64,000 nucleotides of DNA from the NCBI GenBank assembly GCA_947074105.1, contig CAMTON010000006.1, forward strand, positions 3,445-67,444, given 5' to 3'. The translations under genes were made by a program, and so were the position numbers. Shown one piece after another: positions 1-64,000 of the stretch. Numbering within the stretch: position 1 is the first letter of the stretch; each line of letters starts with the position of its first letter. A model generated the notes under the pieces. The model made no database searches, was not told the DNA's origin, and was given only the letters and a program-made list of their open reading frames with translations. Source of the DNA: an uncultured Bacteroidales bacterium. GTDB lineage: Bacteria; Bacteroidota; Bacteroidia; Bacteroidales; JAUNSR01.

Positions 1-181
1 AAGAAATAAGAATTATTGATCCTGTACCGATCGCATTCCAGATTCCTCTGCTATAAGGAAAACTTTCAGGCATAGATATCAGGCGCCCTGAATTAAATAA
101 GGAAAGTATGAATACTGCAATAGGAGATACAATTGTAATAACCAGCAATATGTCTTTATCCGGCTTGTTCTTGTTTATCAT
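1..181 (-). CDS. partial CDS, N-terminus of an integral membrane protein running off the left edge
   Basis: ATG at 179-181 (minus). The frame stays open to base 1 (MINKNKPDKDILLVITIVSPIAVFILSLF...). Basic N-terminus followed by a hydrophobic helix. Too short for a family call. Confidence 0.3.
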   Translation of the reverse strand, partial: MINKNKPDKDILLVITIVSPIAVFILSLFNSGRLISMPESFPYSRGIWNAIGTGSIILIS

Positions 182-268
182 GGTTTCTGATTTTATTATA
201 ATGTAAATATAACAAAAAGAAATATATAAAGTTACGGCTTGACTGATATATTAGTATTTAAACAAAAT

Positions 269-309
269 AACCTGCATGTCTGAATAAAAGAGATGCAGGT
301 TACTTTTTT
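269..309 (-). terminator. hairpin terminator downstream of MATE gene
   Basis: 9-bp inverted repeat AACCTGCAT/ATGCAGGTT (269-277 / 293-301) flanked by A/T runs, 12 nt past the MATE stop. Confidence 0.5.
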
Positions 310-320
310 AAGTTACGGTA

Positions 321-1697
321 TTATATTCTTATCGTTTTTAATGCTGATTGCTTATGCCTGTTTTTTAAATAAATAAATATTACAAATACAGATGTGAAAA
401 TCTCTGCCATAGGCACAGAAAGCCATACTCCGGCATTTCCGAATATTTCAGGTAATATCATAAAGCAGGCAATCATAAAAACAAATCCTCGCATGACGGT
501 AAGAAATGTTGCGGATCTTATCTGTTCCACACTCTGAAAATATCCTACTGAAATCATATTAAGCGCAAAAGGGATAAATCCGACAGCGAAAAGCGGTAAT
601 CCGTCTTTTGCTATCTGCCACGCTTTGCTGTCTGAATTTATAAACATCGAAACGATTTCAGAACTGAATACTGCGGTTATTATTGCAAGAACCACACCAC
701 ACCCTACAGCATATTTAAGAGCGATAACAAAACCGGCCTTTGCTCTTTGTGAATTTCCTGTTCCGTAATTAAAACTTATAATAGGCTGAACAGACTGAGC
801 TATCGAGGTGTAAACCATAAAGACGATAGGGAAAAAGTAACATGCTACACTGAAACCTGCAACACCATCCACTCCCATATAATGCATAAATACATAATTG
901 CCGCATATCATCATTGACGCGATAGCGATTTCTCCCAGAAAAGAAGAGAATCCCAGTTTGCACATATAACTTATGTTACGGCAGCTAAGAAGGATACTTT
1001 TTCTTGACAGTTTCACTCTCTCAAAATGAATTACATTCTTTTTATTCAAAAGATATATTATCATCATAATCACACCAACTCCGGTTCCGATTCCGGTTGC
1101 GAAAGCAGCACCGAACATTCCCCATTTAAACACGAATATCAAAAGATAATCGAGAATAATATTTATTATGGCTGCAACTACAGAGCAGACCATCGCGTAA
1201 TTGGGAGCTCCGCTTAATCGTACAAAGAATCCGCATGAGGAAATTAAAACAAATGCAGTCATAAAAGGTACAAAACCTTTAAGATAATCCATTGCCGGAA
1301 TCATCAATTGGTCAGAACATCCCAGAATCCGTAAAACATCATGAGGAAATATCATCACAACTACAGACATGAAAATCATAAGCAGCATTGAAACGACAAA
1401 AGACTGAGTGACATTAATCCTTGCAGTTTTCTGTTTATTCCCCGCCAGATGAATAGAGGCCACGACCGAAGCTCCCATACCGAACATAAGGCCGAGTCCT
1501 GTTGAAAGTAAAAATAAAGGAGCTGTGATGTTGACTGCAGCCAGAGCGTCACTTCCCAGTCCGCGTCCGACGAAAATTCCGTCTGTTATAGTAAACAGTG
1601 CAGAAAACAACATTCCCATAAGTGTCGGATATAACATCTTACGAAATAGTACAGAAATATTTTCTTTACCAAAATCAATAGTATCTTTCAGTTCCAT
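321..1697 (-). CDS. MATE family efflux transporter
   Basis: 458 aa, about 12 hydrophobic segments. The N-terminus (LFRKMLYPTLMGMLFSALFTITDGIFVGRGLG) is typical of MATE/MatE repeats. Confidence 0.85.
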   Translation of the reverse strand: MELKDTIDFGKENISVLFRKMLYPTLMGMLFSALFTITDGIFVGRGLGSDALAAVNITAPLFLLSTGLGLMFGMGASVVASIHLAGNKQKTARINVTQSFVVSMLLMIFMSVVVMIFPHDVLRILGCSDQLMIPAMDYLKGFVPFMTAFVLISSCGFFVRLSGAPNYAMVCSVVAAIINIILDYLLIFVFKWGMFGAAFATGIGTGVGVIMMIIYLLNKKNVIHFERVKLSRKSILLSCRNISYMCKLGFSSFLGEIAIASMMICGNYVFMHYMGVDGVAGFSVACYFFPIVFMVYTSIAQSVQPIISFNYGTGNSQRAKAGFVIALKYAVGCGVVLAIITAVFSSEIVSMFINSDSKAWQIAKDGLPLFAVGFIPFALNMISVGYFQSVEQIRSATFLTVMRGFVFMIACFMILPEIFGNAGVWLSVPMAEIFTSVFVIFIYLKNRHKQSALKTIRI

Positions 1698-1800
1698 AAT
1701 GAATAAATGATTAAAACGCCGGCAAAGGTAGGTTCTATGTAATTCTAAAAAATTATCTTATGGTAATAAATACTCTACCAGTAAAAATATATTTTTGTAT

Positions 1801-2382
1801 ATGGAACAATTCAGAAAAAAACTTTGTGAGACTTACTCTCTGAGTATTGAAGAGTCGGATCTTTTACTTTCTAAGATGGATAGTTGCATTATACCAAAGA
1901 AAGATTTTCTTGTTCGTGAAGGAGAATGCAACAACAAACTATATATCATTAAACGCGGAGTATTAAGAGCATTCCGCAATAATGACGGAGAAGAGATTGC
2001 ATTATGGTTTGCCGGTCTCGGAGAAATGATTATTCCTGTTTGGGGTTATTGCCTTAACGGAGTATCCCAACACAGTATAGAGGCAGAAAGCGAAATAGAT
2101 ACTTATTATATTACCAAACAAGAGATTGACAAACTTTGCAGTGAATCTTTACAGTTTGCCAATATTATAAGAAAGATGTTCGAACATCATTCTATGATAA
2201 TGGAAAATTATCTGTTGTTTTTTGCAGATAATCAGAGTGCAGAAGAACGCTATCTTTCGTTATTAAAAAATCATCCGGAACTTCTGAATCAGGTAGCACT
2301 TAAGAAACTTGCGTCTTTCCTTTTTGTAACACCTCAGTCGCTGAGCAGGATACGTGCGGGATTGAGAAAAAAATCAAAATAA
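1801..2382 (+). CDS. Crp/Fnr family transcriptional regulator
   Basis: cNMP-binding-like N-terminal domain (FLVREGECNNKLYIIKRGVLRAF) and C-terminal HTH (LASFLFVTPQSLSRIR). The ORF track starts at TTG 1795; ATG 1801 is preferred. Confidence 0.8.
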   Translation: MEQFRKKLCETYSLSIEESDLLLSKMDSCIIPKKDFLVREGECNNKLYIIKRGVLRAFRNNDGEEIALWFAGLGEMIIPVWGYCLNGVSQHSIEAESEIDTYYITKQEIDKLCSESLQFANIIRKMFEHHSMIMENYLLFFADNQSAEERYLSLLKNHPELLNQVALKKLASFLFVTPQSLSRIRAGLRKKSK

Positions 2383-2442
2383 GCCACAGTATATAGTACT
2401 CTATTAATTATTTACATCACGATATTCGACAAAAATATATTA

Positions 2443-2476
2443 AACCTTACAGAGATTTTTCTGTAAGGTTTTTTTG
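2443..2476 (+). terminator. rho-independent terminator
   Basis: AACCTTACAG / CTGTAAGGTT stem (2443-2452 / 2461-2470) followed by TTTTT. Confidence 0.7.
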
Positions 2477-2722
2477 ATATCTGCTGTTTCTTTATTGAGA
2501 GCCGACAACAAAGCGTAATAATACGCTTATTAAAGAGGTAAATTTTGACATGAGCCTTATAACAAACTTACTTGATCTCTAAAGCAAAACATTGAAATTA
2601 CATCAATTCTATTTTTGTAATAAATAAATTATGCTCAATGTTTTACGACTGAATTAAGCCAGCAAAACTTCTAAAGGCATAAACAGAAGCATCTATATAT
2701 TCAAATCAAAATTAGAACGGAT

Positions 2723-2829
2723 ATGAAAACAATGGAAGGTAAAGTAGCATTGGTAACCTGTGCAGCCCTCAGGCAAGCTTTGTTGACGGCCATGCTATTC
2801 TTGTAGATGGTGCGTTCTCTATACATTAA
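2723..2829 (+). pseudogene. short-chain dehydrogenase/reductase remnant (N- and C-terminal ends only)
   Basis: MKTMEGKVALVT (SDR N-terminal glycine-motif start) reads in one frame. QASFVDGHAILVDGAFSIH* (typical SDR C-terminus) reads in another frame about 40 nt later. The roughly 230 internal codons are missing. Confidence 0.55.
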
Positions 2830-2868
2830 TTCTAAAATCTTTAAAATAACCGATTAAATATATTAAAC

Positions 2869-3669
2869 ATGAAAAGACTAATATTGACTTTAGCAATAGT
2901 ATTATCAGTAGTAACACTTAATGCAAAAACTCTGATTGTATATTATAGTTTCTCTAATAACATACATACTATAGTAAGTGAACTTAATTCTCAGATTGAA
3001 GCGGATCTGCTTCGTATAGCACCCGCGGAAAAAGGTCTTGACTATGCAGCAAACAATTATGCGATAGGAAGTGCTCTGATAAATAATATACGGCAAAACC
3101 CGAATAATGCATCTTCATATCCGGCAATTGATCCTGTAGATATCCGGCTTTCAGATTATGATATGATTATTATCGCAGCTCCACTTTGGTGGAACAATAT
3201 GGCTGCTCCCCTGCAGACTTTTCTGTTCAGTCATGGAAGTCAGATGGCAGGAAAAAATATCGGAGTCATTGTATCGAGTGCAAGCAGCGGAATATCAGGA
3301 GTCGTACAGGATGCAAAAAGACTTATTCCTGACGGAAACTTTATTGAACCAAATCTTCGTATCCGTTCATCAGAGGTTTCACGTTGCAGAACAATGCTTT
3401 CAGAATGGCTTGATAATATAAATTACGCCAGTGTATCAACCTCGGCAAATGCCGAATATATTGATAAAGAGATCTTTATTGTTTCCCTGCCGGGAATTAT
3501 TATGGTAAATGGCTGTTTTAAGACTTTTTCCCTTTATAATGAGTCAGGTTATAAACTACTTGAAACATCCGAAAAATCAGTAAATACTTCAGACTTCGTT
3601 CCTGGAATATATATTGCTCATATCAATAAGGGAGATAGATATGTTGCAGAAAAGTTACATATTAAATAA
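2869..3669 (+). CDS. flavodoxin-like fold protein with signal peptide and T9SS C-terminal sorting domain
   Basis: Signal peptide MKRLILTLAIVLSVVTLNA. Flavodoxin-like core (KTLIVYYSFSNN..., IIIAAPLWWNNMAAP). C-terminal approx 70 aa (FSLYNESGYKLLE...VPGIYIAHINKGDRYVAEKLHIK) looks like a T9SS type-A CTD. Confidence 0.65.
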   Translation: MKRLILTLAIVLSVVTLNAKTLIVYYSFSNNIHTIVSELNSQIEADLLRIAPAEKGLDYAANNYAIGSALINNIRQNPNNASSYPAIDPVDIRLSDYDMIIIAAPLWWNNMAAPLQTFLFSHGSQMAGKNIGVIVSSASSGISGVVQDAKRLIPDGNFIEPNLRIRSSEVSRCRTMLSEWLDNINYASVSTSANAEYIDKEIFIVSLPGIIMVNGCFKTFSLYNESGYKLLETSEKSVNTSDFVPGIYIAHINKGDRYVAEKLHIK

Positions 3670-3675
3670 GAATAA

Positions 3676-3720
3676 ACGGCAACGATGCCAAAACTTCTAA
3701 ATGTTTGGCATCGTTACCGT
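3676..3720. terminator. 17-bp stem hairpin between convergent genes
   Basis: ACGGCAACGATGCCAAA (3676-3692) pairs with TTTGGCATCGTTACCGT (3704-3720) with one mismatch. It lies between the stop at 3669 (+) and the stop at 3722 (-). Confidence 0.55.
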
Positions 3721-3721
3721 T

Positions 3722-4498
3722 TTAAATAAGTTCTATTTCCTCAATCAATTCTCCTCTTCTCATTCTCTGTCTCAACGACATCATTCTTGAATCATAGGAC
3801 TCAAGTATTCCGAGGTTTGATTTTTCTTTATCTGTTCTTTCAATAATACTCATTATACCTCCGTTACGGATGACCAGACGCTTATCAGCCATAAGAGCAA
3901 GAATAGGATCATGAGTAGCCATGAGAACAATCTTTTCATTACGCATCAGAAGACTTATTGCATTCTTTCTGTCGATTCCCGCATTCTCTATTTCATCGAT
4001 AAGGACAACGGGAGAGGCACTCAGAGAGGCAGTATCGGCAATCATCAGAGCGCGGCTCTGGCCCCCGCTTAAAGCGGTAAGAGGAGTATTATGATCAAAC
4101 TTCTCCCCTGCCAGTTCATTAGCCTGATCTACCACGATATCAATTATATCATCATTATTTATATTTCGGCTTTCGGCATGCATTCTTATAAATTCACTTA
4201 CCGTAACATCCATAACGAAATTCATATTCTGTGATAACTGTGCGACGAGTTTATTTTCCAGAGAAAAACGGTCGTCTATCGAAAGAGTTCTTCCGTCAAT
4301 AAGAACACGCCGCTTTGTCGGAGTGTCACCCTGTGCAATCCATTCAATATCCGCCAGCAACCTGCTTTTTCCCGACCCTGTCGGACCAACAATACTCGTC
4401 ACACTTCCTTTATGAAGAGTAAGCTCATCCATATCCGGCATTTCGGGATTTCCGGATTTATCAAACCCGGGCAGAATCGTTATTTTATCTATATTCAT
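3722..4498 (-). CDS. soluble ABC-type ATPase with no cognate permease in the operon
   Basis: Walker A GPTGSGKS, signature LSGGQ, Walker B VVLIDE, H-loop ATHD. Atypical D-loop region IENAGID and a charged C-terminal extension. Confidence 0.8.
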   Translation of the reverse strand: MNIDKITILPGFDKSGNPEMPDMDELTLHKGSVTSIVGPTGSGKSRLLADIEWIAQGDTPTKRRVLIDGRTLSIDDRFSLENKLVAQLSQNMNFVMDVTVSEFIRMHAESRNINNDDIIDIVVDQANELAGEKFDHNTPLTALSGGQSRALMIADTASLSASPVVLIDEIENAGIDRKNAISLLMRNEKIVLMATHDPILALMADKRLVIRNGGIMSIIERTDKEKSNLGILESYDSRMMSLRQRMRRGELIEEIELI

Positions 4499-4513
4499 AA
4501 TTCCGGTTTAGTA

Positions 4514-5197
4514 TTATATTGTTATTTTCTTAACGTTGCCAACCTGATAATCCTGACCTATTTTTGTCTCACCCAGACAGTAAGAACAAATTGAAGCAGG
4601 CATAGAGAAACGCAGTCCGCCTCCGATAAGAGTTTCAACTTCCGCCGCATCCTCCAGTAGTGTGGATAATTCAAATGCGCCCTGACCCGTTATTCCGTTT
4701 ACCGACATGATATAAGCCTTTGAATTCTGTTTTCTTATATGATAAGCAAACACTTCACGTTCAGCCTGTGATACGATATCACCTTTTGTCACCACGACAA
4801 TATCGGCATAACGAAGCATGGGACCGATCTTTTTCGGCGTATTCACACCCATAAGATTGTCAATAACACATACTGCCTTTACTTTCTTGACATGAGGCGA
4901 ACATCTGTTACACAATCCCGCACTTTCTGTTATGAGTATATCCAGATTATGCTTTTTCCCCCATTCCAGGCATTCCTCAATATTGCTTACAAAATAATGA
5001 TCGGGACAGAAATGCCCGGCAAGTCCTACTTTAACGGGAATACCGTTTGCCTTGAAACGCTGATCATCTTCCGTCGAAAGACAATCGAATTTTATAACAC
5101 CGACATTATATTTTTGCCAGTAAGGGGATTTTATCAGATTGATAATTATTGATGTTTTACCGGTTGACGGAGGACCGGCTACTGTAATAAGCTTCAT
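4514..5197 (-). CDS. G3E-family (HypB/UreG/CobW-like) P-loop GTPase, putative metallochaperone
   Basis: P-loop GPPSTGKTS at the N-terminus, ESAGLCNRCSP switch/metal-like motif, TKGD in place of NKxD, C-terminal CSYC. Confidence 0.6.
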   Translation of the reverse strand: MKLITVAGPPSTGKTSIIINLIKSPYWQKYNVGVIKFDCLSTEDDQRFKANGIPVKVGLAGHFCPDHYFVSNIEECLEWGKKHNLDILITESAGLCNRCSPHVKKVKAVCVIDNLMGVNTPKKIGPMLRYADIVVVTKGDIVSQAEREVFAYHIRKQNSKAYIMSVNGITGQGAFELSTLLEDAAEVETLIGGGLRFSMPASICSYCLGETKIGQDYQVGNVKKITI

Positions 5198-5208
5198 ATT
5201 ATATTCCC

Positions 5209-6234
5209 TTATATTGTTTCATAATCAAAAACTTCGAGCTTCGCCTCGAAAGCTTCTGTCAGTTCCTTATCAAAAACCATCTGATCTTTCTGAAGTATAT
5301 TATCCCAATCAGGAAAATAAGCCGGTTCATCCCAGTTAAAAGACGCAGGAGGATAATATCCGGATTTTTTCAGCAGATCGGAAAGAGAATCCATATCAAA
5401 AAACTCCAGCAGACCTTCAGCCTTCTTCATAGCATCTGATTTCACATATATAAGAAGAGGAGATATTATATCTCCCTCTTTAAGCTGTATCGGTAAAGCC
5501 GAGAATTTAGCCGGTATCTGATTTGCGATGACTGCCGGCAGAATATAATATACAGTAGACTGAGGGTCAACTGCACCTATAGCCTTTATAATATTAGAAA
5601 AATGCTTCACTCCTTTCAGGTTCTCTCCGAATTTCACAAGCCCCTCCATACCGAATTTCTCATAATAATAATGATGAACGGCACTGATTATGGTATGACC
5701 TTCATGACCGTGCATTGTCACAAGACCCTTGAATTCCGGCTTCAGCAGATCATCCCAGGATGAAGCTCTCGGAGTATCATCTTTAAGTTTACGGGTATCG
5801 ACAACAAGCTGCCAGCTTCCTAATCCGAGCATCCCGAAACCGTATTTATCCATTACACTTTTCAGATGTTCCGGGATAAACGGCTTCTGTGATTCCGGAG
5901 TATATCCTTTTAGAATACCGCTTTCCATAAAACGTGTACGGAAAGGAGCCGAATAGTTTGTACCGAATCCGGTTGACAGGAAAAGATCCGGAAGTTCATT
6001 TTCCTCCGTTATGTCTTTTATTACCGCACCTATCCGCTTATGGGCATCAAGCTGTACAGTCGGACAATAAACAGGCATATATTCTTTTTCCTCATACTCA
6101 TTAAGAAATTCCAGAAATATATCGCCGAAACGGTTCTTCATTGGACATGGCATTGAAGCAAAGAAATTAATATGCCCCTCTTTACACACAGGTACATCCT
6201 GCTGCATGAATTCTTCAGATGTTGACTTTTCCAT
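5209..6234 (-). CDS. signal-less solute-binding-protein-like protein (type II SBP-like), paralog of 35069-36319
   Basis: No signal peptide. Clear alignment blocks with the 416-aa protein: EENELPDLFLSTGFGTNYSAPFRTRFMESG vs EEEELPDILIGKGFSTLMSRHFTDRFIKTG, and YYYEKFGMEGLVKFGEN vs YLYKEFGEKGIRDYANS. Confidence 0.5.
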   Translation of the reverse strand: MEKSTSEEFMQQDVPVCKEGHINFFASMPCPMKNRFGDIFLEFLNEYEEKEYMPVYCPTVQLDAHKRIGAVIKDITEENELPDLFLSTGFGTNYSAPFRTRFMESGILKGYTPESQKPFIPEHLKSVMDKYGFGMLGLGSWQLVVDTRKLKDDTPRASSWDDLLKPEFKGLVTMHGHEGHTIISAVHHYYYEKFGMEGLVKFGENLKGVKHFSNIIKAIGAVDPQSTVYYILPAVIANQIPAKFSALPIQLKEGDIISPLLIYVKSDAMKKAEGLLEFFDMDSLSDLLKKSGYYPPASFNWDEPAYFPDWDNILQKDQMVFDKELTEAFEAKLEVFDYETI

Positions 6235-6246
6235 ATTCTCTCATTT

Positions 6247-7269
6247 TTAATAAACAGTCGGATTTAATATCTTTTCCGCCTCTTCAGGGCTCAGGTCATA
6301 GTGATAGAATAATTTGAAATATTCACACGTAACATCATTAATATCCCATTTGAAATGTTTCGGATGAAGAGTGTTGAATGTCCATAAGAGTCCGAGAATT
6401 CTGTTTGAACCCGGAGGACGGTCAAACCAGCCAAAAGGTAAAAGAGGTATCTGAAATATATTACCTGTCTTACACGCAGAAACCGACGACCATAATTCGT
6501 TTCCTTTGATTTCATTATATGTAGGCAGATCAGGACCGCTTCCTGTCCAGCAGATAATTTTTTCAGGATTCCATACCATGATCTGTTCAAGAGAAACCTC
6601 TGACATCCCTTTTCCCGGAACTATTTTAGACTCCGCCACATTTCTTGCACCCACCAGTTCCAGTATCTGGCTGTGTTTCGATCCTGAAGGGTCGGTATTA
6701 AGACCTTTTGGCCCTTCTGCATAATAAACGGCGGGAATTTCCTTTTCAGAAAAAGAAGAAGCTGTTTTCATCACTTCATCACAATATTTAGTGATGAAAC
6801 CGTTCAGAAGCTCCGCTCTTTTCTCTAACCCCAATACATCACCAAGCATAGTGATAGTCTTTTTATAAGACAGTATGTTCATGTCATACATTAAAACAGG
6901 AATGCCAAGTCTCTGCTGCATGCTCTCGGCCTGATCCATAGCTCTTTCAGATAATTCATCCGACAATATTATGACATCAGGATTTAATTTAAGAATGTCC
7001 TCATATGCACCAAGCTCTATGCATGGTTTTGCCAGATAAGATGCTGGGAAAAACTTTTCTGCAGGTTTTGAAAAATTAAAGATCCTGTTTGAAGCGATAT
7101 CCTGATCAAGTGCATAAAGCAGTATTGCCGAATGACGGTCAACAAATATATTTCCGACACTATCGGGTATAATCACTTCGCGACCAAGCATATCCGTGAC
7201 TTTTCTTTCCGCAAAAAGGTTTATCAGGCAAAACAGAGAAAGTAGTAATATCGTATATCTTTTTATCAT
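6247..7269 (-). CDS. periplasmic class-III (FecB/BtuF/HemT-type) substrate-binding protein
   Basis: Signal peptide. N-terminal RKVTDMLGREVIIPD, NPDVIILSD, and C-terminal FGWFDRPPGSNRILGLLW motif typical of Peripla_BP_2 siderophore/heme/corrinoid binders. Confidence 0.8.
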   Translation of the reverse strand: MIKRYTILLLSLFCLINLFAERKVTDMLGREVIIPDSVGNIFVDRHSAILLYALDQDIASNRIFNFSKPAEKFFPASYLAKPCIELGAYEDILKLNPDVIILSDELSERAMDQAESMQQRLGIPVLMYDMNILSYKKTITMLGDVLGLEKRAELLNGFITKYCDEVMKTASSFSEKEIPAVYYAEGPKGLNTDPSGSKHSQILELVGARNVAESKIVPGKGMSEVSLEQIMVWNPEKIICWTGSGPDLPTYNEIKGNELWSSVSACKTGNIFQIPLLPFGWFDRPPGSNRILGLLWTFNTLHPKHFKWDINDVTCEYFKLFYHYDLSPEEAEKILNPTVY

Positions 7270-7282
7270 AATCTAACCATAA

Positions 7283-7900
7283 CTATTTTTGAAAAATTAT
7301 CCAGAAACCTTTTTCGGTTCTTGAGGCTTCTCCTTTAACTCCCATTTCATCTATCATTTTCTGATACTCCTCAACAGGGATCTCTTTACGACAGGGCGCT
7401 GATTCCAGGCCGGGATTTCCTTCTTTCACCCGTTTATTGTGAATACGTTCCTGAAGTTCCTTACACCCGAAACCGCCTCCGATATAAGCCCAGCCGCCAG
7501 GTTTTAAAATACGGAAAACTTCATTCAGCCCTTTTTTCTGATCTTCCCAGAAAAATATGGAACCGCGACTTGCAACAAGGTCGACTGAACCGGATTCAAA
7601 ATATGTCATATCTTCGGCCATGCCTCTCACCGCATCCATCCTGTCGGCAAGTTCATATTCAGAAATATTCTCTTTTGCCACGATAACGCAATCTTCAAGC
7701 AGATCATATGCCGTAACATTAAGATCCGATATTCTTGCAAGTTCGATACCAAGCATTCCGGGGCCGCTTCCGAGATCGACACAGACGCCTGAACTTACTC
7801 CCGTTCTTTCTATTATCTGTTTTGCTATCAGAGGATATACCTCCGCGAAATAACCTTTCATCACATTTTGGTTATATTCTCTTGCATCCATATTATACAT
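7283..7900 (-). CDS. class I SAM-dependent methyltransferase
   Basis: Motif I VDLGSGPGMLG, acidic loop AYDLLED, and post-I/II motifs (LKPGGWAYIGG). Confidence 0.8.
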   Translation of the reverse strand: MYNMDAREYNQNVMKGYFAEVYPLIAKQIIERTGVSSGVCVDLGSGPGMLGIELARISDLNVTAYDLLEDCVIVAKENISEYELADRMDAVRGMAEDMTYFESGSVDLVASRGSIFFWEDQKKGLNEVFRILKPGGWAYIGGGFGCKELQERIHNKRVKEGNPGLESAPCRKEIPVEEYQKMIDEMGVKGEASRTEKGFWIIFQK

Positions 7901-7912
7901 AAACTTACCTTT

Positions 7913-9886
7913 TTAGATATTAAACTTCAGGCCGATTGTAAGACGTGTTCCCTGATCAGGATATACAGGCGACATTGTGCAGTATTTCTTATTGAAAATA
8001 TTTTTCACGTCACCGTAAACAGATACCGGAATCACAGGAATCTTATAAGTCAGATTAGCGTCAAAATTGTAATAATCACCGATTTTTGTATCCGGATAAC
8101 CCGGAGATGTAGGTTTCACAAAACGGTTGTTTATATATTCGCTGACATAGCGTCCCATTATATTAAGAGTTGCGCCGTATTTTGAATATGTAAGACCCGC
8201 GCTTGCTATAAATTGAGGAGCGCCTTTATACTTGACACCTGTTTCTTCCTCGATATAGCATTCCGAAGCATTGGCAAAACCTGAAAGAGAATTAAAGAAT
8301 GTCTTCGACTTAAATCCGACCTCAATACCTATTCTTTTCAGATCATTTACAGTATAATAATATGCATTGGATACAGATGTCGAATTCGGCACCTCTTCAT
8401 CTCCCATTGTATAAGCATTTTTGCTGTCATGGAAATATCCCGTTACAGTAAACATCCCCAGACACGGTACATTGATATTTGAGCCAAGCTCTACAGATTT
8501 ACGTTTTTCATCCTGAAGATTGATTGGATTTCCGTCGCTGTCTTTTGTCATGGCATTTACCGGTGCTGCGATACGACCGATACTTCCCACAAGGTTAAGT
8601 GCCACATTTTTGCTTACAGGCAACGTAAAACCTATGTTTCCGTTGAAATATCCCGGCTGCCATTCATCTGCTACACCGTTATAATCCGAATAATGTTCTT
8701 TTATATATTTTACTCCAAGGTCAATACTACCTCTTTTGAATTTGTGCTCATCGATAAATGCGAACATCATCTTCTCCCTTTTTCCGATTGAAACACTTGT
8801 ATTATAATAGTTCTCTCCCGTAATTATGTAATAATCACCCGCAAGTCTCATTGTATTGTTTTTGCAGAGATTTACAGTCTGGACAAGACTGAAGTCGGTA
8901 GTATAAAGGCTTTCATTAGAAACTTTATTTCCGTTATCAAATTTCCTGTTATCAGCATAATAATAATAACGGAATTCAGTCGAACCGAATTTGCCTTCAT
9001 CGAAATGAACTTTGGCTATACTAGCCTGTATCTTCTGAGGATCATATTTCCATGTCTGAGCCTTGTTTGCTGCAATAAGCTCGCCGTTATCCTGAGATAT
9101 TAAGAACTGACGTGAACCGGTAATATAAAACTGCTGATATTCCAGATATATTTTTTTTGTAACATCAAAACGAACCTTACCATACAGATTCCAGCGATGT
9201 TCTGCACCGTTAAGATCTTTAGGACCGTCGGTATCGTCTCTTGTGACACTTGCCACATATCTTAAACCTTTTATCTTATCACCGATTATAGCGGATGCTC
9301 TTGTTGTATTGAAAGTTCCGTATGAAGCATTGACTCCGATATGAGTCTTATCAAAATATTTCGTTTTCAGATTTACCGAACTGTTTAAACCTGTACCTCC
9401 GTAAGCAAGTGAATTTGAAGATCTGGTAACTTCAATTTCTTCAAGCATATCTGTCGATAAAGATGTCGGACCGTCATAAAAGTTCATCAGTGTCATTCCG
9501 TCTATAGCATATTCCGAACTCTGACCTCTTACATAAAAAAATTCTTTGTGTTTTCGCCCCTGCTCTCTCACCTCACCACCCAGAGTATATTTCAAAGCAG
9601 ACGAAAGATTGGTTGCACCTATATTTTCTATATCAAGCGAAGTTATTTTAGATACCATTGTACTCCATGATTTAGGCTGTTCCGCAACATTATCTTTTAT
9701 ATTTCTGTTTGCAACTACCTCTACACCTTCGAGGCTTCTGTCGACTGTAGTATCAGCGGGAATTCCTGTTTCTGTAGAATTCTGTGCCATTGAAACTCCT
9801 CCGGCAGTAATTAAAACGATAGACGAAGCCAGCCTTTTTAAGTTTCTTTTTTCTCTCTTAATTGATTTACCTCTTAAAATTTTCAT
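7913..9886 (-). CDS. TonB-dependent receptor
   Basis: 657 aa with a signal sequence, a plug region (LEGVEVVANR...TSLDIENIGATNLSSALKY) and a C-terminal beta-barrel ending ...RLTIGLKFNI. First gene of a six-gene operon with 11-15 nt gaps. Confidence 0.85.
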   Translation of the reverse strand: MKILRGKSIKREKRNLKRLASSIVLITAGGVSMAQNSTETGIPADTTVDRSLEGVEVVANRNIKDNVAEQPKSWSTMVSKITSLDIENIGATNLSSALKYTLGGEVREQGRKHKEFFYVRGQSSEYAIDGMTLMNFYDGPTSLSTDMLEEIEVTRSSNSLAYGGTGLNSSVNLKTKYFDKTHIGVNASYGTFNTTRASAIIGDKIKGLRYVASVTRDDTDGPKDLNGAEHRWNLYGKVRFDVTKKIYLEYQQFYITGSRQFLISQDNGELIAANKAQTWKYDPQKIQASIAKVHFDEGKFGSTEFRYYYYADNRKFDNGNKVSNESLYTTDFSLVQTVNLCKNNTMRLAGDYYIITGENYYNTSVSIGKREKMMFAFIDEHKFKRGSIDLGVKYIKEHYSDYNGVADEWQPGYFNGNIGFTLPVSKNVALNLVGSIGRIAAPVNAMTKDSDGNPINLQDEKRKSVELGSNINVPCLGMFTVTGYFHDSKNAYTMGDEEVPNSTSVSNAYYYTVNDLKRIGIEVGFKSKTFFNSLSGFANASECYIEEETGVKYKGAPQFIASAGLTYSKYGATLNIMGRYVSEYINNRFVKPTSPGYPDTKIGDYYNFDANLTYKIPVIPVSVYGDVKNIFNKKYCTMSPVYPDQGTRLTIGLKFNI

Positions 9887-10123
9887 ACCACATTAATTAA
9901 TTGATTTAACCTTAAACACACCGATATCCATTTTTATTATAACGGATATTACTTAAATCACAATTAATATGCCACGATAAACACTTTTATCATATATTCT
10001 TGATATTCAAACCATTAACACAAACACAACAATGATCAAAAATTTCCTAAATGTAATATCCATATATAACCATACATTTATGTAGTCTTTTTAAGGATCC
10101 CGGGAAGCATCCGAACGATAGCC

Positions 10124-10198
10124 TTACGGAGCGCCTCCGGCTTGCGGACGGAGGCACATAGAACTTCTGACGGAAGTCAGTAATAATCCTCTCCGTAA
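10124..10198 (-). ncRNA. candidate structured 5' leader (three-way junction) upstream of the TonB-receptor operon
   Basis: 8-bp closing helix TTACGGAG/CTCCGTAA (10124-10131 / 10191-10198). It encloses hairpins GCCTCCG-N9-CGGAGGC (10133-10155) and CTGAC-N4-GTCAG (10167-10180). It is a GC-rich island in an AT-rich 730-bp intergenic region. No known riboswitch consensus recognised. Confidence 0.3.
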
Positions 10199-10632
10199 TC
10201 GTAAGTGTCATTTCCGGAAGTCGCATTAAAAGATCCGGCGTATTTATAATTATACAGTTTTTCCTGATTATGAATAATAAAGATTGATTTGGAAATTCAT
10301 AATATGTTCGTATAGATTTTATATATTTACAATAACTTTTAAACACCGGAATATATATCTACATAAATATGATCAGCTAATCAGAAAAGCTGCAGAATAG
10401 AAGTTCATCTTTTTCCGTTAACGAATTTACAGGAACATCTTATAATATATCTCTGTAATTTAGCACATTATCGAAATGACAATAATTTATAATTTCATAA
10501 ATTATGATACAGTTTGAAGAATATTAATATATAAACTACCGGTTTTATTTTAATACTATATTAAACCAATTATTAACCAATACAGGAATTCAATCTGTTA
10601 CATGACATTGATTCTTGAAAAACAAAAGTTAC

Positions 10633-12720
10633 ATGAAACACTTAATTTTGTTTTTATCAATTGCTTATAGTTCGCTATCATTATTTGCGCAGACCACAGA
10701 GTCAAAGATTATTGACAAGAAAAGTAATGGCCCATACAAATCCATCGCGGTAAGTGACAGAAGTTTGCCAGATTATGTCATTTATCGGCCCAAAAATCTA
10801 AAACAGCTAAAAAAGAAGTCAGGAAATGTCCCTTTATTCATATTCGCTAATGGAGGATGCAATGATACGTCAATACCATATGAGAGATACCTTTCGGAAA
10901 TGGCTTCACACGGATATATGGTGATAGCACTTGGCTCATTACAAAAAGAGATAAATGACAGAGAGATAAAAAAGACAGAAGTAAATATGATTCCGAAAGC
11001 CATCGACTGGATGCTTTCACAAAATGCTGATAAGAATAGCGAATATTACGATATTATCTCAACCGATAAAATTGCTATAGGCGGACATTCTTGTGGAGGT
11101 GCTGATGCTCTTAGTGTGGCTTCTGATCCGAGAGTAAAGACATACATGATGTTTAACTCAGGAATGGGAGATATGTCAATGTTTGGAGCTACTCCGAAAT
11201 CAATAAACAATATCCATGCTCCTGTTATTTATATTGCCGGAGGTCCTTCTGATATTGCGTATGAGAATGCGAAAAAGGATTTTGAACGTATTTCTCATGT
11301 TCCTGTAGTATTTTCCAATCTTATAGAAGGGGGGCATTCGGGAACTTTCGAGCAGAAGTACGGAGGCGATTTCACACGTATGACTCTTGATTGGTTTGAT
11401 TTTATATTTAAAGGTGAAAATAAATCAGATCTTTTTGTCAAAGGGAATCTTAAAGATTATCCGGGCTGGAGTTTATCATCTAAAAATTTCAATAAAGATT
11501 ATACAGTAAAGTCATCTGATCTTCAGAAATCTGAAATAAGACCTGAATTAGTATCAAAAATTGATTCTACTCTTAAATATATGGTTGAATCAGGAAAGAT
11601 AAATTGTGTAAGTGCTTTTGTTGCTAAGTCAGGTGATATAGTTTATAATAATTCTTTCGGATACAGAGATATGGCTAAAAAAGAACCGGCTTCTGTCGAT
11701 GATTATTATGTCATGTTCTCTCAGACCAAAGCTATCACAACCGTTGCTTTTATGACTCTTGTAGAACAGGGTCTGGTAGCGGTTAATGATCCGGTCTCTA
11801 AATATCTTCCTGAAATATCAAATGAAGTAGTTGTAAAAGTCAATGATGACGGAACATACACTACTCGTCCTGCTTCCACTCCCATGACTTTTGCACATCT
11901 TATGTCACATACATCAGGCCTTAATTCAGGAGAGGTAAAAAAAATCAGACAGATTGAAATGTCAAAAAAGAAGACAGACAATGCTGTAAAAATAATTGTA
12001 CCGGGACAGCATAGTTTCGGGGACGAGCACCATGCAAGTCTGGCCTCAAATATGCAGTCACTGCTTTCATATCCGTTAGGTTTTGATCCGGGAAGTCAAT
12101 GGGATTATCATATAAGCACAAACATGCTGGGTTATCTTATTGAGATTATTTCGGGTATGCCTGTACGCGATTATATAAAACAATATGTTCTTGAACCTTT
12201 AGAGATGAATGATACCGACTGGTATTTCTCTTCTGATAAGGCCTCACGTTTCGTAATGCCATATGATTATGTTGACGGAAAACTGATAGCGGGAAATTCT
12301 TCTTTTGGCAGAAATGCCATAGGTGATGACTATACTTATTGCGAAGCAACAATAGGCTTGAACGGGCCGGTCGGTGATTATGCTAAATTCTGTCAGATGC
12401 TTCTTAACAAAGGTGAATTCAGAGGACGTCGTATATTGAAACCTGAAAATGTAGAGTTAATGACAACTGTGAATCATTTACCGGAATCTAACTCCGGAGG
12501 TAAAGGATTTAAATTCGGTCTGGGATTCGAACTATACAACGAACATAAACGACCTGTTCAGCAGGTTTCCCCAACAGCTTTTGCATGGGCAGGAATGATG
12601 GGAACCGAGTATATAATAGATCCGGAGAATGATCTGATAGCACTTTTTTATCTGAATATGTTTAAAAAAGAATCAATGTATCCTTTATTCCTGGAGCAGG
12701 TATATGATGCTTTTAAATAG
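10633..12720 (+). CDS. secreted two-domain serine hydrolase: alpha/beta-hydrolase (esterase-like) fused to beta-lactamase-family serine hydrolase
   Basis: Signal peptide MKHLILFLSIAYSSLSLFAQ (ATG 10633; the track uses TTG 10615). GGHSCGG nucleophile elbow in the N-terminal half. SQTK (S-x-x-K) and the surrounding class-C/EstB-like region in the C-terminal half. Confidence 0.7.
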   Translation: MKHLILFLSIAYSSLSLFAQTTESKIIDKKSNGPYKSIAVSDRSLPDYVIYRPKNLKQLKKKSGNVPLFIFANGGCNDTSIPYERYLSEMASHGYMVIALGSLQKEINDREIKKTEVNMIPKAIDWMLSQNADKNSEYYDIISTDKIAIGGHSCGGADALSVASDPRVKTYMMFNSGMGDMSMFGATPKSINNIHAPVIYIAGGPSDIAYENAKKDFERISHVPVVFSNLIEGGHSGTFEQKYGGDFTRMTLDWFDFIFKGENKSDLFVKGNLKDYPGWSLSSKNFNKDYTVKSSDLQKSEIRPELVSKIDSTLKYMVESGKINCVSAFVAKSGDIVYNNSFGYRDMAKKEPASVDDYYVMFSQTKAITTVAFMTLVEQGLVAVNDPVSKYLPEISNEVVVKVNDDGTYTTRPASTPMTFAHLMSHTSGLNSGEVKKIRQIEMSKKKTDNAVKIIVPGQHSFGDEHHASLASNMQSLLSYPLGFDPGSQWDYHISTNMLGYLIEIISGMPVRDYIKQYVLEPLEMNDTDWYFSSDKASRFVMPYDYVDGKLIAGNSSFGRNAIGDDYTYCEATIGLNGPVGDYAKFCQMLLNKGEFRGRRILKPENVELMTTVNHLPESNSGGKGFKFGLGFELYNEHKRPVQQVSPTAFAWAGMMGTEYIIDPENDLIALFYLNMFKKESMYPLFLEQVYDAFK

Positions 12721-12837
12721 ACTAACCGTTTATTTCTATATATCGAAGAATACCCTTACTATAATATCATTGTTTAAGGAATAAAAGGTATATCAGTCAT
12801 ATAGAATTCTATATAAATGATATAAAAATCATACATT

Positions 12838-12876
12838 AAAGGGGAGAAAGATTCATATAAGAACTTTCTCCCCTTT
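12838..12876. terminator. bidirectional hairpin terminator between convergent genes
   Basis: AAAGGGGAGAAAG / CTTTCTCCCCTTT 13-bp stem. Confidence 0.65.
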
Positions 12877-12911
12877 ATGTCATTTATTAAAATTTTATTT
12901 CGGATATCTTA

Positions 12912-14147
12912 TTATTCAAATTCCGCAATAGTATGTTTTATTATATCGATACACTCCATCAACTGTTCTTCTGTGATAACAAGAGGAGGAGCAAATCTGA
13001 TGATATTCGTATGTGTCGGTTTTGCCAGCAAACCGTTGTCCGCAAGTTTCAGGCATATATCCCAGGCAAGATCTTTCTGAGAAGAATTATTGATAACAAG
13101 TGCATTCAAAAGTCCTTTTCCTCTTATATAATCGGCAATTTCTGATTTAGCACATAATTTTTCTATTTCGCTACGGAATATTTTCCCGAGTCTTTCCGCA
13201 TTTTCTGCAAGTTTCTCATCCTTTACAACGTTAAGAGCTTCAGTAGCAACCTGTGCTGCAAGAGGATTGCCTCCGAAAGTAGACCCATGCTGTCCGGGAC
13301 GTATCACATCCATTATTTCATTATCCGCAAAAACGGCAGAAACAGGGATTACACCTCCCGAAATTGCTTTTCCTAAAATAAGTATATCAGGGTGTACATT
13401 TTCATGATCGCATGCAAGAAGACGGCCTGTTCTTGCTATTCCAGTCTGCACCTCATCGGCAATGAAAAGTACGTTATGCTTCTTACAAAGATCATAACAG
13501 CTCTTCAGATAACCATCATGAGGGACATAAACTCCAGCCTCACCCTGTATCGGTTCGACAAGGAAACCGGCAATATTGGGGTTATTTTCAAGTACTTCTT
13601 TCAGTGCATCCACATTATCATAAGGGATTACCGTGAAACCCGGAGTATAAGGACCGTAGTTATCATAAGCGTCAGGATCTACTGAGAAAGAGATGATACT
13701 TATCGTTCTTCCGTGAAAGTTATTGCGGCAAACCACAATTTCAGCTTTTCCCTTTTCAACGCCTTTCTTTTCATAAGCCCATTTACGACAAAGTTTCATT
13801 GCTGTCTCAACAGCTTCGGCACCTGTATTCATCGGAAGAAGTTTGTCATAACCGAAATATTCAGTTGCCATTTTCTCATAATTTCCAAGGCGGTTATTAT
13901 AGAAGGCTCTTGATGTAAGAGTCAGGAGCTGAGCCTGATCAGTAAGAGCTTTTATTATACGCGGATGGCAATGACCCTGATTTACTGCAGAGTAAGCAGA
14001 AAGGAAGTCAAAATACTGTTTTCCTTCTACATCCCAGACAAAAACACCTTTTCCTTTTTCAAGCACAACAGGAAGCGGATGATAGTTATGTGCTCCATAA
14101 TGATGTTCAAGTTCCATCATCTGGTTTGCAATAGAGTTATTATTCAT
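12912..14147 (-). CDS. rocD: ornithine--oxo-acid aminotransferase
   Basis: 411 aa. [49 protein letters not shown] and DEVQTG...GKAISGG are hallmark class-III aminotransferase/OAT blocks. Confidence 0.85.
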
Positions 14148-14153
14148 TATTAT

Positions 14154-15086
14154 TTAAGAATTAAACGGATTATAAATTTCTGCCATCATACACCTTACAC
14201 TTCCGCCACCATAAAACTCAATGGTCGGGATATTTACCGGAATAAGACGGTTGTAAGAACTAAGTCGGTTAATCTGTTCCTGAAAGAGAGATTTACAGGC
14301 AGAACCGGAGAGAATAAGTAAAGGTTCATCATTAGCACCTTTTATCTGGAGCATATTTCCGGCGAAATTATGAATCTGCTGTTCTGTAAGCTCTATGATC
14401 TCCTTTCCTGATTCAGAGATTGTCTTTTTAAGTTTTTCTCTTTCTTCTTTATTATCAATACATTCAAGACAAACTACAGTGAATTTATCGCCGACACACA
14501 TCATGACATTTGTATGATATATAGGTTTTCTTTCCTCTCCTACTGTCTGATATGCAGTAAAAGAACACGGATTATATCCGAAATCATTACAGAACTTTTC
14601 AAGAAGCGCTTTATCTGTTCTTTTAGAAATAGCAGCATATGCAATCTTATTTTCTCTGTCAAGGACCATGCTTCCTGTGCCTTCAAGAAAAGATGGCATC
14701 TTCCTTTTTTCTGCATCGGTATAATCAATGATATCATTGATTATCAGGCCTTCCCTTTTCAGTACTTCAAGAATATCCACTCTTCTTTCAAGGCGTCTGT
14801 TTTCTGCTAACATAGGATATAAAGCGACATTTCCCGATTCGTGAAAACTTATCCAGTTGTTAGGGAATATAGAATCCGGAGTATGCGGAGATAGTGTGTC
14901 GGCAACAGATATCACATTTACACCAAGAATTCTCAATGTCTGAACCATAGTGTCGTATTCATTCAGTGCTTTATTCTGAATTTCCTGAGCCGGAGTCATT
15001 TCTTTCTTCTGAAAAAAATTATCCTTCGCCGTATCTTCATTAAAGCCGAACGCGACAGGCTGTATCATTAATATATTAGAAGTCAT
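14154..15086 (-). CDS. ctlX: citrulline utilization hydrolase CtlX-like (amidinotransferase/DDAH superfamily)
   Basis: N-terminus ILMIQPVAFGFNEDTAKDNFFQ and C-terminal catalytic GGGSVRCMMAEI. Confidence 0.6.
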   Translation of the reverse strand: MTSNILMIQPVAFGFNEDTAKDNFFQKKEMTPAQEIQNKALNEYDTMVQTLRILGVNVISVADTLSPHTPDSIFPNNWISFHESGNVALYPMLAENRRLERRVDILEVLKREGLIINDIIDYTDAEKRKMPSFLEGTGSMVLDRENKIAYAAISKRTDKALLEKFCNDFGYNPCSFTAYQTVGEERKPIYHTNVMMCVGDKFTVVCLECIDNKEEREKLKKTISESGKEIIELTEQQIHNFAGNMLQIKGANDEPLLILSGSACKSLFQEQINRLSSYNRLIPVNIPTIEFYGGGSVRCMMAEIYNPFNS

Positions 15087-15119
15087 AATTGAAAGATTTT
15101 GGAATTATTCGAATGGAAA

Positions 15120-16040
15120 CTATTCGTCTTTTCTTATAAGAGGTAGTGTAGAACATCTCAGCAGTCCACCCATTTTTGAAATTTCATGATATGGTATTCT
15201 TTCAACCATGATATTCCATTTATCTTCAAGATGTCGGTTAAGTCGCTCAAAACGCGCTTCACTAACAACAATTTCAGGAGATATTGAAAAGATATTTGAG
15301 TTCATGTAATACATCTCTTCTGTTGTGATCTCAAACAGATTTTCCTTCCCGAAAATATCACATATACGTTTATATGATTCAGGGTTAAGAAAGCCGTCTT
15401 TATAAATTATCGCCTTATCCTTTCCGACAGGCATAAATGTACAGTCAAGGTGAAGTATTCCTTTTCTAGGATCTGTGTTATCTTTCTTAAGATCAAAAGC
15501 AATGAAAGTCTTTTCCGGACATATATCCTTAAGAAATTCAAAAGCATACATGTTTGTCCTTGCTGTTTTCATCTTAGGATAATCCGGCTGATTATAAGTA
15601 CCAACAAATACCAGATCATTGTATAGTACGACGTCACCACCTTCTACATGGGCTTTTTCCGGAAGATTAAAAATCTTATTATAGGATATCTGAGTATATA
15701 TATTCTCATAAGCCTCTTTTTCATCTTCGCGGTCCGGAATGATATTTGAAACGATAATCTTGTCATTGATAACAAAGCCTACATCTCTCGCAAAAACCTG
15801 GTTGCAGTCGCTTAGCATCCATGGACGGAATACCTGAACGTTATGTTTTTTAAGAACTCTGTCAAACATCGTCATTTCCTTAAACACATCTTCTTCTCTG
15901 GGATATGTTCCGAGAATTACCGATTCATAAGACTTTGCATCATAAGTTTCTTTTAAAGTGGGAGTTTTTCCCAGTGAAGCCGGTTGGCCCAATACCACAG
16001 CCTGTAATTTAGAAGTCTCGTTATTTATATGTAATTGCAT
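15120..16040 (-). CDS. arginine deiminase/dimethylarginine dimethylaminohydrolase-family (amidinotransferase fold) protein
   Basis: C-terminal GGLLRCSTLPL catalytic Cys motif and HLDCTF block. ATG 16040 (MQLHINNETSKL...) is preferred over the upstream track start. Confidence 0.65.
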   Translation of the reverse strand: MQLHINNETSKLQAVVLGQPASLGKTPTLKETYDAKSYESVILGTYPREEDVFKEMTMFDRVLKKHNVQVFRPWMLSDCNQVFARDVGFVINDKIIVSNIIPDREDEKEAYENIYTQISYNKIFNLPEKAHVEGGDVVLYNDLVFVGTYNQPDYPKMKTARTNMYAFEFLKDICPEKTFIAFDLKKDNTDPRKGILHLDCTFMPVGKDKAIIYKDGFLNPESYKRICDIFGKENLFEITTEEMYYMNSNIFSISPEIVVSEARFERLNRHLEDKWNIMVERIPYHEISKMGGLLRCSTLPLIRKDE

Positions 16041-16208
16041 AAACTTGCTATTTTTATGCAAATGTATATTTTTATCATAAAAATACAAAAAGAAGTCAAA
16101 AAAAATTCAAACTTTTTTTTGACAACTGTAAATCAACCTTTTAATAAAACTTATTATTTTCTGAGTCAGATAATATTTACCGGCTGGAAAAAATAGCCGG
16201 ATTATTTT

Positions 16209-16901
16209 TTAATATTTCAGGCAATCATTTATAAGATGGCAATATTTTTCGTTTATGTTTTTACTGATATTATCAATAAGGATATCAAATTGAGATGAAT
16301 CATAAGTAGATGTGATATTTCCGTTTTCAAGAACAGAAATAGAATCACAGATTGAAGTAAGGGTTTCAAGGATATGAGAAGTTATAATGATAGTTTTCTG
16401 CATTTCAGCCAATTTTCGGCAAACAATCTGCAATACGGAAACTGATTCAAGATCAAGTCCGTTAAACGGCTCATCAAGAATAATCAGATCTTTATCTGAC
16501 GAAATAACTCCGAGAAGAGCAAGTTTTTTCTTCATTCCTGTTGAATATGTTTCAACAAAGCTGTCAAGAGGAAGCCTGAATACCGACTGCCATAAATCAA
16601 TATCGAATTTAGAATTATGGTACCGGAACAGATTTAGATAATCCCGGCCTGTAATATTTGAATAGAAGAAATTCTCAGATTCAAGATATGCTATCTGTGA
16701 ACGGTGGAGAGTCTTTCCGTTGAACTTTATCTTATTTCTTTCTATATCTGTAAGATCATATATAGAATTAAGCAATGTAGTTTTTCCTGCTCCATTATAG
16801 CCTACGATGCCATTTACTGAAGAAGTATTCAAAGTCAGTGATAAATTGCTTAATACTTCTTTATCATGATATTTAACCGATAAATCATTTATTATAAACA
16901 T
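16209..16901 (-). CDS. ABC transporter ATP-binding protein
   Basis: Walker A GYNGAGKTT, signature YSTGMKKK, Walker B LIILDEPFNGLD. Confidence 0.85.
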   Translation of the reverse strand: MFIINDLSVKYHDKEVLSNLSLTLNTSSVNGIVGYNGAGKTTLLNSIYDLTDIERNKIKFNGKTLHRSQIAYLESENFFYSNITGRDYLNLFRYHNSKFDIDLWQSVFRLPLDSFVETYSTGMKKKLALLGVISSDKDLIILDEPFNGLDLESVSVLQIVCRKLAEMQKTIIITSHILETLTSICDSISVLENGNITSTYDSSQFDILIDNISKNINEKYCHLINDCLKY

Positions 16902-17826
16902 ACAGATACTTATTAAGATTTTGCTTAGCCTGAAAGAAATAAGAGATAGCCTGAATTATAGTAAGAGGTAAAAAAATGGGAATGATTATTCCGAGAATTC
17001 CTATTGCGGCAACAGCCGGTATATTAGTTTTACTGTTATCATTCTCATAAAAAGTATATTTTAAACCGACATGCAGAGTAAATGCAATATAGGCTATTAC
17101 AGGAACAACCGGAACAAGCCAGGCAGTATCAAAATTAAATACAGAATATAAAATAAGAGTCGGGAAACTAAGTTTTAGAAATAATAGAAAACCGTCATTG
17201 ATTTTTTTCATTATGAAACTCATAGAATCGTGTTCAGAAAGCAGGAGGATATTAAGAGGTTCATTTTCATTATATGCAATATTCATAAATATCAGAAATA
17301 ACAATAATATCAGAATAGGCAAAAAAGGAATAAAGCAGGTAATGATTGACAATGTTATCAATATCATTATAAATGGAAGATGTTTTCTTATGAAACCGAC
17401 AAGCTCTAATGAAGTTACGCCAAAGAGAAACAATCTGCTCTTAAAGGAATTACGGGGTTTTCTTTCAGGTACATATGCTATCAGAACGGGCAGTAAACAA
17501 TAAAAAATAATATTATAAAAACTTTCGGCCATAAAAGAAAGTATAATGAGCGGCGAACAAAGCATGAAATACTCTGTAATAAAAAGTTTTTGCGGCATTT
17601 TCATCATATGTCTGCAAAATCCTTTGTCTTTTCTTCCGGTATGAACGGATAATAATACTAAAATTGAAATGACTCCTACAATATAAGAGTTCGGCGTCTT
17701 ATTAAGTTGCTGATATATGACATATAAAATTGCTGCAATAACAGTAAAAAGAAAAATATAAAGTATCGGAACAGAAATTATATCTCTGTATATCCGAATC
17801 AGTTTAAACCGGATTATAGATAACAT
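16885..17826 (-). CDS. polytopic membrane protein, presumed permease partner of the ABC ATPase
   Basis: 313 aa, at least 8 hydrophobic segments. 17-nt overlap with the downstream ATPase gene. No recognisable family motif. Confidence 0.55.
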   Translation of the reverse strand: MLSIIRFKLIRIYRDIISVPILYIFLFTVIAAILYVIYQQLNKTPNSYIVGVISILVLLSVHTGRKDKGFCRHMMKMPQKLFITEYFMLCSPLIILSFMAESFYNIIFYCLLPVLIAYVPERKPRNSFKSRLFLFGVTSLELVGFIRKHLPFIMILITLSIITCFIPFLPILILLLFLIFMNIAYNENEPLNILLLSEHDSMSFIMKKINDGFLLFLKLSFPTLILYSVFNFDTAWLVPVVPVIAYIAFTLHVGLKYTFYENDNSKTNIPAVAAIGILGIIIPIFLPLTIIQAISYFFQAKQNLNKYLYVYNK

Positions 17827-17948
17827 AATGAGGACAAATATAATATTAATAAAAATATGTATTTTATTAATATTATTAATCTTTATCTCAAAAACTCTTC
17901 CGATTTAATTCTTTATTAATACGATATTAAAATCATATCTGAAGTCAT

Positions 17949-18851
17949 TTAATTCTCCATTCTATACTGATTAGGCGACATTCCTACCTGTTTCTTAAAA
18001 AGCCGGCTGAAATACTGAGGATATTCAAAGCCAAGCTCATACGCTATTTCACTGACCGTCTTATTTTTATCGAAAAGTTTCTCCTTCGCTATTTCTGTCA
18101 TTTTAAGCTGAATATGTTCCATTGCGCTTTTGCCGGTCTCTTTGCGCAATAAATCACTGAGATAACTTGCAGAAAAATTAAGTTTATCGGCACAGTATTT
18201 TACGGTAGGTAATCCGGATTCTTTAGGTAAAGAGGAATGAAAATAATCATGCAGAACAGTTTCAAAACGAGACAATGTATCATTATTTACATGAGAACGG
18301 GTAATAAACTGTCGTTCATAAAAACGTTTACAATAATCTAAGAAAATCTCTATATTGGCAATTATAAGACCTTTACTGTGATTATCCATTCCATGCTTAA
18401 GCTCATAATCAATATTCCGCAAACAATCCATAATAATTGTTTTCTCCTGTCTGGAAACATGTAAAGCTTCGTTCACATTATATGAAAAATAAGAATAATC
18501 TTTCATTTTCCGACCCAGAGATGTTCCATGAAGCAGAGACGGGTGAAAGAGTAGTGCTTTTCCCTGAGGATTGATTAATGCTGAAGGATCAGTTTTAATA
18601 ATCTGATTCGGAGCAAGAAAAATAAGAGTCTCCTCGTCATAATCGTAATAATTGCAACCATATTTAAGTTTGCCGCAATTACTTTCCTTGAAAGCTATAT
18701 AATAGAATCCAAAAGAATACTCTTCAGGTATATTGACTATATCAATGTCTGTCTCAGAGAAATCAATAAGTGATACCAACGGATGAAATATCTCTATTCC
18801 AAAGGCGGAATGATGCTCTCCGGGAGTCTCATATCTTACTTGTTTACTCAT
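17949..18851 (-). CDS. AraC family transcriptional regulator
   Basis: C-terminal double HTH (ADKLNFSASYLSDLLRKETGKS...IAYELGFEYPQYFSRLFKKQVGMSPNQYR). Confidence 0.9.
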   Translation of the reverse strand: MSKQVRYETPGEHHSAFGIEIFHPLVSLIDFSETDIDIVNIPEEYSFGFYYIAFKESNCGKLKYGCNYYDYDEETLIFLAPNQIIKTDPSALINPQGKALLFHPSLLHGTSLGRKMKDYSYFSYNVNEALHVSRQEKTIIMDCLRNIDYELKHGMDNHSKGLIIANIEIFLDYCKRFYERQFITRSHVNNDTLSRFETVLHDYFHSSLPKESGLPTVKYCADKLNFSASYLSDLLRKETGKSAMEHIQLKMTEIAKEKLFDKNKTVSEIAYELGFEYPQYFSRLFKKQVGMSPNQYRMEN

Positions 18852-18970
18852 ATCTTTATTTTTTTTGTTTTTACAAATTTAGACTTATGTGATCATGTAA
18901 AAAATTAATCCGCAATATGTATACACTTTTCCTCAATACGTATAAATAAACTTCATATATATTCTATAAT

Positions 18971-19015
18971 CTGCAATATGTATACAAATGCCCTCAATTT
19001 GTATACATATTGCAG
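18971..19015. promoter_or_regulatory. perfect 19-bp inverted repeat (7-nt spacer), candidate operator in the divergent AraC / lipoprotein-MFS promoter region
   Basis: CTGCAATATGTATACAAAT-GCCCTCA-ATTTGTATACATATTGCAG. Each arm contains the 8-bp palindrome TGTATACA. A degenerate upstream copy lies at 18911-18946. Confidence 0.5.
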
Positions 19016-19028
19016 AATGTAACAGAAT

Positions 19029-19036
19029 TAATTTTG
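19029..19036 (+). promoter_or_regulatory. Bacteroidetes -7 promoter box (TAnnTTTG)
   Basis: TAATTTTG, 14 bp after the palindrome and 61 nt before ATG 19097. Confidence 0.4.
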
Positions 19037-19096
19037 TCATATAGAATTTCGTTTAATTATAATATAAATCGGTTTTCAGGCATCAATTTTACAAAT

Positions 19097-19600
19097 ATGA
19101 AACTTAAGTTATTTACATTGTTTATTGTATGTGTATTAAGCATATCCTGTATTAACCGGGAAAACAAAGAAATTATGGAAATAGAAGATAAAATGGCGAT
19201 TAAAGAGCTTGTAGATGTATTCTCTATATTAGCTGACAAAAAAGACGGTATGGCACAAATGGCTCTTTTCACAAAAGATGCTACAGTCGAAACATATATA
19301 GGCGATAAACTTGCAACAGCCTTAAAAGGACAACAGCAGATAGGTGAAACATTTGAGGCTTTTCTGAAAAACTTTGAAACGGTATATCATATCAACGGAC
19401 AGCAGGTTGTAACTCTTAACGGTGATAAAGCAAGCGGGACTTCTTATTGTCTTACCGTTCTTATTTCAGATAACGACGGAGAAAAAACCAAACAGACTAT
19501 AGGAGTAAGATATAATGATGAATTTGTCCGACAAGACGGAAAATGGTTAATATCAGCCAGAAAATCTGAGTTTATGTGGCAGGACAAGGTTAGGTTGTGA
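19097..19600 (+). CDS. SnoaL-like / NTF2-fold lipoprotein
   Basis: Lipoprotein signal MKLKLFTLFIVCVLSISC. The body (AIKELVDVFSILADKKD...YNDEFVRQDGKWLISARK) resembles the SnoaL_3/DUF4440 fold. ATG 19097 is preferred over the track start 19010. Confidence 0.55.
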   Translation: MKLKLFTLFIVCVLSISCINRENKEIMEIEDKMAIKELVDVFSILADKKDGMAQMALFTKDATVETYIGDKLATALKGQQQIGETFEAFLKNFETVYHINGQQVVTLNGDKASGTSYCLTVLISDNDGEKTKQTIGVRYNDEFVRQDGKWLISARKSEFMWQDKVRL

Positions 19601-19753
19601 TGTAACCTTTACTTTCATAAAACGCCATAATCTCCCTAAAATAAAACAAATGGTAAAATCTGTTGTTGAATTCTTGTTAGTTGGTAAATAATTCCTTTTA
19701 TATGACAACTAATAAGTTAACCCTATTGCTGTATAATTTAAATCAAAAAAAAT

Positions 19754-21142
19754 ATGGGAATAAAAACAGGTCAGGGATGGAAGCTTCCAATTATTGCATT
19801 CCTTGATGTCTATATCATTTTCATTATTACATCATTACCGGGGCTTGCAATATCCCCAATTGAAGGGAAGTTAGCGACAATTTTCCCGGGAACTTCTCAT
19901 CTGGAAATTCAGATGATCACAACAGTACCAAACTTCGCGTGTATTCCATTTGTGTTTCTTGGTGGTGCATTGGGGACAAAATTCAATATCCTTAAACTGG
20001 TAAATTGGGCATCTATATTCTATGCTATTGCCGGTGCATTATGTCTTTTCGCTACAGAAATGTGGCAGCTGATTCTTTTAAGTCTTGTATGTGGCCTTTG
20101 TGCGGGTGTTTTATCACCACTTTCTGTTGTTATCATTTCAAAGATATTTATGGGTTCATACCGTACAAAACAATTCGGTTATACTTCGGCTACACTTAAT
20201 GCCGTGCTGGTTGTTTCGGTGATAGCTACCGGATATCTTGCTGAGATAAACTGGCACTTACCATTCTTACTATATGTTGTTCCGGTTATACCGATCATAT
20301 TATATCCATGGTTGAAAAAATATGTTCCGGAGCCTGAAAAGGATAAAAAATTATCTGGAGCACCTAAAGTCAAATTCAAATTCGCTAATGAATGTAAAGT
20401 CCCTACTTTAATAAGAATATGTGTGGAATATTTCTGGTTAAACTTTGCTCTTGCGAGCTTCAGTCTATATATTCCGTTCCTTGTTCAATCTTACGGTCAT
20501 GACAGCGGCATGGCAGGCGACTTGACTTCCGTAATTTATGCGGGAATCATGATTTCAGGGTTTACATTAAGTTGGTGTCTTAAAATATTGAAACGAACTA
20601 CATGGGATATGATATTATTATTTACTTCTATAGGAATGCTGTTAATGATTGTCAGCAGAAATCCATTTATAATGGGTGCCGGTATTTTCATAGCATCAAT
20701 CGGATATGGTATCGGACAGCCACATGCTTATGACAGCGTTTCGAAGATATCAACTCCGCGTGCAAATTCACTGGCTTTATCGTTCCTGATGATTATGTGT
20801 TCAATTGGTATGGTGATATGTCCGTTTATTATAGATCCGATAGGAAAATTACTTCATCTGTCACATTTTCCTACTTACCCATACTGGTTCTGTCTTATAA
20901 TAAGTGTCATCGGCTGGCTTGGAGTACTTTTCAGACGTCTTATCCTTCAGGGCAAAGAAAAAAGAGAAGAAGCTACACTTGCACACGCCGGTACCGGAAC
21001 TGCAGCACCTTCTAATCCTTCTGTAAAAAGTTCAACTCCGGCTTCTGCACCTTCGAAAGGTCCTGCATCTCCGACATCAGGGACTTCTTCTTCAGCAACA
21101 GGTAATTCTGCAGAAAAGCCTAAAGATCCTAATTCAAAATAA
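19754..21142 (+). CDS. MFS transporter with Ser/Pro/Thr/Ala-rich C-terminal tail
   Basis: About 12 TM segments. The last approx 62 aa are low complexity (AHAGTGTAAPSNPSVKSSTPASAPSKGPASPTSGTSSSATGNSAEKPKDPNSK). Confidence 0.75.
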   Translation: MGIKTGQGWKLPIIAFLDVYIIFIITSLPGLAISPIEGKLATIFPGTSHLEIQMITTVPNFACIPFVFLGGALGTKFNILKLVNWASIFYAIAGALCLFATEMWQLILLSLVCGLCAGVLSPLSVVIISKIFMGSYRTKQFGYTSATLNAVLVVSVIATGYLAEINWHLPFLLYVVPVIPIILYPWLKKYVPEPEKDKKLSGAPKVKFKFANECKVPTLIRICVEYFWLNFALASFSLYIPFLVQSYGHDSGMAGDLTSVIYAGIMISGFTLSWCLKILKRTTWDMILLFTSIGMLLMIVSRNPFIMGAGIFIASIGYGIGQPHAYDSVSKISTPRANSLALSFLMIMCSIGMVICPFIIDPIGKLLHLSHFPTYPYWFCLIISVIGWLGVLFRRLILQGKEKREEATLAHAGTGTAAPSNPSVKSSTPASAPSKGPASPTSGTSSSATGNSAEKPKDPNSK

Positions 21143-21227
21143 TAATTTTTTATTTTTCAGTTTTTCCTTTATATATCTTTCATGAATGATCAGAAAGAAT
21201 ATAAGTTATGAAACTATCATTTTAAAT

Positions 21228-21266
21228 AAAGCCGAATCAGCAAATAAAATAAGCTGATTCGGCTTT
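21228..21266. terminator. bidirectional hairpin terminator
   Basis: AAAGCCGAATCAGC / GCTGATTCGGCTTT 14-bp stem between convergent genes. Confidence 0.7.
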
Positions 21267-21316
21267 AATAATATTAATATTTATAATTCAATATTTACGT
21301 AGTCACAGACTAGTAC

Positions 21317-22126
21317 TCAGACTCCTTTTTTATTTTTCGCAAATTCCTTAGCATTTTCTATAAGAATCTGATAAATCTTAAGCATCTGTTCATCATTATC
21401 ATCTATCAATCCTTCCGGGTGCCACTGTACGGTAAATATAGGACGGGTAGGATGCTGTGTTCCTTCGATTATGCCATCAGGAGATAAAGCTGTTACAACG
21501 AAATCTTTCCCGACTTCTTTAACCGCCTGATGATGGAATGAATTTACCCATACAGGTTCATTGCCAAATATAGGTTTTAAAACAGAATCATAATCAGTGA
21601 GTTTAACAGTATGAGATGGTTGATATCGTGGTTGTTCCTGAAAATGTTTCAACTTTGTTTCTTTTCTTTCCGCATAAATGTCCTGGTACATACTTCCTCC
21701 AAATGCTATATTTACGACCTGATGTCCCCGGCATACTCCCATTATAGGAATATTCATATCTGCAGCCAGACGTAAAGCTGTAAAATCACATAAATCAAGA
21801 TATGTATCGACAGAAGTCAGCTGCGGAATAGGTTCTTCTTCAAAGAACAGAGGATTTACATCATAACCTCCGGGAACAAGAATTCCATCAAGATTTTCAA
21901 TAAGTGATGATAATGCAGGAATATCATAAATTACAGGAATCAGTACAGGAGCTCCTCCGGCTTTTAAAACTGCATCAATATAAATGTCAGGAACACTACT
22001 TTGTTTATTCCCGCTTACTGTTGTAATGCCGATAAGAGGGAGTCTTTCCTTCTTTTCATTTTTTTCAAATTCGTCTATCGCCTGATAAAGACTTTTAAGA
22101 TTCGGATGCGGCAATCTTTTACTCAT
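21317..22126 (-). CDS. class I glutamine amidotransferase-like, gamma-glutamyl-GABA hydrolase (peptidase C26/PuuD) family
   Basis: Nucleophile elbow GVCRGHQ and downstream HHQAV and QWHPE blocks. Confidence 0.8.
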   Translation of the reverse strand: MSKRLPHPNLKSLYQAIDEFEKNEKKERLPLIGITTVSGNKQSSVPDIYIDAVLKAGGAPVLIPVIYDIPALSSLIENLDGILVPGGYDVNPLFFEEEPIPQLTSVDTYLDLCDFTALRLAADMNIPIMGVCRGHQVVNIAFGGSMYQDIYAERKETKLKHFQEQPRYQPSHTVKLTDYDSVLKPIFGNEPVWVNSFHHQAVKEVGKDFVVTALSPDGIIEGTQHPTRPIFTVQWHPEGLIDDNDEQMLKIYQILIENAKEFAKNKKGV

Positions 22127-22315
22127 AATTATATTTTTTAGATTAAACAGTCCCTTTCAACATGATAAAAACATTATTGAAACATTAGTAAAAATGATTT
22201 GTTCATCAATAAAAACATACAAACAGGTATTGATAAATAACTTGTGAAATATCCTTTATTAAGATATAATGCGAACTTATCCTCTACCTTAATTTATGAA
22301 TAACAGAAAAAAGTA

Positions 22316-23281
22316 TCAGCGACTCTGTTTAAAAAGCCAGTCGCGTACTCCTTCCAGTTTATAAGCATAGTCGAAAGATGACATATGTTCATTACCGCCT
22401 CCATCTTCAGGTAGTACGGTTCCCCGATCGAATGTTATATAATTAATATTATTTTCTTCAGACAGAAGCTTCTGCACATTTGCTTCCTGCAATGACTGAG
22501 GAGCCTTGGCATCCCAGTTTCCTTCACTGATTTCCGCATTCAGAGATTTCAACACCTCTGTCAGTTCATTTCTTCCTTTTGAGGCTTTCATATCCCCTTC
22601 TCCTACAATATAGAAAAACCGCTGATTGACAAATTCTTTCATCTTAGTTGCGTCCCATTGACAGCCGACATATACTGATGCAGCAAATAATTCAGAATAA
22701 TTAATGTCATAATATAAAGACATCATCCCTCCCATAGACTGACCGGTCTTATATACACGATCTTCATCTATAGAATATTGTTTCATAAGACTCTTAAGTA
22801 AACGTATTGTTTCGTCTACTTCGTATGTAGTATTGAAATCATCATCTACAGTTTTAGTCTTATATTGAGGAACCAGGACAAAACAGGGATTTTTCGCCTG
22901 TTCTTTTTCCGAAGCCCATATAATACCTCCGTAACCTTGAGTTAAGGGTACGGAAACATCTTTTTTAGAAGTACTGGCATCTCCGATAAACATCACTAAC
23001 GGATATTTCTTATCTGGATCATAGTTATCCGGAATAAAAAGATTATAACTCATTGTATCATTTGTTTCCTCATCCCAATATTTAAGAACTTTGAATTTAT
23101 TCACGGTTTCAGTTATCAATGAGCGGAGTTCGGCATCATTACTTTTATCGATCTGCCGGCCCCATCGTCCGGAGTTATTGTTTTGAAAGTTTGTTACATT
23201 ATTCTGTGAATACATATTTGCTGCAAATGCGATATTAAGCAGAAATATCGTTAGAAGCCTGATTTTCTTATTATTAAGCAT
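22316..23281 (-). CDS. secreted alpha/beta hydrolase (esterase)
   Basis: Signal peptide and GQSMGG nucleophile elbow. Overall layout resembles the PHB-depolymerase/feruloyl-esterase type. Confidence 0.7.
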   Translation of the reverse strand: MLNNKKIRLLTIFLLNIAFAANMYSQNNVTNFQNNNSGRWGRQIDKSNDAELRSLITETVNKFKVLKYWDEETNDTMSYNLFIPDNYDPDKKYPLVMFIGDASTSKKDVSVPLTQGYGGIIWASEKEQAKNPCFVLVPQYKTKTVDDDFNTTYEVDETIRLLKSLMKQYSIDEDRVYKTGQSMGGMMSLYYDINYSELFAASVYVGCQWDATKMKEFVNQRFFYIVGEGDMKASKGRNELTEVLKSLNAEISEGNWDAKAPQSLQEANVQKLLSEENNINYITFDRGTVLPEDGGGNEHMSSFDYAYKLEGVRDWLFKQSR

Positions 23282-23387
23282 AATCTTATTTTTTCTTTTA
23301 TGACAATCAAAAAATAAAAAAGTTTAAACCGATTCTGAATTAAACAATATATATAAATAAGATTTTCAGCTCCTGTTTTAATCAAAA

Positions 23388-23423
23388 AAGGGATATCTGA
23401 CTATAAATATTCAGATATCCCTT
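23388..23423 (-). terminator. rho-independent terminator of the EEP gene
   Basis: AAGGGATATCTGA / TCAGATATCCCTT stem. On the minus strand it is followed by TTTTTT. Confidence 0.7.
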
Positions 23424-23493
23424 TCTGTTTTAACAAATGGATTTTAATTTTTTGTCCATCCGGCAGAAATTATATTATTTAAATTTCCTCTTA

Positions 23494-25212
23494 TCATTTA
23501 ATAAATACTTTTCTGGATGTTCCGTCACTCATCTGAAGGATATTCAATCCTTTTGACATCTGATCTATACGTGTACCTGTTATATCATATATCGCAACGA
23601 CAGTTGAACCATCTACTGATGAAGAAGGATCTAAAGATGCCAGTACATTCTCATTTATCTTTGTTACGATATCATACAGCTCCTGAGTATCCTGAGCACT
23701 TGATGAGAAATTTGATTTTTTTGAAAGAACACCGGAAAGTTCTTCTTTAAGATAATCAGGAAGTTCTCCTCCGTAAAGTCTGTTCGCTGCATTATAAGCC
23801 TGAACATAAGCTTCATGAGCATCTTTCTGATCCTTAGAGATCAACATCCAGTCATTATATTCTGATTTTGAAGAAGCAGAAGTATATGCAATATCACCTT
23901 TTGCTGTCTTTACATCAACATTAAAATATCTTGTCTGACCTAACACTTTTGAAGTTAATTTATATGTCCCTTCTGTATCTCCGCTTTCATAACTAAATGT
24001 CGTTGCTCCGCTTCCTTCAACAATTCCGGCCATTTTCAGCATATAACCGTCGCTGTTTTCCACTGTAAAGCCTGAATCCGGATTACCTTTTATAAACCAT
24101 GTCAGTCCCTGTTCGATCTCGTGCATAGCCGGTCTTGAATTATTGGTAACAAAGAAACCTGATCCGACATTGTATAGATACACTTCCTGATCATTACCTG
24201 CAAGAGCCTCTCCGACCCACCAGTTTTCAGCTGCCGTAGGTCTGAACTCTGTTCCGGAAGCAACAAATTCAACTATAACAGGTTTATGATCTCCAAGGGT
24301 ATAAGCTTCGTCAAACTCAATATATTGCGGTGTAAGTTTTACTCCACCGTGAGTAGGATTAAGATATATCACCTTATCTACAATCTCTCCTCTTCTGTAA
24401 CCAAGATCACCGACCATAAGAGCATTAGATCCCAAAACCGGATATACTCCGTTTTTACATTTTTCCACCCATACATCAGTAACAGTATAATTGCCGGCTT
24501 CAATAATCGGGTTAGTAAAAAGCTTAAGGATACTATCACGAGTGTAACGGCTGTTGGTATCGCCCATAACGATTTTAGGACGGCCGTTTTTAGAACTTAA
24601 TATTACGTCACGCAACTGTTCCCACTGTGATGCACGTGCAGCATTCGACTGCGTATCTGTATTTGCATCCATGTGAAGTATAAAAAAGTCAACTTCAATA
24701 CCGTCTGCAAAAGTAATCGTATATTTTCTGTAGCCTTTAGTGATAAGTTCATCAGCTCCGTCTGTGAATTTTCCATATGACTGTTCCCAACCAGTCCAGC
24801 TTTCACCGCTCATGGTAAGACCTTTCTTCCACATAAGATTCAGACCATCTGTAAAAAATCTCAGGTTACTGAAATCAAGAGAAGACGATTCAAGCCCCCC
24901 GCGGTAAGTACCGAACTCATACATCTCTTCCGAGTTTTCTCTAAGATTCTGATGATAGTTGAAATCCTCGCTTAAGGCCACTACGTCAAAACCTTTTTCA
25001 ACAAGATATTTTCCGATTTTGGCTGTTCCTTCCTCGCCCGGACCATCAGGGTTAAGGTTAATGCCCAGTATTGATAAAGGTAACCCGTCGACGTTAAGCG
25101 GACATACCGTAAATTTTGCTGAAACTTCCTGTGCATTTATTACTATAGGAGACAACAACGCCATAGCTGCCATACAGCTAACTTTTCTGATCATCTGATT
25201 TGCAATCTTCAT
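23494..25212 (-). CDS. secreted endonuclease/exonuclease/phosphatase (EEP) family protein with extra middle domain and T9SS CTD
   Basis: Signal peptide. N-terminal EEP block (CPLNVDGLPL...FDVVALSEDFNYH...IVMGDTNSRY...DHKPV). C-terminal VVAIYDITGTRIDQMSKGLNILQMSDGTSRKVFIK is CTD-like. Confidence 0.65.
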   Translation of the reverse strand: MKIANQMIRKVSCMAAMALLSPIVINAQEVSAKFTVCPLNVDGLPLSILGINLNPDGPGEEGTAKIGKYLVEKGFDVVALSEDFNYHQNLRENSEEMYEFGTYRGGLESSSLDFSNLRFFTDGLNLMWKKGLTMSGESWTGWEQSYGKFTDGADELITKGYRKYTITFADGIEVDFFILHMDANTDTQSNAARASQWEQLRDVILSSKNGRPKIVMGDTNSRYTRDSILKLFTNPIIEAGNYTVTDVWVEKCKNGVYPVLGSNALMVGDLGYRRGEIVDKVIYLNPTHGGVKLTPQYIEFDEAYTLGDHKPVIVEFVASGTEFRPTAAENWWVGEALAGNDQEVYLYNVGSGFFVTNNSRPAMHEIEQGLTWFIKGNPDSGFTVENSDGYMLKMAGIVEGSGATTFSYESGDTEGTYKLTSKVLGQTRYFNVDVKTAKGDIAYTSASSKSEYNDWMLISKDQKDAHEAYVQAYNAANRLYGGELPDYLKEELSGVLSKKSNFSSSAQDTQELYDIVTKINENVLASLDPSSSVDGSTVVAIYDITGTRIDQMSKGLNILQMSDGTSRKVFIK

Positions 25213-25841
25213 TTTCGAATGTTTGTTTAAATGGTATTATATAATTATTGTAGTATTCTTAAAATTCGGCACTTTGTGAAAAAACTTATATTAAGGCGTG
25301 TTAATAATGACGTTTATTGTTTCTCGTCATAAAAAATTAGCTAAGAGATTGATTAAAGAATCAAAATCTAACATCTCTAACTAAAATACGTGTATCAGTA
25401 AAGGTTTTCTTTATTTTGCCGGTTAGCAAATCTATTGTTTTTATATTATTAATTAACTAACTGTAAGGCAATAATAATATGATTAATTCATTCCTGCAAG
25501 AATAAGCGACTTAAATATTAATTTTTATGCGGTTAATTTTCAATATTAAAGACCTCATTGCTTAATCTTAGTCGATAATTAATATTTAAATATATCTATT
25601 TCATTTCAACAACATCGTAATCAACTGAAACTTAATAACAAAGCCATTCTAATGTTTAATTTTATTTATATTTGAATATATTATATAATTATAAAAAATT
25701 CGTTGTTTTGTCTTTTTTAACAGCTATATTCTTTAATAAAAAACCCTCTGTAATAATATTGTTAATGAAGGAAATTAAAGACAACGGAAATCGTAAATTA
25801 TACAGCAAAGTCTGTAATCTTCAATAATAAATATATTCAAA

Positions 25842-26531
25842 ATGCGAACACTTACATTATTATTTATCTTACTTTCTTCATTATTCAGCGTCAAAGCACA
25901 GAAAATAACTCCAATAGAACCATCAATGTCGGATGCTCTTTTCATTCTAAAATCAATGGGAATCGAGATGGTAAGATTTGATTTAAGTACACTACAGCAA
26001 AACACTTTTGAAATCAGTATATATATTGATGAATATATCGACGGGGTTAAACAGGAAAGAAAACTGGACAGAAATTTAGGCAAAAACAGGGAAATAGTTT
26101 CTGAAGATATAGCAGCGGACTTCATAGCTGCTAAATCTGAGAATTTTGATACGGTTAATAATGTTTTATTACGTCATAAAGATATTGGAATATATATTTT
26201 ACCTGAGAATGATTCTGTAGTTACATGTCGAATAAATCTTACAGACGGTGCTACACTCTCTACACCTTTACCTTTAAAGGAATTAAAACCTACATCTCCC
26301 CGCTTTAGATTCTCTTATGAGATGCGACCTTTCAGCGTAAATGAATTCAATCAGTCATCGTCAGAAATTCCCTTAATGCTTTATGCCTCATATTGGTATG
26401 ACGATAAATCCTATGTTTACAGATTCTGCGGTGAAAAGATGATAGATCCGGAAATGAATAGTGATAGTAATATTTTGACTTATTCTCCACATTATTATGT
26501 GATAGGAATTTCTGTTGTTAAAGTATTGTGA
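25842..26531 (+). CDS. hypothetical secreted protein
   Basis: Signal peptide MRTLTLLFILLSSLFSVKAQ. No recognisable motif. Confidence 0.55.
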   Translation: MRTLTLLFILLSSLFSVKAQKITPIEPSMSDALFILKSMGIEMVRFDLSTLQQNTFEISIYIDEYIDGVKQERKLDRNLGKNREIVSEDIAADFIAAKSENFDTVNNVLLRHKDIGIYILPENDSVVTCRINLTDGATLSTPLPLKELKPTSPRFRFSYEMRPFSVNEFNQSSSEIPLMLYASYWYDDKSYVYRFCGEKMIDPEMNSDSNILTYSPHYYVIGISVVKVL

Positions 26532-26624
26532 TTGAATTGTATTATTTAATCACTTATCTAAAAGACAAACACTTATAATTATATTTTAGTATCTAAAGAA
26601 AAATAATTAAAAAATAGTTTTTCT

Positions 26625-27506
26625 TTAGCCTCTGAACTTATCACGGTATAACTTAGGAGTCAAACCTGTATGTTCTTTAAAGTATTTTGTAAAAAATGAA
26701 GCATTAGGAAAGTTGAATTCATCAGCGATTTGAGCAATCGTCTGATTTGTCGAAATCAGTGCAGCACCAATATTATTTATAACATATTCATCTATACAAT
26801 CTTTTGCAGTCTGCCCTTCTATATCTTTGCACACTGATGATAAATACCTTGAAGAAATACATAGTTTATCAGCATAAAACTCAACACCTCTTTCTTGTAG
26901 ACAATTAATATTCACAAGCTCTGTGAACTCAAAAAATAATTGATCTTTTCTTGAATATGATTTTTTATTAAGTGGCTCATTTTTCTTATATAAACCCATT
27001 ATTTCATATAGAAGTGCTATAATCAGATGGTCAGAGATTTCTTTTCTATACGGATGTACGTGTCTTGCATCACAATTCTTCATATTAAGATAAATCTTAA
27101 TCAGATCATCACGTTCTTTATCTGAAACTGAAATGCATCTGTTTTCCTTTATATAAAGATAAATCGACGTTGATGACGGAATATTTACATTATATACAAA
27201 TGATGAAACTAATGCAATTACATAACCATTAAAATTCCGGCTCATTTTTCTTATTTGTAAAATATCACCAGGGAAAATCACGCAAATATCGTTCTTCATC
27301 ATTTGATATTTTTTTGATCCGATAATTATATTGACATCTCCGTCCATACATATAAATAAAGAATAGACTTCTGCTTTTACAGGAAACAGGTTAGGAAATA
27401 TCATATCCTTGTCATCTCCGGATATGATAAAATCTTCATAAAAATTCCCATTATCTTCTATAGACAGTTTTTCCCGCATGAATATTTTCTCCGGTTTATA
27501 ATTCAT
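26625..27506 (-). CDS. AraC family transcriptional regulator
   Basis: C-terminal HTH pair (ADKLCISSRYLSSVCKDIEGQT...IADEFNFPNASFFTKYFKEHTGLTPKLYR). Confidence 0.9.
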   Translation of the reverse strand: MNYKPEKIFMREKLSIEDNGNFYEDFIISGDDKDMIFPNLFPVKAEVYSLFICMDGDVNIIIGSKKYQMMKNDICVIFPGDILQIRKMSRNFNGYVIALVSSFVYNVNIPSSTSIYLYIKENRCISVSDKERDDLIKIYLNMKNCDARHVHPYRKEISDHLIIALLYEIMGLYKKNEPLNKKSYSRKDQLFFEFTELVNINCLQERGVEFYADKLCISSRYLSSVCKDIEGQTAKDCIDEYVINNIGAALISTNQTIAQIADEFNFPNASFFTKYFKEHTGLTPKLYRDKFRG

Positions 27507-27763
27507 TTTGCAAACTTATTTATTCCTATATTAAACATTAAGTCATCTATTTCAACGATAATAAACAGATGATATTCCGAAATAGATCATTTTTGTATAA
27601 AAATAGATAACATTCTGTTATTTATAATCATATACTTTTGTATTTGAATAATCGAATAAGATATTTTATAAAATCCTTTCGAAAAATGAATTTGCTGATA
27701 CAAATATTTAATCTCTCTTATTCGGTTAGTCAGAAGAGTAAACACAAATTAATAAATGAAATT

Positions 27764-28378
27764 ATGAAGGATGTGAAAATAAAACAGCTTGAAAAGAAAG
27801 ATTTCGATAAAGCAAGGAAATTTGCTATTGAAGGAATGCATCTGTCTCGTTATACAACAAATAATATTGAATTATATCTTTACAGCAAATATTTCTGGTA
27901 TATGGAAATATCCAAAGCGACAAAAGCATTAGGTGCTTATATCAACGATGACTTAGTAGGTGTATTACTGGCCAGAATCAATAATGAACCTATAGTATTT
28001 TCATCCGTATTGTACAGAACATGTGTAAAAATTGTATCGTATATTATAAATATCTGTTATAAAGATATCGCAGGAAAGTATGATGATGCCAACATTGATA
28101 TGTTAGAGAAATTCAAAAGGCAGAATAATCCGGATGGAGAAATTCTTTTTTTTGCGGTTGCTCCTGATATTAAAGGTAAAGGTATAGGAACTTTTTTATT
28201 GAATGAGTTAAACGTATTGGAGAAAGGTAAACATTTATATCTATATACAGACTCCGGCTCAACATATCAATTCTATTCTCACCGTGGCTTTAATAAAGAA
28301 GAAGAAAGAAATATAGAATATATAGTAAATAAAAAGTCTATTCCTCTCACTTGTTTCCTGTACAGTAAGAAGTTATAA
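27764..28378 (+). CDS. GNAT family N-acetyltransferase
   Basis: Acetyl-CoA motif region FFAVAPDIKGKGIGTFLLNEL. ATG 27764 (MKDVKIKQLEKKDF) is preferred over the track start 27638. Confidence 0.7.
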   Translation: MKDVKIKQLEKKDFDKARKFAIEGMHLSRYTTNNIELYLYSKYFWYMEISKATKALGAYINDDLVGVLLARINNEPIVFSSVLYRTCVKIVSYIINICYKDIAGKYDDANIDMLEKFKRQNNPDGEILFFAVAPDIKGKGIGTFLLNELNVLEKGKHLYLYTDSGSTYQFYSHRGFNKEEERNIEYIVNKKSIPLTCFLYSKKL

Positions 28379-28408
28379 GAAAATTGTTGAGTATCATAGT
28401 TTATGTTC

Positions 28409-29581
28409 TCAGCAATATTCTACAATCGTTTTATTTATCTTAATAGCACATATAAGACTCAGCACTGAACCGGCGATAAAAGCAAAGCCGGTAGGTATCA
28501 GTATGTTTCCCAGTCCTACGAGCGGAGAAATAACACCTCCTGCCATAAACAACACAGCCCCGAGCACTGCAGAAGAACTTCCTGCATTATTGCGCTCGCT
28601 GTCCATTGCCAGAGTGGTTGACAACGGTATGGTAAGTCCCATCATAAACAATATGATAAATACCAGAATCTCATAGAGCCAGAATGGAGCAGCGCTGTAA
28701 AGCACTATAAATTCGGCAACAGAGAAAATAACCATTCCGGAACTACCAAATAAAATACCTTTTTCAGGACTCTTAAATTTCAAGCTTATTATGGCGGCTA
28801 TTAAGAGAGCCATAGCATTGACCGCGAAAATTATACTGAAGAAAAGTGCCGAATAACCGTAAATCTGCTGAATAATGAAAGGTGATGATGCAATGTTTGC
28901 AAACAAAACTGTCATAGCCAGAGCCTGTTGCGATATACACAAACGATAACGCCTGTTTCTAAGTACGACAGCAAAGAGTCTGAATGTTGAAAGAAGCTTT
29001 TCTTTAGTTCGTTTCTCCGGAGGCAATGACTCATTAAATTTTGCGCAACCGAAAAGAAGAATGATTCCAAGCACGAGCAAAACAACGAATACTCCTCTCC
29101 AGTCAACATAATTCATAACGATACCTCCTATAACCGGAGCTGAAATCGGTGCTATCCCATTTATAGCGCTGACAATGGCAAGAGTCTTAGCCAGTTCTTT
29201 TCCGGTGAAAATGTCTGTTGCAATACATCTTGACATAACGATTCCGCCTGCTCCTGCAATTCCCTGAATAAATCTCAAAATGATAAAGGATTCTATATCC
29301 GGAGAAAATATGCATAAGACAGTAGATATTATGAATAATAACATTGCTATGATCAACGGTCGTTTTCGTCCGTATTTATCACTGAAAGCTCCGAATATCA
29401 ATTGCCCGGCTGCCATTCCGATCATACTTGCCGTAAGTCCCGTCTGGACCATCGATGTAGTGGTATTAAAGAATCCTGTCATTGAAGGAAGTCCGGGAAG
29501 ATACATATCAGTGATAAACGGTCCGAATGCAGATAATGCTCCAAGTAATATCAATAAGAATATTTTATAATTTCCTGTCAT
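28409..29581 (-). CDS. MFS transporter, Bcr/CflA drug-resistance subfamily
   Basis: 390 aa, 12 TM segments. N-terminal FGPFITDMYLPGLPSM and GAFSDKYGRKRP motif A. Confidence 0.85.
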   Translation of the reverse strand: MTGNYKIFLLILLGALSAFGPFITDMYLPGLPSMTGFFNTTTSMVQTGLTASMIGMAAGQLIFGAFSDKYGRKRPLIIAMLLFIISTVLCIFSPDIESFIILRFIQGIAGAGGIVMSRCIATDIFTGKELAKTLAIVSAINGIAPISAPVIGGIVMNYVDWRGVFVVLLVLGIILLFGCAKFNESLPPEKRTKEKLLSTFRLFAVVLRNRRYRLCISQQALAMTVLFANIASSPFIIQQIYGYSALFFSIIFAVNAMALLIAAIISLKFKSPEKGILFGSSGMVIFSVAEFIVLYSAAPFWLYEILVFIILFMMGLTIPLSTTLAMDSERNNAGSSSAVLGAVLFMAGGVISPLVGLGNILIPTGFAFIAGSVLSLICAIKINKTIVEYC

Positions 29582-29601
29582 GGTAATTTTCGATTTATAA
29601 T

Positions 29602-29640
29602 AAAAAAAGCAGGCATAGATCCACCTGGATTTATGCCTGC
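29602..29640 (-). terminator. rho-independent terminator
   Basis: GCAGGCATA / TATGCCTGC stem. On the minus strand it is followed by TTTTTTT. Downstream of the thioredoxin-like gene. Confidence 0.7.
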
Positions 29641-29749
29641 TGCTACTCGGTTATATAATATAAAGATAGAAAATCTGACTGAAACTCAAAAGTTTATTTG
29701 TATTAATGTTTTGATCTGATTTTTTTCCTTTATCAAAAATACTAAAATA

Positions 29750-30571
29750 TTAAAGTATTAAATTTCTCAACCATAACTCAAGCTGAACAAAAGAACAATC
29801 TTTCATAATCACCTTTTTATTATTGTCAAGCAGATAAATTGATGGTACCGCTTCAAGAATATAAAGTCCTGATTCTTCTATATATTTCCGGCTGTCCCAT
29901 CCGTGAAGCCATTCAGGTTTATCAAAAGTAAAACTTAACCATTTATCATATTCTTCTTCAAGATAAACTGCAAAAAGCTTCAATTTGTCTTTATTTATCA
30001 ATTCCGTCAATATTTTGCTGTTATGTAGCGAAGCTGTTATTCCGTAACATGATTCACAATCAGGATTATAGAAAAACAATACTGTATAATCGGCCTCTAC
30101 CTCATGTAAAAAGAAAGGATCTCCTTCAGGTGTCTTTGTTTCAAAATCATTTGCAGTTCTTCCGGCAGAATTAAGCCGGAGAATTCCGAGTTTTCGACTA
30201 TAGTTTTCCTTATCGGTTTCTTCAACTGCCGTTGAACTTATAACAGATTCATAAATACATTCCGCAATATAGTTGTTTCTATAAGGAGAGTTCGGATAAT
30301 TATAAATCAAATCAAGCATCCCTGCTATTATTCCGAATGTCTCCCTATCTGCCTCAGCTCGGGAGAAAAGATTAATCACCGACATTTTCTGTGTTGCACT
30401 GTCGCTTCGTGCCATTAATGGCAGATAGGATCTGAGCATATTTCTGAATTCGGGGTTTTCTTTCGGATTTCCGTAAAACTGAAACGTTCTCCAGTAATCA
30501 GATACATTATCTTCGGCATTTGATACGGAAAAAGCAATCAAACAAATAAATATCAGGATGATTCTTCGCAT
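29750..30571 (-). CDS. TlpA-like thiol-disulfide oxidoreductase (thioredoxin fold)
   Basis: Signal peptide. CxxC motif in YTVLFFYNPDCESC. Confidence 0.75.
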   Translation of the reverse strand: MRRIILIFICLIAFSVSNAEDNVSDYWRTFQFYGNPKENPEFRNMLRSYLPLMARSDSATQKMSVINLFSRAEADRETFGIIAGMLDLIYNYPNSPYRNNYIAECIYESVISSTAVEETDKENYSRKLGILRLNSAGRTANDFETKTPEGDPFFLHEVEADYTVLFFYNPDCESCYGITASLHNSKILTELINKDKLKLFAVYLEEEYDKWLSFTFDKPEWLHGWDSRKYIEESGLYILEAVPSIYLLDNNKKVIMKDCSFVQLELWLRNLIL

Positions 30572-30580
30572 AACAGATGA

Positions 30581-31654
30581 TTACTTAACAATCAGTTTTT
30601 TTGTTTCTTTAGGTTTTCCTTCAGCCTCGATATTGCATATATAAACACCGGCTGAAAGATCGCTTATATCTATTTTATTTTCAGAAAATGTGAAAGAAGC
30701 ATCTTTAACAAGCGATCCCGACAAATTATAGACTTTTATAACTCCTTTTCCTGAATCAAATCCACTTATAAGTATATATGATGTCGCAGGATTAGGGTAA
30801 ACTGAAAGTTTTACTGAATCTGTATTCTTTAATGCTGTAATAGTATTATTTGTTTTTCTTATACATCGGATATTCTGTCCCTCGCTGTAATGATTTCCGG
30901 CAATAAACATAAGCGAACTGTTATATTCCATATTATCAGAACTGTAATCTCCTTTATCAGATGGCTGATCTCTGTTTGTGATCACCATAGACATACGGGC
31001 ATTGCCTTCTCCTGCACGCATATGCTCCTTACACCAGATTCGGGCTGTTTCGTACATCTGAATATATTCTACTGTCTGAAAATTTTTGCCGTCATAACGA
31101 TTTCTGAAACCTGTCGGCAAAACATTAAACTCAAACTCATCGGTCCCTTCCAGATTATGTGCCCATGTTGTTTTAGATTTCAACTTTGTTCCTATTTCAG
31201 GAAATGATTTAAATTTTGGTAAATCACCGCTGCTGTTTCTGTAATCAACGTCTGCATACTCCGTTCCCATAATGAAATCAGCAAGTTCAAGAAAATCTTT
31301 ATATGATGGCACTTCCCATCCTGCAGGACATATCATTCTTTCATCTTCAGTTACATTAAAGTTATACAGAAGACCGTAGATCTCAGTATTGGCAGAATTA
31401 TTCTCCATATGCATCATTCTGCCGACATATTGTTCATAATCTACTATTGATCCGGAATTATTATCATCAAGATTACCGTCAAGAATCTCATCACCATTAT
31501 TATAATGTGTCACCTTTAGATTCTCAATCATCCATTCAGTATTATTATATACTTTGGTTTTATAAGTATTATTATCTATATCTGTCACACTTCCTGTTTG
31601 TGCGGATATACTTAATGTACATCCCAATGCGAATAGGGTAAATAGTTGTTTCAT
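30581..31654 (-). CDS. FISUMP-domain (Fibrobacter succinogenes major paralogous domain) protein with T9SS CTD
   Basis: VTDIDNNTYKTKVYNNTEWMIENLKV start of the FISUMP domain. C-terminus LSVYPNPATSYILISG...LSAGVYICNIEAEGKPKETKKLIVK. ATG 31654 gives the signal peptide MKQLFTLFALGCTLSISAQ. Confidence 0.75.
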   Translation of the reverse strand: MKQLFTLFALGCTLSISAQTGSVTDIDNNTYKTKVYNNTEWMIENLKVTHYNNGDEILDGNLDDNNSGSIVDYEQYVGRMMHMENNSANTEIYGLLYNFNVTEDERMICPAGWEVPSYKDFLELADFIMGTEYADVDYRNSSGDLPKFKSFPEIGTKLKSKTTWAHNLEGTDEFEFNVLPTGFRNRYDGKNFQTVEYIQMYETARIWCKEHMRAGEGNARMSMVITNRDQPSDKGDYSSDNMEYNSSLMFIAGNHYSEGQNIRCIRKTNNTITALKNTDSVKLSVYPNPATSYILISGFDSGKGVIKVYNLSGSLVKDASFTFSENKIDISDLSAGVYICNIEAEGKPKETKKLIVK

Positions 31655-32316
31655 GTTTTTGTTGTTTATCGTTTTTAAACGGAGTAATATATTTTCTCCG
31701 GAGTTATAAATATTATGCATCGACATTCTGTCTTATATTATTAATTGATATAGACTTTCATCTTCTTAAAGTACCGTGATTATGTTGCGTTATTTTTTTG
31801 CGGATAACGCATAACAAAAAAATATTTCCAAAACACCAGACGATTAGCACTTATCCAATTAACAGTAATCTATAGAACTATTTAATTATTATAATTCAAA
31901 GACTATACCAAAACAATAATTTGTTAATACCCAATACTATAACAAAAAACATAATAGTTAAAATATAACTTCAACGTATTATATGAATATAAATCCTACA
32001 TTAATGTAAGTTTTATATTCATATCCCACCAAAACATATAAACTTGTCGGTTTCTGCTTCCCGTTCGTTCTGACACGAGCGAAGACACATTAAATGAAGT
32101 ATATAAAATCCTACAAAAAAGTATTGTTTTTGATTTTCTGTTACCTCTTTGTATATATAAATACCGTCCACTATTACCACTAAACATCGAATTATCAAAG
32201 ACTTAAAGCAATACTCTATTTATGGAACGTTATTTGAACAAAGGATAACGAAAGGCTTACCGAAATAAGTTGTTCATAATAAATCATATAGTCAGTTACA
32301 GATAAACCGTAAAGTG

Positions 32317-33006
32317 ATGATATCAATTATAAAAGATAAAATACAGTGTTTAATTTTTATTTTCTTCCTTATCGGTTGTGCTCCTATATCCGATCCTAAT
32401 CTTTTTTTTACAGAACAGATTCCATCGACAGGAATTCTTGAAACAAAACCGCAGAATTATCCCGCCGGTTTTGCCGTGGATTTCGAAACCGATTCTATTG
32501 TTTCTCTTGACGAATATCCTGATTTCGAATATGACTTAAAAATGCTGGCCTGGCGTATAATGGATGAGAAAACAGGAGCCTATGGAGGACGTCCGGTTAT
32601 TTTTTTATGGGGTGACCAATCTACTCAGAGAAATGCCAAAGCATTGAATGTATCAGAATATGCCGGCATAGGTCTTGGTGCGGAAGGATTTGTGGAATTC
32701 AGAGAAGTCACGCTTGCTATGCAGAGCGCGTTACAGGCAGACGGAGTATTCCCTATAAATCCGGATAACGAAGAACAGTATCCATGGAAAGACGGCTACA
32801 TACTTATTGAAGAAGAAGAACTAACTGACGCTTATTCAGTGCTTGTAATAGGAGATAAAGGAGTCCGTCTGCCGGAGAAAAGTTCACCGGTATGGTTGAT
32901 ATGTACTGCTGATGGCAATCTGTTCAAATGGCAGCACATCGAACGTCAGGGAGGCGGACATGTACCGATCAGATGGTATCGGTTTAAAGGTTATGAGATA
33001 AACTGA
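32317..33006 (+). CDS. lipoprotein, tentatively HmuY-like hemophore fold
   Basis: Lipobox FFLIGC. Immediately upstream (17 nt) of a TonB-dependent receptor. Loose resemblance to HmuY blocks (YDLKMLAWRI; C-terminal ADGNLFKWQHIE...VPIRWYRF). Tentative. Confidence 0.45.
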   Translation: MISIIKDKIQCLIFIFFLIGCAPISDPNLFFTEQIPSTGILETKPQNYPAGFAVDFETDSIVSLDEYPDFEYDLKMLAWRIMDEKTGAYGGRPVIFLWGDQSTQRNAKALNVSEYAGIGLGAEGFVEFREVTLAMQSALQADGVFPINPDNEEQYPWKDGYILIEEEELTDAYSVLVIGDKGVRLPEKSSPVWLICTADGNLFKWQHIERQGGGHVPIRWYRFKGYEIN

Positions 33007-33023
33007 ACAAAATATTATTCATA

Positions 33024-35057
33024 ATGAGATTTATAACTATCATATTATTAATTTTCTTTTCGGCAGCCGAAACTTTTTGTATATCATTATCCGCTGATCA
33101 TAATGAGCCCGATTCAATTATCCGGCGTAATCTTAGTGAGGTTACAGTTTCTGGCTCGCGATCTGAATCGCTTATTATGATCAATGCAGTCACTATGAGA
33201 GCTTCGGAAATAGAAGAGGTCAATACAGAAAATTTCATTAATGTGGTAGAACAGCTACCGGGAATAATGAAAATTCACGAAGCAACTTTTCCTTTAATAA
33301 TAAGAGGAATGTACGGCAGCCGTATCCATGTGGAAAAAAACGGAATTATAAAGACCGGAATAAGCCAGACAGGATATTCTCTTGAGGATATCAATCCTTC
33401 TGATGTATCAGAAGTAAGTCTTATACATGGCAGCCGTAACATAATTTTCGGTAGTGGCAGTATCGGAGGAGTTCTACTTATAAATGAAAAAGTTGATTTC
33501 AGTAAAAAAGGATTCAATGCACGGCTAAAAACTTCTTTCGCAACAAATAATAATGAGAATTCTTATAATCTGCGTCTCGGATATACCGGCGCAAAAGATC
33601 TTATCAATATAACGGGCCGATACACAAAAGCTTCAGATCTTCATTATTCTCATAAAGAAAAAGCTGAAAATTCTTCTTATGAATATAAGAATCTGTCTTC
33701 AAAATATGTACGTCTGTTTCCCGCACTAAATATGACACTCAGCTGGGACAATGCCTATTATAGTGGTAAGCGTGATAAACCGCTCGGGTTTCAGAATAAT
33801 CCGTATGATTTCCGCTCCTTCAATGACAGATATAATTTTGAATCTTCCCTTAAGTTAAAAGTTAACGGAACAACTTCCATTTTCAATGGGAATGTCTGGT
33901 ATAATACTCTTAATACGGATCAGAGCCAGGATCAGTATAATGCAGGCACAAAGAAACTTGCTTTCAGGGAGATACGGCAGTCATATAAAAACAGTGCCGG
34001 CGCAAGGGCTGATATGACATTCAATTTCATAAAAAACTGGACACTACAATCTGGATGTGATATTTTTTATGATGATCTGCGTCAGGATAAAGAATATGAG
34101 GATATCATTCGTGATACACGGAGTTTCTATAAAGATTTCTCCGGTCAGCGTCAGAATATTTATGGCTTGTTTCTTTTTTCCGAATACGAGAGCCAAAAGC
34201 ATAAAATAGGAATAAGTCTCAGGGGCGACATAGGCAGGATACATAAGGATAGTATAACATCCGATCTTTATAAAAATATTACAGGAGGAATAGACTGGGA
34301 TTATACGATAAGAAAATATCTTATCAGCCGCTTCAGCGTGAGCCGTCATTTCCGTTTTCCCATACCTATGGAAGCTGTTGGTGTTTTCTACGGAGGACGT
34401 GGTACTTTTGTCGGAAATCCGGACATTAATCCCGAGACATCTTATAATATAGAATACAAACTCTCCTATTCAGGTCGCTGCCTGCTGATGACAGCTAACT
34501 TCTGGACTTCCTTATTTTTTGACCGCATCAATGAGCAGGAAATCTTCACCAATAAATATACTTATATCAATATTGACAAGGCGCGACTTTACGGCTTCGA
34601 AGGTTCGCTTAATCTTTTTTGCGGCAAAGTGCGAACCACGGGAAAAGCCGATCTTCTTATAACGGCTCATTATGCTTATGGTGACGATGTAAGTGAAAAA
34701 GGTTTTTTCTCTAAAGGAACATATCTGGAGGGAATTCCTCCCGGGCGAATAAGTTCCCGCCTGAAATATACAATACGCGTCAAAGGGATTGAAACGTATG
34801 CTTCAGGGCGCTTCAGCTACATAGCATCTTATGACAGGCTTCCTGAAGAAGCGGTTACCAATACATGGGGACAAAATGCAAGAAACGCTTATCCATTTTG
34901 GGATGCCGGCGCGGGAATAAAGTTCTGTACTCTTTTTAACGGAATAAATCTTGATTTCACTGTCAATAATATGCTTGACAGAAGCTATCAGCCTTATGGC
35001 GGCTATCTGAAAGGTATGGGACGCAACTTTAAAACAACATTATCTTTTAATTTCTAA
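33024..35057 (+). CDS. TonB-dependent receptor
   Basis: 677 aa with a signal sequence, a plug (LSEVTVSGSR...IIRGMYGSRIHVEKNGI) and a barrel ending NFKTTLSFNF. Confidence 0.85.
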   Translation: MRFITIILLIFFSAAETFCISLSADHNEPDSIIRRNLSEVTVSGSRSESLIMINAVTMRASEIEEVNTENFINVVEQLPGIMKIHEATFPLIIRGMYGSRIHVEKNGIIKTGISQTGYSLEDINPSDVSEVSLIHGSRNIIFGSGSIGGVLLINEKVDFSKKGFNARLKTSFATNNNENSYNLRLGYTGAKDLINITGRYTKASDLHYSHKEKAENSSYEYKNLSSKYVRLFPALNMTLSWDNAYYSGKRDKPLGFQNNPYDFRSFNDRYNFESSLKLKVNGTTSIFNGNVWYNTLNTDQSQDQYNAGTKKLAFREIRQSYKNSAGARADMTFNFIKNWTLQSGCDIFYDDLRQDKEYEDIIRDTRSFYKDFSGQRQNIYGLFLFSEYESQKHKIGISLRGDIGRIHKDSITSDLYKNITGGIDWDYTIRKYLISRFSVSRHFRFPIPMEAVGVFYGGRGTFVGNPDINPETSYNIEYKLSYSGRCLLMTANFWTSLFFDRINEQEIFTNKYTYINIDKARLYGFEGSLNLFCGKVRTTGKADLLITAHYAYGDDVSEKGFFSKGTYLEGIPPGRISSRLKYTIRVKGIETYASGRFSYIASYDRLPEEAVTNTWGQNARNAYPFWDAGAGIKFCTLFNGINLDFTVNNMLDRSYQPYGGYLKGMGRNFKTTLSFNF

Positions 35058-35068
35058 ACGTAACAGAC

Positions 35069-36319
35069 ATGGAACAGATAACTTCTGAAAGTAATCTAAA
35101 AGAGATGATTGAAACATATACCCCGACTTACAGGGTGTTACTTATGAACGGAATAAAAGTGAATCCTTTTAATATAGAAATCGATATGAAAGTAGGGGAT
35201 GTCACTGCCGGACACAATAATGAACAGATGGTTTATGAGCATCTCAACAAAGTGAAAGATATGCAGGATAATAAGACCGACAAACTTGACTTTGTTAAAC
35301 GAAACATTATCAAGCCTGACAAAATCAACATTTCAGGGTTTACGGATTTTATCTGGCATGATCAGTTTATGGAAGAGATCCACAGTTTCTGCGAAGAAAG
35401 TAAAATAGATATCAATCCTTTGTTTTTTTCCAAATATGATAAAAAGAGCCTTCAGCTGTATCTGTGTAAATGCCGTAATGAAGAAGAATTGCCTGATATA
35501 CTTATCGGAAAAGGATTCAGCACACTTATGTCTCGTCATTTTACCGATCGCTTCATAAAGACAGGAGTATTCGACCGTAAACTTGATGTAAATATAAAAG
35601 ATCTGTGGTATGAGGCGGGAATAAAGGATCCGGCAGACAGATATCATGTATTCGGAGTACAGGAGGATATGATCATGCAGGACATGTCGATAAAGACAGA
35701 TGTTGCGCCACCGAAAAGATGGAGCGATTTACAGAAACCTGAATATTATAATACGGTAACACAGATGGGAAAACCACAGAGAGACCACTTCGGATTTAAT
35801 ACTATGTTTTATCTGTATAAGGAGTTCGGAGAAAAAGGGATTCGCGATTACGCCAATTCGGTGAAATATAAATGGCACTTCTCACGGATAGTAAAAGATC
35901 TTGGAAAGGAAAGCCCATCGTCCTCTCCATATAATGTGGTACATAGTTTCGCAACATTATTCTTTCGCAATAATCCTGTGGCAAAAGTTCTGAGGCCTAC
36001 AGACGGCAATCCGGTAACATCGGTGTTCTGTCTCGTAAAAAAGAATGCACCGGAAGGTGCGGTAAAGATTGCCCAACATCTTTTCTCCGAAAAGATAGGT
36101 CGCATATTAACCTCTACAGCCGGTATAATAAGTGCTAATCCTGCACTTGCCGACAATCAGGATCTTAAGATAAGATGGATAGGATGGGATAATATAATGA
36201 ATTCCACGCTGCCCTATCTGAAAGACGATCTTAGCGAGATAGCATATAGTGTATATGACAGAAAAGAGATAAAGGATAATCACGGAAATAAAATAAATAA
36301 AAAAAATTGTCTGGTATGA
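35069..36319 (+). CDS. signal-less SBP-like protein with DUF1858/ScdA_N-like N-terminal domain; paralog of 5209-6234
   Basis: Shares alignment blocks with the 341-aa protein. The extra approx 75-aa N-terminus (NLKEMIETYTPTYRVLLMNGIKV...QMVYEHLNK) resembles DUF1858 but lacks Cys. Confidence 0.5.
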   Translation: MEQITSESNLKEMIETYTPTYRVLLMNGIKVNPFNIEIDMKVGDVTAGHNNEQMVYEHLNKVKDMQDNKTDKLDFVKRNIIKPDKINISGFTDFIWHDQFMEEIHSFCEESKIDINPLFFSKYDKKSLQLYLCKCRNEEELPDILIGKGFSTLMSRHFTDRFIKTGVFDRKLDVNIKDLWYEAGIKDPADRYHVFGVQEDMIMQDMSIKTDVAPPKRWSDLQKPEYYNTVTQMGKPQRDHFGFNTMFYLYKEFGEKGIRDYANSVKYKWHFSRIVKDLGKESPSSSPYNVVHSFATLFFRNNPVAKVLRPTDGNPVTSVFCLVKKNAPEGAVKIAQHLFSEKIGRILTSTAGIISANPALADNQDLKIRWIGWDNIMNSTLPYLKDDLSEIAYSVYDRKEIKDNHGNKINKKNCLV

Positions 36320-37311
36320 AAAAGCATGAAATTAAAAGAGTTCTGAATTTATTACTGATCACATTGATTACATTATCCGGTCTTTCCGCACGTGAAATAA
36401 CAGATATGGCGGGAAGAAAAGTAAATATCCCGGATGATATCACCGCAGTACTTCCCCATGATGAAAAGACGGGAATTCTTATTTATCCTGTGCTGACAGA
36501 TATGATGATTGGGAGATGTATAAATTCACACAGTAATAAAATGAATAATATAAGTGATGAATATAAAGCTTTAAAAGATTACGATATAAGAAATCATGAG
36601 GATATCATCATGGCACGTCCCGATATTATACTTGCAGGATGCTTCATCCCGGAAAATTATGACCGTTATGACAGATTAAGCGCAAAACTGAATATTCCTT
36701 TTGTCGTAATAGATATGAATACAATGTCAATTCCCGCAACTTATGATTTTTTAGAAAATCTCATCGGCAAGACCAATGAACGGGCAAAAGACTGTAAGCA
36801 TTTCCTGAATGATTTTTTTAAAGATCTTGAAGATATGAAAGCGGCAAATAAAGATAAAATACCGGGTGTTTATCTTGCAATGAGTGAAGACGGCCTTAAA
36901 ACCGCACCATCAGGAAGCCGACATTCTCAGATACTGGATATAATGGGAATTACAAATATTGCTGATACCGATATTCCCACAAAAGGTCTTGCTTCTGTAT
37001 CAATGGAACAAATCATGATGTGGAAACCGGAATATATTTTCACTGTAACCAAAGAAGGCAAAAGTTCCTACGGCAATATATGTTCATCTGCATTATGGAA
37101 AGATATTCCCGCCGTAAATAACGGAAAAGTATATGATATATGTGAAGATCCGTATTCATGGTTCGGCAATCCTCCGTCCATAAATATCATACCGGGTATG
37201 ATAATGCTTTCAGGGATGTTTTATGATATGCCGCAGGACGTAGCAAAAGATAAAATAAAAGAATTCTATAATTTATTTTATGGAGTGGATATCTCCCATC
37301 TCAATTATTAA
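36316..37311 (+). CDS. periplasmic class-III (FecB/BtuF/HemT-type) substrate-binding protein; paralog of 6247-7269
   Basis: AREITDMAGRKVNIPDD, RPDIILAG, and WFGNPPSINIIPG motif. ATGA start/stop overlap with the upstream gene (ATG 36316, TGA 36317-36319). Confidence 0.8.
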   Translation: MKKHEIKRVLNLLLITLITLSGLSAREITDMAGRKVNIPDDITAVLPHDEKTGILIYPVLTDMMIGRCINSHSNKMNNISDEYKALKDYDIRNHEDIIMARPDIILAGCFIPENYDRYDRLSAKLNIPFVVIDMNTMSIPATYDFLENLIGKTNERAKDCKHFLNDFFKDLEDMKAANKDKIPGVYLAMSEDGLKTAPSGSRHSQILDIMGITNIADTDIPTKGLASVSMEQIMMWKPEYIFTVTKEGKSSYGNICSSALWKDIPAVNNGKVYDICEDPYSWFGNPPSINIIPGMIMLSGMFYDMPQDVAKDKIKEFYNLFYGVDISHLNY

Positions 37312-37981
37312 TTTCCAGAGAATAATAGCAGAATATATCTTTTCCGTCATTATGACTGAACGCAGCAATATATAATGTATTCCCGTTTACCCAAAACACC
37401 GGCATTTCATATTCCGTAACGCAGATATCCATACTATCATTATTAAATCGTGCCAGGGAATACATTATTCCGTTGTGCAGTTTTCCTATTTGTATAGATA
37501 AACTGTTATCACAATCATCTCTTCTTAATCCTGCCCACATACCGTTCTCAGACATCACACCATATGTCCCTGCGATATGATCACCATATAATATTCTCCC
37601 CGATTCTTTTGAGAGGGAATCTTTTTCGCTGCTAATAAATCCGGCATAACAGAAATGTAAATCCGGAATATAATACAAATGTAAATCAAGTCCGGGATAA
37701 TATCCTCCGTAAGTAATCAGGTCTCTCGGACAACTTAATTCACTTTCCGCTATAAATCTCGTCTCTTCACTCAGATTATTCTCTATTATATCAAAATATT
37801 CATCGGTTAAAGGATTATCCGTTGAATCAGATATCAGACAAGCGTTATAATTCTTCGCCAGACCACGCTGGAACTCTGCTTTGGTGATTGGTATTAATTC
37901 GAATTTATAATCTTGTGTTTCCTGTGATATTACCGATATAGCAGAAAACAGAATGGCTGTTAACAGTAAGATTCTTTTCAT
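37301..37981 (-). CDS. hypothetical secreted protein
   Basis: ATG 37981 gives the signal peptide MKRILLLTAILFSAISVISQ. No family motif recognised. Confidence 0.5.
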   Translation of the reverse strand: MKRILLLTAILFSAISVISQETQDYKFELIPITKAEFQRGLAKNYNACLISDSTDNPLTDEYFDIIENNLSEETRFIAESELSCPRDLITYGGYYPGLDLHLYYIPDLHFCYAGFISSEKDSLSKESGRILYGDHIAGTYGVMSENGMWAGLRRDDCDNSLSIQIGKLHNGIMYSLARFNNDSMDICVTEYEMPVFWVNGNTLYIAAFSHNDGKDIFCYYSLEINN

Positions 37982-38242
37982 ACGGTATTTTCTATATATA
38001 ATAAAATTAAGAAAAAACCTCAATTCAAACAATTAGGATCCAGATATTTGCACTCAATTCTTTAATGAAAATCGTTATATACAGATATTATTCAATAAAA
38101 AAGCATTTTATATATTATAAATTCTTTTTGCCTCCTTACACTAACCAAAATATAAATTAATTTTATTAAATATGTTACATATATTTGTAAATCATCTCAT
38201 TAACTGAGATATAATAATTTATTTATCAGAAAGGAGTATAAT

Positions 38243-38794
38243 ATGAATTTAGAAGAACTCAGAACCGATTGTTCTTTAAAACAAAAAAAAGGATTGCATT
38301 TTATTCTGGCATCGATAGTGATATGGTGCGCAATCTTAGTTGTACAATTATTGGAAATTCCCGTATTGACAAAAAATCTGCTCACCTTTTGTTGCACCGC
38401 TCCCCTTGCACCTCTGGCTTTCCTGATCTCTAAAATGATTAAGGTTGATTTTCAGAGTAAAGAAAATCCACTTACCAATCTTGGTATTTTATTTGCCCTT
38501 AACCAGATTGTCTATCTTTTAATCGCTATGTGGATCTACTATGAGATGCCAGACAAGATGATTATGGTGATTGCCATTATTTTCGGAGCACATCTTATGC
38601 CTTTCAGCTGGCTTTACAGATCAAAGACATATCTTATTTTATCTATAGTCATTCCTGTTGCTTCATTAATAGCGGGATTAAATTTTCCTCCTTACATATT
38701 GGCAATAATGATGATAGCTTTTGAAATGATATTCAGCGTTTGTTTAATATTTGAAAATAAAATGCTGAAAGAATCAGAACAGACTGTATCTTAA
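38243..38794 (+). CDS. small integral membrane protein (about 5 TM)
   Basis: Hydrophobic segment pattern only. Confidence 0.5.
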   Translation: MNLEELRTDCSLKQKKGLHFILASIVIWCAILVVQLLEIPVLTKNLLTFCCTAPLAPLAFLISKMIKVDFQSKENPLTNLGILFALNQIVYLLIAMWIYYEMPDKMIMVIAIIFGAHLMPFSWLYRSKTYLILSIVIPVASLIAGLNFPPYILAIMMIAFEMIFSVCLIFENKMLKESEQTVS

Positions 38795-38850
38795 AAATGA
38801 CAGAAAGAATATTATTATCTATCATTTTCATCACAATTCTGAAATAAAAA

Positions 38851-38886
38851 ATAGCGTGAGTCTTATATTACTCACGCTATTTTTTT
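38851..38886. terminator. bidirectional rho-independent terminator
   Basis: ATAGCGTGAGT / ACTCACGCTAT stem, A-run before and TTTTTT after. Confidence 0.75.
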
Positions 38887-38994
38887 GTCTGTTTCTGTAC
38901 TATAATTGCTTTACGTACTGTAATGACAGTAATAGTAATTAATAATATTGTTATTGACTTTTAGTGAAATGCAAAAATTCACCAAGAGAAAAAT

Positions 38995-40533
38995 CTATTT
39001 CTTGTTTTGTCCGGATCTCCTCTTCCTTCTACGATACATTACAAAACCTGTAATAGTAATTAAAGAAAGTATAATTCCGGAGATAAACACAAAAAGATCA
39101 GAGAAGAAGCCCAAAAGAGGTTTATATATTCTTCCAGTATGAACTTCCAAAGCTAAATGCCACAATGAGATTCTATCGGGGGATTCTATCCCGGTCATAG
39201 GAATAAACTGACCGTTTCGGTGAATATACCGTGCACCGAATGAATATCCAAAAGCAACATCTCCCGCAAGAAAATCGGCTGTATAGCCAGTCACAGCCAA
39301 TTGATTTCGAGGTGGTCCCGGTCTATGCGGTGTTATCGGGAGTTTTGTTAGATAGTCTATACTTTTCCCTGTATTTCTATCCCATAGCACCAATCCGTCA
39401 AAAGAGCCGACAATCCAGTAATTTTGAAAAACCTGTTGCATAATATTCACCCCCATTACACTTACTCGCGGAGAAGAAGGGATTAATTTTGGTTGTGCAT
39501 CCAGATTATTCATTGAATAGAATCCTTCTGATGTATATAGTAACCATTCATTTTGTTCAATATCATAGTTTATACAACGTAGTCTATCGTTCCATGCATT
39601 ATCTGAATCAAGTGTGGAATAAGGCAATGGAGTTACATCAGATCTTATTATGCTAATTAATAATGGCGGACGTAGAAAAGCGCCACTTACAAACAATATA
39701 AGGATCAGAAAAGTAAGCCAATAACCAAGTTTTCCATGCCATTTATACGAAGGGCGAAGAGCAGAAATAAATATATTTATATTTCTGCCTTTTCGTTTAA
39801 GAGGTCTGACAATCTTCGGAAAAAGAAATATTACTATACCAGTAATAGTAAAGATAATTATTGCTACGGCTAAAAGATCTACTACAATTTTACCAATCTC
39901 TCCAAAAAGTTCTCCACTATGTAATCGCCAAATCGTTCTGAACAATGAGACTTTCCCATTATAGCCGACAGGTGCAGCTAATGTTGATTTGGTAAAGCTC
40001 TCAAATGGATATATAGAAAAAAAGGCTTCCGAACGAGAAAGAACAACTAAAGTATCTCCACACGTAGCCATGTCACTTAATCGGCCACCATTGTCAATAA
40101 GAGAAGATACATTATTCCATCTATTGTTATTGGCATCAAGGCGATAAAGATCGAAAGTCGTAACAGCAAAAATATCACCTTTTTCAGTCTTTATTATTTT
40201 TGAAGTATTTCTATTCTCCACACCAGTTTTCATACCTTTTTCAAACCTTTCGACAAAAGTATGCCTTTGATTTGTAAGCCAAATCCCGGACCCTCCATAC
40301 ATCAAAAGAGAGTCTCCCCCAATATCGATTGTGGTTTTAATAGAACTTTGATTCCAATTTTCTAATTTTAGGTAATCCGGTAAATATTTTCTTGAAACAT
40401 CTATACCCGTGACAAGAGATCTGTGATTTAGAATAATCCCGGATATGGCAAATGCCAAAGCGAAGAATGAAAAAATCAATCCAAGCCATTTATGCCATAT
40501 TTTCGATTTGCTTTTTTTTCCGCTTTTAGTCAT
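38995..40533 (-). CDS. PepSY-associated TM helix domain protein
   Basis: KIWHKWLGLIFSFFALAFAISGIILNHR N-terminal PepSY_TM signature, repeated at WRLHSGELFG and LALEVHTGRIY. ATG 40533 is preferred over TTG 40551. Confidence 0.75.
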   Translation of the reverse strand: MTKSGKKSKSKIWHKWLGLIFSFFALAFAISGIILNHRSLVTGIDVSRKYLPDYLKLENWNQSSIKTTIDIGGDSLLMYGGSGIWLTNQRHTFVERFEKGMKTGVENRNTSKIIKTEKGDIFAVTTFDLYRLDANNNRWNNVSSLIDNGGRLSDMATCGDTLVVLSRSEAFFSIYPFESFTKSTLAAPVGYNGKVSLFRTIWRLHSGELFGEIGKIVVDLLAVAIIIFTITGIVIFLFPKIVRPLKRKGRNINIFISALRPSYKWHGKLGYWLTFLILILFVSGAFLRPPLLISIIRSDVTPLPYSTLDSDNAWNDRLRCINYDIEQNEWLLYTSEGFYSMNNLDAQPKLIPSSPRVSVMGVNIMQQVFQNYWIVGSFDGLVLWDRNTGKSIDYLTKLPITPHRPGPPRNQLAVTGYTADFLAGDVAFGYSFGARYIHRNGQFIPMTGIESPDRISLWHLALEVHTGRIYKPLLGFFSDLFVFISGIILSLITITGFVMYRRRKRRSGQNKK

Positions 40534-40577
40534 TATCAAATTTTTTCGCAAAAATATTTAGAAAAAAAACAACTGTA

Positions 40578-40593
40578 TGTAACCAATGTTACA
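40578..40593. promoter_or_regulatory. perfect palindrome TGTAAC-CAAT-GTTACA, candidate Crp/Fnr-family operator of the nrfH promoter
   Basis: 16-bp dyad (TGTAA-N6-TTACA geometry) centred 29.5 bp upstream of the -7 box. A near-identical site has the same spacing at 45532-45547. Confidence 0.55.
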
Positions 40594-40614
40594 CCTCATT
40601 ATTTTTTTGCTTAT

Positions 40615-40622
40615 TATTTTTG
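40615..40622 (+). promoter_or_regulatory. Bacteroidetes -7 promoter box (TAnnTTTG) for nrfH
   Basis: TATTTTTG, 31 nt before ATG 40653. Confidence 0.45.
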
Positions 40623-40652
40623 GGTTTTAATTAATTATTAGACAAATAGTTG

Positions 40653-41243
40653 ATGAGGAAGTTTTTAAATAATATTCCGCAATATTTCATTGTGCTGGTT
40701 TTCGTATTAGGAGGAGTTATTGCAGGGCTGGGGGCTTATATCGTTTATGTTTCCAGAATGCATACTTATGCAACCGACGATCCGTCGGCTTGCATAAATT
40801 GTCATATAATGACTCCTTATTATCAATCTTGGATGCATAGTTCACATGGAGGTCAAACAAATTGTAATGATTGTCATGTACCACAAGATAATACATTTAA
40901 TAAATACTTTTTCAAAGCAGTTGACGGCTTATATCACTCAGCTGTATTCACACTGAAATCCGAACCACAAGTAATCAGAGCACGAGAGGCAAGCAGTAAT
41001 GTAATCATGAATAACTGTATCCGTTGTCATACACAGCTAAATACGGATTTTGTGAATACAGGAATGATTGAATTCACACAAACTCAGACAGGAGAAGGCA
41101 AAGCATGCTGGGATTGTCATCGCAATATTCCTCATACGGTTGTCAGTAATACCGCTTCGTCACCAAATGTTATTGCCCCTATGCCGGCTTCACCGGTTCC
41201 CGGATGGCTTAAAAAAATGATAAATAATAAAAGAAACGAATAG
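40653..41243 (+). CDS. nrfH: cytochrome c nitrite reductase small subunit NrfH (tetraheme NapC/NirT family)
   Basis: N-terminal TM anchor and four CxxCH motifs (CINCH, CNDCH, CIRCH, CWDCH). Confidence 0.9.
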   Translation: MRKFLNNIPQYFIVLVFVLGGVIAGLGAYIVYVSRMHTYATDDPSACINCHIMTPYYQSWMHSSHGGQTNCNDCHVPQDNTFNKYFFKAVDGLYHSAVFTLKSEPQVIRAREASSNVIMNNCIRCHTQLNTDFVNTGMIEFTQTQTGEGKACWDCHRNIPHTVVSNTASSPNVIAPMPASPVPGWLKKMINNKRNE

Positions 41244-41246
41244 ATT

Positions 41247-42746
41247 ATGCTTAAAAAATTATCCGAATCAATTATGCGAAATCCTCTTATCGGTTGGGGG
41301 ATTTTTATTGTTGTTATGGTTGGAGTTTTTGTAATGGGACTTCTGGCCGCCTCTATCACTGAACGAAGAGCTGAAATAGCAACATTGTATGCAAATAAAA
41401 AAGTAGAGATTACAGGTATCAATGCCAAAAATGAGGAATGGGGATTAAACTATCCACGTGAATATGATACCTGGAAAAAGACTAAAAATATGGATTTCAG
41501 AAGCAAACATCTTGGAAATGTGACAGAAGACATATTGGAAAGTCGTCCGGAGATGGTTGTTCTTTGGGCCGGATACGCTTTTTCAAGAGAATATACAGCA
41601 CCTCGCGGACACATGTATGCAATTGAAGATGTTACTCACACATTACGCACAGGTACACCTGACTGTGAAAACAGTGATATGCAACCCTCTACATGTTGGA
41701 GTTGTAAAAGTCCTGATGTGCCTCGTATGATGCAAGAAAAGGGAATAGAAGAGTTCTACAAAGCTGCATGGAGTGAACATGGAAGCGAGATAGTAAATCC
41801 GATTGGTTGTGCTGATTGTCACGATCCTCAGACAATGAATCTTGCAATAACCCGTCCGGCTCTGATTGAAGCTTTTGAACGCCAAGGTCGCAAAATCGAA
41901 GATGCTACTCCTCAGGAAATGCGATCATTGGTATGTGCACAATGTCACGTCGAATATTTCTTTAAAGGTGACGGGAAATATCTGACATTCCCTTGGGATG
42001 GAGGTATAACAGTTGAAGATATGGAAGAGTATTATGATAATTCGAACTATACAGACTGGACTCATTCTCTTTCACGTGCTCCGATGCTTAAGGCTCAGCA
42101 TCCTGATTATGAGCTTTTCCTTCTTGGACCTCATGCTCAACGAGGACTTGGCTGTGCTGATTGTCACATGCCCTATAAATCTGAAGGTGGTATAAAATAT
42201 TCTGATCATCAGATTGTTAGTCCTCTTAAGAATATCTCTTCAACCTGTCAGACCTGTCACCGTGATAGTGAAGCGAACCTGACAAAATATGTATATGAAT
42301 ATCAGGATAAAGCACTTGAAATTCGTAACAGAATAGAAGTAGAACTTACGAAGGCCCATATAATGGCAAAAACTGCATGGGATAATGGCGCGACAGAGTC
42401 TCAAATGAATAAGGCTCTTCAGTTGATTCGCCAAGCTCAATGGCGTTGGGATTATGCAGTGGCATCACACGGAGGCTCATTCCATGCTCCTGTAGAAACT
42501 CAAAGAATATTGGCTCATAGTCTCGACCGTTCGATGCAGGCACAATTAGAGTTACAAAAAACTCTTTTTTCTCTTGGCATTTCAGAAGTAACAATGCCTG
42601 ATGTATCAACAAAGGCAAAAGCTCAAAAGTATATCAATCTTGATATGCAAAAACTTCATAATGAAAAAGAGAATTGGCTTAAAACTACATTACCTACATG
42701 GATTGAAAAGGCCAAAGCAAATGGTAAAATCGTATCAAATATATAA
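41247..42746 (+). CDS. nrfA: ammonia-forming pentaheme cytochrome c nitrite reductase NrfA
   Basis: Active-site CWSCK plus four CxxCH (CADCH, CAQCH, CADCH, CQTCH). 499 aa. Confidence 0.92.
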   Translation: MLKKLSESIMRNPLIGWGIFIVVMVGVFVMGLLAASITERRAEIATLYANKKVEITGINAKNEEWGLNYPREYDTWKKTKNMDFRSKHLGNVTEDILESRPEMVVLWAGYAFSREYTAPRGHMYAIEDVTHTLRTGTPDCENSDMQPSTCWSCKSPDVPRMMQEKGIEEFYKAAWSEHGSEIVNPIGCADCHDPQTMNLAITRPALIEAFERQGRKIEDATPQEMRSLVCAQCHVEYFFKGDGKYLTFPWDGGITVEDMEEYYDNSNYTDWTHSLSRAPMLKAQHPDYELFLLGPHAQRGLGCADCHMPYKSEGGIKYSDHQIVSPLKNISSTCQTCHRDSEANLTKYVYEYQDKALEIRNRIEVELTKAHIMAKTAWDNGATESQMNKALQLIRQAQWRWDYAVASHGGSFHAPVETQRILAHSLDRSMQAQLELQKTLFSLGISEVTMPDVSTKAKAQKYINLDMQKLHNEKENWLKTTLPTWIEKAKANGKIVSNI

Positions 42747-43987
42747 TGACAGAAAGCAGAAATCGAAAAATATGGAGTACTCCCTGGCGATACGCTGAGT
42801 CTATCGCGGTAGTAGTAGCATTGTTAGTTATAGGTTATTTGCTACAGATTGTTGTGGGAGAATTTAATTTCTTCTTGCTTGCCAAACCGGCAAATTATGT
42901 AATCGCATGTGTGATTACATTCATTTGCATTGCAATTGGTCTAAGATGCACAAAGAGTAGCTTTGCTCGTTGGTTATCTGGTGTGGAGATGAGTGTATCG
43001 CTGATTGTAGCACTTTTATTGCTCACAATAATAATGGGGTTTACTCCTCAAACGACTCATAGTCATTCCTTACTGGGATTCGATGTGATGACCTCCTCAT
43101 GGGCTTTCGTGATAATATATACTATAACACTAATTTCTCTTGGTGCATTGGTTGTGCGTCGTCTTAGAGTTTTTAGAATTAAAGATTACGGTTTTTATCT
43201 TAATCACTTTGGGTTATGGTTGTTTTTACTCTGTTCAGGAGTGGGATATGCCGATATGGAACGTTACATAATGCATGTGCGCGAAGGTGAAACAGAATGG
43301 AGAGTATATGATGACGATGAAAATATAAAAGAACTACCAATCGCTATAACGCTCCTTGATTTCGATATGGATTATTATCCACCCAAATTAGCTGTTATTG
43401 ATCTTGAAAATGGAGAAGTTCTTCCAAATGGAAAAGGCGACTATTTTCAAATTGACAACGATATTCCTAAAGGGAATTTAAATGGTTGGGAAATTGAGAT
43501 AAATCAATATATACATAATGCAGTCAGAAACAGTGATAGTACTTATCAGGAAGTACATATGCCTGGAGCTACACCTGCGGCAAAAGTTACAGCAATTAAA
43601 GATGGAATAATTCGTACAGGTTGGATTTGCGGAGGTAATCAAGCTCAATTATTTATGACTCTTTCGCTGGATGATAAAACAAGTATGGTTATGACTGTTT
43701 GTGAACCTCGTAAATTCATTTCCCAAGTAGAGGTTTATACTAAAAGTGAAAAAAATATTAGTGCTGCAATTGAGGTAAATAAGCCTTTAAGAGTAGATAA
43801 TTGGGTAATCTATCAATACGGATACGATAATAATGCCGGACGATTATCATCTTATAGTAGTTTTGAATTAGTGTATGATCCTTGGATTATTCCGGTATAT
43901 ATAGGAATATTGATGATGATGGCTGGCTCACTATCAATGATCTGGGAAGGAAAAAGGAGAAAGGAGAGTGAAAATGATGTGGAGTAA
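42746..43987 (+). CDS. ccsB: system II cytochrome c biogenesis protein CcsB/ResB-like
   Basis: N-terminal TM cluster, large soluble loop, C-terminal TM. 1-nt overlap with the nrfA stop, directly upstream of ccsA. Confidence 0.7.
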   Translation: MTESRNRKIWSTPWRYAESIAVVVALLVIGYLLQIVVGEFNFFLLAKPANYVIACVITFICIAIGLRCTKSSFARWLSGVEMSVSLIVALLLLTIIMGFTPQTTHSHSLLGFDVMTSSWAFVIIYTITLISLGALVVRRLRVFRIKDYGFYLNHFGLWLFLLCSGVGYADMERYIMHVREGETEWRVYDDDENIKELPIAITLLDFDMDYYPPKLAVIDLENGEVLPNGKGDYFQIDNDIPKGNLNGWEIEINQYIHNAVRNSDSTYQEVHMPGATPAAKVTAIKDGIIRTGWICGGNQAQLFMTLSLDDKTSMVMTVCEPRKFISQVEVYTKSEKNISAAIEVNKPLRVDNWVIYQYGYDNNAGRLSSYSSFELVYDPWIIPVYIGILMMMAGSLSMIWEGKRRKESENDVE

Positions 43988-44750
43988 TTTTATATGGTTT
44001 GCACTACCTGCCATATTATTGTGGCTATCTTCCGGTGCTCTTGTGTATTCTAAAAAGAATGAACGTCTATCAAATCTTTTAATGCTCGCCGGGATTGCGA
44101 TATTTGCATTTTTTATTGCAGGTTTTTGGATTCATATTGAACGCCCGCCAATGCGAACAATGGGAGAAACACGTTTATGGTATTCTATGTTTTTATCTAT
44201 CGTCGGATTTGTAGCATATCGTAGATGGAAATATCCATGGCTATTGAGTTTTACAGCAGTTGTTGCAACGGTATTTGTTGTAGTCAATCTGGTAAAACCC
44301 GAAATTCATTCAAAGAGTCTGATGCCGGCTTTGCAAAGTCCCTGGTTTGTTCCTCACGTTACTGCTTATATTCTTTCCTATGCTATGTTTGGCTCGGCAA
44401 CAATCGGAGCTATAATTCAGCTGTGGAAAAAAGATCAGAATAAGGGTGTTTTTAATTTTATCGACAATATGATTTATGTCGGTTATGGTTTTCTTATGCT
44501 TGGACTTTTGATGGGCGCTATTTGGGCAAAAGAAGCCTGGGGCCATTATTGGTCATGGGATCCAAAAGAAACATGGGCTTTTGTAACTTGTGCTGCTTAT
44601 CTTGGCTATATACATATAAGATTAAGGAGGAATAAAAAAAGCAATACGGTTGCTCTATGGTTTGTAATTCTAGCCTTTATATTATTAATGATTACATGGA
44701 TTGGAGTTAATTATCTCCCTTCTGCTCAAAGCAGTGTTCATGTTTATTAA
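43974..44750 (+). CDS. ccsA: cytochrome c biogenesis protein CcsA/ResC
   Basis: Trp-rich heme-handling motif WGHYWSWDPKETW. The start could be GTG 43968 or ATG 43974; both overlap the ccsB 3' end. Confidence 0.88.
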   Translation: MMWSNFIWFALPAILLWLSSGALVYSKKNERLSNLLMLAGIAIFAFFIAGFWIHIERPPMRTMGETRLWYSMFLSIVGFVAYRRWKYPWLLSFTAVVATVFVVVNLVKPEIHSKSLMPALQSPWFVPHVTAYILSYAMFGSATIGAIIQLWKKDQNKGVFNFIDNMIYVGYGFLMLGLLMGAIWAKEAWGHYWSWDPKETWAFVTCAAYLGYIHIRLRRNKKSNTVALWFVILAFILLMITWIGVNYLPSAQSSVHVY

Positions 44751-44757
44751 AAAAATA

Positions 44758-44795
44758 TTACCCGAATGGCCGATGACTATTCGGGTAATTTTTTT
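44758..44795. terminator. rho-independent terminator after ccsA
   Basis: TTACCCGAAT / ATTCGGGTAA stem followed by TTTTTTT. Confidence 0.8.
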
Positions 44796-44822
44796 ATCCC
44801 TATAACACAATATTTTTAATAT

Positions 44823-45488
44823 TTAAAGTAACAAATTTTCCATAGCGTCAAAATCCAATACCTTACCCTTTCCATTTTGGAAAGTTATAATACCGTCACG
44901 AACCATCTCTGAGATAGCGCGCGAGAGAGACGGACGTTCCACACCAAAATATTCAGCTAAGGACACTATACTTCGTTCAAAATTGAATTCACCGTTCTGC
45001 TCACGAGAAAGTATATAATAGACTATTTTAGCCTTAATTCCCTTTTGTGCAAATATTTTAAGTCTCTCAGATATATATTGCATCCGATTTGCATTAAAGG
45101 CCATAAAACCACGTAAGAAACCGGGACATTTAGCTATCTGTGCCTCTACGGAGTCTTTACTAATATATAATACTTCGCAATCCTGCAATGCAACAACATC
45201 AACGGGAAAACAATTGTCATCAGCAAACAAAAAAGCAGCAGCTAATGGATATGGCGCCTGAACCTCCTCCATTGGAAGAGTCAATCCGGAATTTGAAACA
45301 ATCTCGGTTTTAACTTTCCCCTTTATCAACATTATGAGATATTGAACCTTATCACCCTGATAAGCAATATGTTCCCCTCGTTTATATTCCTTTACCATGT
45401 GTGGAATAGTACATTTTATCTTTTCTATTTCCTCTGCCGATTTATCCCGACACATAGAACAGAAGAATAATAAATCTCTTTTTTCCAT
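44823..45488 (-). CDS. Crp/Fnr family transcriptional regulator (candidate regulator of nrf and cupin promoters)
   Basis: cNMP-binding-like beta-roll (YQGDKVQYLIMLIKGKVK) and C-terminal HTH (LAEYFGVERPSLSRAISEM). N-terminal CSMC pair. Confidence 0.8.
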   Translation of the reverse strand: MEKRDLLFFCSMCRDKSAEEIEKIKCTIPHMVKEYKRGEHIAYQGDKVQYLIMLIKGKVKTEIVSNSGLTLPMEEVQAPYPLAAAFLFADDNCFPVDVVALQDCEVLYISKDSVEAQIAKCPGFLRGFMAFNANRMQYISERLKIFAQKGIKAKIVYYILSREQNGEFNFERSIVSLAEYFGVERPSLSRAISEMVRDGIITFQNGKGKVLDFDAMENLLL

Positions 45489-45531
45489 TGATTTCTATTT
45501 TATTACAAAAATAATAAAAACATTTCAACGG

Positions 45532-45547
45532 CGTAACAAATGTTACA
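45532..45547. promoter_or_regulatory. near-perfect palindrome CGTAAC-AAAT-GTTACA, second candidate Crp/Fnr operator
   Basis: 15 of 16 positions are symmetric. Centred 29.5 bp upstream of the -7 box 45569-45576. Lies in the divergent regulator/cupin intergenic region. Confidence 0.5.
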
Positions 45548-45568
45548 CTAAAAACTATACTGTCATAT

Positions 45569-45576
45569 TATTTTTG
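45569..45576 (+). promoter_or_regulatory. Bacteroidetes -7 promoter box (TAnnTTTG) for the cupin gene
   Basis: TATTTTTG, 25 nt before ATG 45601. Confidence 0.45.
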
Positions 45577-45600
45577 AATTACAATTAAAATCTGAAATCG

Positions 45601-45930
45601 ATGGGTACAAAAGAATTAATCAAAGGCTCTTTTATAGCTAAAGAAAGAGTCGAATATGCAAATGAAAGCATAGTAAGTCAACAGATAATTAAAAACAGTG
45701 CGGGAAATATTACTCTTTTCTCGTTTGACAAAGATGAACAGTTAAGCGAACATACAGCTCCGTTTGATGCTCTGTGTCAGATATTAGACGGAGAAGCTCA
45801 GATTCGTATTGCCAATCAGACATATACACTTAAAGAGGGAGAGATGATTATCATGCCTGCAAACATACCACATGCCCTATATGCGGTAAGCAGGTTTAAA
45901 ATGATGCTGACAATGATCAAAGGCAATTAG
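45601..45930 (+). CDS. cupin domain protein
   Basis: 109 aa. Cupin motif region LSEHTAPFDALCQILDGEAQIRI...MIIMPANIPHAL. Confidence 0.75.
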   Translation: MGTKELIKGSFIAKERVEYANESIVSQQIIKNSAGNITLFSFDKDEQLSEHTAPFDALCQILDGEAQIRIANQTYTLKEGEMIIMPANIPHALYAVSRFKMMLTMIKGN

Positions 45931-46029
45931 AAAGAAGAAATAATCATTAAAAAGATATTTTCATTTTGAAGTGCAGCTCAAAAGTTTTATGTGAAATGCA
46001 TCCCGGAAAATTGGACGGTTAATCATATT

Positions 46030-46173
46030 TTAAGCAAAAGATTGGAACTGAGCTCGGTATTGTACCGGGCTCTTTCCTTTTAATCTATGCTTTATTCTTT
46101 TATTGTTATAATATTCTATATACTCACCCAAAGCCCGCATTGATAATTTTAAAAAAAATTCACTTTTCAATGT
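46030..46173 (-). mobile_element. IS3-family transposase (OrfB, rve domain) C-terminal remnant
   Basis: Minus-strand translation TLKSEFFLKLSMRALGEYIEYYNNKRIKHRLKGKSPVQYRAQFQSFA* matches the conserved IS3 tail (..TLKSE.. / ..EYI.YYNN.RI...L.G.SPVQYR). No upstream catalytic region or inverted repeats are present. Confidence 0.6.
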
Positions 46174-46265
46174 TACACTCTGTTTAATTATTCGTATAAC
46201 TATACAGAGGCAGGGATAAATCGCATGATTGCCCGGAATTGTAACAAATTTAATTGAAAAGAAAA

Positions 46266-48590
46266 ATGAAAAATAAACGCTCTTATATTTTAGCCGGATT
46301 ATTAGTATGTGTAATAATGAATAGCTTTTCTCAGGTACTGACTGGTAATGTGACGGACACCTCCGGCAATCCTGTAGCTTTTGCTAATGTAATACTGATG
46401 AATATGCGTGATTCGGCTTTCATCACAGGAACGGTGACTGATGATGAAGGGCAATATTTGATGAAGTGTAGTGAATCTGCAGACAATCTTATTGTAAAGG
46501 CCTCTTACATAGGTTACGAAACATTTACCGCTTCGTACAATGATCTGTCTTCAGGAAATATCATTATGCATGATGCTTCAACTCAGTTAGACGAGATAGT
46601 GATAAAAGGAAGTCGCCCTACATTCAGAATGGATGGAGGAAATCTTACCGCACAGATACAGAATACTGCACTCAGCAATCTGGGAGATGCTTCGGATGTA
46701 CTGGCTCAACTTCCTTTTATATCAGGCAACGACGGCAGCATATCCGTTTTCGGTCGCGGCGAACCGGTGATTTATATCAATAATAACAGAATGAGAAGTC
46801 TGGATGAACTTTCAAAACTGAAAAGTGATCAGATAAAAGATATTAAGATCATAATGAACCCGGGAGCGGAATATGAAGCATCGGTAAGATCGGTTATTAA
46901 AATCACTACATTTCGTCCCGTAGGCGAAGGATTAAGCGGAATGTTACAGGGCGTAGCTCGTCAGAGACGTGATTTATCTCATACTGAAGCTGCCAGCCTT
47001 AACTATCGTACGGGAGGACTGGATATTTTTGCTTACGGTTATAATAAACTTAACCGCAAAGATCAGAAACAGAATATGGAAACTCAGTTCCCTTTTCAAA
47101 ATGAAAGTTTCAATATTATTGATAACGGAGATATAAAATACAAATTCAAAAGTTGGGAGGCAGAAGGCGGATTCAATTACACGTTCAGTCCTAAACATTC
47201 ATTCGGAATGAGATATACTTTTGATAAAGATGAGAACTCACCTTTCCACAGTTATTTCGATATGACGGCAACGAAGAATGAAGACTTAGCTTTTCAGGGA
47301 ACAACAGCACAGGAAGTATGGCAAAGCGGAGAAAAGCAATATCTGAATTTCTATTATCAGGGACAACTTACAGATAAAGTGCTTTTGCATTTTGACGGCG
47401 ATTATGTTAATGGTAATAAATATGATGACAAAACAACTATCGTGAACGATTATATGATGCCTGATCAGGATGACGATGTACGCAGTAACAGCACAACAAA
47501 CTATGAGTTATATGCAGGTAAACTCTGGTTAAAATCATCACTTTGGAAAGGAAATCTCCTGATAGGGATTGAAAGCAGTTATACAAACAATCACCAGCGA
47601 TTCAATATGTTGTCTGAGGGAATGGAAGATGATATTCCGAGCACTGATAATAAATCCGAACAGACTGCATTCGCACCGTTTGTCTCTTATGAAAAGTCAT
47701 GGGGTGGTTTTACTGCAAATGTCGGTTTGAGATATGAATATGTGGATTTCAGATATTTTCTTGAAGGTATAAAACAGGAAGGACAAAGCAAAACTTATAA
47801 TAACCTCTTCCCTACCGCCTCACTATCATATAACATGAATACCTTTTCCGGATCATTAAGTTACAGCAATACCGTTCAACGCCCTTCGTATAATCAGCTA
47901 CGCAGCAGCATCTCGTATAACAGCCCTTTTACATATGAAGGAGGAAATCCTGCACTTTTGCCTTCTGACGAACATACTTTCAGCTTTCTTTTATCTCATA
48001 AGAATTTTCAGCTTAGCGCCGATTACAGGATTATTAAAGATAATGTATTCTTCACAATGAAGCCTTATGAAGACAAATCTGTCATCTTATTCACAACAAT
48101 AAATCATGATGTAGAACTTTATAATATTTATTTGTCATATTCTCCTACTATTTCTTTCTGGAATCCGGAATTTTCTGCAGGAATGCAGGGACAGCTGCTC
48201 AGCTATGAAGGACGGACCTATAATAAACCTTTATATAATTATTCATGGCGGAATATGCTCAGATTACCCAAGGGGTTTATGGCAGTTCTTAATATAGAAG
48301 GTAATTCGTATGGAGATATGGACCTTTGTACTGTTAAGGATGCATTTCAACTGGATTTAAGCATAAGAAAATCACTGCTAAACGACCGTTTGAGATTAAC
48401 AGTTGGGGCACAGGATTTACTGAATAACCGTCGTGAGCGCTGGAGTATGCGCATTAATGATGCAAGTATCAGTAAATGGAATAATACCGATACCCGTTCA
48501 GTTTATGTTAATGCCGTATATCGCTTCAATTCCGCAAAAAGCAAATACAAGGGAGATAATGCATCCGGCAATGAAATGAACAGACTGTAA
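46266..48590 (+). CDS. outer-membrane beta-barrel receptor with N-terminal carboxypeptidase-regulatory-like domain (TonB-dependent-receptor-like)
   Basis: Signal peptide. VLTGNVTDTSGNPVAFANVILMN (CarboxypepD_reg-like), a plug-like segment, and a long barrel with terminal aromatic pattern ...VYVNAVYRFN. ATG 46266 is preferred over TTG 46254. Confidence 0.7.
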   Translation: MKNKRSYILAGLLVCVIMNSFSQVLTGNVTDTSGNPVAFANVILMNMRDSAFITGTVTDDEGQYLMKCSESADNLIVKASYIGYETFTASYNDLSSGNIIMHDASTQLDEIVIKGSRPTFRMDGGNLTAQIQNTALSNLGDASDVLAQLPFISGNDGSISVFGRGEPVIYINNNRMRSLDELSKLKSDQIKDIKIIMNPGAEYEASVRSVIKITTFRPVGEGLSGMLQGVARQRRDLSHTEAASLNYRTGGLDIFAYGYNKLNRKDQKQNMETQFPFQNESFNIIDNGDIKYKFKSWEAEGGFNYTFSPKHSFGMRYTFDKDENSPFHSYFDMTATKNEDLAFQGTTAQEVWQSGEKQYLNFYYQGQLTDKVLLHFDGDYVNGNKYDDKTTIVNDYMMPDQDDDVRSNSTTNYELYAGKLWLKSSLWKGNLLIGIESSYTNNHQRFNMLSEGMEDDIPSTDNKSEQTAFAPFVSYEKSWGGFTANVGLRYEYVDFRYFLEGIKQEGQSKTYNNLFPTASLSYNMNTFSGSLSYSNTVQRPSYNQLRSSISYNSPFTYEGGNPALLPSDEHTFSFLLSHKNFQLSADYRIIKDNVFFTMKPYEDKSVILFTTINHDVELYNIYLSYSPTISFWNPEFSAGMQGQLLSYEGRTYNKPLYNYSWRNMLRLPKGFMAVLNIEGNSYGDMDLCTVKDAFQLDLSIRKSLLNDRLRLTVGAQDLLNNRRERWSMRINDASISKWNNTDTRSVYVNAVYRFNSAKSKYKGDNASGNEMNRL

Positions 48591-48612
48591 CAGATCAGTG
48601 CAAATTCAAAAA

Positions 48613-48649
48613 AAGCATCATACAGATTCAGTCTGTATGATGCTTTTTT
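48613..48649. terminator. rho-independent terminator
   Basis: AGCATCATACAG / CTGTATGATGCT 12-bp stem, A-run before and TTTTT after. Confidence 0.8.
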
Positions 48650-48808
48650 CCTATATCTATATGCATATCAATCATGTTCACGGATATTTATTATCTCTGC
48701 TATATATGTTGATACAGACCTCCATAAGCATCTGTATACTATTTCTCAAGAGGTACTTTATCTGTGAAACAAAAGTGTATCCGAGATCAGACACTCAGTT
48801 TATGACTA

Positions 48809-50185
48809 TTATGCAGCCAATGCAAGTTCTGACTTTTGAGATTGTTCAAGCTCATATATTTTAGCCTTTTTTCTGAACCTCAGCATAAACAACACTGAGG
48901 CTGCTGTAAGCCCTGCTATAAAACCAACCCATACGCCCATTACTCCGTAACCAAGTATAAATCCACAAAAATATCCGATAGGAATATTAAGCAGCAAATA
49001 AGATATTACAGCATAAATCATCGGAGCTTTAACGTCGGCAATACCTCTCAGTGCTCCTAATGCCACATTCTGTAATCCGTCAGGAAGAAGATAAATTGAT
49101 AATATAATCATCAGATCTGCTGCCATTTTTATTACTTCCTGATCATTTGTAAATAATAAAGGTATCTGAGAGCGGAAAAGAAGTATTAATATATCACATA
49201 TTGCAACTGAGAAAATTGTAAGATGATATGATGCGACAGCTGCTTTTTGCATATCTTCTATTTTACCTAAACCATATTGATGACTCACCCTGATAGTTGT
49301 CCCCGCACTTAATCCGCAAAGTATCATAAATACCATTGTTGAGATATTCATAGCAATCTGATGACTTGCCAGAGTAATGGCACCCAACCATCCTGCCATA
49401 ATAGTTGTAAAGCCGAAAGCAATCTGCTCTACAAGAATCTGACCTCCGATAGGCATTCCTACGTTAAAAAGATTTTTTACGGAAGAAAAAGAGAATGATG
49501 CTTTATTAAAAAATAAAAGATATCTTTTTAAAGAATTTCTTTTAAGAAAAACAGCTATAAATGCAAGAGGCATTAGAATTCGGGCAATAAGCGTTGCATA
49601 CGCCGCACCCAAGACGCCCAGTTCCGGGAAACCGAATTTACCGTAAATCAAAACATAATTAAGAGCAATATTTATCACATTGGTTACAATTGTTATAATC
49701 ATCGCGACTCTGGTATTTCCTATTCCCTCCATAAATTGTTTGAAAGAGAAAAATACTAACATCGGTATCAGTGAAACCAGCATAATTCTGAAATACGGTA
49801 CTCCGTAAGCTACTACTTCAGAGTCCTGCCCCATCAAATGCATGTAAAACGAACCTCCGAACATTATCAGGATTATCAATCCTCCTAAAAGGAGATTCAT
49901 AACAAAAGAGTTTTGAAACAAATTCGCACATTTACGATGTTCGCCACGGGCAGCACTTTGTCCCACAAGAGGAGTCAATCCCATTGAAGTACCCATTATA
50001 AACATCATACCCACCATGAAAATAGCTCCGGCAAACGATACCGATGCCAATTGAGTAGCACCAAGCCGGCCCACCATCATGGAATCGGCAAATTGTACAA
50101 CAACCTGACCTAACTGAGAAAGAATCACAGGTACAGCAACAGCTAAATTCCTTTTATAAAAAGGAAGATACATCTTTAAATTCAT
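48809..50185 (-). CDS. MATE family efflux transporter (NorM-like)
   Basis: 458 aa, 12 TM segments. N-terminus LAVAVPVILSQLGQVVVQFADSMMVGRLG is typical of MatE. Confidence 0.85.
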   Translation of the reverse strand: MNLKMYLPFYKRNLAVAVPVILSQLGQVVVQFADSMMVGRLGATQLASVSFAGAIFMVGMMFIMGTSMGLTPLVGQSAARGEHRKCANLFQNSFVMNLLLGGLIILIMFGGSFYMHLMGQDSEVVAYGVPYFRIMLVSLIPMLVFFSFKQFMEGIGNTRVAMIITIVTNVINIALNYVLIYGKFGFPELGVLGAAYATLIARILMPLAFIAVFLKRNSLKRYLLFFNKASFSFSSVKNLFNVGMPIGGQILVEQIAFGFTTIMAGWLGAITLASHQIAMNISTMVFMILCGLSAGTTIRVSHQYGLGKIEDMQKAAVASYHLTIFSVAICDILILLFRSQIPLLFTNDQEVIKMAADLMIILSIYLLPDGLQNVALGALRGIADVKAPMIYAVISYLLLNIPIGYFCGFILGYGVMGVWVGFIAGLTAASVLFMLRFRKKAKIYELEQSQKSELALAA

Positions 50186-50599
50186 AATAAAATTGCTTGT
50201 TCAGTAAGTCAATACTTATGCAGCAAAGACTTAGGCTTAAGGCAATAAAAAGGTGATGGCGTACGCCGTTTGCGTAACGCAGCTCTCCTGCCATTGGATA
50301 AGGACTATCCGGGAAAACGGATGCTTTGATCACAAAATTACCTGCTGAAGGTTTATTTTTTTCTAAGCATCAGCAAAGGTATAACCTTAAAATATGAGTT
50401 CAAAATAAGGAAAGATAACTTTTTTATTATTAGCTTTTTTTGAGAACATTAAGTAGTTAATCCATACAATCTTCTCATATTGCAATATTAAATAAGATAA
50501 ACATTTACAACTTTATCACAATAATGGATATGAAATAAGCTCACACGACAGCTTATCCTTGTTCTCATAATATTATGTAGTCATTCCGTCTTTTTATGT

Positions 50600-51253
50600 T
50601 TAACCTAAAATCTTCTCCGCCATATGCTTGCCTGCATCAAAAGCTTTTTGAAGATCTTCATTCCAATGCACCTCATGCCAGGCTTCTTTCATTTCCTTTG
50701 GAAACATTCCGAAGTCATAACGATCATAATTCTTCACCTGCATGGTATTTAGAGCTGCGACACGCTCATTCGTCTGATTACCAAAAGCGAAACGTAAAGG
50801 GAATTCAACCCGTTCGAGCATCTCATTTACCCGTTCAGGCAAAGAATCGTTCATTGCATAAATGGTAGTCGTAAACAGTTGTTTTGGAGGAGTCATGCAA
50901 ATATTATTGTAATCAAGCCATGGATAAAAAAGGCGCTCGATAAAAGCCTTGGTTTGAGCAGATATATCCATAAAATAGATAGGAGCTGCAATACAGAGTC
51001 CGTCTGCGTAAGCCGTCTCTTTAAGAATATCTGTAATGCCGTCTTTTATTGCACAGACATCATGATACTTACTGTCTTTCACTTTGCAAGCCAGGCAGGA
51101 ATAACACCCTTTATAATCATAATCATATAATCGGACATGCTTTACTTCAATCTCTTCACTTATATTTTTGACACCCTTAATGAAACTCTCTACTAATTTT
51201 GAGATATTCATCGTTTTACGCGGGCCACCGTCAATTACTATTATTTTTTTCAT
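50600..51253 (-). CDS. flavodoxin-like fold NAD(P)H-dependent FMN reductase / iron-sulfur flavoprotein-like protein
   Basis: MKKIIVIDGGPRK N-terminus, CYSCLAC cysteine cluster, CIAAPIYFMDISAQ. Confidence 0.7.
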   Translation of the reverse strand: MKKIIVIDGGPRKTMNISKLVESFIKGVKNISEEIEVKHVRLYDYDYKGCYSCLACKVKDSKYHDVCAIKDGITDILKETAYADGLCIAAPIYFMDISAQTKAFIERLFYPWLDYNNICMTPPKQLFTTTIYAMNDSLPERVNEMLERVEFPLRFAFGNQTNERVAALNTMQVKNYDRYDFGMFPKEMKEAWHEVHWNEDLQKAFDAGKHMAEKILG

Positions 51254-51550
51254 GTTTCAATACTTATTGTTTTACTTTAATCTCATAGGGGGAATTTCAT
51301 ACTCATGCTAGAATGCTGATAAACCGCAATATTGCATCTTTAGAGACTTTACTGTTGAGCATTGTTTGACAAGAAGATTCTCAATTCAGAGCGAAAAAGC
51401 AGCATGTAACGATCTTCATATGACTCAAATATAAAACACATTGCAGAAGAAAAGGCTCACGGATCCTACTGAAATACCGAGAAAAACAAAAGTGTCCCAA
51501 TGTATAATTATTGAAACACTCTCTTGATTATTGTCTAACTTAAATATCTG

Positions 51551-54196
51551 CTATTTATAAATTTTCTTTATTCTCTTGGTCCCATCAGACATTGTATTTA
51601 CAGAAATAAATATTCCATTGAGACTCTGTTTATTATTTTGTTTTATTCCGTCTATTGAATATAACTCACGGGAAACGACATATACATTTTCATCCACATT
51701 ATCTATTGATAATATTTTATTATCGATTTCAATAACCAATTCATTAATAGAAGTACCTGAAGGAGAAACATAATAGGCTCCGAAGGGTTTTACTTTTACA
51801 AGATTATCTTTTGTTGATAATTTAAGCATCGGACTATTTTCTGCTAAAGAGAAGTAGTATGAATCAACAGGTATATAATTATTTATATAACATGATTTAA
51901 AATCATAAATCTGGTTTATGTTATTTGATAATATACTGTTTTTACCTAAAAATTTAAAATTCCCGTTTCCATAAACTAAAACAGGCTCATTGGCTTTAAT
52001 TTTATTGTCTGATATATAATTGGTTTCTATTTTATTGTTTGCAGAAATAAGAGCAAACGCCTTAACTCCTTGCGGTACTTCACACTCAAATGGAATAGAT
52101 ATTAGTTCAAAACCATTAAGAACACATTCTAATGATGCATTTTCTGCTGTAAAATCTTGATCGAAACAGAAATTACCATTATCTGTATACAAACTCAGAT
52201 TTTTACAAATATTATCATTTATCGTATTTGCTGAGTTGTCTGATAAATCTTTTGATATATAATATACACAATTTTTATTTTTAGATTTTAATTGCCAGTC
52301 TTCATCAGATGGGATTGAGCCAACTTTTCTAAAATCCAAAGAAGTATAAGATATATCTTCCAGACATTCAGATAAATTACTATCATTACTTGAGTAATTA
52401 CCTTCAAATACAAAAGACTTTTCTTTATCAATACTTAAATATACATCGTTTAATAACATTGTTAATTCTGATGACCAATTACCACATCTCAGACTTAACA
52501 GTCCCTTACAACCGTCCTTTAAAACTTCAGGAGAAATATTAAAAATCAAATTAAAATTATCTCTTTTATCGAACACAATATCACCATAATTATGCGAAGA
52601 GACAGCCCCTTTATTATTAATATAATACAGAGTAGTATTCGCAGCATTATAATTCATTGTGGAACTAATATTTTTTACCTGGAAGATCAATTGATTAAAT
52701 CTCTCCGATAATTTTAAGTATGAATTTGAATTTGAAATATTATTGCTAATAAGAGGGGAGTCATGTTTAAATAACACTTTTGTACCACTTAATTTATACG
52801 AAGTTCCAAATGTGTTGTTACTGACAATTTGATTGTCTATCTTATTTAAATTAACAGCATATCCTGTCATATTAGAGATTTCCCTATCCTTATCTTTAGT
52901 AAAAATAAAAGTGGTTACACTAGAACCGGCAAGTTTAGCTTTAGGTCGAAAAGTAGTTTCGGGGATACTAATTTCTGTATCTTTTAGATTTGCGTCATTT
53001 GAAGTAACTATGTATTTTCCATTATTTGTATAGAAAGGTAAATCAAGAGTAAGATCATATACTTCTGACGACGGATTTATAACTACTGTAATAATACTGT
53101 CTCCTGAAGCTGAAATATAGCTTGATCCACAAAGGACTCCACTATCGTCAACAAAACCACAATCAATTCTTTTCTTATTTGTTACATATTTTGAAAATTG
53201 ACCAAGGATATATCCTCTTTTTGTCAATACACCGGAAACTGTACCATAATAACCGTCACCAACCATTCCATAATATCTTTTTGAGGAATAATGAACCCAT
53301 GCATTAACATCAGAAATCATACAATCATTAATTGCTTTTGCAAAATCAAAGGCATCTATATTCCAATTAAAATTCCTTTCGGGAATATTATTATCAGCAT
53401 TCCAATTTATGAGAAACTCAGACTGCCATATTTGTTTCCCCTTTTCTGCCAATATCTTATGTGAAGTTCCGATTCCTCCATATTGATGCCCTGCATAAAT
53501 ATCATATTTGTCGAATATTTCATCTGAGGCCAGAGCATCCACATAGGGTGTTGTTGAAAGCCCAACAGTCTCGGGAGCCATAATCTTACATTCAATAAAA
53601 GAAGAGTAATCTCTTAGAAAATTTGCAATCTGCTGAGGAGTCCAATGACAGCCGGAATATTTAACATCATAGTCCGGCTCATTTTGTATTGATATAGCTT
53701 CAAGTTCAATGCCGTTTTCATGCATAAATTTCACGAACCGGTTAAGAAACAGAGCATAATCCTTATAATTTGCCTCTTTTAGATATCCTATAACTCCATT
53801 AGAATTAACTCCTGAAGTGCTATTATTCGTTTTCCATTGTGCGGGCATAGACCATGGACTCGCAAATATCTTTAAGCCATGAGATTTAGCAAATTTAGCA
53901 GCAGACAGAGCTTGTGACCAACTATTTTCATTATCAGATATAAATAGTCTCATAATATTACATCCTAATGGGCTTTCTTCTCCCCATACCAGGTTCATCT
54001 CTTTTTCACTCATATGTCCATATCCAAACTGTGGACTACAAACAAATCCGCCAAATCCTGTTATTGTCTGATATTCTTTGGTATTATCGATTCTTACTGA
54101 AGCTATATTTTCAGCACTAATTGTGTTATGTATTAAAATTGTCGGAACAATCAATGATATAAATTTTGTTTTGGATATAATGTTTTTCATTACCAT
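51551..54196 (-). CDS. glycoside hydrolase family 30 enzyme with long C-terminal extension and T9SS CTD
   Basis: GH30 blocks TITGFGG, NIMRLFI, IFASPWSMPAQWK, ISIQNEPD. About 450 extra residues of unknown fold. C-terminus ELYSIDGIKQNNKQSLNGIFISVNTMSDGTKRIKKIYK is CTD-like. Confidence 0.75.
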   Translation of the reverse strand: MVMKNIISKTKFISLIVPTILIHNTISAENIASVRIDNTKEYQTITGFGGFVCSPQFGYGHMSEKEMNLVWGEESPLGCNIMRLFISDNENSWSQALSAAKFAKSHGLKIFASPWSMPAQWKTNNSTSGVNSNGVIGYLKEANYKDYALFLNRFVKFMHENGIELEAISIQNEPDYDVKYSGCHWTPQQIANFLRDYSSFIECKIMAPETVGLSTTPYVDALASDEIFDKYDIYAGHQYGGIGTSHKILAEKGKQIWQSEFLINWNADNNIPERNFNWNIDAFDFAKAINDCMISDVNAWVHYSSKRYYGMVGDGYYGTVSGVLTKRGYILGQFSKYVTNKKRIDCGFVDDSGVLCGSSYISASGDSIITVVINPSSEVYDLTLDLPFYTNNGKYIVTSNDANLKDTEISIPETTFRPKAKLAGSSVTTFIFTKDKDREISNMTGYAVNLNKIDNQIVSNNTFGTSYKLSGTKVLFKHDSPLISNNISNSNSYLKLSERFNQLIFQVKNISSTMNYNAANTTLYYINNKGAVSSHNYGDIVFDKRDNFNLIFNISPEVLKDGCKGLLSLRCGNWSSELTMLLNDVYLSIDKEKSFVFEGNYSSNDSNLSECLEDISYTSLDFRKVGSIPSDEDWQLKSKNKNCVYYISKDLSDNSANTINDNICKNLSLYTDNGNFCFDQDFTAENASLECVLNGFELISIPFECEVPQGVKAFALISANNKIETNYISDNKIKANEPVLVYGNGNFKFLGKNSILSNNINQIYDFKSCYINNYIPVDSYYFSLAENSPMLKLSTKDNLVKVKPFGAYYVSPSGTSINELVIEIDNKILSIDNVDENVYVVSRELYSIDGIKQNNKQSLNGIFISVNTMSDGTKRIKKIYK

Positions 54197-54327
54197 ATTT
54201 TTTGAGCAAATTGATTAATAACAAGTACGATTCTTATATAAATTAAAGCATAATAAAAGTTTTATTCTTGGGTAAACTTATATATAAACAATTAATCAAT
54301 TAGACTTAAATTCATCAAAAGCAATTG

Positions 54328-54362
54328 ATTGTTTCAATATTTATATCAATTGTTTCAATATT
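54328..54362. repeat. 14-bp direct repeat ATTGTTTCAATATT x2 (21-bp phasing), candidate operator upstream of the GH30 gene
   Basis: Copies at 54328-54341 and 54349-54362, each preceded by CAATTG-like sequence. They lie between the HTCS stop (54461) and the GH30 start (54196). Confidence 0.4.
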
Positions 54363-54460
54363 ATTATTAAGTATTATAATCATTAAAGACAGTTCGATCT
54401 GTCTGGAGTTTTTTGAATTTGAAAATAAGATCATTTAGTTGAAATGAGAAATATTGAACT

Positions 54461-57400
54461 TTATCGTTCAAAAATCTTCTGAAAAACCTCATTCTCCGGA
54501 TTTTTAGAATAATTATTTATGAACTCTTTGGGAGTCATTGCAAAATAACTTTTAAAGTTATTTGTGAAATATGAGTTACTTGAAAAGCCCACTTTATAAG
54601 CGACTTCGGAGATTGTAATTTTATTGTTAACCAATAAATAAGCAGCCTGTTTCAATCTGACAACTTTTATAAGAGAACTAGGAGAAATTCCTATTATCTC
54701 TTTTAATTTTCTGTTTAGATGAACACGGCTAATTCCAACTTCACGACTAAGGTCCTCAACACTAAATACTGAATTTTCAATATTATCACTAATAACTTCT
54801 GTTACTCTCTTCAATAGTTTTTTGTCTACTGAATCTACTTTTATATGATCATAATCATAAGTTATATCATTGCGATTAATTTTATTTACAATATTCTCTC
54901 TTATCCTTAATGATTGAGCAATAGCACCTCTAAGCAGCGATAAATTTACAGGTTTTTCGAGAAATCTGTCAGCCTGACAATTCATTGCAAGTTCCTCGGA
55001 AGATTCATTGGTTTCGGATGTCAATACAATTACAGGGATATGATCACTATCCGGATTACTTTTAATTTTTTTGCAAAGATCATAACCATCCCCGTCCGGC
55101 ATTCTTAAATCTGTAACTACCACATCAAACTTATTTGTCAAAAGCTTTTTGTATGCGTTATTGCCGCTATTGGATGTCGTTATATTAAAATCAGGAAGTT
55201 CGTTTTTTATATATCTGCATAACTCTTCATCATCATCAACAAATAAAATAGAATATTTATTTTTCTTATCGTTATTATCTAAATCGTTAATATCAGAAGC
55301 ACATAGCGAACTTACATATTGAGTTTTTAGCACATCAAATAACTCAGAAGTTTCAATACTATCATTTATAGAAGTAGTAATTTTATCAGATAGTAATTCA
55401 TCTGGCGATAAAAATTCATTACCTAACGGAATATAAATAGAAAATTCCACTCCTCTATTTTCAACGTTTCTCACCTCTATTTTACCATGATGCAGCAACG
55501 TCAGTTGTTTTGCAAGATCGAGACCGATCCCGGAACCTGATTCATCTTTACTATTACCTTGAAAAAAGCGTTCAAAAATTGACTCTAACTCATTCTGAGG
55601 AATTAAAGAACCTTCATTAAAGATTCTTATTTCAACATACTCCTTTATTATATTATTATCAAAGAAACAGTTAGAATTATATTTTAGATTTATTTTTAAA
55701 TTAATTTGTCCTGCATCAGGAGTAAACTTAAAGGCATTAGAAAGCAGATTAAAAAATATTTTATCAAAATGAACCGGATCAGCCCATAAAAAAAGAGAAT
55801 TTAAATTTTCATTATCAAGTTTGAAATCAATATTCTTAATTTCTGCCACATTATTAAAATGCAACATAACATTTTTCAGAACCTCAATCACATCTATCTC
55901 TTTAAAATGAAGTTTCAACTGTCCATTATCAATTTTTCTTATATCCATTAATTGATTCGCCATTAGAAGGATTCTCATAGAATTTCTATACATCAATTCA
56001 TAAGTATTTTTTGAATTTTCATCATTTTCCCTTTCCATAAGTTTTTTCAAAGGGGAAATTATTAAAGTTAACGGAGTCCTTATTTCATGAGAAATGCTGG
56101 TAAAGAGTTTTAGCTTTGCCTCTTTAATTCTCTCAGTTTGACGTATCTCTCTCAGTTTGTTTTCCCGGATACGTTTTGATTGAAAATAAAGATGTGCAAA
56201 ATATGATAACAGCATGACAATTAACAGATAACACATTTTGGCTACAGTTGTCAGGTACCATGGATTATCGATATTTATTATTATACTTTTGAATGAATCG
56301 TCTTCTACTTTCTCATCAAAAAATGCCTTTACTGTAAAAGTGTATTTTCCGGGATCTACGTTGGTATAGTTTGCCCTTGGAGCAGTTGCATTCATATAAT
56401 ACCAGTCTTTATCATAACCATCTAGTTTATAAGCATATTTTACCTTCATCGGATTTGTATATTCTAAAGCCGAGAATTCAATGACAAAAGAATTATTATT
56501 AAAAGGAAGATTGATATTTTTAGCACACCATAAGGAAGCATCAATAATATTGTTTTTTGAATCTGAAGGAATATAATCTGTTTTATGATTTTGAACTACT
56601 AAACCGGTCAAATATACTGACCTATCCAATTGAGATCTTATATTAAAATTCTCACAATTTACTTTTAGAACTCCGTTATCACCTCCAAACAACAAAACAT
56701 TATTATTCAGAAGTCCTAATGAATTAGACCTGAAACTTCCAATTCTTTCAACTTCATAAGTTTTGTAATTATAAAATTTCCCTGTTTTTCGTTCAAACTT
56801 TGAAATACTTTCGGAGGTTGCAAACCATAAATTACTTTCAAATGAGAATAAAGATTGTATATTAGGAATATTATCCGAATCCTCCATTCTAAACTCTTTC
56901 ATTACATTATTAGCTTTATCAAAACACCAAAGACCCTCCGTTGTACCAAACCACATATATTCATTATCTTCCGTGAAAGAGTTTGTCATTTTATATCTAA
57001 TCTCTTCAATATTGAGATCTATGTGCTTCTCTTGCTCAATATTCATACAATACGTCGTTACGGCACTACTAATCCATAAGTTACCTTGCATATCAAGATA
57101 CAATGACTTTATCCAGCTATTATCGGTATTATTAAGTTTGTATAACTTACACTTATTAATATCATATATCCATACTCCGGAACCATTTGTGCCTGCATAT
57201 ATAAAATCTCTTTTTTTATCATATTCAATCGCCATTACACGATTATTAAGATTGTTTAGTTCTTTTTTCTTTGTCAGTTTATTATTTTCATAACAATAAA
57301 TTCCACTCCCATAAGTAGCAATCCACATTACACCTCTATTATCCCTCTTTATAGACATGATAGCATTACTTTCCAGTGATGAATTATTAATATTGAATCT

Positions 57401-58606
57401 TTTAATAAGAACATCACTACTCTTCTCGTACACAAAAACGCCACCACCATCAGATCCAACCCATAAGTTTCCATCTAAATCTTCTTGAAAAGTTGTATTA
57501 CACGAGAGATTTTTATCAGAACCTTTATCTGTGATTGCACAATATTCGAAATCATTATTCGCAACAGGAATAGTTAAGAGTCCTTTTTGAAATATTCCTA
57601 ACCATAAATTATTTTGATCATCATACATTATAGTTCTTATTTTGCTATAATTAAGTTCTATCGGACAATTCGGAATCTCCCAAATCTCGGCACTCTCATC
57701 ATTTAGGTTTATTCTCCATAATCCCATATTTTCGGTTCCTGCCAAAAGAATTGAATCCGACTGTTGACATAATGATGTACAGAATAATGATTTTAGTTCT
57801 TTATTATTAAATCGTCTCAATATATTTTTATCTGCTTCATATAAAAACATACCATTTAAACCTCCAAAAACAATGTTATTATTATCCAGGACCAAAATCT
57901 CCAAATTATTCAAATCAAGCAATTCCTCCGCATTAAGATTTTCCAAAATAACATCACGTTTCTCTGAATATTTTAAATCAATCTTTACTATACCGGCTGA
58001 ATTATTGCTTATCCACAAATTTCCGGTTTTATCAATAGTCATACAATCAATATACCCCCCTGCAAAAGCTAAAATTTTAGCAGCCCAATGTTCATCTTTA
58101 TTATTATCGGTTTTATTTATTCTGAAAGCGCCATAACCCGATGTTCCAATTAACAAATAATTTTTATCATAAGGATCTTCCAATATTTGTGATACTGAAA
58201 CCATTTCATTATGATCTTCCTTTTCTAGAAGAGGAATATGTTTAAATTTATTTTCTGTTCTGCTGAAATTATGCAGACCATCTTTTGTGCCTATCCAACA
58301 ATTGTTTTGTGAATCTTCAAAAAATTCTAAAACACTATTATTTCTCAAAGAATAGTCTGAATTAGAGTTACGTTTTAATGTTACAAAATTCTTACCGTCG
58401 AACCTGCTTAGCCCGTCAGTACTTGTTATCCAGATAAAGCCATAGTTATCCTGATATAAAGATTTAATATTTGATCCTGCCAGTCCGTCCTGCATAGTAT
58501 AAAGACGAGAGGATTGTGCATTGGAAATCGTTGTTAAAAGAAATAACCCGATTAAGACATAAAAAATAAATAAAACGTGTTTTCGTATTAGCATAACAAT
58601 AAGCAT
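54461..58606 (-). CDS. hybrid two-component system sensor histidine kinase/response regulator with AraC-type HTH (HTCS)
   Basis: 1381 aa. N-terminal beta-propeller repeats, Y_Y_Y-like region, TM, HisKA (SISHEIRTPLT), HATPase (GSGIGLDLAK), receiver (ILFVDDD...DLRMPDGDG), C-terminal AraC HTH. Confidence 0.92.
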   Translation of the reverse strand: MLIVMLIRKHVLFIFYVLIGLFLLTTISNAQSSRLYTMQDGLAGSNIKSLYQDNYGFIWITSTDGLSRFDGKNFVTLKRNSNSDYSLRNNSVLEFFEDSQNNCWIGTKDGLHNFSRTENKFKHIPLLEKEDHNEMVSVSQILEDPYDKNYLLIGTSGYGAFRINKTDNNKDEHWAAKILAFAGGYIDCMTIDKTGNLWISNNSAGIVKIDLKYSEKRDVILENLNAEELLDLNNLEILVLDNNNIVFGGLNGMFLYEADKNILRRFNNKELKSLFCTSLCQQSDSILLAGTENMGLWRINLNDESAEIWEIPNCPIELNYSKIRTIMYDDQNNLWLGIFQKGLLTIPVANNDFEYCAITDKGSDKNLSCNTTFQEDLDGNLWVGSDGGGVFVYEKSSDVLIKRFNINNSSLESNAIMSIKRDNRGVMWIATYGSGIYCYENNKLTKKKELNNLNNRVMAIEYDKKRDFIYAGTNGSGVWIYDINKCKLYKLNNTDNSWIKSLYLDMQGNLWISSAVTTYCMNIEQEKHIDLNIEEIRYKMTNSFTEDNEYMWFGTTEGLWCFDKANNVMKEFRMEDSDNIPNIQSLFSFESNLWFATSESISKFERKTGKFYNYKTYEVERIGSFRSNSLGLLNNNVLLFGGDNGVLKVNCENFNIRSQLDRSVYLTGLVVQNHKTDYIPSDSKNNIIDASLWCAKNINLPFNNNSFVIEFSALEYTNPMKVKYAYKLDGYDKDWYYMNATAPRANYTNVDPGKYTFTVKAFFDEKVEDDSFKSIIINIDNPWYLTTVAKMCYLLIVMLLSYFAHLYFQSKRIRENKLREIRQTERIKEAKLKLFTSISHEIRTPLTLIISPLKKLMERENDENSKNTYELMYRNSMRILLMANQLMDIRKIDNGQLKLHFKEIDVIEVLKNVMLHFNNVAEIKNIDFKLDNENLNSLFLWADPVHFDKIFFNLLSNAFKFTPDAGQINLKINLKYNSNCFFDNNIIKEYVEIRIFNEGSLIPQNELESIFERFFQGNSKDESGSGIGLDLAKQLTLLHHGKIEVRNVENRGVEFSIYIPLGNEFLSPDELLSDKITTSINDSIETSELFDVLKTQYVSSLCASDINDLDNNDKKNKYSILFVDDDEELCRYIKNELPDFNITTSNSGNNAYKKLLTNKFDVVVTDLRMPDGDGYDLCKKIKSNPDSDHIPVIVLTSETNESSEELAMNCQADRFLEKPVNLSLLRGAIAQSLRIRENIVNKINRNDITYDYDHIKVDSVDKKLLKRVTEVISDNIENSVFSVEDLSREVGISRVHLNRKLKEIIGISPSSLIKVVRLKQAAYLLVNNKITISEVAYKVGFSSNSYFTNNFKSYFAMTPKEFINNYSKNPENEVFQKIFER

Positions 58607-58650
58607 TTATCCGATATCTATAAGCCCTTCATGATATAAAGACAATTGAA

Positions 58651-58739
58651 ATGTATCAAAATTTTAATTATTACAAATATATATGTATCAAAATTATAAA
58701 TTGTCAAATTTGAAACATGCAATAGTAATTTTGATACAT
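58651..58739. repeat. 13-mer ATGTATCAAAATT present twice direct and once inverted upstream of the HTCS gene
   Basis: Direct copies at 58651-58663 and 58683-58695. Inverted copy AATTTTGATACAT at 58727-58739. Confidence 0.4.
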
Positions 58740-58794
58740 ATTCATAATAGATGCGCCTTTTAATAGGATGTCTTATAATATTACAATAATAAAA

Positions 58795-58833
58795 TAAAAA
58801 AGCGTGACCTCAGATGAAAGAGGTACACGCTTT
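58795..58833 (-). terminator. rho-independent terminator
   Basis: AGCGTGACCTC / GAGGTACACGCT imperfect stem. On the minus strand it is followed by TTTTTT. Lies 29 nt past the stop at 58862. Confidence 0.6.
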
Positions 58834-58861
58834 GAATATTGAATAAAAATTATTACTGATC

Positions 58862-60187
58862 TTATCTTAGAATCATTACTTTTTCATTTCCGATTATATA
58901 TGTTCCTTTAGGAAGTTGTTGAATTGCTTCATTTCTTAAAACATTTCTCATTATACAAAAGCCGTAAATATTATATAAATCAATCTTTTTATTTGATAAA
59001 AAATCTATTTCTTGAATATCATTAGTTTTTTCATATTCTTCGGAATTTGTAAGATAAATATCAGATAGCTTAATATTAGTGTCTCCATGCGACCAAAATC
59101 CAACAATATAAATATGTGACGGATCTAATTTTATATTATCAGATTTAAATGAATTATGTAAATCAACAATTATGTGATCCTTATTATTCATATCGAATAA
59201 TGCAGGGCTAGACCAATAATTATACTCATCAAAAATTCTAAAAGACAATATTGACTTATTTAATTCCGAAAATTTCACAACTAAATATTTATAATTTGAA
59301 ATATCCTTTCCTTTGTTATACTTCCAGCCACCGAATCCGTATTTTCCTGTTATTAATGTTTTGGAATCTTCGTCAAAAGAACCGGTTTCCCATATAGAAG
59401 GATTAAAAAGTTCTGTAGTTAAAGGAAAAGTCGTGGAATTAACAATAAATTGTTTGGATATTTTTTCACCCATAGCATCTTTAGAACTTACAGACAACAC
59501 TGTTTCTCCATCTTTTAATGCCATCATACGTCCATTTTTAATTGAAATAATATCATCATTCTCAATTTTGTATTCAGCAGAAAGAGTAACATCTTCTGAA
59601 TGACTATCAAAATAGATAGCTTTAACATTTATGGTAGAAGAACTACCTGTAAGCATAGTTATTCTTTCCCATCTTTCATATCTCCTATTTCGATTTTTAT
59701 TGTTGCATAAGAGTTATTCTTATCTGAAGGAAATCCGAGAATTCTCTGTGCCAAAGTATTTTTTGCTGAATACAATGATTCTGTTACTGATGCTGTATAT
59801 AAACGTAAAAAGCCTGGATTTTCTATAAGCGACCATTTTGAATCTACCGGATTATGATTCCATCCCCATTGCAGCCCAGGATTATAATGACAAAAATTAT
59901 CATATCCTTCACCACTTCCAAACCATCCGGGATAAATATGAACTGCATAACCTATATTATCACCCTCAATAGGATTAATTGCATATCCCGAATATATAGA
60001 TTGATAAGCTAATGACATTATAATTTGTCCAATACTTGCCTCGTTCATTAAACCAGGGACTATAAGTTTGTGCAAAACCATGTAATTTCACTACATTATC
60101 ATGAGAATCGACTAATTGATTCCCTTTTACTTTTAATTGAGTCAATGCCATTAAACTGCCGGATTTAAAATCAATAAACTCAGGCAA
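58862..60187 (-). pseudogene. decayed mosaic glycoside hydrolase gene (GH5-like fragments + GH43 C-terminal-sandwich fragment + Big_2 + CBM-like + T9SS CTD)
   Basis: Three ORFs in different frames. 59975-60187: LKVKGNQLVDSHDNVVKLHGF, GH5-like N-terminus without signal peptide. 59659-60081: YAVHIYPGW then NPGLQWGWNHNPVDSKWSLIENPGFLRLYT. 58862-59656: Big_2-like, CBM-like, CTD. Large parts of every catalytic domain are missing. Confidence 0.55.
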
Positions 60188-60229
60188 GTTAATGTTATAA
60201 GAAATAATTTTTTCGTCATAAAATCAGTA

Positions 60230-61606
60230 TTAATTATAAAATTGCCAATAATCAAAATTGAACAATTTACATCCTTTTCTTCCTTTAAATACAAAATACA
60301 GATCATGGCATCCTGTTATTTTTTTATCTAATCTAGCAGAGATAGTTTGCCAATTTTCCCAACCGCCTGTTCCTGGCACATTTATTTCAGTCAACAATTC
60401 TCCATTAATACTATCTGCGCGCACTTCAATCAATCCACCTCTTAATGCACTTGCTACACTTACATCTATTTTTTTAGGAGACTTTTTTGTAAAATCAACT
60501 TCTCTAACCATAATAAATTCATCATTGTGAATATCAGAAATATATATTCCCGTTTTTTGATTAGGTTCTGATTTAACACCTTTCGAAAAAGCAATAGTTT
60601 CAGCCTCTACTCTTTTATAAGGATCTAATTTTCCCACCGGTGAGACACCTTTATCTGTTGCATTAATAATAGGAAAAGTATTATCATCATTATAAGTAAA
60701 CTCTTCTACTGCTACACTTCTTCCGAAACCTCCGCCTTCGGGAAGTTTACCGGTATGATAAAAGAAATAAGAGTTTCCTTTATAATCAATCAGTCCGCAA
60801 TGATTTGTAAAAGAGCCTGTATTTTGAAGCGGCATAATCTCACCTTCATATTTCCATGGTCCGACAGGTGTATCACTTGAAGAATAAGCTATATGTTCAG
60901 GCACGCCACCTGCAGCATATAACAAAAAATACTTATTGTTCCTTTTATGTAACCATGGACCTTCGGTATAACAATCTTTATATTTTACACCTTCTTTTCT
61001 TAATTTAATATTAGGACCGCCAAAACTCTCTTCACACTGCGGAATAATTTCTATTTCACTTTTCAACGATATCATATCATCATTTAATAAAGCATAATAA
61101 ACTTCAGGATTACCCCAATAAATATAACCCTGACCATCGTCATCAATCATTACGGAAGGATCAATATAATCCCAGCTCCCGTCTGCAAGCGGTTTTCCTA
61201 TAGCATCAACAAACGGGCCGGTAGGACTATCACTTACCGCTACACCTATAGCCATAGCATTTGTTATTTTTGAATGAGCACAGATATACCAATAGAATTT
61301 ACCCTTATGTTCCACACACTGTCCGGCCCAGGCTCTGTCATCAGCCCAGTCAAAACTCTCCAAAGCCAGAGGAGAACCATGATCGGTCCAGTTAACCATA
61401 TCTTCAGAAGAGTATACCCTCCATTCCTGCATCCAGAAGAAATCAGCTTTATCTTCATCATGACCTGTATAGAGATAAACTTTTCCGTCATGAACAAGTG
61501 GTGCCGGATCTGTAGTAAAGCATGTCTGAACAATTGGATTTTGTGCTCCTAAACTAGTAGAAATCGCACATACAAATGTTGATAATAAGAATTGTGTAAC
61601 TTTCAT
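60230..61606 (-). CDS. glycoside hydrolase family 43 enzyme with C-terminal CBM6
   Basis: Signal peptide. NPIVQTCFTTDPAPLVHDGKVYLYTGHDED GH43 start. C-terminal RVEAE...GGWENWQTISARL...FNFDYWQF CBM6-like. Confidence 0.85.
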   Translation of the reverse strand: MKVTQFLLSTFVCAISTSLGAQNPIVQTCFTTDPAPLVHDGKVYLYTGHDEDKADFFWMQEWRVYSSEDMVNWTDHGSPLALESFDWADDRAWAGQCVEHKGKFYWYICAHSKITNAMAIGVAVSDSPTGPFVDAIGKPLADGSWDYIDPSVMIDDDGQGYIYWGNPEVYYALLNDDMISLKSEIEIIPQCEESFGGPNIKLRKEGVKYKDCYTEGPWLHKRNNKYFLLYAAGGVPEHIAYSSSDTPVGPWKYEGEIMPLQNTGSFTNHCGLIDYKGNSYFFYHTGKLPEGGGFGRSVAVEEFTYNDDNTFPIINATDKGVSPVGKLDPYKRVEAETIAFSKGVKSEPNQKTGIYISDIHNDEFIMVREVDFTKKSPKKIDVSVASALRGGLIEVRADSINGELLTEINVPGTGGWENWQTISARLDKKITGCHDLYFVFKGRKGCKLFNFDYWQFYN

Positions 61607-61638
61607 GATATATTAATTATGTAGATTTACATATTTGT

Positions 61639-64000
61639 TTATTTCGATTCTCTTCTGTTAGGAGATTCATTCATATATAAATAAGAATCTTTAAATCCGC
61701 CAAGATCTATAACAATCTTTTGAAATACAATACCCGGATCAAGAGGTTGCAGATTTAAAATATAATTACCATCATTTTGTTTCGGCAACTTCAGTCGCAC
61801 TTTTTTTTCTACAACCCTTCGGGCTACAGTAGGATAGAAAATACTATATATATTCTCAGGGTCCTCATTAAGATTATGATTAAAATTCACGACTTTATTT
61901 TCCGCTCCCTCAAAACCGACTCTATATTCATGCCCCTTTAAATTATGAAAAGCAAGAGTAGATTTTACAATGACATAAACATCAACTTCATTTATATCGT
62001 TAGGAATTGATATTTTATAACTTAAAGCAGCATCTTTTATTTCAGAAGAATAAGGCATTAAAGCCACACCGCTTAATGTTCGTCCTTGATAAGGTATTAC
62101 AGTCCATTTTGCAGACCCTGAGCTCTCTGCATTATAATAATGTTCTGCCTCAATAGCAACAACATTATTATCGGCAACAAAACAAAATCCGCCCAAATTT
62201 TTATCTGCTTCATCAAATCTGAAAGTCTTTGGTAAAATATTCTCTTTAAAATTATCGTTCCATGAAGTATAACCGATATGTTTCTGAATCATCATGTTTT
62301 TCCATTTCCCTCCAGACATCACATTATTATAATCAAAACACAATTCCTTATCCCTATTAAATGTTTTCTCTACTAAATCAGCCCACTCATTAGCCTGAGG
62401 ATTATTCTCGTTATAAAGTTTATGATTCATAGCCTGAGCATAATACATCTCATAAAGATTAGCCATAGCCTGTATAGGAAATAATATCAATTGCTTATAA
62501 GCATCTTTATATAGCGGGTTTAATGCTATAAATTGTCTGAGAGCTTCAGCCTCTAACTTTATAAATTCATCGGTAACCTGTTTCCACTCACCTGTATTAA
62601 TATTATAAGTATTCTTGTCAAGCATCTCTGCTGTAACTCTTCCCGCATACTTACAATATAGATTTAAGATTCGCTTTGCTTCTTCAGCATTATCCTGTCC
62701 GAATTGCTGAGCACAAAATAAACTTGTATGATTCAGTAACGTTGATGCTGTATATTTTGTAGGATTCCAAGCCATATCCAAAAACAAAGAGATTGGATAT
62801 TCCATCGGTTTCAGGTCACCTACATTAAGAACCCAAAGTTTATCCACACCATAATCATAAGTCAGCTGCAACTGCTCCCACATATTTTGAATAGGAGTTA
62901 CATTTAGCCATTTTGAATTTCTTGGAGCACCCACATAATCCACATGATAATACATACCCCAACCACCGGGATGTTTTCGCTCTTTTTCATTAGGTAGACG
63001 TCTTACATTCCCCCAGTTATCATCACAAAGCAACATTATAACATCATCCGGCACACGTAAACCCTTATCATAATAATCAAGAACCTCTTTATAAAGAGCC
63101 CATACCTGAGGCGTTTTATTAGCAGCTTTGCCTGTATATTTTTCTATTATCTTACGCTGATTCTTAATCACTTTCTCCAACAACTTGACATCAGCCTCCT
63201 CACTCATTGCCTCGTCACCGTCTCCCCTCATCCCTATGGTTATTACATCCTCGGTATCTTTCACCCTTTTTATACCATCAATAAAAAAGCTGTCAATTGT
63301 TTTTTGATTAGAAGCATAATTCCATTTACCGTATTCATTTCTATTTCTTGCCCATTCTTGATGATTGCGTGCCATCGGTTCATGATGAGAGGTACTAATA
63401 ACTATCCCCATATCATTTGCAAGCTTACTATTTAACGGATCGTCGCCATAAAAAGCCCAGCCCCACATTGCCGGCCATAAAAAATTACCACGCAATCTTA
63501 ATATAAGTTCGAAAACCCTGCCATAAAATCTATGATCTCCATAATCGGTATCATAAGTATGCATAACCCATCCGGTTAGACAAGGAGCCTCATCGTTAAG
63601 AAAAATCCCTCTATATTTTACGGCAGGTTCGCCGGCTGTATAAATACCCTTTTTTATTGCCAGATTATCTCTTTTTTCAATAGGAACATCAGCCCAATCA
63701 TACCATGGTGAAACACCTATCTGTTCTGATAATTCATAGACTCCGTAGATTGTTCCTCTCTTATCACTTCCGGCAATTACTAAAGCCTCATCTACTCCAT
63801 CGAATGGATTCTCCACAACAGAAAGAATATATTTCTCATTCTTATTTTTAAGCAGATTATGATCTATCTTCTTTGATTTTATAAGAGCTTTGATATATTT
63901 ACTATTTACACTACCTATAATAATTAATTTCCCCGAAGCAGGATTATTAATTAACATCGGCTTATTTCCGCACACCGAATTGAAATCATTTCGGAGATTT
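61639..64000 (-). CDS. glycoside hydrolase family 115 (xylan alpha-glucuronidase), 5' end beyond window
   Basis: YRGIFLNDEAPCLTGW, FLWPAMW, and TSHHEPM blocks. The frame is open through base 64000, so the N-terminus is outside the window. Confidence 0.8.
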   Translation of the reverse strand, partial: NLRNDFNSVCGNKPMLINNPASGKLIIIGSVNSKYIKALIKSKKIDHNLLKNKNEKYILSVVENPFDGVDEALVIAGSDKRGTIYGVYELSEQIGVSPWYDWADVPIEKRDNLAIKKGIYTAGEPAVKYRGIFLNDEAPCLTGWVMHTYDTDYGDHRFYGRVFELILRLRGNFLWPAMWGWAFYGDDPLNSKLANDMGIVISTSHHEPMARNHQEWARNRNEYGKWNYASNQKTIDSFFIDGIKRVKDTEDVITIGMRGDGDEAMSEEADVKLLEKVIKNQRKIIEKYTGKAANKTPQVWALYKEVLDYYDKGLRVPDDVIMLLCDDNWGNVRRLPNEKERKHPGGWGMYYHVDYVGAPRNSKWLNVTPIQNMWEQLQLTYDYGVDKLWVLNVGDLKPMEYPISLFLDMAWNPTKYTASTLLNHTSLFCAQQFGQDNAEEAKRILNLYCKYAGRVTAEMLDKNTYNINTGEWKQVTDEFIKLEAEALRQFIALNPLYKDAYKQLILFPIQAMANLYEMYYAQAMNHKLYNENNPQANEWADLVEKTFNRDKELCFDYNNVMSGGKWKNMMIQKHIGYTSWNDNFKENILPKTFRFDEADKNLGGFCFVADNNVVAIEAEHYYNAESSGSAKWTVIPYQGRTLSGVALMPYSSEIKDAALSYKISIPNDINEVDVYVIVKSTLAFHNLKGHEYRVGFEGAENKVVNFNHNLNEDPENIYSIFYPTVARRVVEKKVRLKLPKQNDGNYILNLQPLDPGIVFQKIVIDLGGFKDSYLYMNESPNRRESK

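Follow-up and report, generated by a model that had tools for sequence, protein, structure and literature searches.

A six-gene TonB-dependent operon of an uncultured Bacteroidales bacterium and its conserved SBP-like/GTPase/ATPase trio

The 64-kb stretch of DNA from a gut-type Bacteroidales bacterium analyzed here (hereafter, the window) contains one operon, best explained as the union of two conserved blocks: block A, comprising a protein with a solute-binding-protein (SBP) fold, a G3E GTPase and a soluble ABC-type ATPase, and block B, comprising a TonB-dependent receptor, a periplasmic binder and a methyltransferase. Block A, the last three genes (the trio), is a conserved module rather than a truncated importer: a self-contained cytoplasmic machine common to many anaerobes. 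Tentatively, we read it as a nucleotide-driven machine for the cytoplasmic hand-off of a metal center, most likely iron; in this organism it would be tied to a TonB-dependent system that imports a metal chelate.

Operon layout and conservation of the trio

The six minus-strand genes (Table 1) had been described in an earlier note on this DNA as a single operon, and both its coordinates and the gaps of 11-15 nt proved exact (15, 11, 12, 13 and 12 nt, in order of position). From first to last they encode the TonB-dependent receptor, the methyltransferase, a Peripla_BP_2 protein, an SBP_bac_6 protein, the GTPase and the ABC ATPase, and Pfam recovered on them all the domain families predicted by that note. 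As read from the translations, N-terminal signal sequences are carried by the receptor and the Peripla_BP_2 protein, and are lacking in the SBP_bac_6 protein, GTPase, ATPase and methyltransferase. The absence of a permease was also borne out: none is encoded among the six genes, FecCD representatives gave zero tblastn matches to the whole window, and no inner-membrane transporter was found in it. The combination likewise differs, as had been claimed, from characterized uptake operons; no NCBIfam model reaches its cutoff on any operon protein; literature and database searches found the module in no curated family, solved structure or paper.

Table 1. Features of the operon and of the second cluster (positions in the window).
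Feature	Position	Strand	Domain or remark
Terminator-like hairpin	3677..3690	-	~30 nt past ATPase stop codon
Soluble ABC-type ATPase, 258 aa, no membrane domain, last operon gene	3722..4498	-	PF00005 (ABC_tran 6.8e-16)
G3E P-loop GTPase, UreG/HypB branch, 227 aa, Cys-rich	4514..5197	-	PF02492 (cobW/HypB/UreG) 6.3e-12
SBP-fold protein, SBP_bac_6, 341 aa, no signal peptide	5209..6234	-	PF13343 3.3e-42
Periplasmic class III substrate-binding protein (Peripla_BP_2), 340 aa, signal peptide	6247..7269	-	PF01497 5.2e-22
Class I SAM-dependent methyltransferase, cytoplasmic, 205 aa, MMP1179 type	7283..7900	-	Methyltransf_11/25
TonB-dependent outer-membrane receptor, 657 aa, signal sequence, first gene	7913..9886	-	TonB Plug 1.3e-11
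Upstream intergenic region, promoter/operator region	9887..10614	-	Conserved blocks vs locus L010
Lipoprotein-like ORF, second cluster	32314-33006
TonB-dependent receptor, second cluster	33024-35057
Paralogous cytoplasmic SBP_bac_6 protein, 416 aa	35069..36319	+	Pfam: SBP_bac_6 only
Peripla_BP_2, second cluster	36307-37311

Chance is excluded as the cause of this arrangement, because all six genes also lie together in a related Bacteroidales MAG (locus L010), the five-gene block methyltransferase-Peripla_BP_2-SBP-like-GTPase-ATPase is repeated in Chlorobiaceae genomes and at least 20 metagenome contigs, and the trio recurs elsewhere. The GTPase has a relative in at least 563 GTDB species genomes; among the 80 genome loci fetched, covering more than 10 bacterial phyla, the complete trio is present in 77 and in the same adjacent order in 73, and a separately found methanogen locus (Methanolobus, L009) also carries it. 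Conservation of the neighborhood, expected in the earlier note, thus holds for the trio and not for the six genes as a unit. In many loci the start and stop codons of the trio genes overlap, and the GTPase gene is always inserted between the other two. The trio usually stands alone: most genomes have no transporter near it, about 75% of the loci no importer or tetrapyrrole gene nearby, and about 60 of the 80 no conserved membrane protein. Median identities to the window proteins are 65% for the GTPase, 62% for the ATPase and 23% for the SBP-like protein, and in five loci (L017, L059, L095, L117, L125) two SBP-like genes lie beside one GTPase-ATPase pair, a second SBP-like gene being present in the window as well; on these grounds we propose that the pair is the conserved engine and the SBP-like protein an exchangeable specificity subunit.

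The hairpin downstream of the ATPase gene may mark the operon end and is consistent with it, the number of terminator-like hits in the region not exceeding the shuffled expectation. Sequence blocks of the upstream region that are kept in L010 include the palindrome ACTACATAAATGTA (10086-10073) and the ~130 nt immediately preceding the operon start codon; no Rfam family appears in the region at E<=1. The cobalamin, Moco and NiCo riboswitches were looked for in the window and seven related loci, and none was found. Nor does a convincing HcpR/FNR box precede the operon, the best candidates having 2 mismatches and not being conserved in L010.

The three proteins of the trio

The SBP-like protein (AF2 model, pLDDT 94) has ferric-binding proteins as its nearest folds, with Foldseek matches to FbpA/FutA, PotD, P5PA, AfuA and TbpA (TM 0.5-0.62, identity 12-16%). 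In 119 homologues, His211 is kept in all, Trp160 in 118 and Lys217 in 109, and Cys30, situated in a P-C-P-x-K/R motif, in 113 of 115; Cys30 and His211 are thus candidate ligand residues, which by predicted secondary structure presumably correspond to the ligand sites His9 and Tyr195/196 of FbpA. A cytoplasmic location, already proposed in the earlier note, is predicted by the lack of a signal peptide in the window protein and in the 119 aligned homologues, and by a DUF1858/ScdA_N-like N-terminal domain with a homologue on the ATPase. This DUF1858-type extension is found in 55 of 88 homologues from genome-derived loci, and is missing from the window protein.

The GTPase resembles UreG and HypB most closely both in sequence (NCBIfam hypB, 52 bits; ureG, 37 bits; both under cutoff) and in fold (top Foldseek matches, TM 0.62-0.77). 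Its C64-P-D-H67 aligns with the metal ligands of UreG (CPH) and HypB (CH), and E91SAGLC96NRC99 with the switch II region. Besides these retained ligands it has extra invariant cysteines, the residues invariant in 29 sequences being C39, C64, H67, C96, C99, C110 and C204xxC207. With E<=1e-20 as threshold, its relatives fill 6488 protein clusters or more; identity is 62-70% in the 79 genome loci of various phyla that have it, and 62% to the protein from Methanolobus. The kept CPH/CH motif and the closest relatives support the metallochaperone type assigned in the earlier note.

The ATPase (57-70% identity in 77 genome loci) has an invariant Walker A, Q-loop, LSGGQ, Walker B and H-loop among its relatives; its closest PDB sequence relative is EcfA1 (E 8e-12), and no NCBIfam model scores above 57 bits on it (cutoffs >200). 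Of 83 relatives, 78 begin with a domain of ~85 aa that is a homologue of the DUF1858 domain found on the SBP-like partner (hhalign 93%, E 4e-7); the window protein has none. As the window operon lacks both DUF1858 domains and a recognizable HcpR box, its mode of action may not be that of the majority form. No conserved permease partner accompanies the trio ATPase. FecCD is a neighbor of the trio in 12 of the 80 loci from genomes and in most of the close relatives from metagenomes, and where it occurs, a canonical ATPase and a class III binder of its own accompany it; the Chlorobiaceae and their relatives have it beside the same methyltransferase-Peripla_BP_2-trio block. These canonical ATPases score 25-32 bits on the trio-ATPase profile, whereas trio ATPases score 360-570, which argues that the trio ATPase is an additional component and no stranded importer subunit. 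Permease adjacency, which according to the earlier note would reveal a truncated importer, is therefore present in form only, FecCD having its separate canonical ATPase.

Uptake components and the second cluster

The receptor resembles heme/hemoglobin receptor models only weakly and in part (38 bits; cutoff 317) and has no PDB sequence relative at E<=1e-3; it is close to the L010 receptor (1283 of 1485 self-score bits) and not orthologous to the receptors of the Chlorobi loci. Relatives of the periplasmic binder in the PDB include 4pag (1e-33), for which we know of no ligand, 2etv and 4hn9 ("iron complex" binders), MolA/HI_1472 (2e-14), IsdE (4e-6), CeuE/NikZ-type proteins (1e-5) and BtuF (7e-4), and its orthologues (29-43% identity) occur in 12 genome loci. 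The methyltransferase matches PDB 3dlc (MMP1179; E 5e-44), a protein of unknown function with a large substrate cavity (PMC5289526). Orthologues with 40-53% identity lie directly upstream of the Peripla_BP_2 gene in Chlorobiaceae, Ignavibacteria and Bacillota loci, and the family adjoins Peripla_BP_2 and/or FecCD in most of the longer among 80 metagenome loci. The link to uptake is drawn from the recurrence of the five-gene block together with FecCD, FecE and a receptor, and from a PepSY_TM gene near the second cluster of the window.

In that cluster, the 416-aa paralogue bears an N-terminal extension of ~70 residues like that of DUF1858-fused relatives, as read from the sequence; it keeps His211 and Trp160 and has Phe at the Cys30 position. 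It could be a second adaptor for the single GTPase/ATPase pair.

Gene neighbors, rival explanations and proposed role

The strongest neighbors of the trio are hcp (hybrid cluster protein), HcpR-type regulators with their boxes, and modABC. The commonest, hcp, is found in 21 of the 80 loci and is genuine (848 bits for Hcp against 33 bits on the CODH model); in Clostridia it follows the ATPase gene on the same strand, apparently in one operon, and in Desulfuromonadales the two genes diverge. Also close by are YgbA_NO and Crp/Fnr genes, and the published HcpR motifs (PMC1274295) precede the SBP-like gene in 7 and 17 of 71 loci, shuffled sequences giving 0.55 and 0.35. A link to nitrosative stress and iron centers is drawn from these neighbors and from motif counts far above expectation, as metal chemistry is from the UreG/HypB-like GTPase with its metal ligands and from the ferric-binding-like fold with its conserved Cys/His. 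Since E. coli and Desulfovibrio have Hcp and are not known to carry such a trio, a general Hcp maturation factor is not what the trio would be.

Molybdenum or tungsten might be the cargo instead, the receptor, MolA-like binder and FecCD-type permease importing molybdate, tungstate or the chelated or thio forms of sulfidic habitats, and the trio storing or processing it for cofactor synthesis. The modABC, modD and modE neighbors and MolA point in this direction and count against iron: genuine modA (220 bits; cutoff 62.5), modD and ModE-type genes adjoin the trio or the methyltransferase-Peripla_BP_2 importer, in about 10 of the 80 loci from genomes and 8 of the 80 from metagenomes. In two Bacillota loci, modABC lies directly upstream on the same strand. 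Loci L049 and L059 show this placement relative to the trio, and L017 relative to the extended cluster, and a ModE gene precedes the receptor of a Vibrio (L031); the SBP_bac_6 fold class is, moreover, related to that of ModA. We consider this unlikely, however, given that the invariant Cys/His of the SBP-like cleft and the GTPase motifs suit cations or clusters better than oxyanions, that Hcp contains no Mo, that HcpR boxes are left unexplained and the Moco riboswitch is missing, and that mod proximity may be indirect, mod genes often lying beside nif genes and metal islands. A tetrapyrrole (heme, a corrinoid or a sirohydrochlorin-type compound), imported, bound to the SBP-like protein through Cys/His axial ligands and metallated, demetallated or methylated by GTPase, ATPase and methyltransferase, is another improbable cargo. 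In loci of Chlorobiaceae, Ignavibacteria and metagenomes, the gene immediately before the receptor encodes a SUMT-like TP_methylase (~150 bits, just under the CobA cutoff). This gene and the second receptor of the window, which aligns full-length with a heme-receptor model (142 bits, far under cutoff), point to tetrapyrroles rather than iron and lend weak support to the processing suggested in the earlier note. Class III binders include HemT/IsdE and BtuF, the methyltransferase type has its large cavity, and many Bacteroidales need external heme. Against this, heme and B12 models all score far under cutoff, the cobalamin riboswitch is absent, most trio loci stand apart from importer and tetrapyrrole genes, and neither the operon proteins nor the annotated recurrent neighbor clusters include a chelatase, HmuS/CobN or heme-degrading enzyme.

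Nickel is the metal handled by the proteins closest to the GTPase, an observation that also counts against iron, and with the kept Ni-binding motif and the distant CeuE/NikZ-type relatives of the binder it would fit a third UreG/HypB-type chaperone for some Ni/Co enzyme, fed by imported Ni/Co complexes. This is very unlikely, as no hydrogenase, urease or CODH occurs among the annotated recurrent neighbor clusters, the Prismane-family neighbor is Hcp, and the NiCo riboswitch was not found. Hardly credible is an ordinary ABC importer with its permease lost or elsewhere, its nucleotide-binding subunit being the ATPase and its exported binder the SBP_bac_6 protein. The domain names fit, an SBP standing beside an ABC ATPase, and FecCD is adjacent in some relatives; the reading is largely refuted by the missing signal peptides in the 119 aligned SBP-like homologues, the cytoplasmic DUF1858 domains on relatives of both proteins, the inserted GTPase gene, the lack of a conserved permease in most loci, the separate ATPase and binder accompanying FecCD, and ATPase scores far under every transporter model cutoff.

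In the iron hand-off we favor, a metal-containing ligand would sit in the SBP-fold cleft, held by Cys30 and His211 with help from Lys/Arg33, Lys217 and Trp160. The GTPase, possibly a dimer with its invariant Cys/His at the interface by analogy with UreG and HypB, would interact with it and use these residues to take up or deliver the metal or, alternatively, a small Fe-S unit, and the ATPase dimer would provide the power stroke for opening or closing the carrier or for product release. The client of the module would be internal in most lineages, where HcpR/FNR-type regulators would induce it along with hcp when the cell meets nitrosative or anaerobic stress; its role, the repair or supply of iron centers, would be comparable to that of YtfE/RIC. 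In this Bacteroidales genome, block B would feed block A: a chelated metal, most probably iron, would cross the outer membrane and be bound in the periplasm, the inner-membrane step would be encoded elsewhere (relatives use FecCD with its own ATPase), and the metal would be handed to the trio while the methyltransferase modifies the organic ligand. The three cytoplasmic proteins, here joined to an outer-membrane importer, recur almost unchanged in one archaeon and in anaerobic bacteria by the hundred.

Operon layout and uptake block

The receptor, methyltransferase, Peripla_BP_2 binder, SBP-like protein, GTPase and ATPase genes, named in the order of their transcription, constitute one operon, with spacers of 15, 11, 12, 13 and 12 nt between the six minus-strand ORFs (by rising coordinate), an intergenic region of 728 nt on its 5' side and, as weak evidence, a terminator-like hairpin 3' of its last gene. 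All the domain families that the earlier note had predicted were recovered by Pfam (ABC_tran, cobW/HypB/UreG, SBP_bac_6, Peripla_BP_2, Methyltransf_11/25 and TonB Plug), and the translations carry signal sequences on the receptor and the Peripla_BP_2 protein and on none of the other four; no operon protein reaches the cutoff of any NCBIfam model. None of the flanking genes, which encode a flavodoxin, a cNMP-binding protein, a MatE pump and a beta-lactamase-fold esterase, has an apparent connection with the operon, and they are kept only in contigs of the same species. Further along the window, a class III aminotransferase, a DDAH-type amidinotransferase-fold protein and an arginine-deiminase-like protein are encoded by three genes in a row, which form what looks like an arginine/citrulline-related cluster, also unrelated to the operon.

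Coordinates of genes and sequence features in the window and in related loci
Feature	Sequence	Coordinates	Strand
ABC ATPase (258 aa)	window	3722-4498	minus
G3E GTPase (227 aa)	window	4514-5197	minus
SBP-like protein (341 aa)	window	5209-6234	minus
Peripla_BP_2 binder	window	6247-7269	minus
Methyltransferase	window	7283-7900	minus
TonB-dependent receptor	window	7913-9886	minus
Palindrome ACTACATAAATGTA	window	10073-10086	
GC-rich insert with palindrome CTGACTTCCGTCAG	window	about 10100-10215	
Arginine/citrulline-like cluster	window	12912-16088	minus
Second cluster: lipoprotein-like ORF (230 aa), receptor, SBP_bac_6 protein (416 aa), Peripla_BP_2 protein	window	32314-37311	plus
DUF7010 gene	window	38243-38794	plus
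PepSY_TM gene	window	38995-40551	minus
ATPase with N-terminal domain	L006	11703-12719	
ATPase with N-terminal domain	L009 (methanogen)	9942-10943	
CxxC...CxxC protein (example)	L053	11707-11949	
TsaA/TrmO-family protein	L056 (Paludibacter MAG)	11674-12201	
TsaA/TrmO-family protein	L078 (Bacillota MAG)	1388-1900	
Guanidine-I riboswitch	L078 (Bacillota MAG)	683-785	

Upstream of the operon, the first palindrome in the table is shared with a related Bacteroidales MAG holding the same six genes (L010), and the GC-rich insert of about 120 nt, which contains the second and perfect palindrome, is missing from it. A structured RNA within this insert was rejected, as it matches no Rfam family and its predicted fold barely beats shuffled sequence (z -1.69); a near match to a ModE box, spotted by eye in the AT-rich upstream region, was discarded as it is not conserved in L010. 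Riboswitch control, by cobalamin or otherwise, was dismissed as well, with zero Rfam families across the window at gathering score, zero in the operon upstream region at E<=1, and an empty result for seven related loci. The cobalamin riboswitch expected of a btuB-btuFCD-like locus is thus missing from all of these, and Pfam detects in the six proteins no domain beyond the six families, hence no CobN/Mg-chelatase domain such as the CobN-like HmuS of an hmuYRSTUV heme uptake locus would have.

The operon is composed of two conserved blocks, an uptake block and a cytoplasmic trio of SBP-like protein, GTPase and ATPase. The window order of methyltransferase, Peripla_BP_2 protein, SBP-like protein, GTPase and ATPase recurs in Chlorobiaceae genomes, and a metagenome scan with the methyltransferase alignment returned at least 20 contigs in which FecCD, a canonical ATPase and often a receptor precede these same five genes. 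On these contigs mod genes are often close and a SUMT-like methylase often adjoins the receptor; this methylase scores about 150 bits, below the cutoff of 185 for uroporphyrinogen-III methyltransferase, and stands directly beside the receptor at L040, L052, L060, L017, L091, L094, L095, L099, L101 and L122, from Chlorobiaceae, Ignavibacteria, and lake or sediment metagenomes. The methyltransferase itself is an orthologue of Methanococcus maripaludis MMP1179 (PDB 3dlc, E 5e-44), a structural-genomics protein of unassigned function with a large substrate cavity (PMC5289526), and its more distant relatives accompany Peripla_BP_2 and FecCD genes without the trio. The binder (PF01497, 5.2e-22, with signal peptide) is of class III; its relatives are, in order, unliganded "iron complex" binders, MolA, IsdE, CeuE/NikZ-type proteins and BtuF.

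No FecCD/BtuC-type permease is encoded in the operon, nor was one found in the 64-kb window by tblastn with six FecCD representatives (E<=1e-4). The earlier note had held that a permease in orthologous loci would reduce the locus to a truncated ordinary importer. Such a permease does occur, FecCD being a neighbour in 12 of the 80 genome loci fetched, yet the reduction does not follow: every FecCD-bearing locus has a separate canonical ATPase after FecCD, which scores 25-32 bits on the trio-ATPase profile versus 360-570 for trio ATPases. The ATPase of the trio is therefore an additional and different protein, and a truncated ABC importer is essentially excluded; since the window lacks FecCD, the inner-membrane step would be encoded elsewhere or be dispensable. 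The operon thus shares its receptor and Peripla_BP_2 binder with the type II ABC importers that work behind TonB-dependent receptors (BtuCD-F, FecBCDE, MolBC-A), and related loci complete such an importer with FecCD and a canonical ATPase, whereas the window encodes neither, and its ATPase comes from a separate, very conserved and mostly transporter-free soluble family.

The cytoplasmic trio

A word-indexed search with the SBP-like protein returned only 4 relatives. One of them (24% identity) has an N-terminal DUF1858, and its gene precedes those of a cobW-type GTPase and an ABC ATPase, the stop and start codons overlapping. The impression of rarity was overturned by an exhaustive profile search, which gave 231 clusters, and by searches with the GTPase, whose family comprises at least 6488 clusters (E<=1e-20). 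Locus look-ups of distant SBP-like members found the complete trio in Celerinatantimonas and in a methanogen, Methanolobus mangrovi, with GTPases and ATPases 56-70% identical to those of the window. As SBP-like alignments are too divergent for locus searches, one genome per GTDB species was scanned with the GTPase alignment, and relatives were found in at least 563 species genomes, from Bacteroidales, Chlorobiaceae, Ignavibacteria, Gamma- and Betaproteobacteria, Desulfuromonadales/Geobacter, Clostridia/Tissierellia, Actinomycetes/Coriobacteriales, Spirochaetes, Acidobacteriota, Deferribacterales, Fibrobacteres and Krumholzibacteriota. All three genes are present in 77 of the 80 fetched loci, and are adjacent as SBP-like, GTPase, ATPase in 73. 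Median identity to the window proteins over the fetched loci is 65% for the GTPase and 62% for the ATPase versus 23% for the SBP-like protein, which argues for a constrained engine, the GTPase and ATPase, serving a fast-evolving and probably cargo-specific partner. The GTPase is 62-70% identical between phyla, the archaeal copy included.

Some loci hold two SBP-like genes beside one engine, and the window too has a second SBP-like gene, in a cluster without a GTPase or ATPase of its own. The 416-aa protein of this cluster is cytoplasmic, with an N-terminal extension read as DUF1858-like (Pfam detects SBP_bac_6 only), and has Phe in place of a cysteine, Cys30 of the 341-aa protein, that is kept in 113 of 115 homologues. 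The receptor of the cluster aligns over its full length to a heme-receptor model, at a below-cutoff 142 bits; genes for DUF7010 and PepSY_TM proteins are close by, and a similar arrangement exists in another related locus (L007).

The AF2 model of the 341-aa SBP-like protein (pLDDT 94) has two lobes and the type II binding-protein fold of cluster D, to which the FbpA family belongs. In Foldseek, ferric-binding FbpA and FutA are the top matches (E about 1e-11), followed by PotD, P5PA, AfuA and TbpA, at 12-16% identity; a sequence search gave no solved relative better than E 3e-4. Among 119 homologues, His211 is kept in all, Trp160 in 118 and Lys217 in 109; Cys30 lies in a P-C-P-x-K/R motif. In the model, Cys30 opens the first helix after strand 1 and His211 the helix following a C-lobe strand, sites that we take, from a comparison of secondary structure and not from superposition, to be topologically equivalent to those of the FbpA ligands His9 and Tyr195/196. 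Neither this protein nor its aligned homologues carry a signal peptide, so that an SBP-fold protein with conserved Cys and His is here cytoplasmic. Besides its location and low identity, it differs from FbpA/FutA/SfuA in conserving Cys/His in place of His/Glu/Tyr/Tyr and in being partnered with a GTPase and a soluble ATPase instead of FbpB/FbpC; no FbpB-type permease occurs among the six operon proteins or the annotated recurrent neighbours.

The GTPase is modeled as a G3E domain and in structure most resembles UreG and HypB (Foldseek, TM 0.62-0.77); it has the P-loop, switch II and NKxD-type nucleotide motifs GPPSTGKT, ESAG and TKGD. Its C64-P-D-H67 aligns with the nickel/zinc ligands of UreG (CPH) and HypB (CH), its ESAGLC96NRC99 aligns with switch II, and C39, C64, H67, C96, C99, C110 and a C-terminal C204xxC207 are invariant in 29 sequences. 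Judged from its sequence, it is a UreG/HypB-type protein with its putative metal ligands retained and expanded. Features of COG0523/CobW proteins are missing from it: there is no CxCC, the core of their GCxCC metal-binding motif (the region reads GLCNRCSP), and the nucleotide-binding domain PF02492 is the only match, without CobW_C. The likeness to UreG-UreEFD and HypB-HypA covers fold, nucleotide motifs, the Cys-Pro-(Asp)-His motif and a dedicated GTPase gene alongside accessory-protein genes. On the other hand, the window GTPase stays under the model cutoffs (hypB 52 bits versus 121.2, ureG 36.6 versus 204.2), has extra invariant cysteines and the C-terminal CxxC, and, where UreG and HypB have UreE/F/D or HypA, it is paired with an SBP-fold protein and an ABC ATPase. 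Of the annotated recurrent neighbour clusters of the 80 loci, none encodes a hydrogenase, a urease or a maturation protein for either.

The trio ATPase is soluble, extremely conserved and keeps all catalytic ABC motifs. It scores at most 57 bits against NCBIfam transporter models (cutoffs >200), including 44-51 bits against the heme and corrinoid ABC ATPase models that would mark a FecE/BtuD-type subunit (cutoffs 261-537), and its best solved relative is EcfA1 (E 8e-12). On 78 of 83 ATPase relatives there is an N-terminal domain of about 85 residues, which hhalign identifies as a homologue of the DUF1858 (ScdA_N-like) domain carried by the SBP-like partner (93%, E 4e-7). The window ATPase and SBP-like protein have both lost the DUF1858-type domains, which makes this Bacteroidales form the most reduced form of the trio. 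SufC (of SufBC2D) and component A2 of methyl-coenzyme M reductase activation are soluble ABC ATPases in metallocentre biogenesis, and the trio may be compared with them by analogy, as a membrane-domain-less ABC ATPase beside metal-handling genes; the sequence likeness seen does not go beyond the ABC fold, and the trio has no SufB/SufD-like partner.

Neighbours and predicted control of the trio

All ORFs of the 80 loci were clustered de novo and the clusters confirmed with profiles. The most frequent neighbour, in 32 loci, is a protein of about 80 aa with two CxxC pairs, directly after the ATPase and on its strand (L019-L089); it belongs to no Pfam or NCBIfam family, is missing from the window, and may be a fourth module component. 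Hybrid cluster protein (hcp) follows in 21 loci, Peripla_BP_2 in 13, FecCD in 12, a TonB-dependent receptor in 12, the MMP1179-type methyltransferase in 10, a Crp/Fnr regulator in 10, modA/modB in 9-10, SUMT-like TP_methylase in 5, NifB in 4 and YgbA_NO in 4, and 20 loci have none of the listed neighbours. Two MAGs also encode a TsaA/TrmO-family protein (134 bits, above cutoff): in a Paludibacter MAG its gene separates the trio ATPase from FecCD, and in a Bacillota MAG it is found close to the trio. Some 7 kb 5' of the trio, this Bacillota MAG also has a guanidine-I riboswitch (77.7 bits, exceeding the gathering score), probably unrelated to the trio.

The hcp neighbour is a genuine Hcp (848 bits, cutoff 367). 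In Clostridia it shares the strand of the trio and lies 3' of the ATPase, apparently within the trio's own operon; the Desulfuromonadales copy and the SBP-like gene point away from each other. An unbiased count of palindromes 5' of SBP-like genes recovered GTAAC-N4-GTTAC and TTGAC/TTGAT-N4 boxes, the consensus motifs of HcpR2 and HcpR1, respectively (PMC1274295). Of 71 upstream regions (260 nt, L011-L089), 7 have the HcpR motif GTAACnnnnGTTAC and 17 have TTGACnnnnGTCAA with at most one mismatch, versus 0.55 and 0.35 expected from shuffled sequence, and loci without hcp nearby are among them. This excess makes the majority form of the trio a predicted member of an NO-responsive/FNR-type regulon in Clostridia, Desulfuromonadales, Deferribacteres, Acidobacteriota and one Bacteroidota genome. 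Upstream of the window operon, the best matches to either motif have 2 mismatches and are not conserved in L010.

A general role in Hcp maturation was rejected, given that hcp is near only about a quarter of trio loci and that, to our knowledge, organisms such as E. coli have Hcp and no trio. The loci resemble YtfE/RIC (ScdA) and the HcpR/NsrR regulons in the DUF1858 domains of most relatives and in their proximity to hcp, YgbA_NO, Crp/Fnr regulators and HcpR-type boxes; they differ in that the trio lacks the hemerythrin di-iron domain and in that the window operon has neither DUF1858 nor a recognisable HcpR box. Two other affiliations were discarded: the CODH-associated ABC transporters are a different, complete NitT/TauT-type system (PMC13592312), and PADLOC gave only generic partial matches to anti-phage defence for the ABC ATPase and the methyltransferase, the GTPase, SBP-like protein, binder and receptor matching nothing.

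Mechanism, cargo and significance

G3E GTPases are known gatekeepers of metal insertion, for Ni (hydrogenase, urease), Co/B12 and Zn. We tentatively propose, at somewhat short of an even chance, that the three trio proteins would form a nucleotide-driven machine handing off a metal or small metal centre, with the SBP-like protein as its exchangeable carrier. Ferrichrome is acylated after iron release, and by analogy only, the methyltransferase may act on the organic ligand, either on its way in or once emptied. The favoured cargo, with less confidence than for the hand-off itself, is iron or an iron-containing chelate, because of the ferric-binding-protein fold of the SBP-like protein, the ScdA_N-like domains common to trio relatives and RIC/YtfE iron-centre repair proteins, the Hcp/NO context of trio loci, the iron-complex type of the periplasmic binder relatives, and the PepSY_TM neighbour.

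Recurrent links connect the trio with hcp and HcpR, with class III importers and with mod genes. Among the rival cargos, Mo/W, handled by the trio and uptake block, has real support: in three loci genuine mod genes lie immediately 5' on the same strand, the receptor of a Vibrio locus is preceded by a ModE gene, and MolA is among the binder relatives, although the Cys/His chemistry and the hcp link fit this cargo poorly. Tetrapyrrole processing, which the earlier note had put forward alongside that of a metal chelate, draws support from the second, heme-like receptor of the window and from the SUMT-like neighbour, yet most loci lack riboswitches, chelatases or any tetrapyrrole gene. Delivery of Ni/Co is suggested by the ancestry of the GTPase, its only pointer.

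The superfamily of every part is known already, and the general kind of system is that of a G3E-GTPase metallochaperone, here joined to a TonB-dependent uptake locus. It is of the architecture, in which an SBP-fold carrier in the cytoplasm is combined with a UreG/HypB-like GTPase and a soluble ABC ATPase, that we found no description in the searchable literature. It is conceivable, though we lean toward doubt, that the trio represents a hitherto overlooked class of metallocentre machine in the cytoplasm of anaerobic Bacteria and Archaea, with interchangeable carriers on one engine. The SBP fold would then have been turned into an intracellular carrier serviced by the GTPase and by an ABC ATPase acting on the carrier instead of on a permease, and its cargos would, under NO stress, serve to repair or supply iron centres or, as in the operon, come from a TonB-dependent importer.

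If true, this would add a third UreG/HypB-type lineage, with thousands of protein clusters in anaerobes, whose constant company is a soluble ABC ATPase and a cytoplasmic binding-protein fold. The repeated presence of hcp, HcpR boxes and YgbA alongside the trio suggests an unrecognised nitrosative-stress component of gut, oral and sediment anaerobes, and its joining to TonB-dependent uptake in Bacteroidales and Chlorobi points to a new way of linking import to the delivery of metal inside the cell. Genes that annotation pipelines name only generically ("ABC transporter substrate-binding protein", "GTP-binding protein" and "ATP-binding cassette domain-containing protein" at NCBI) would thereby gain a concrete and testable answer.
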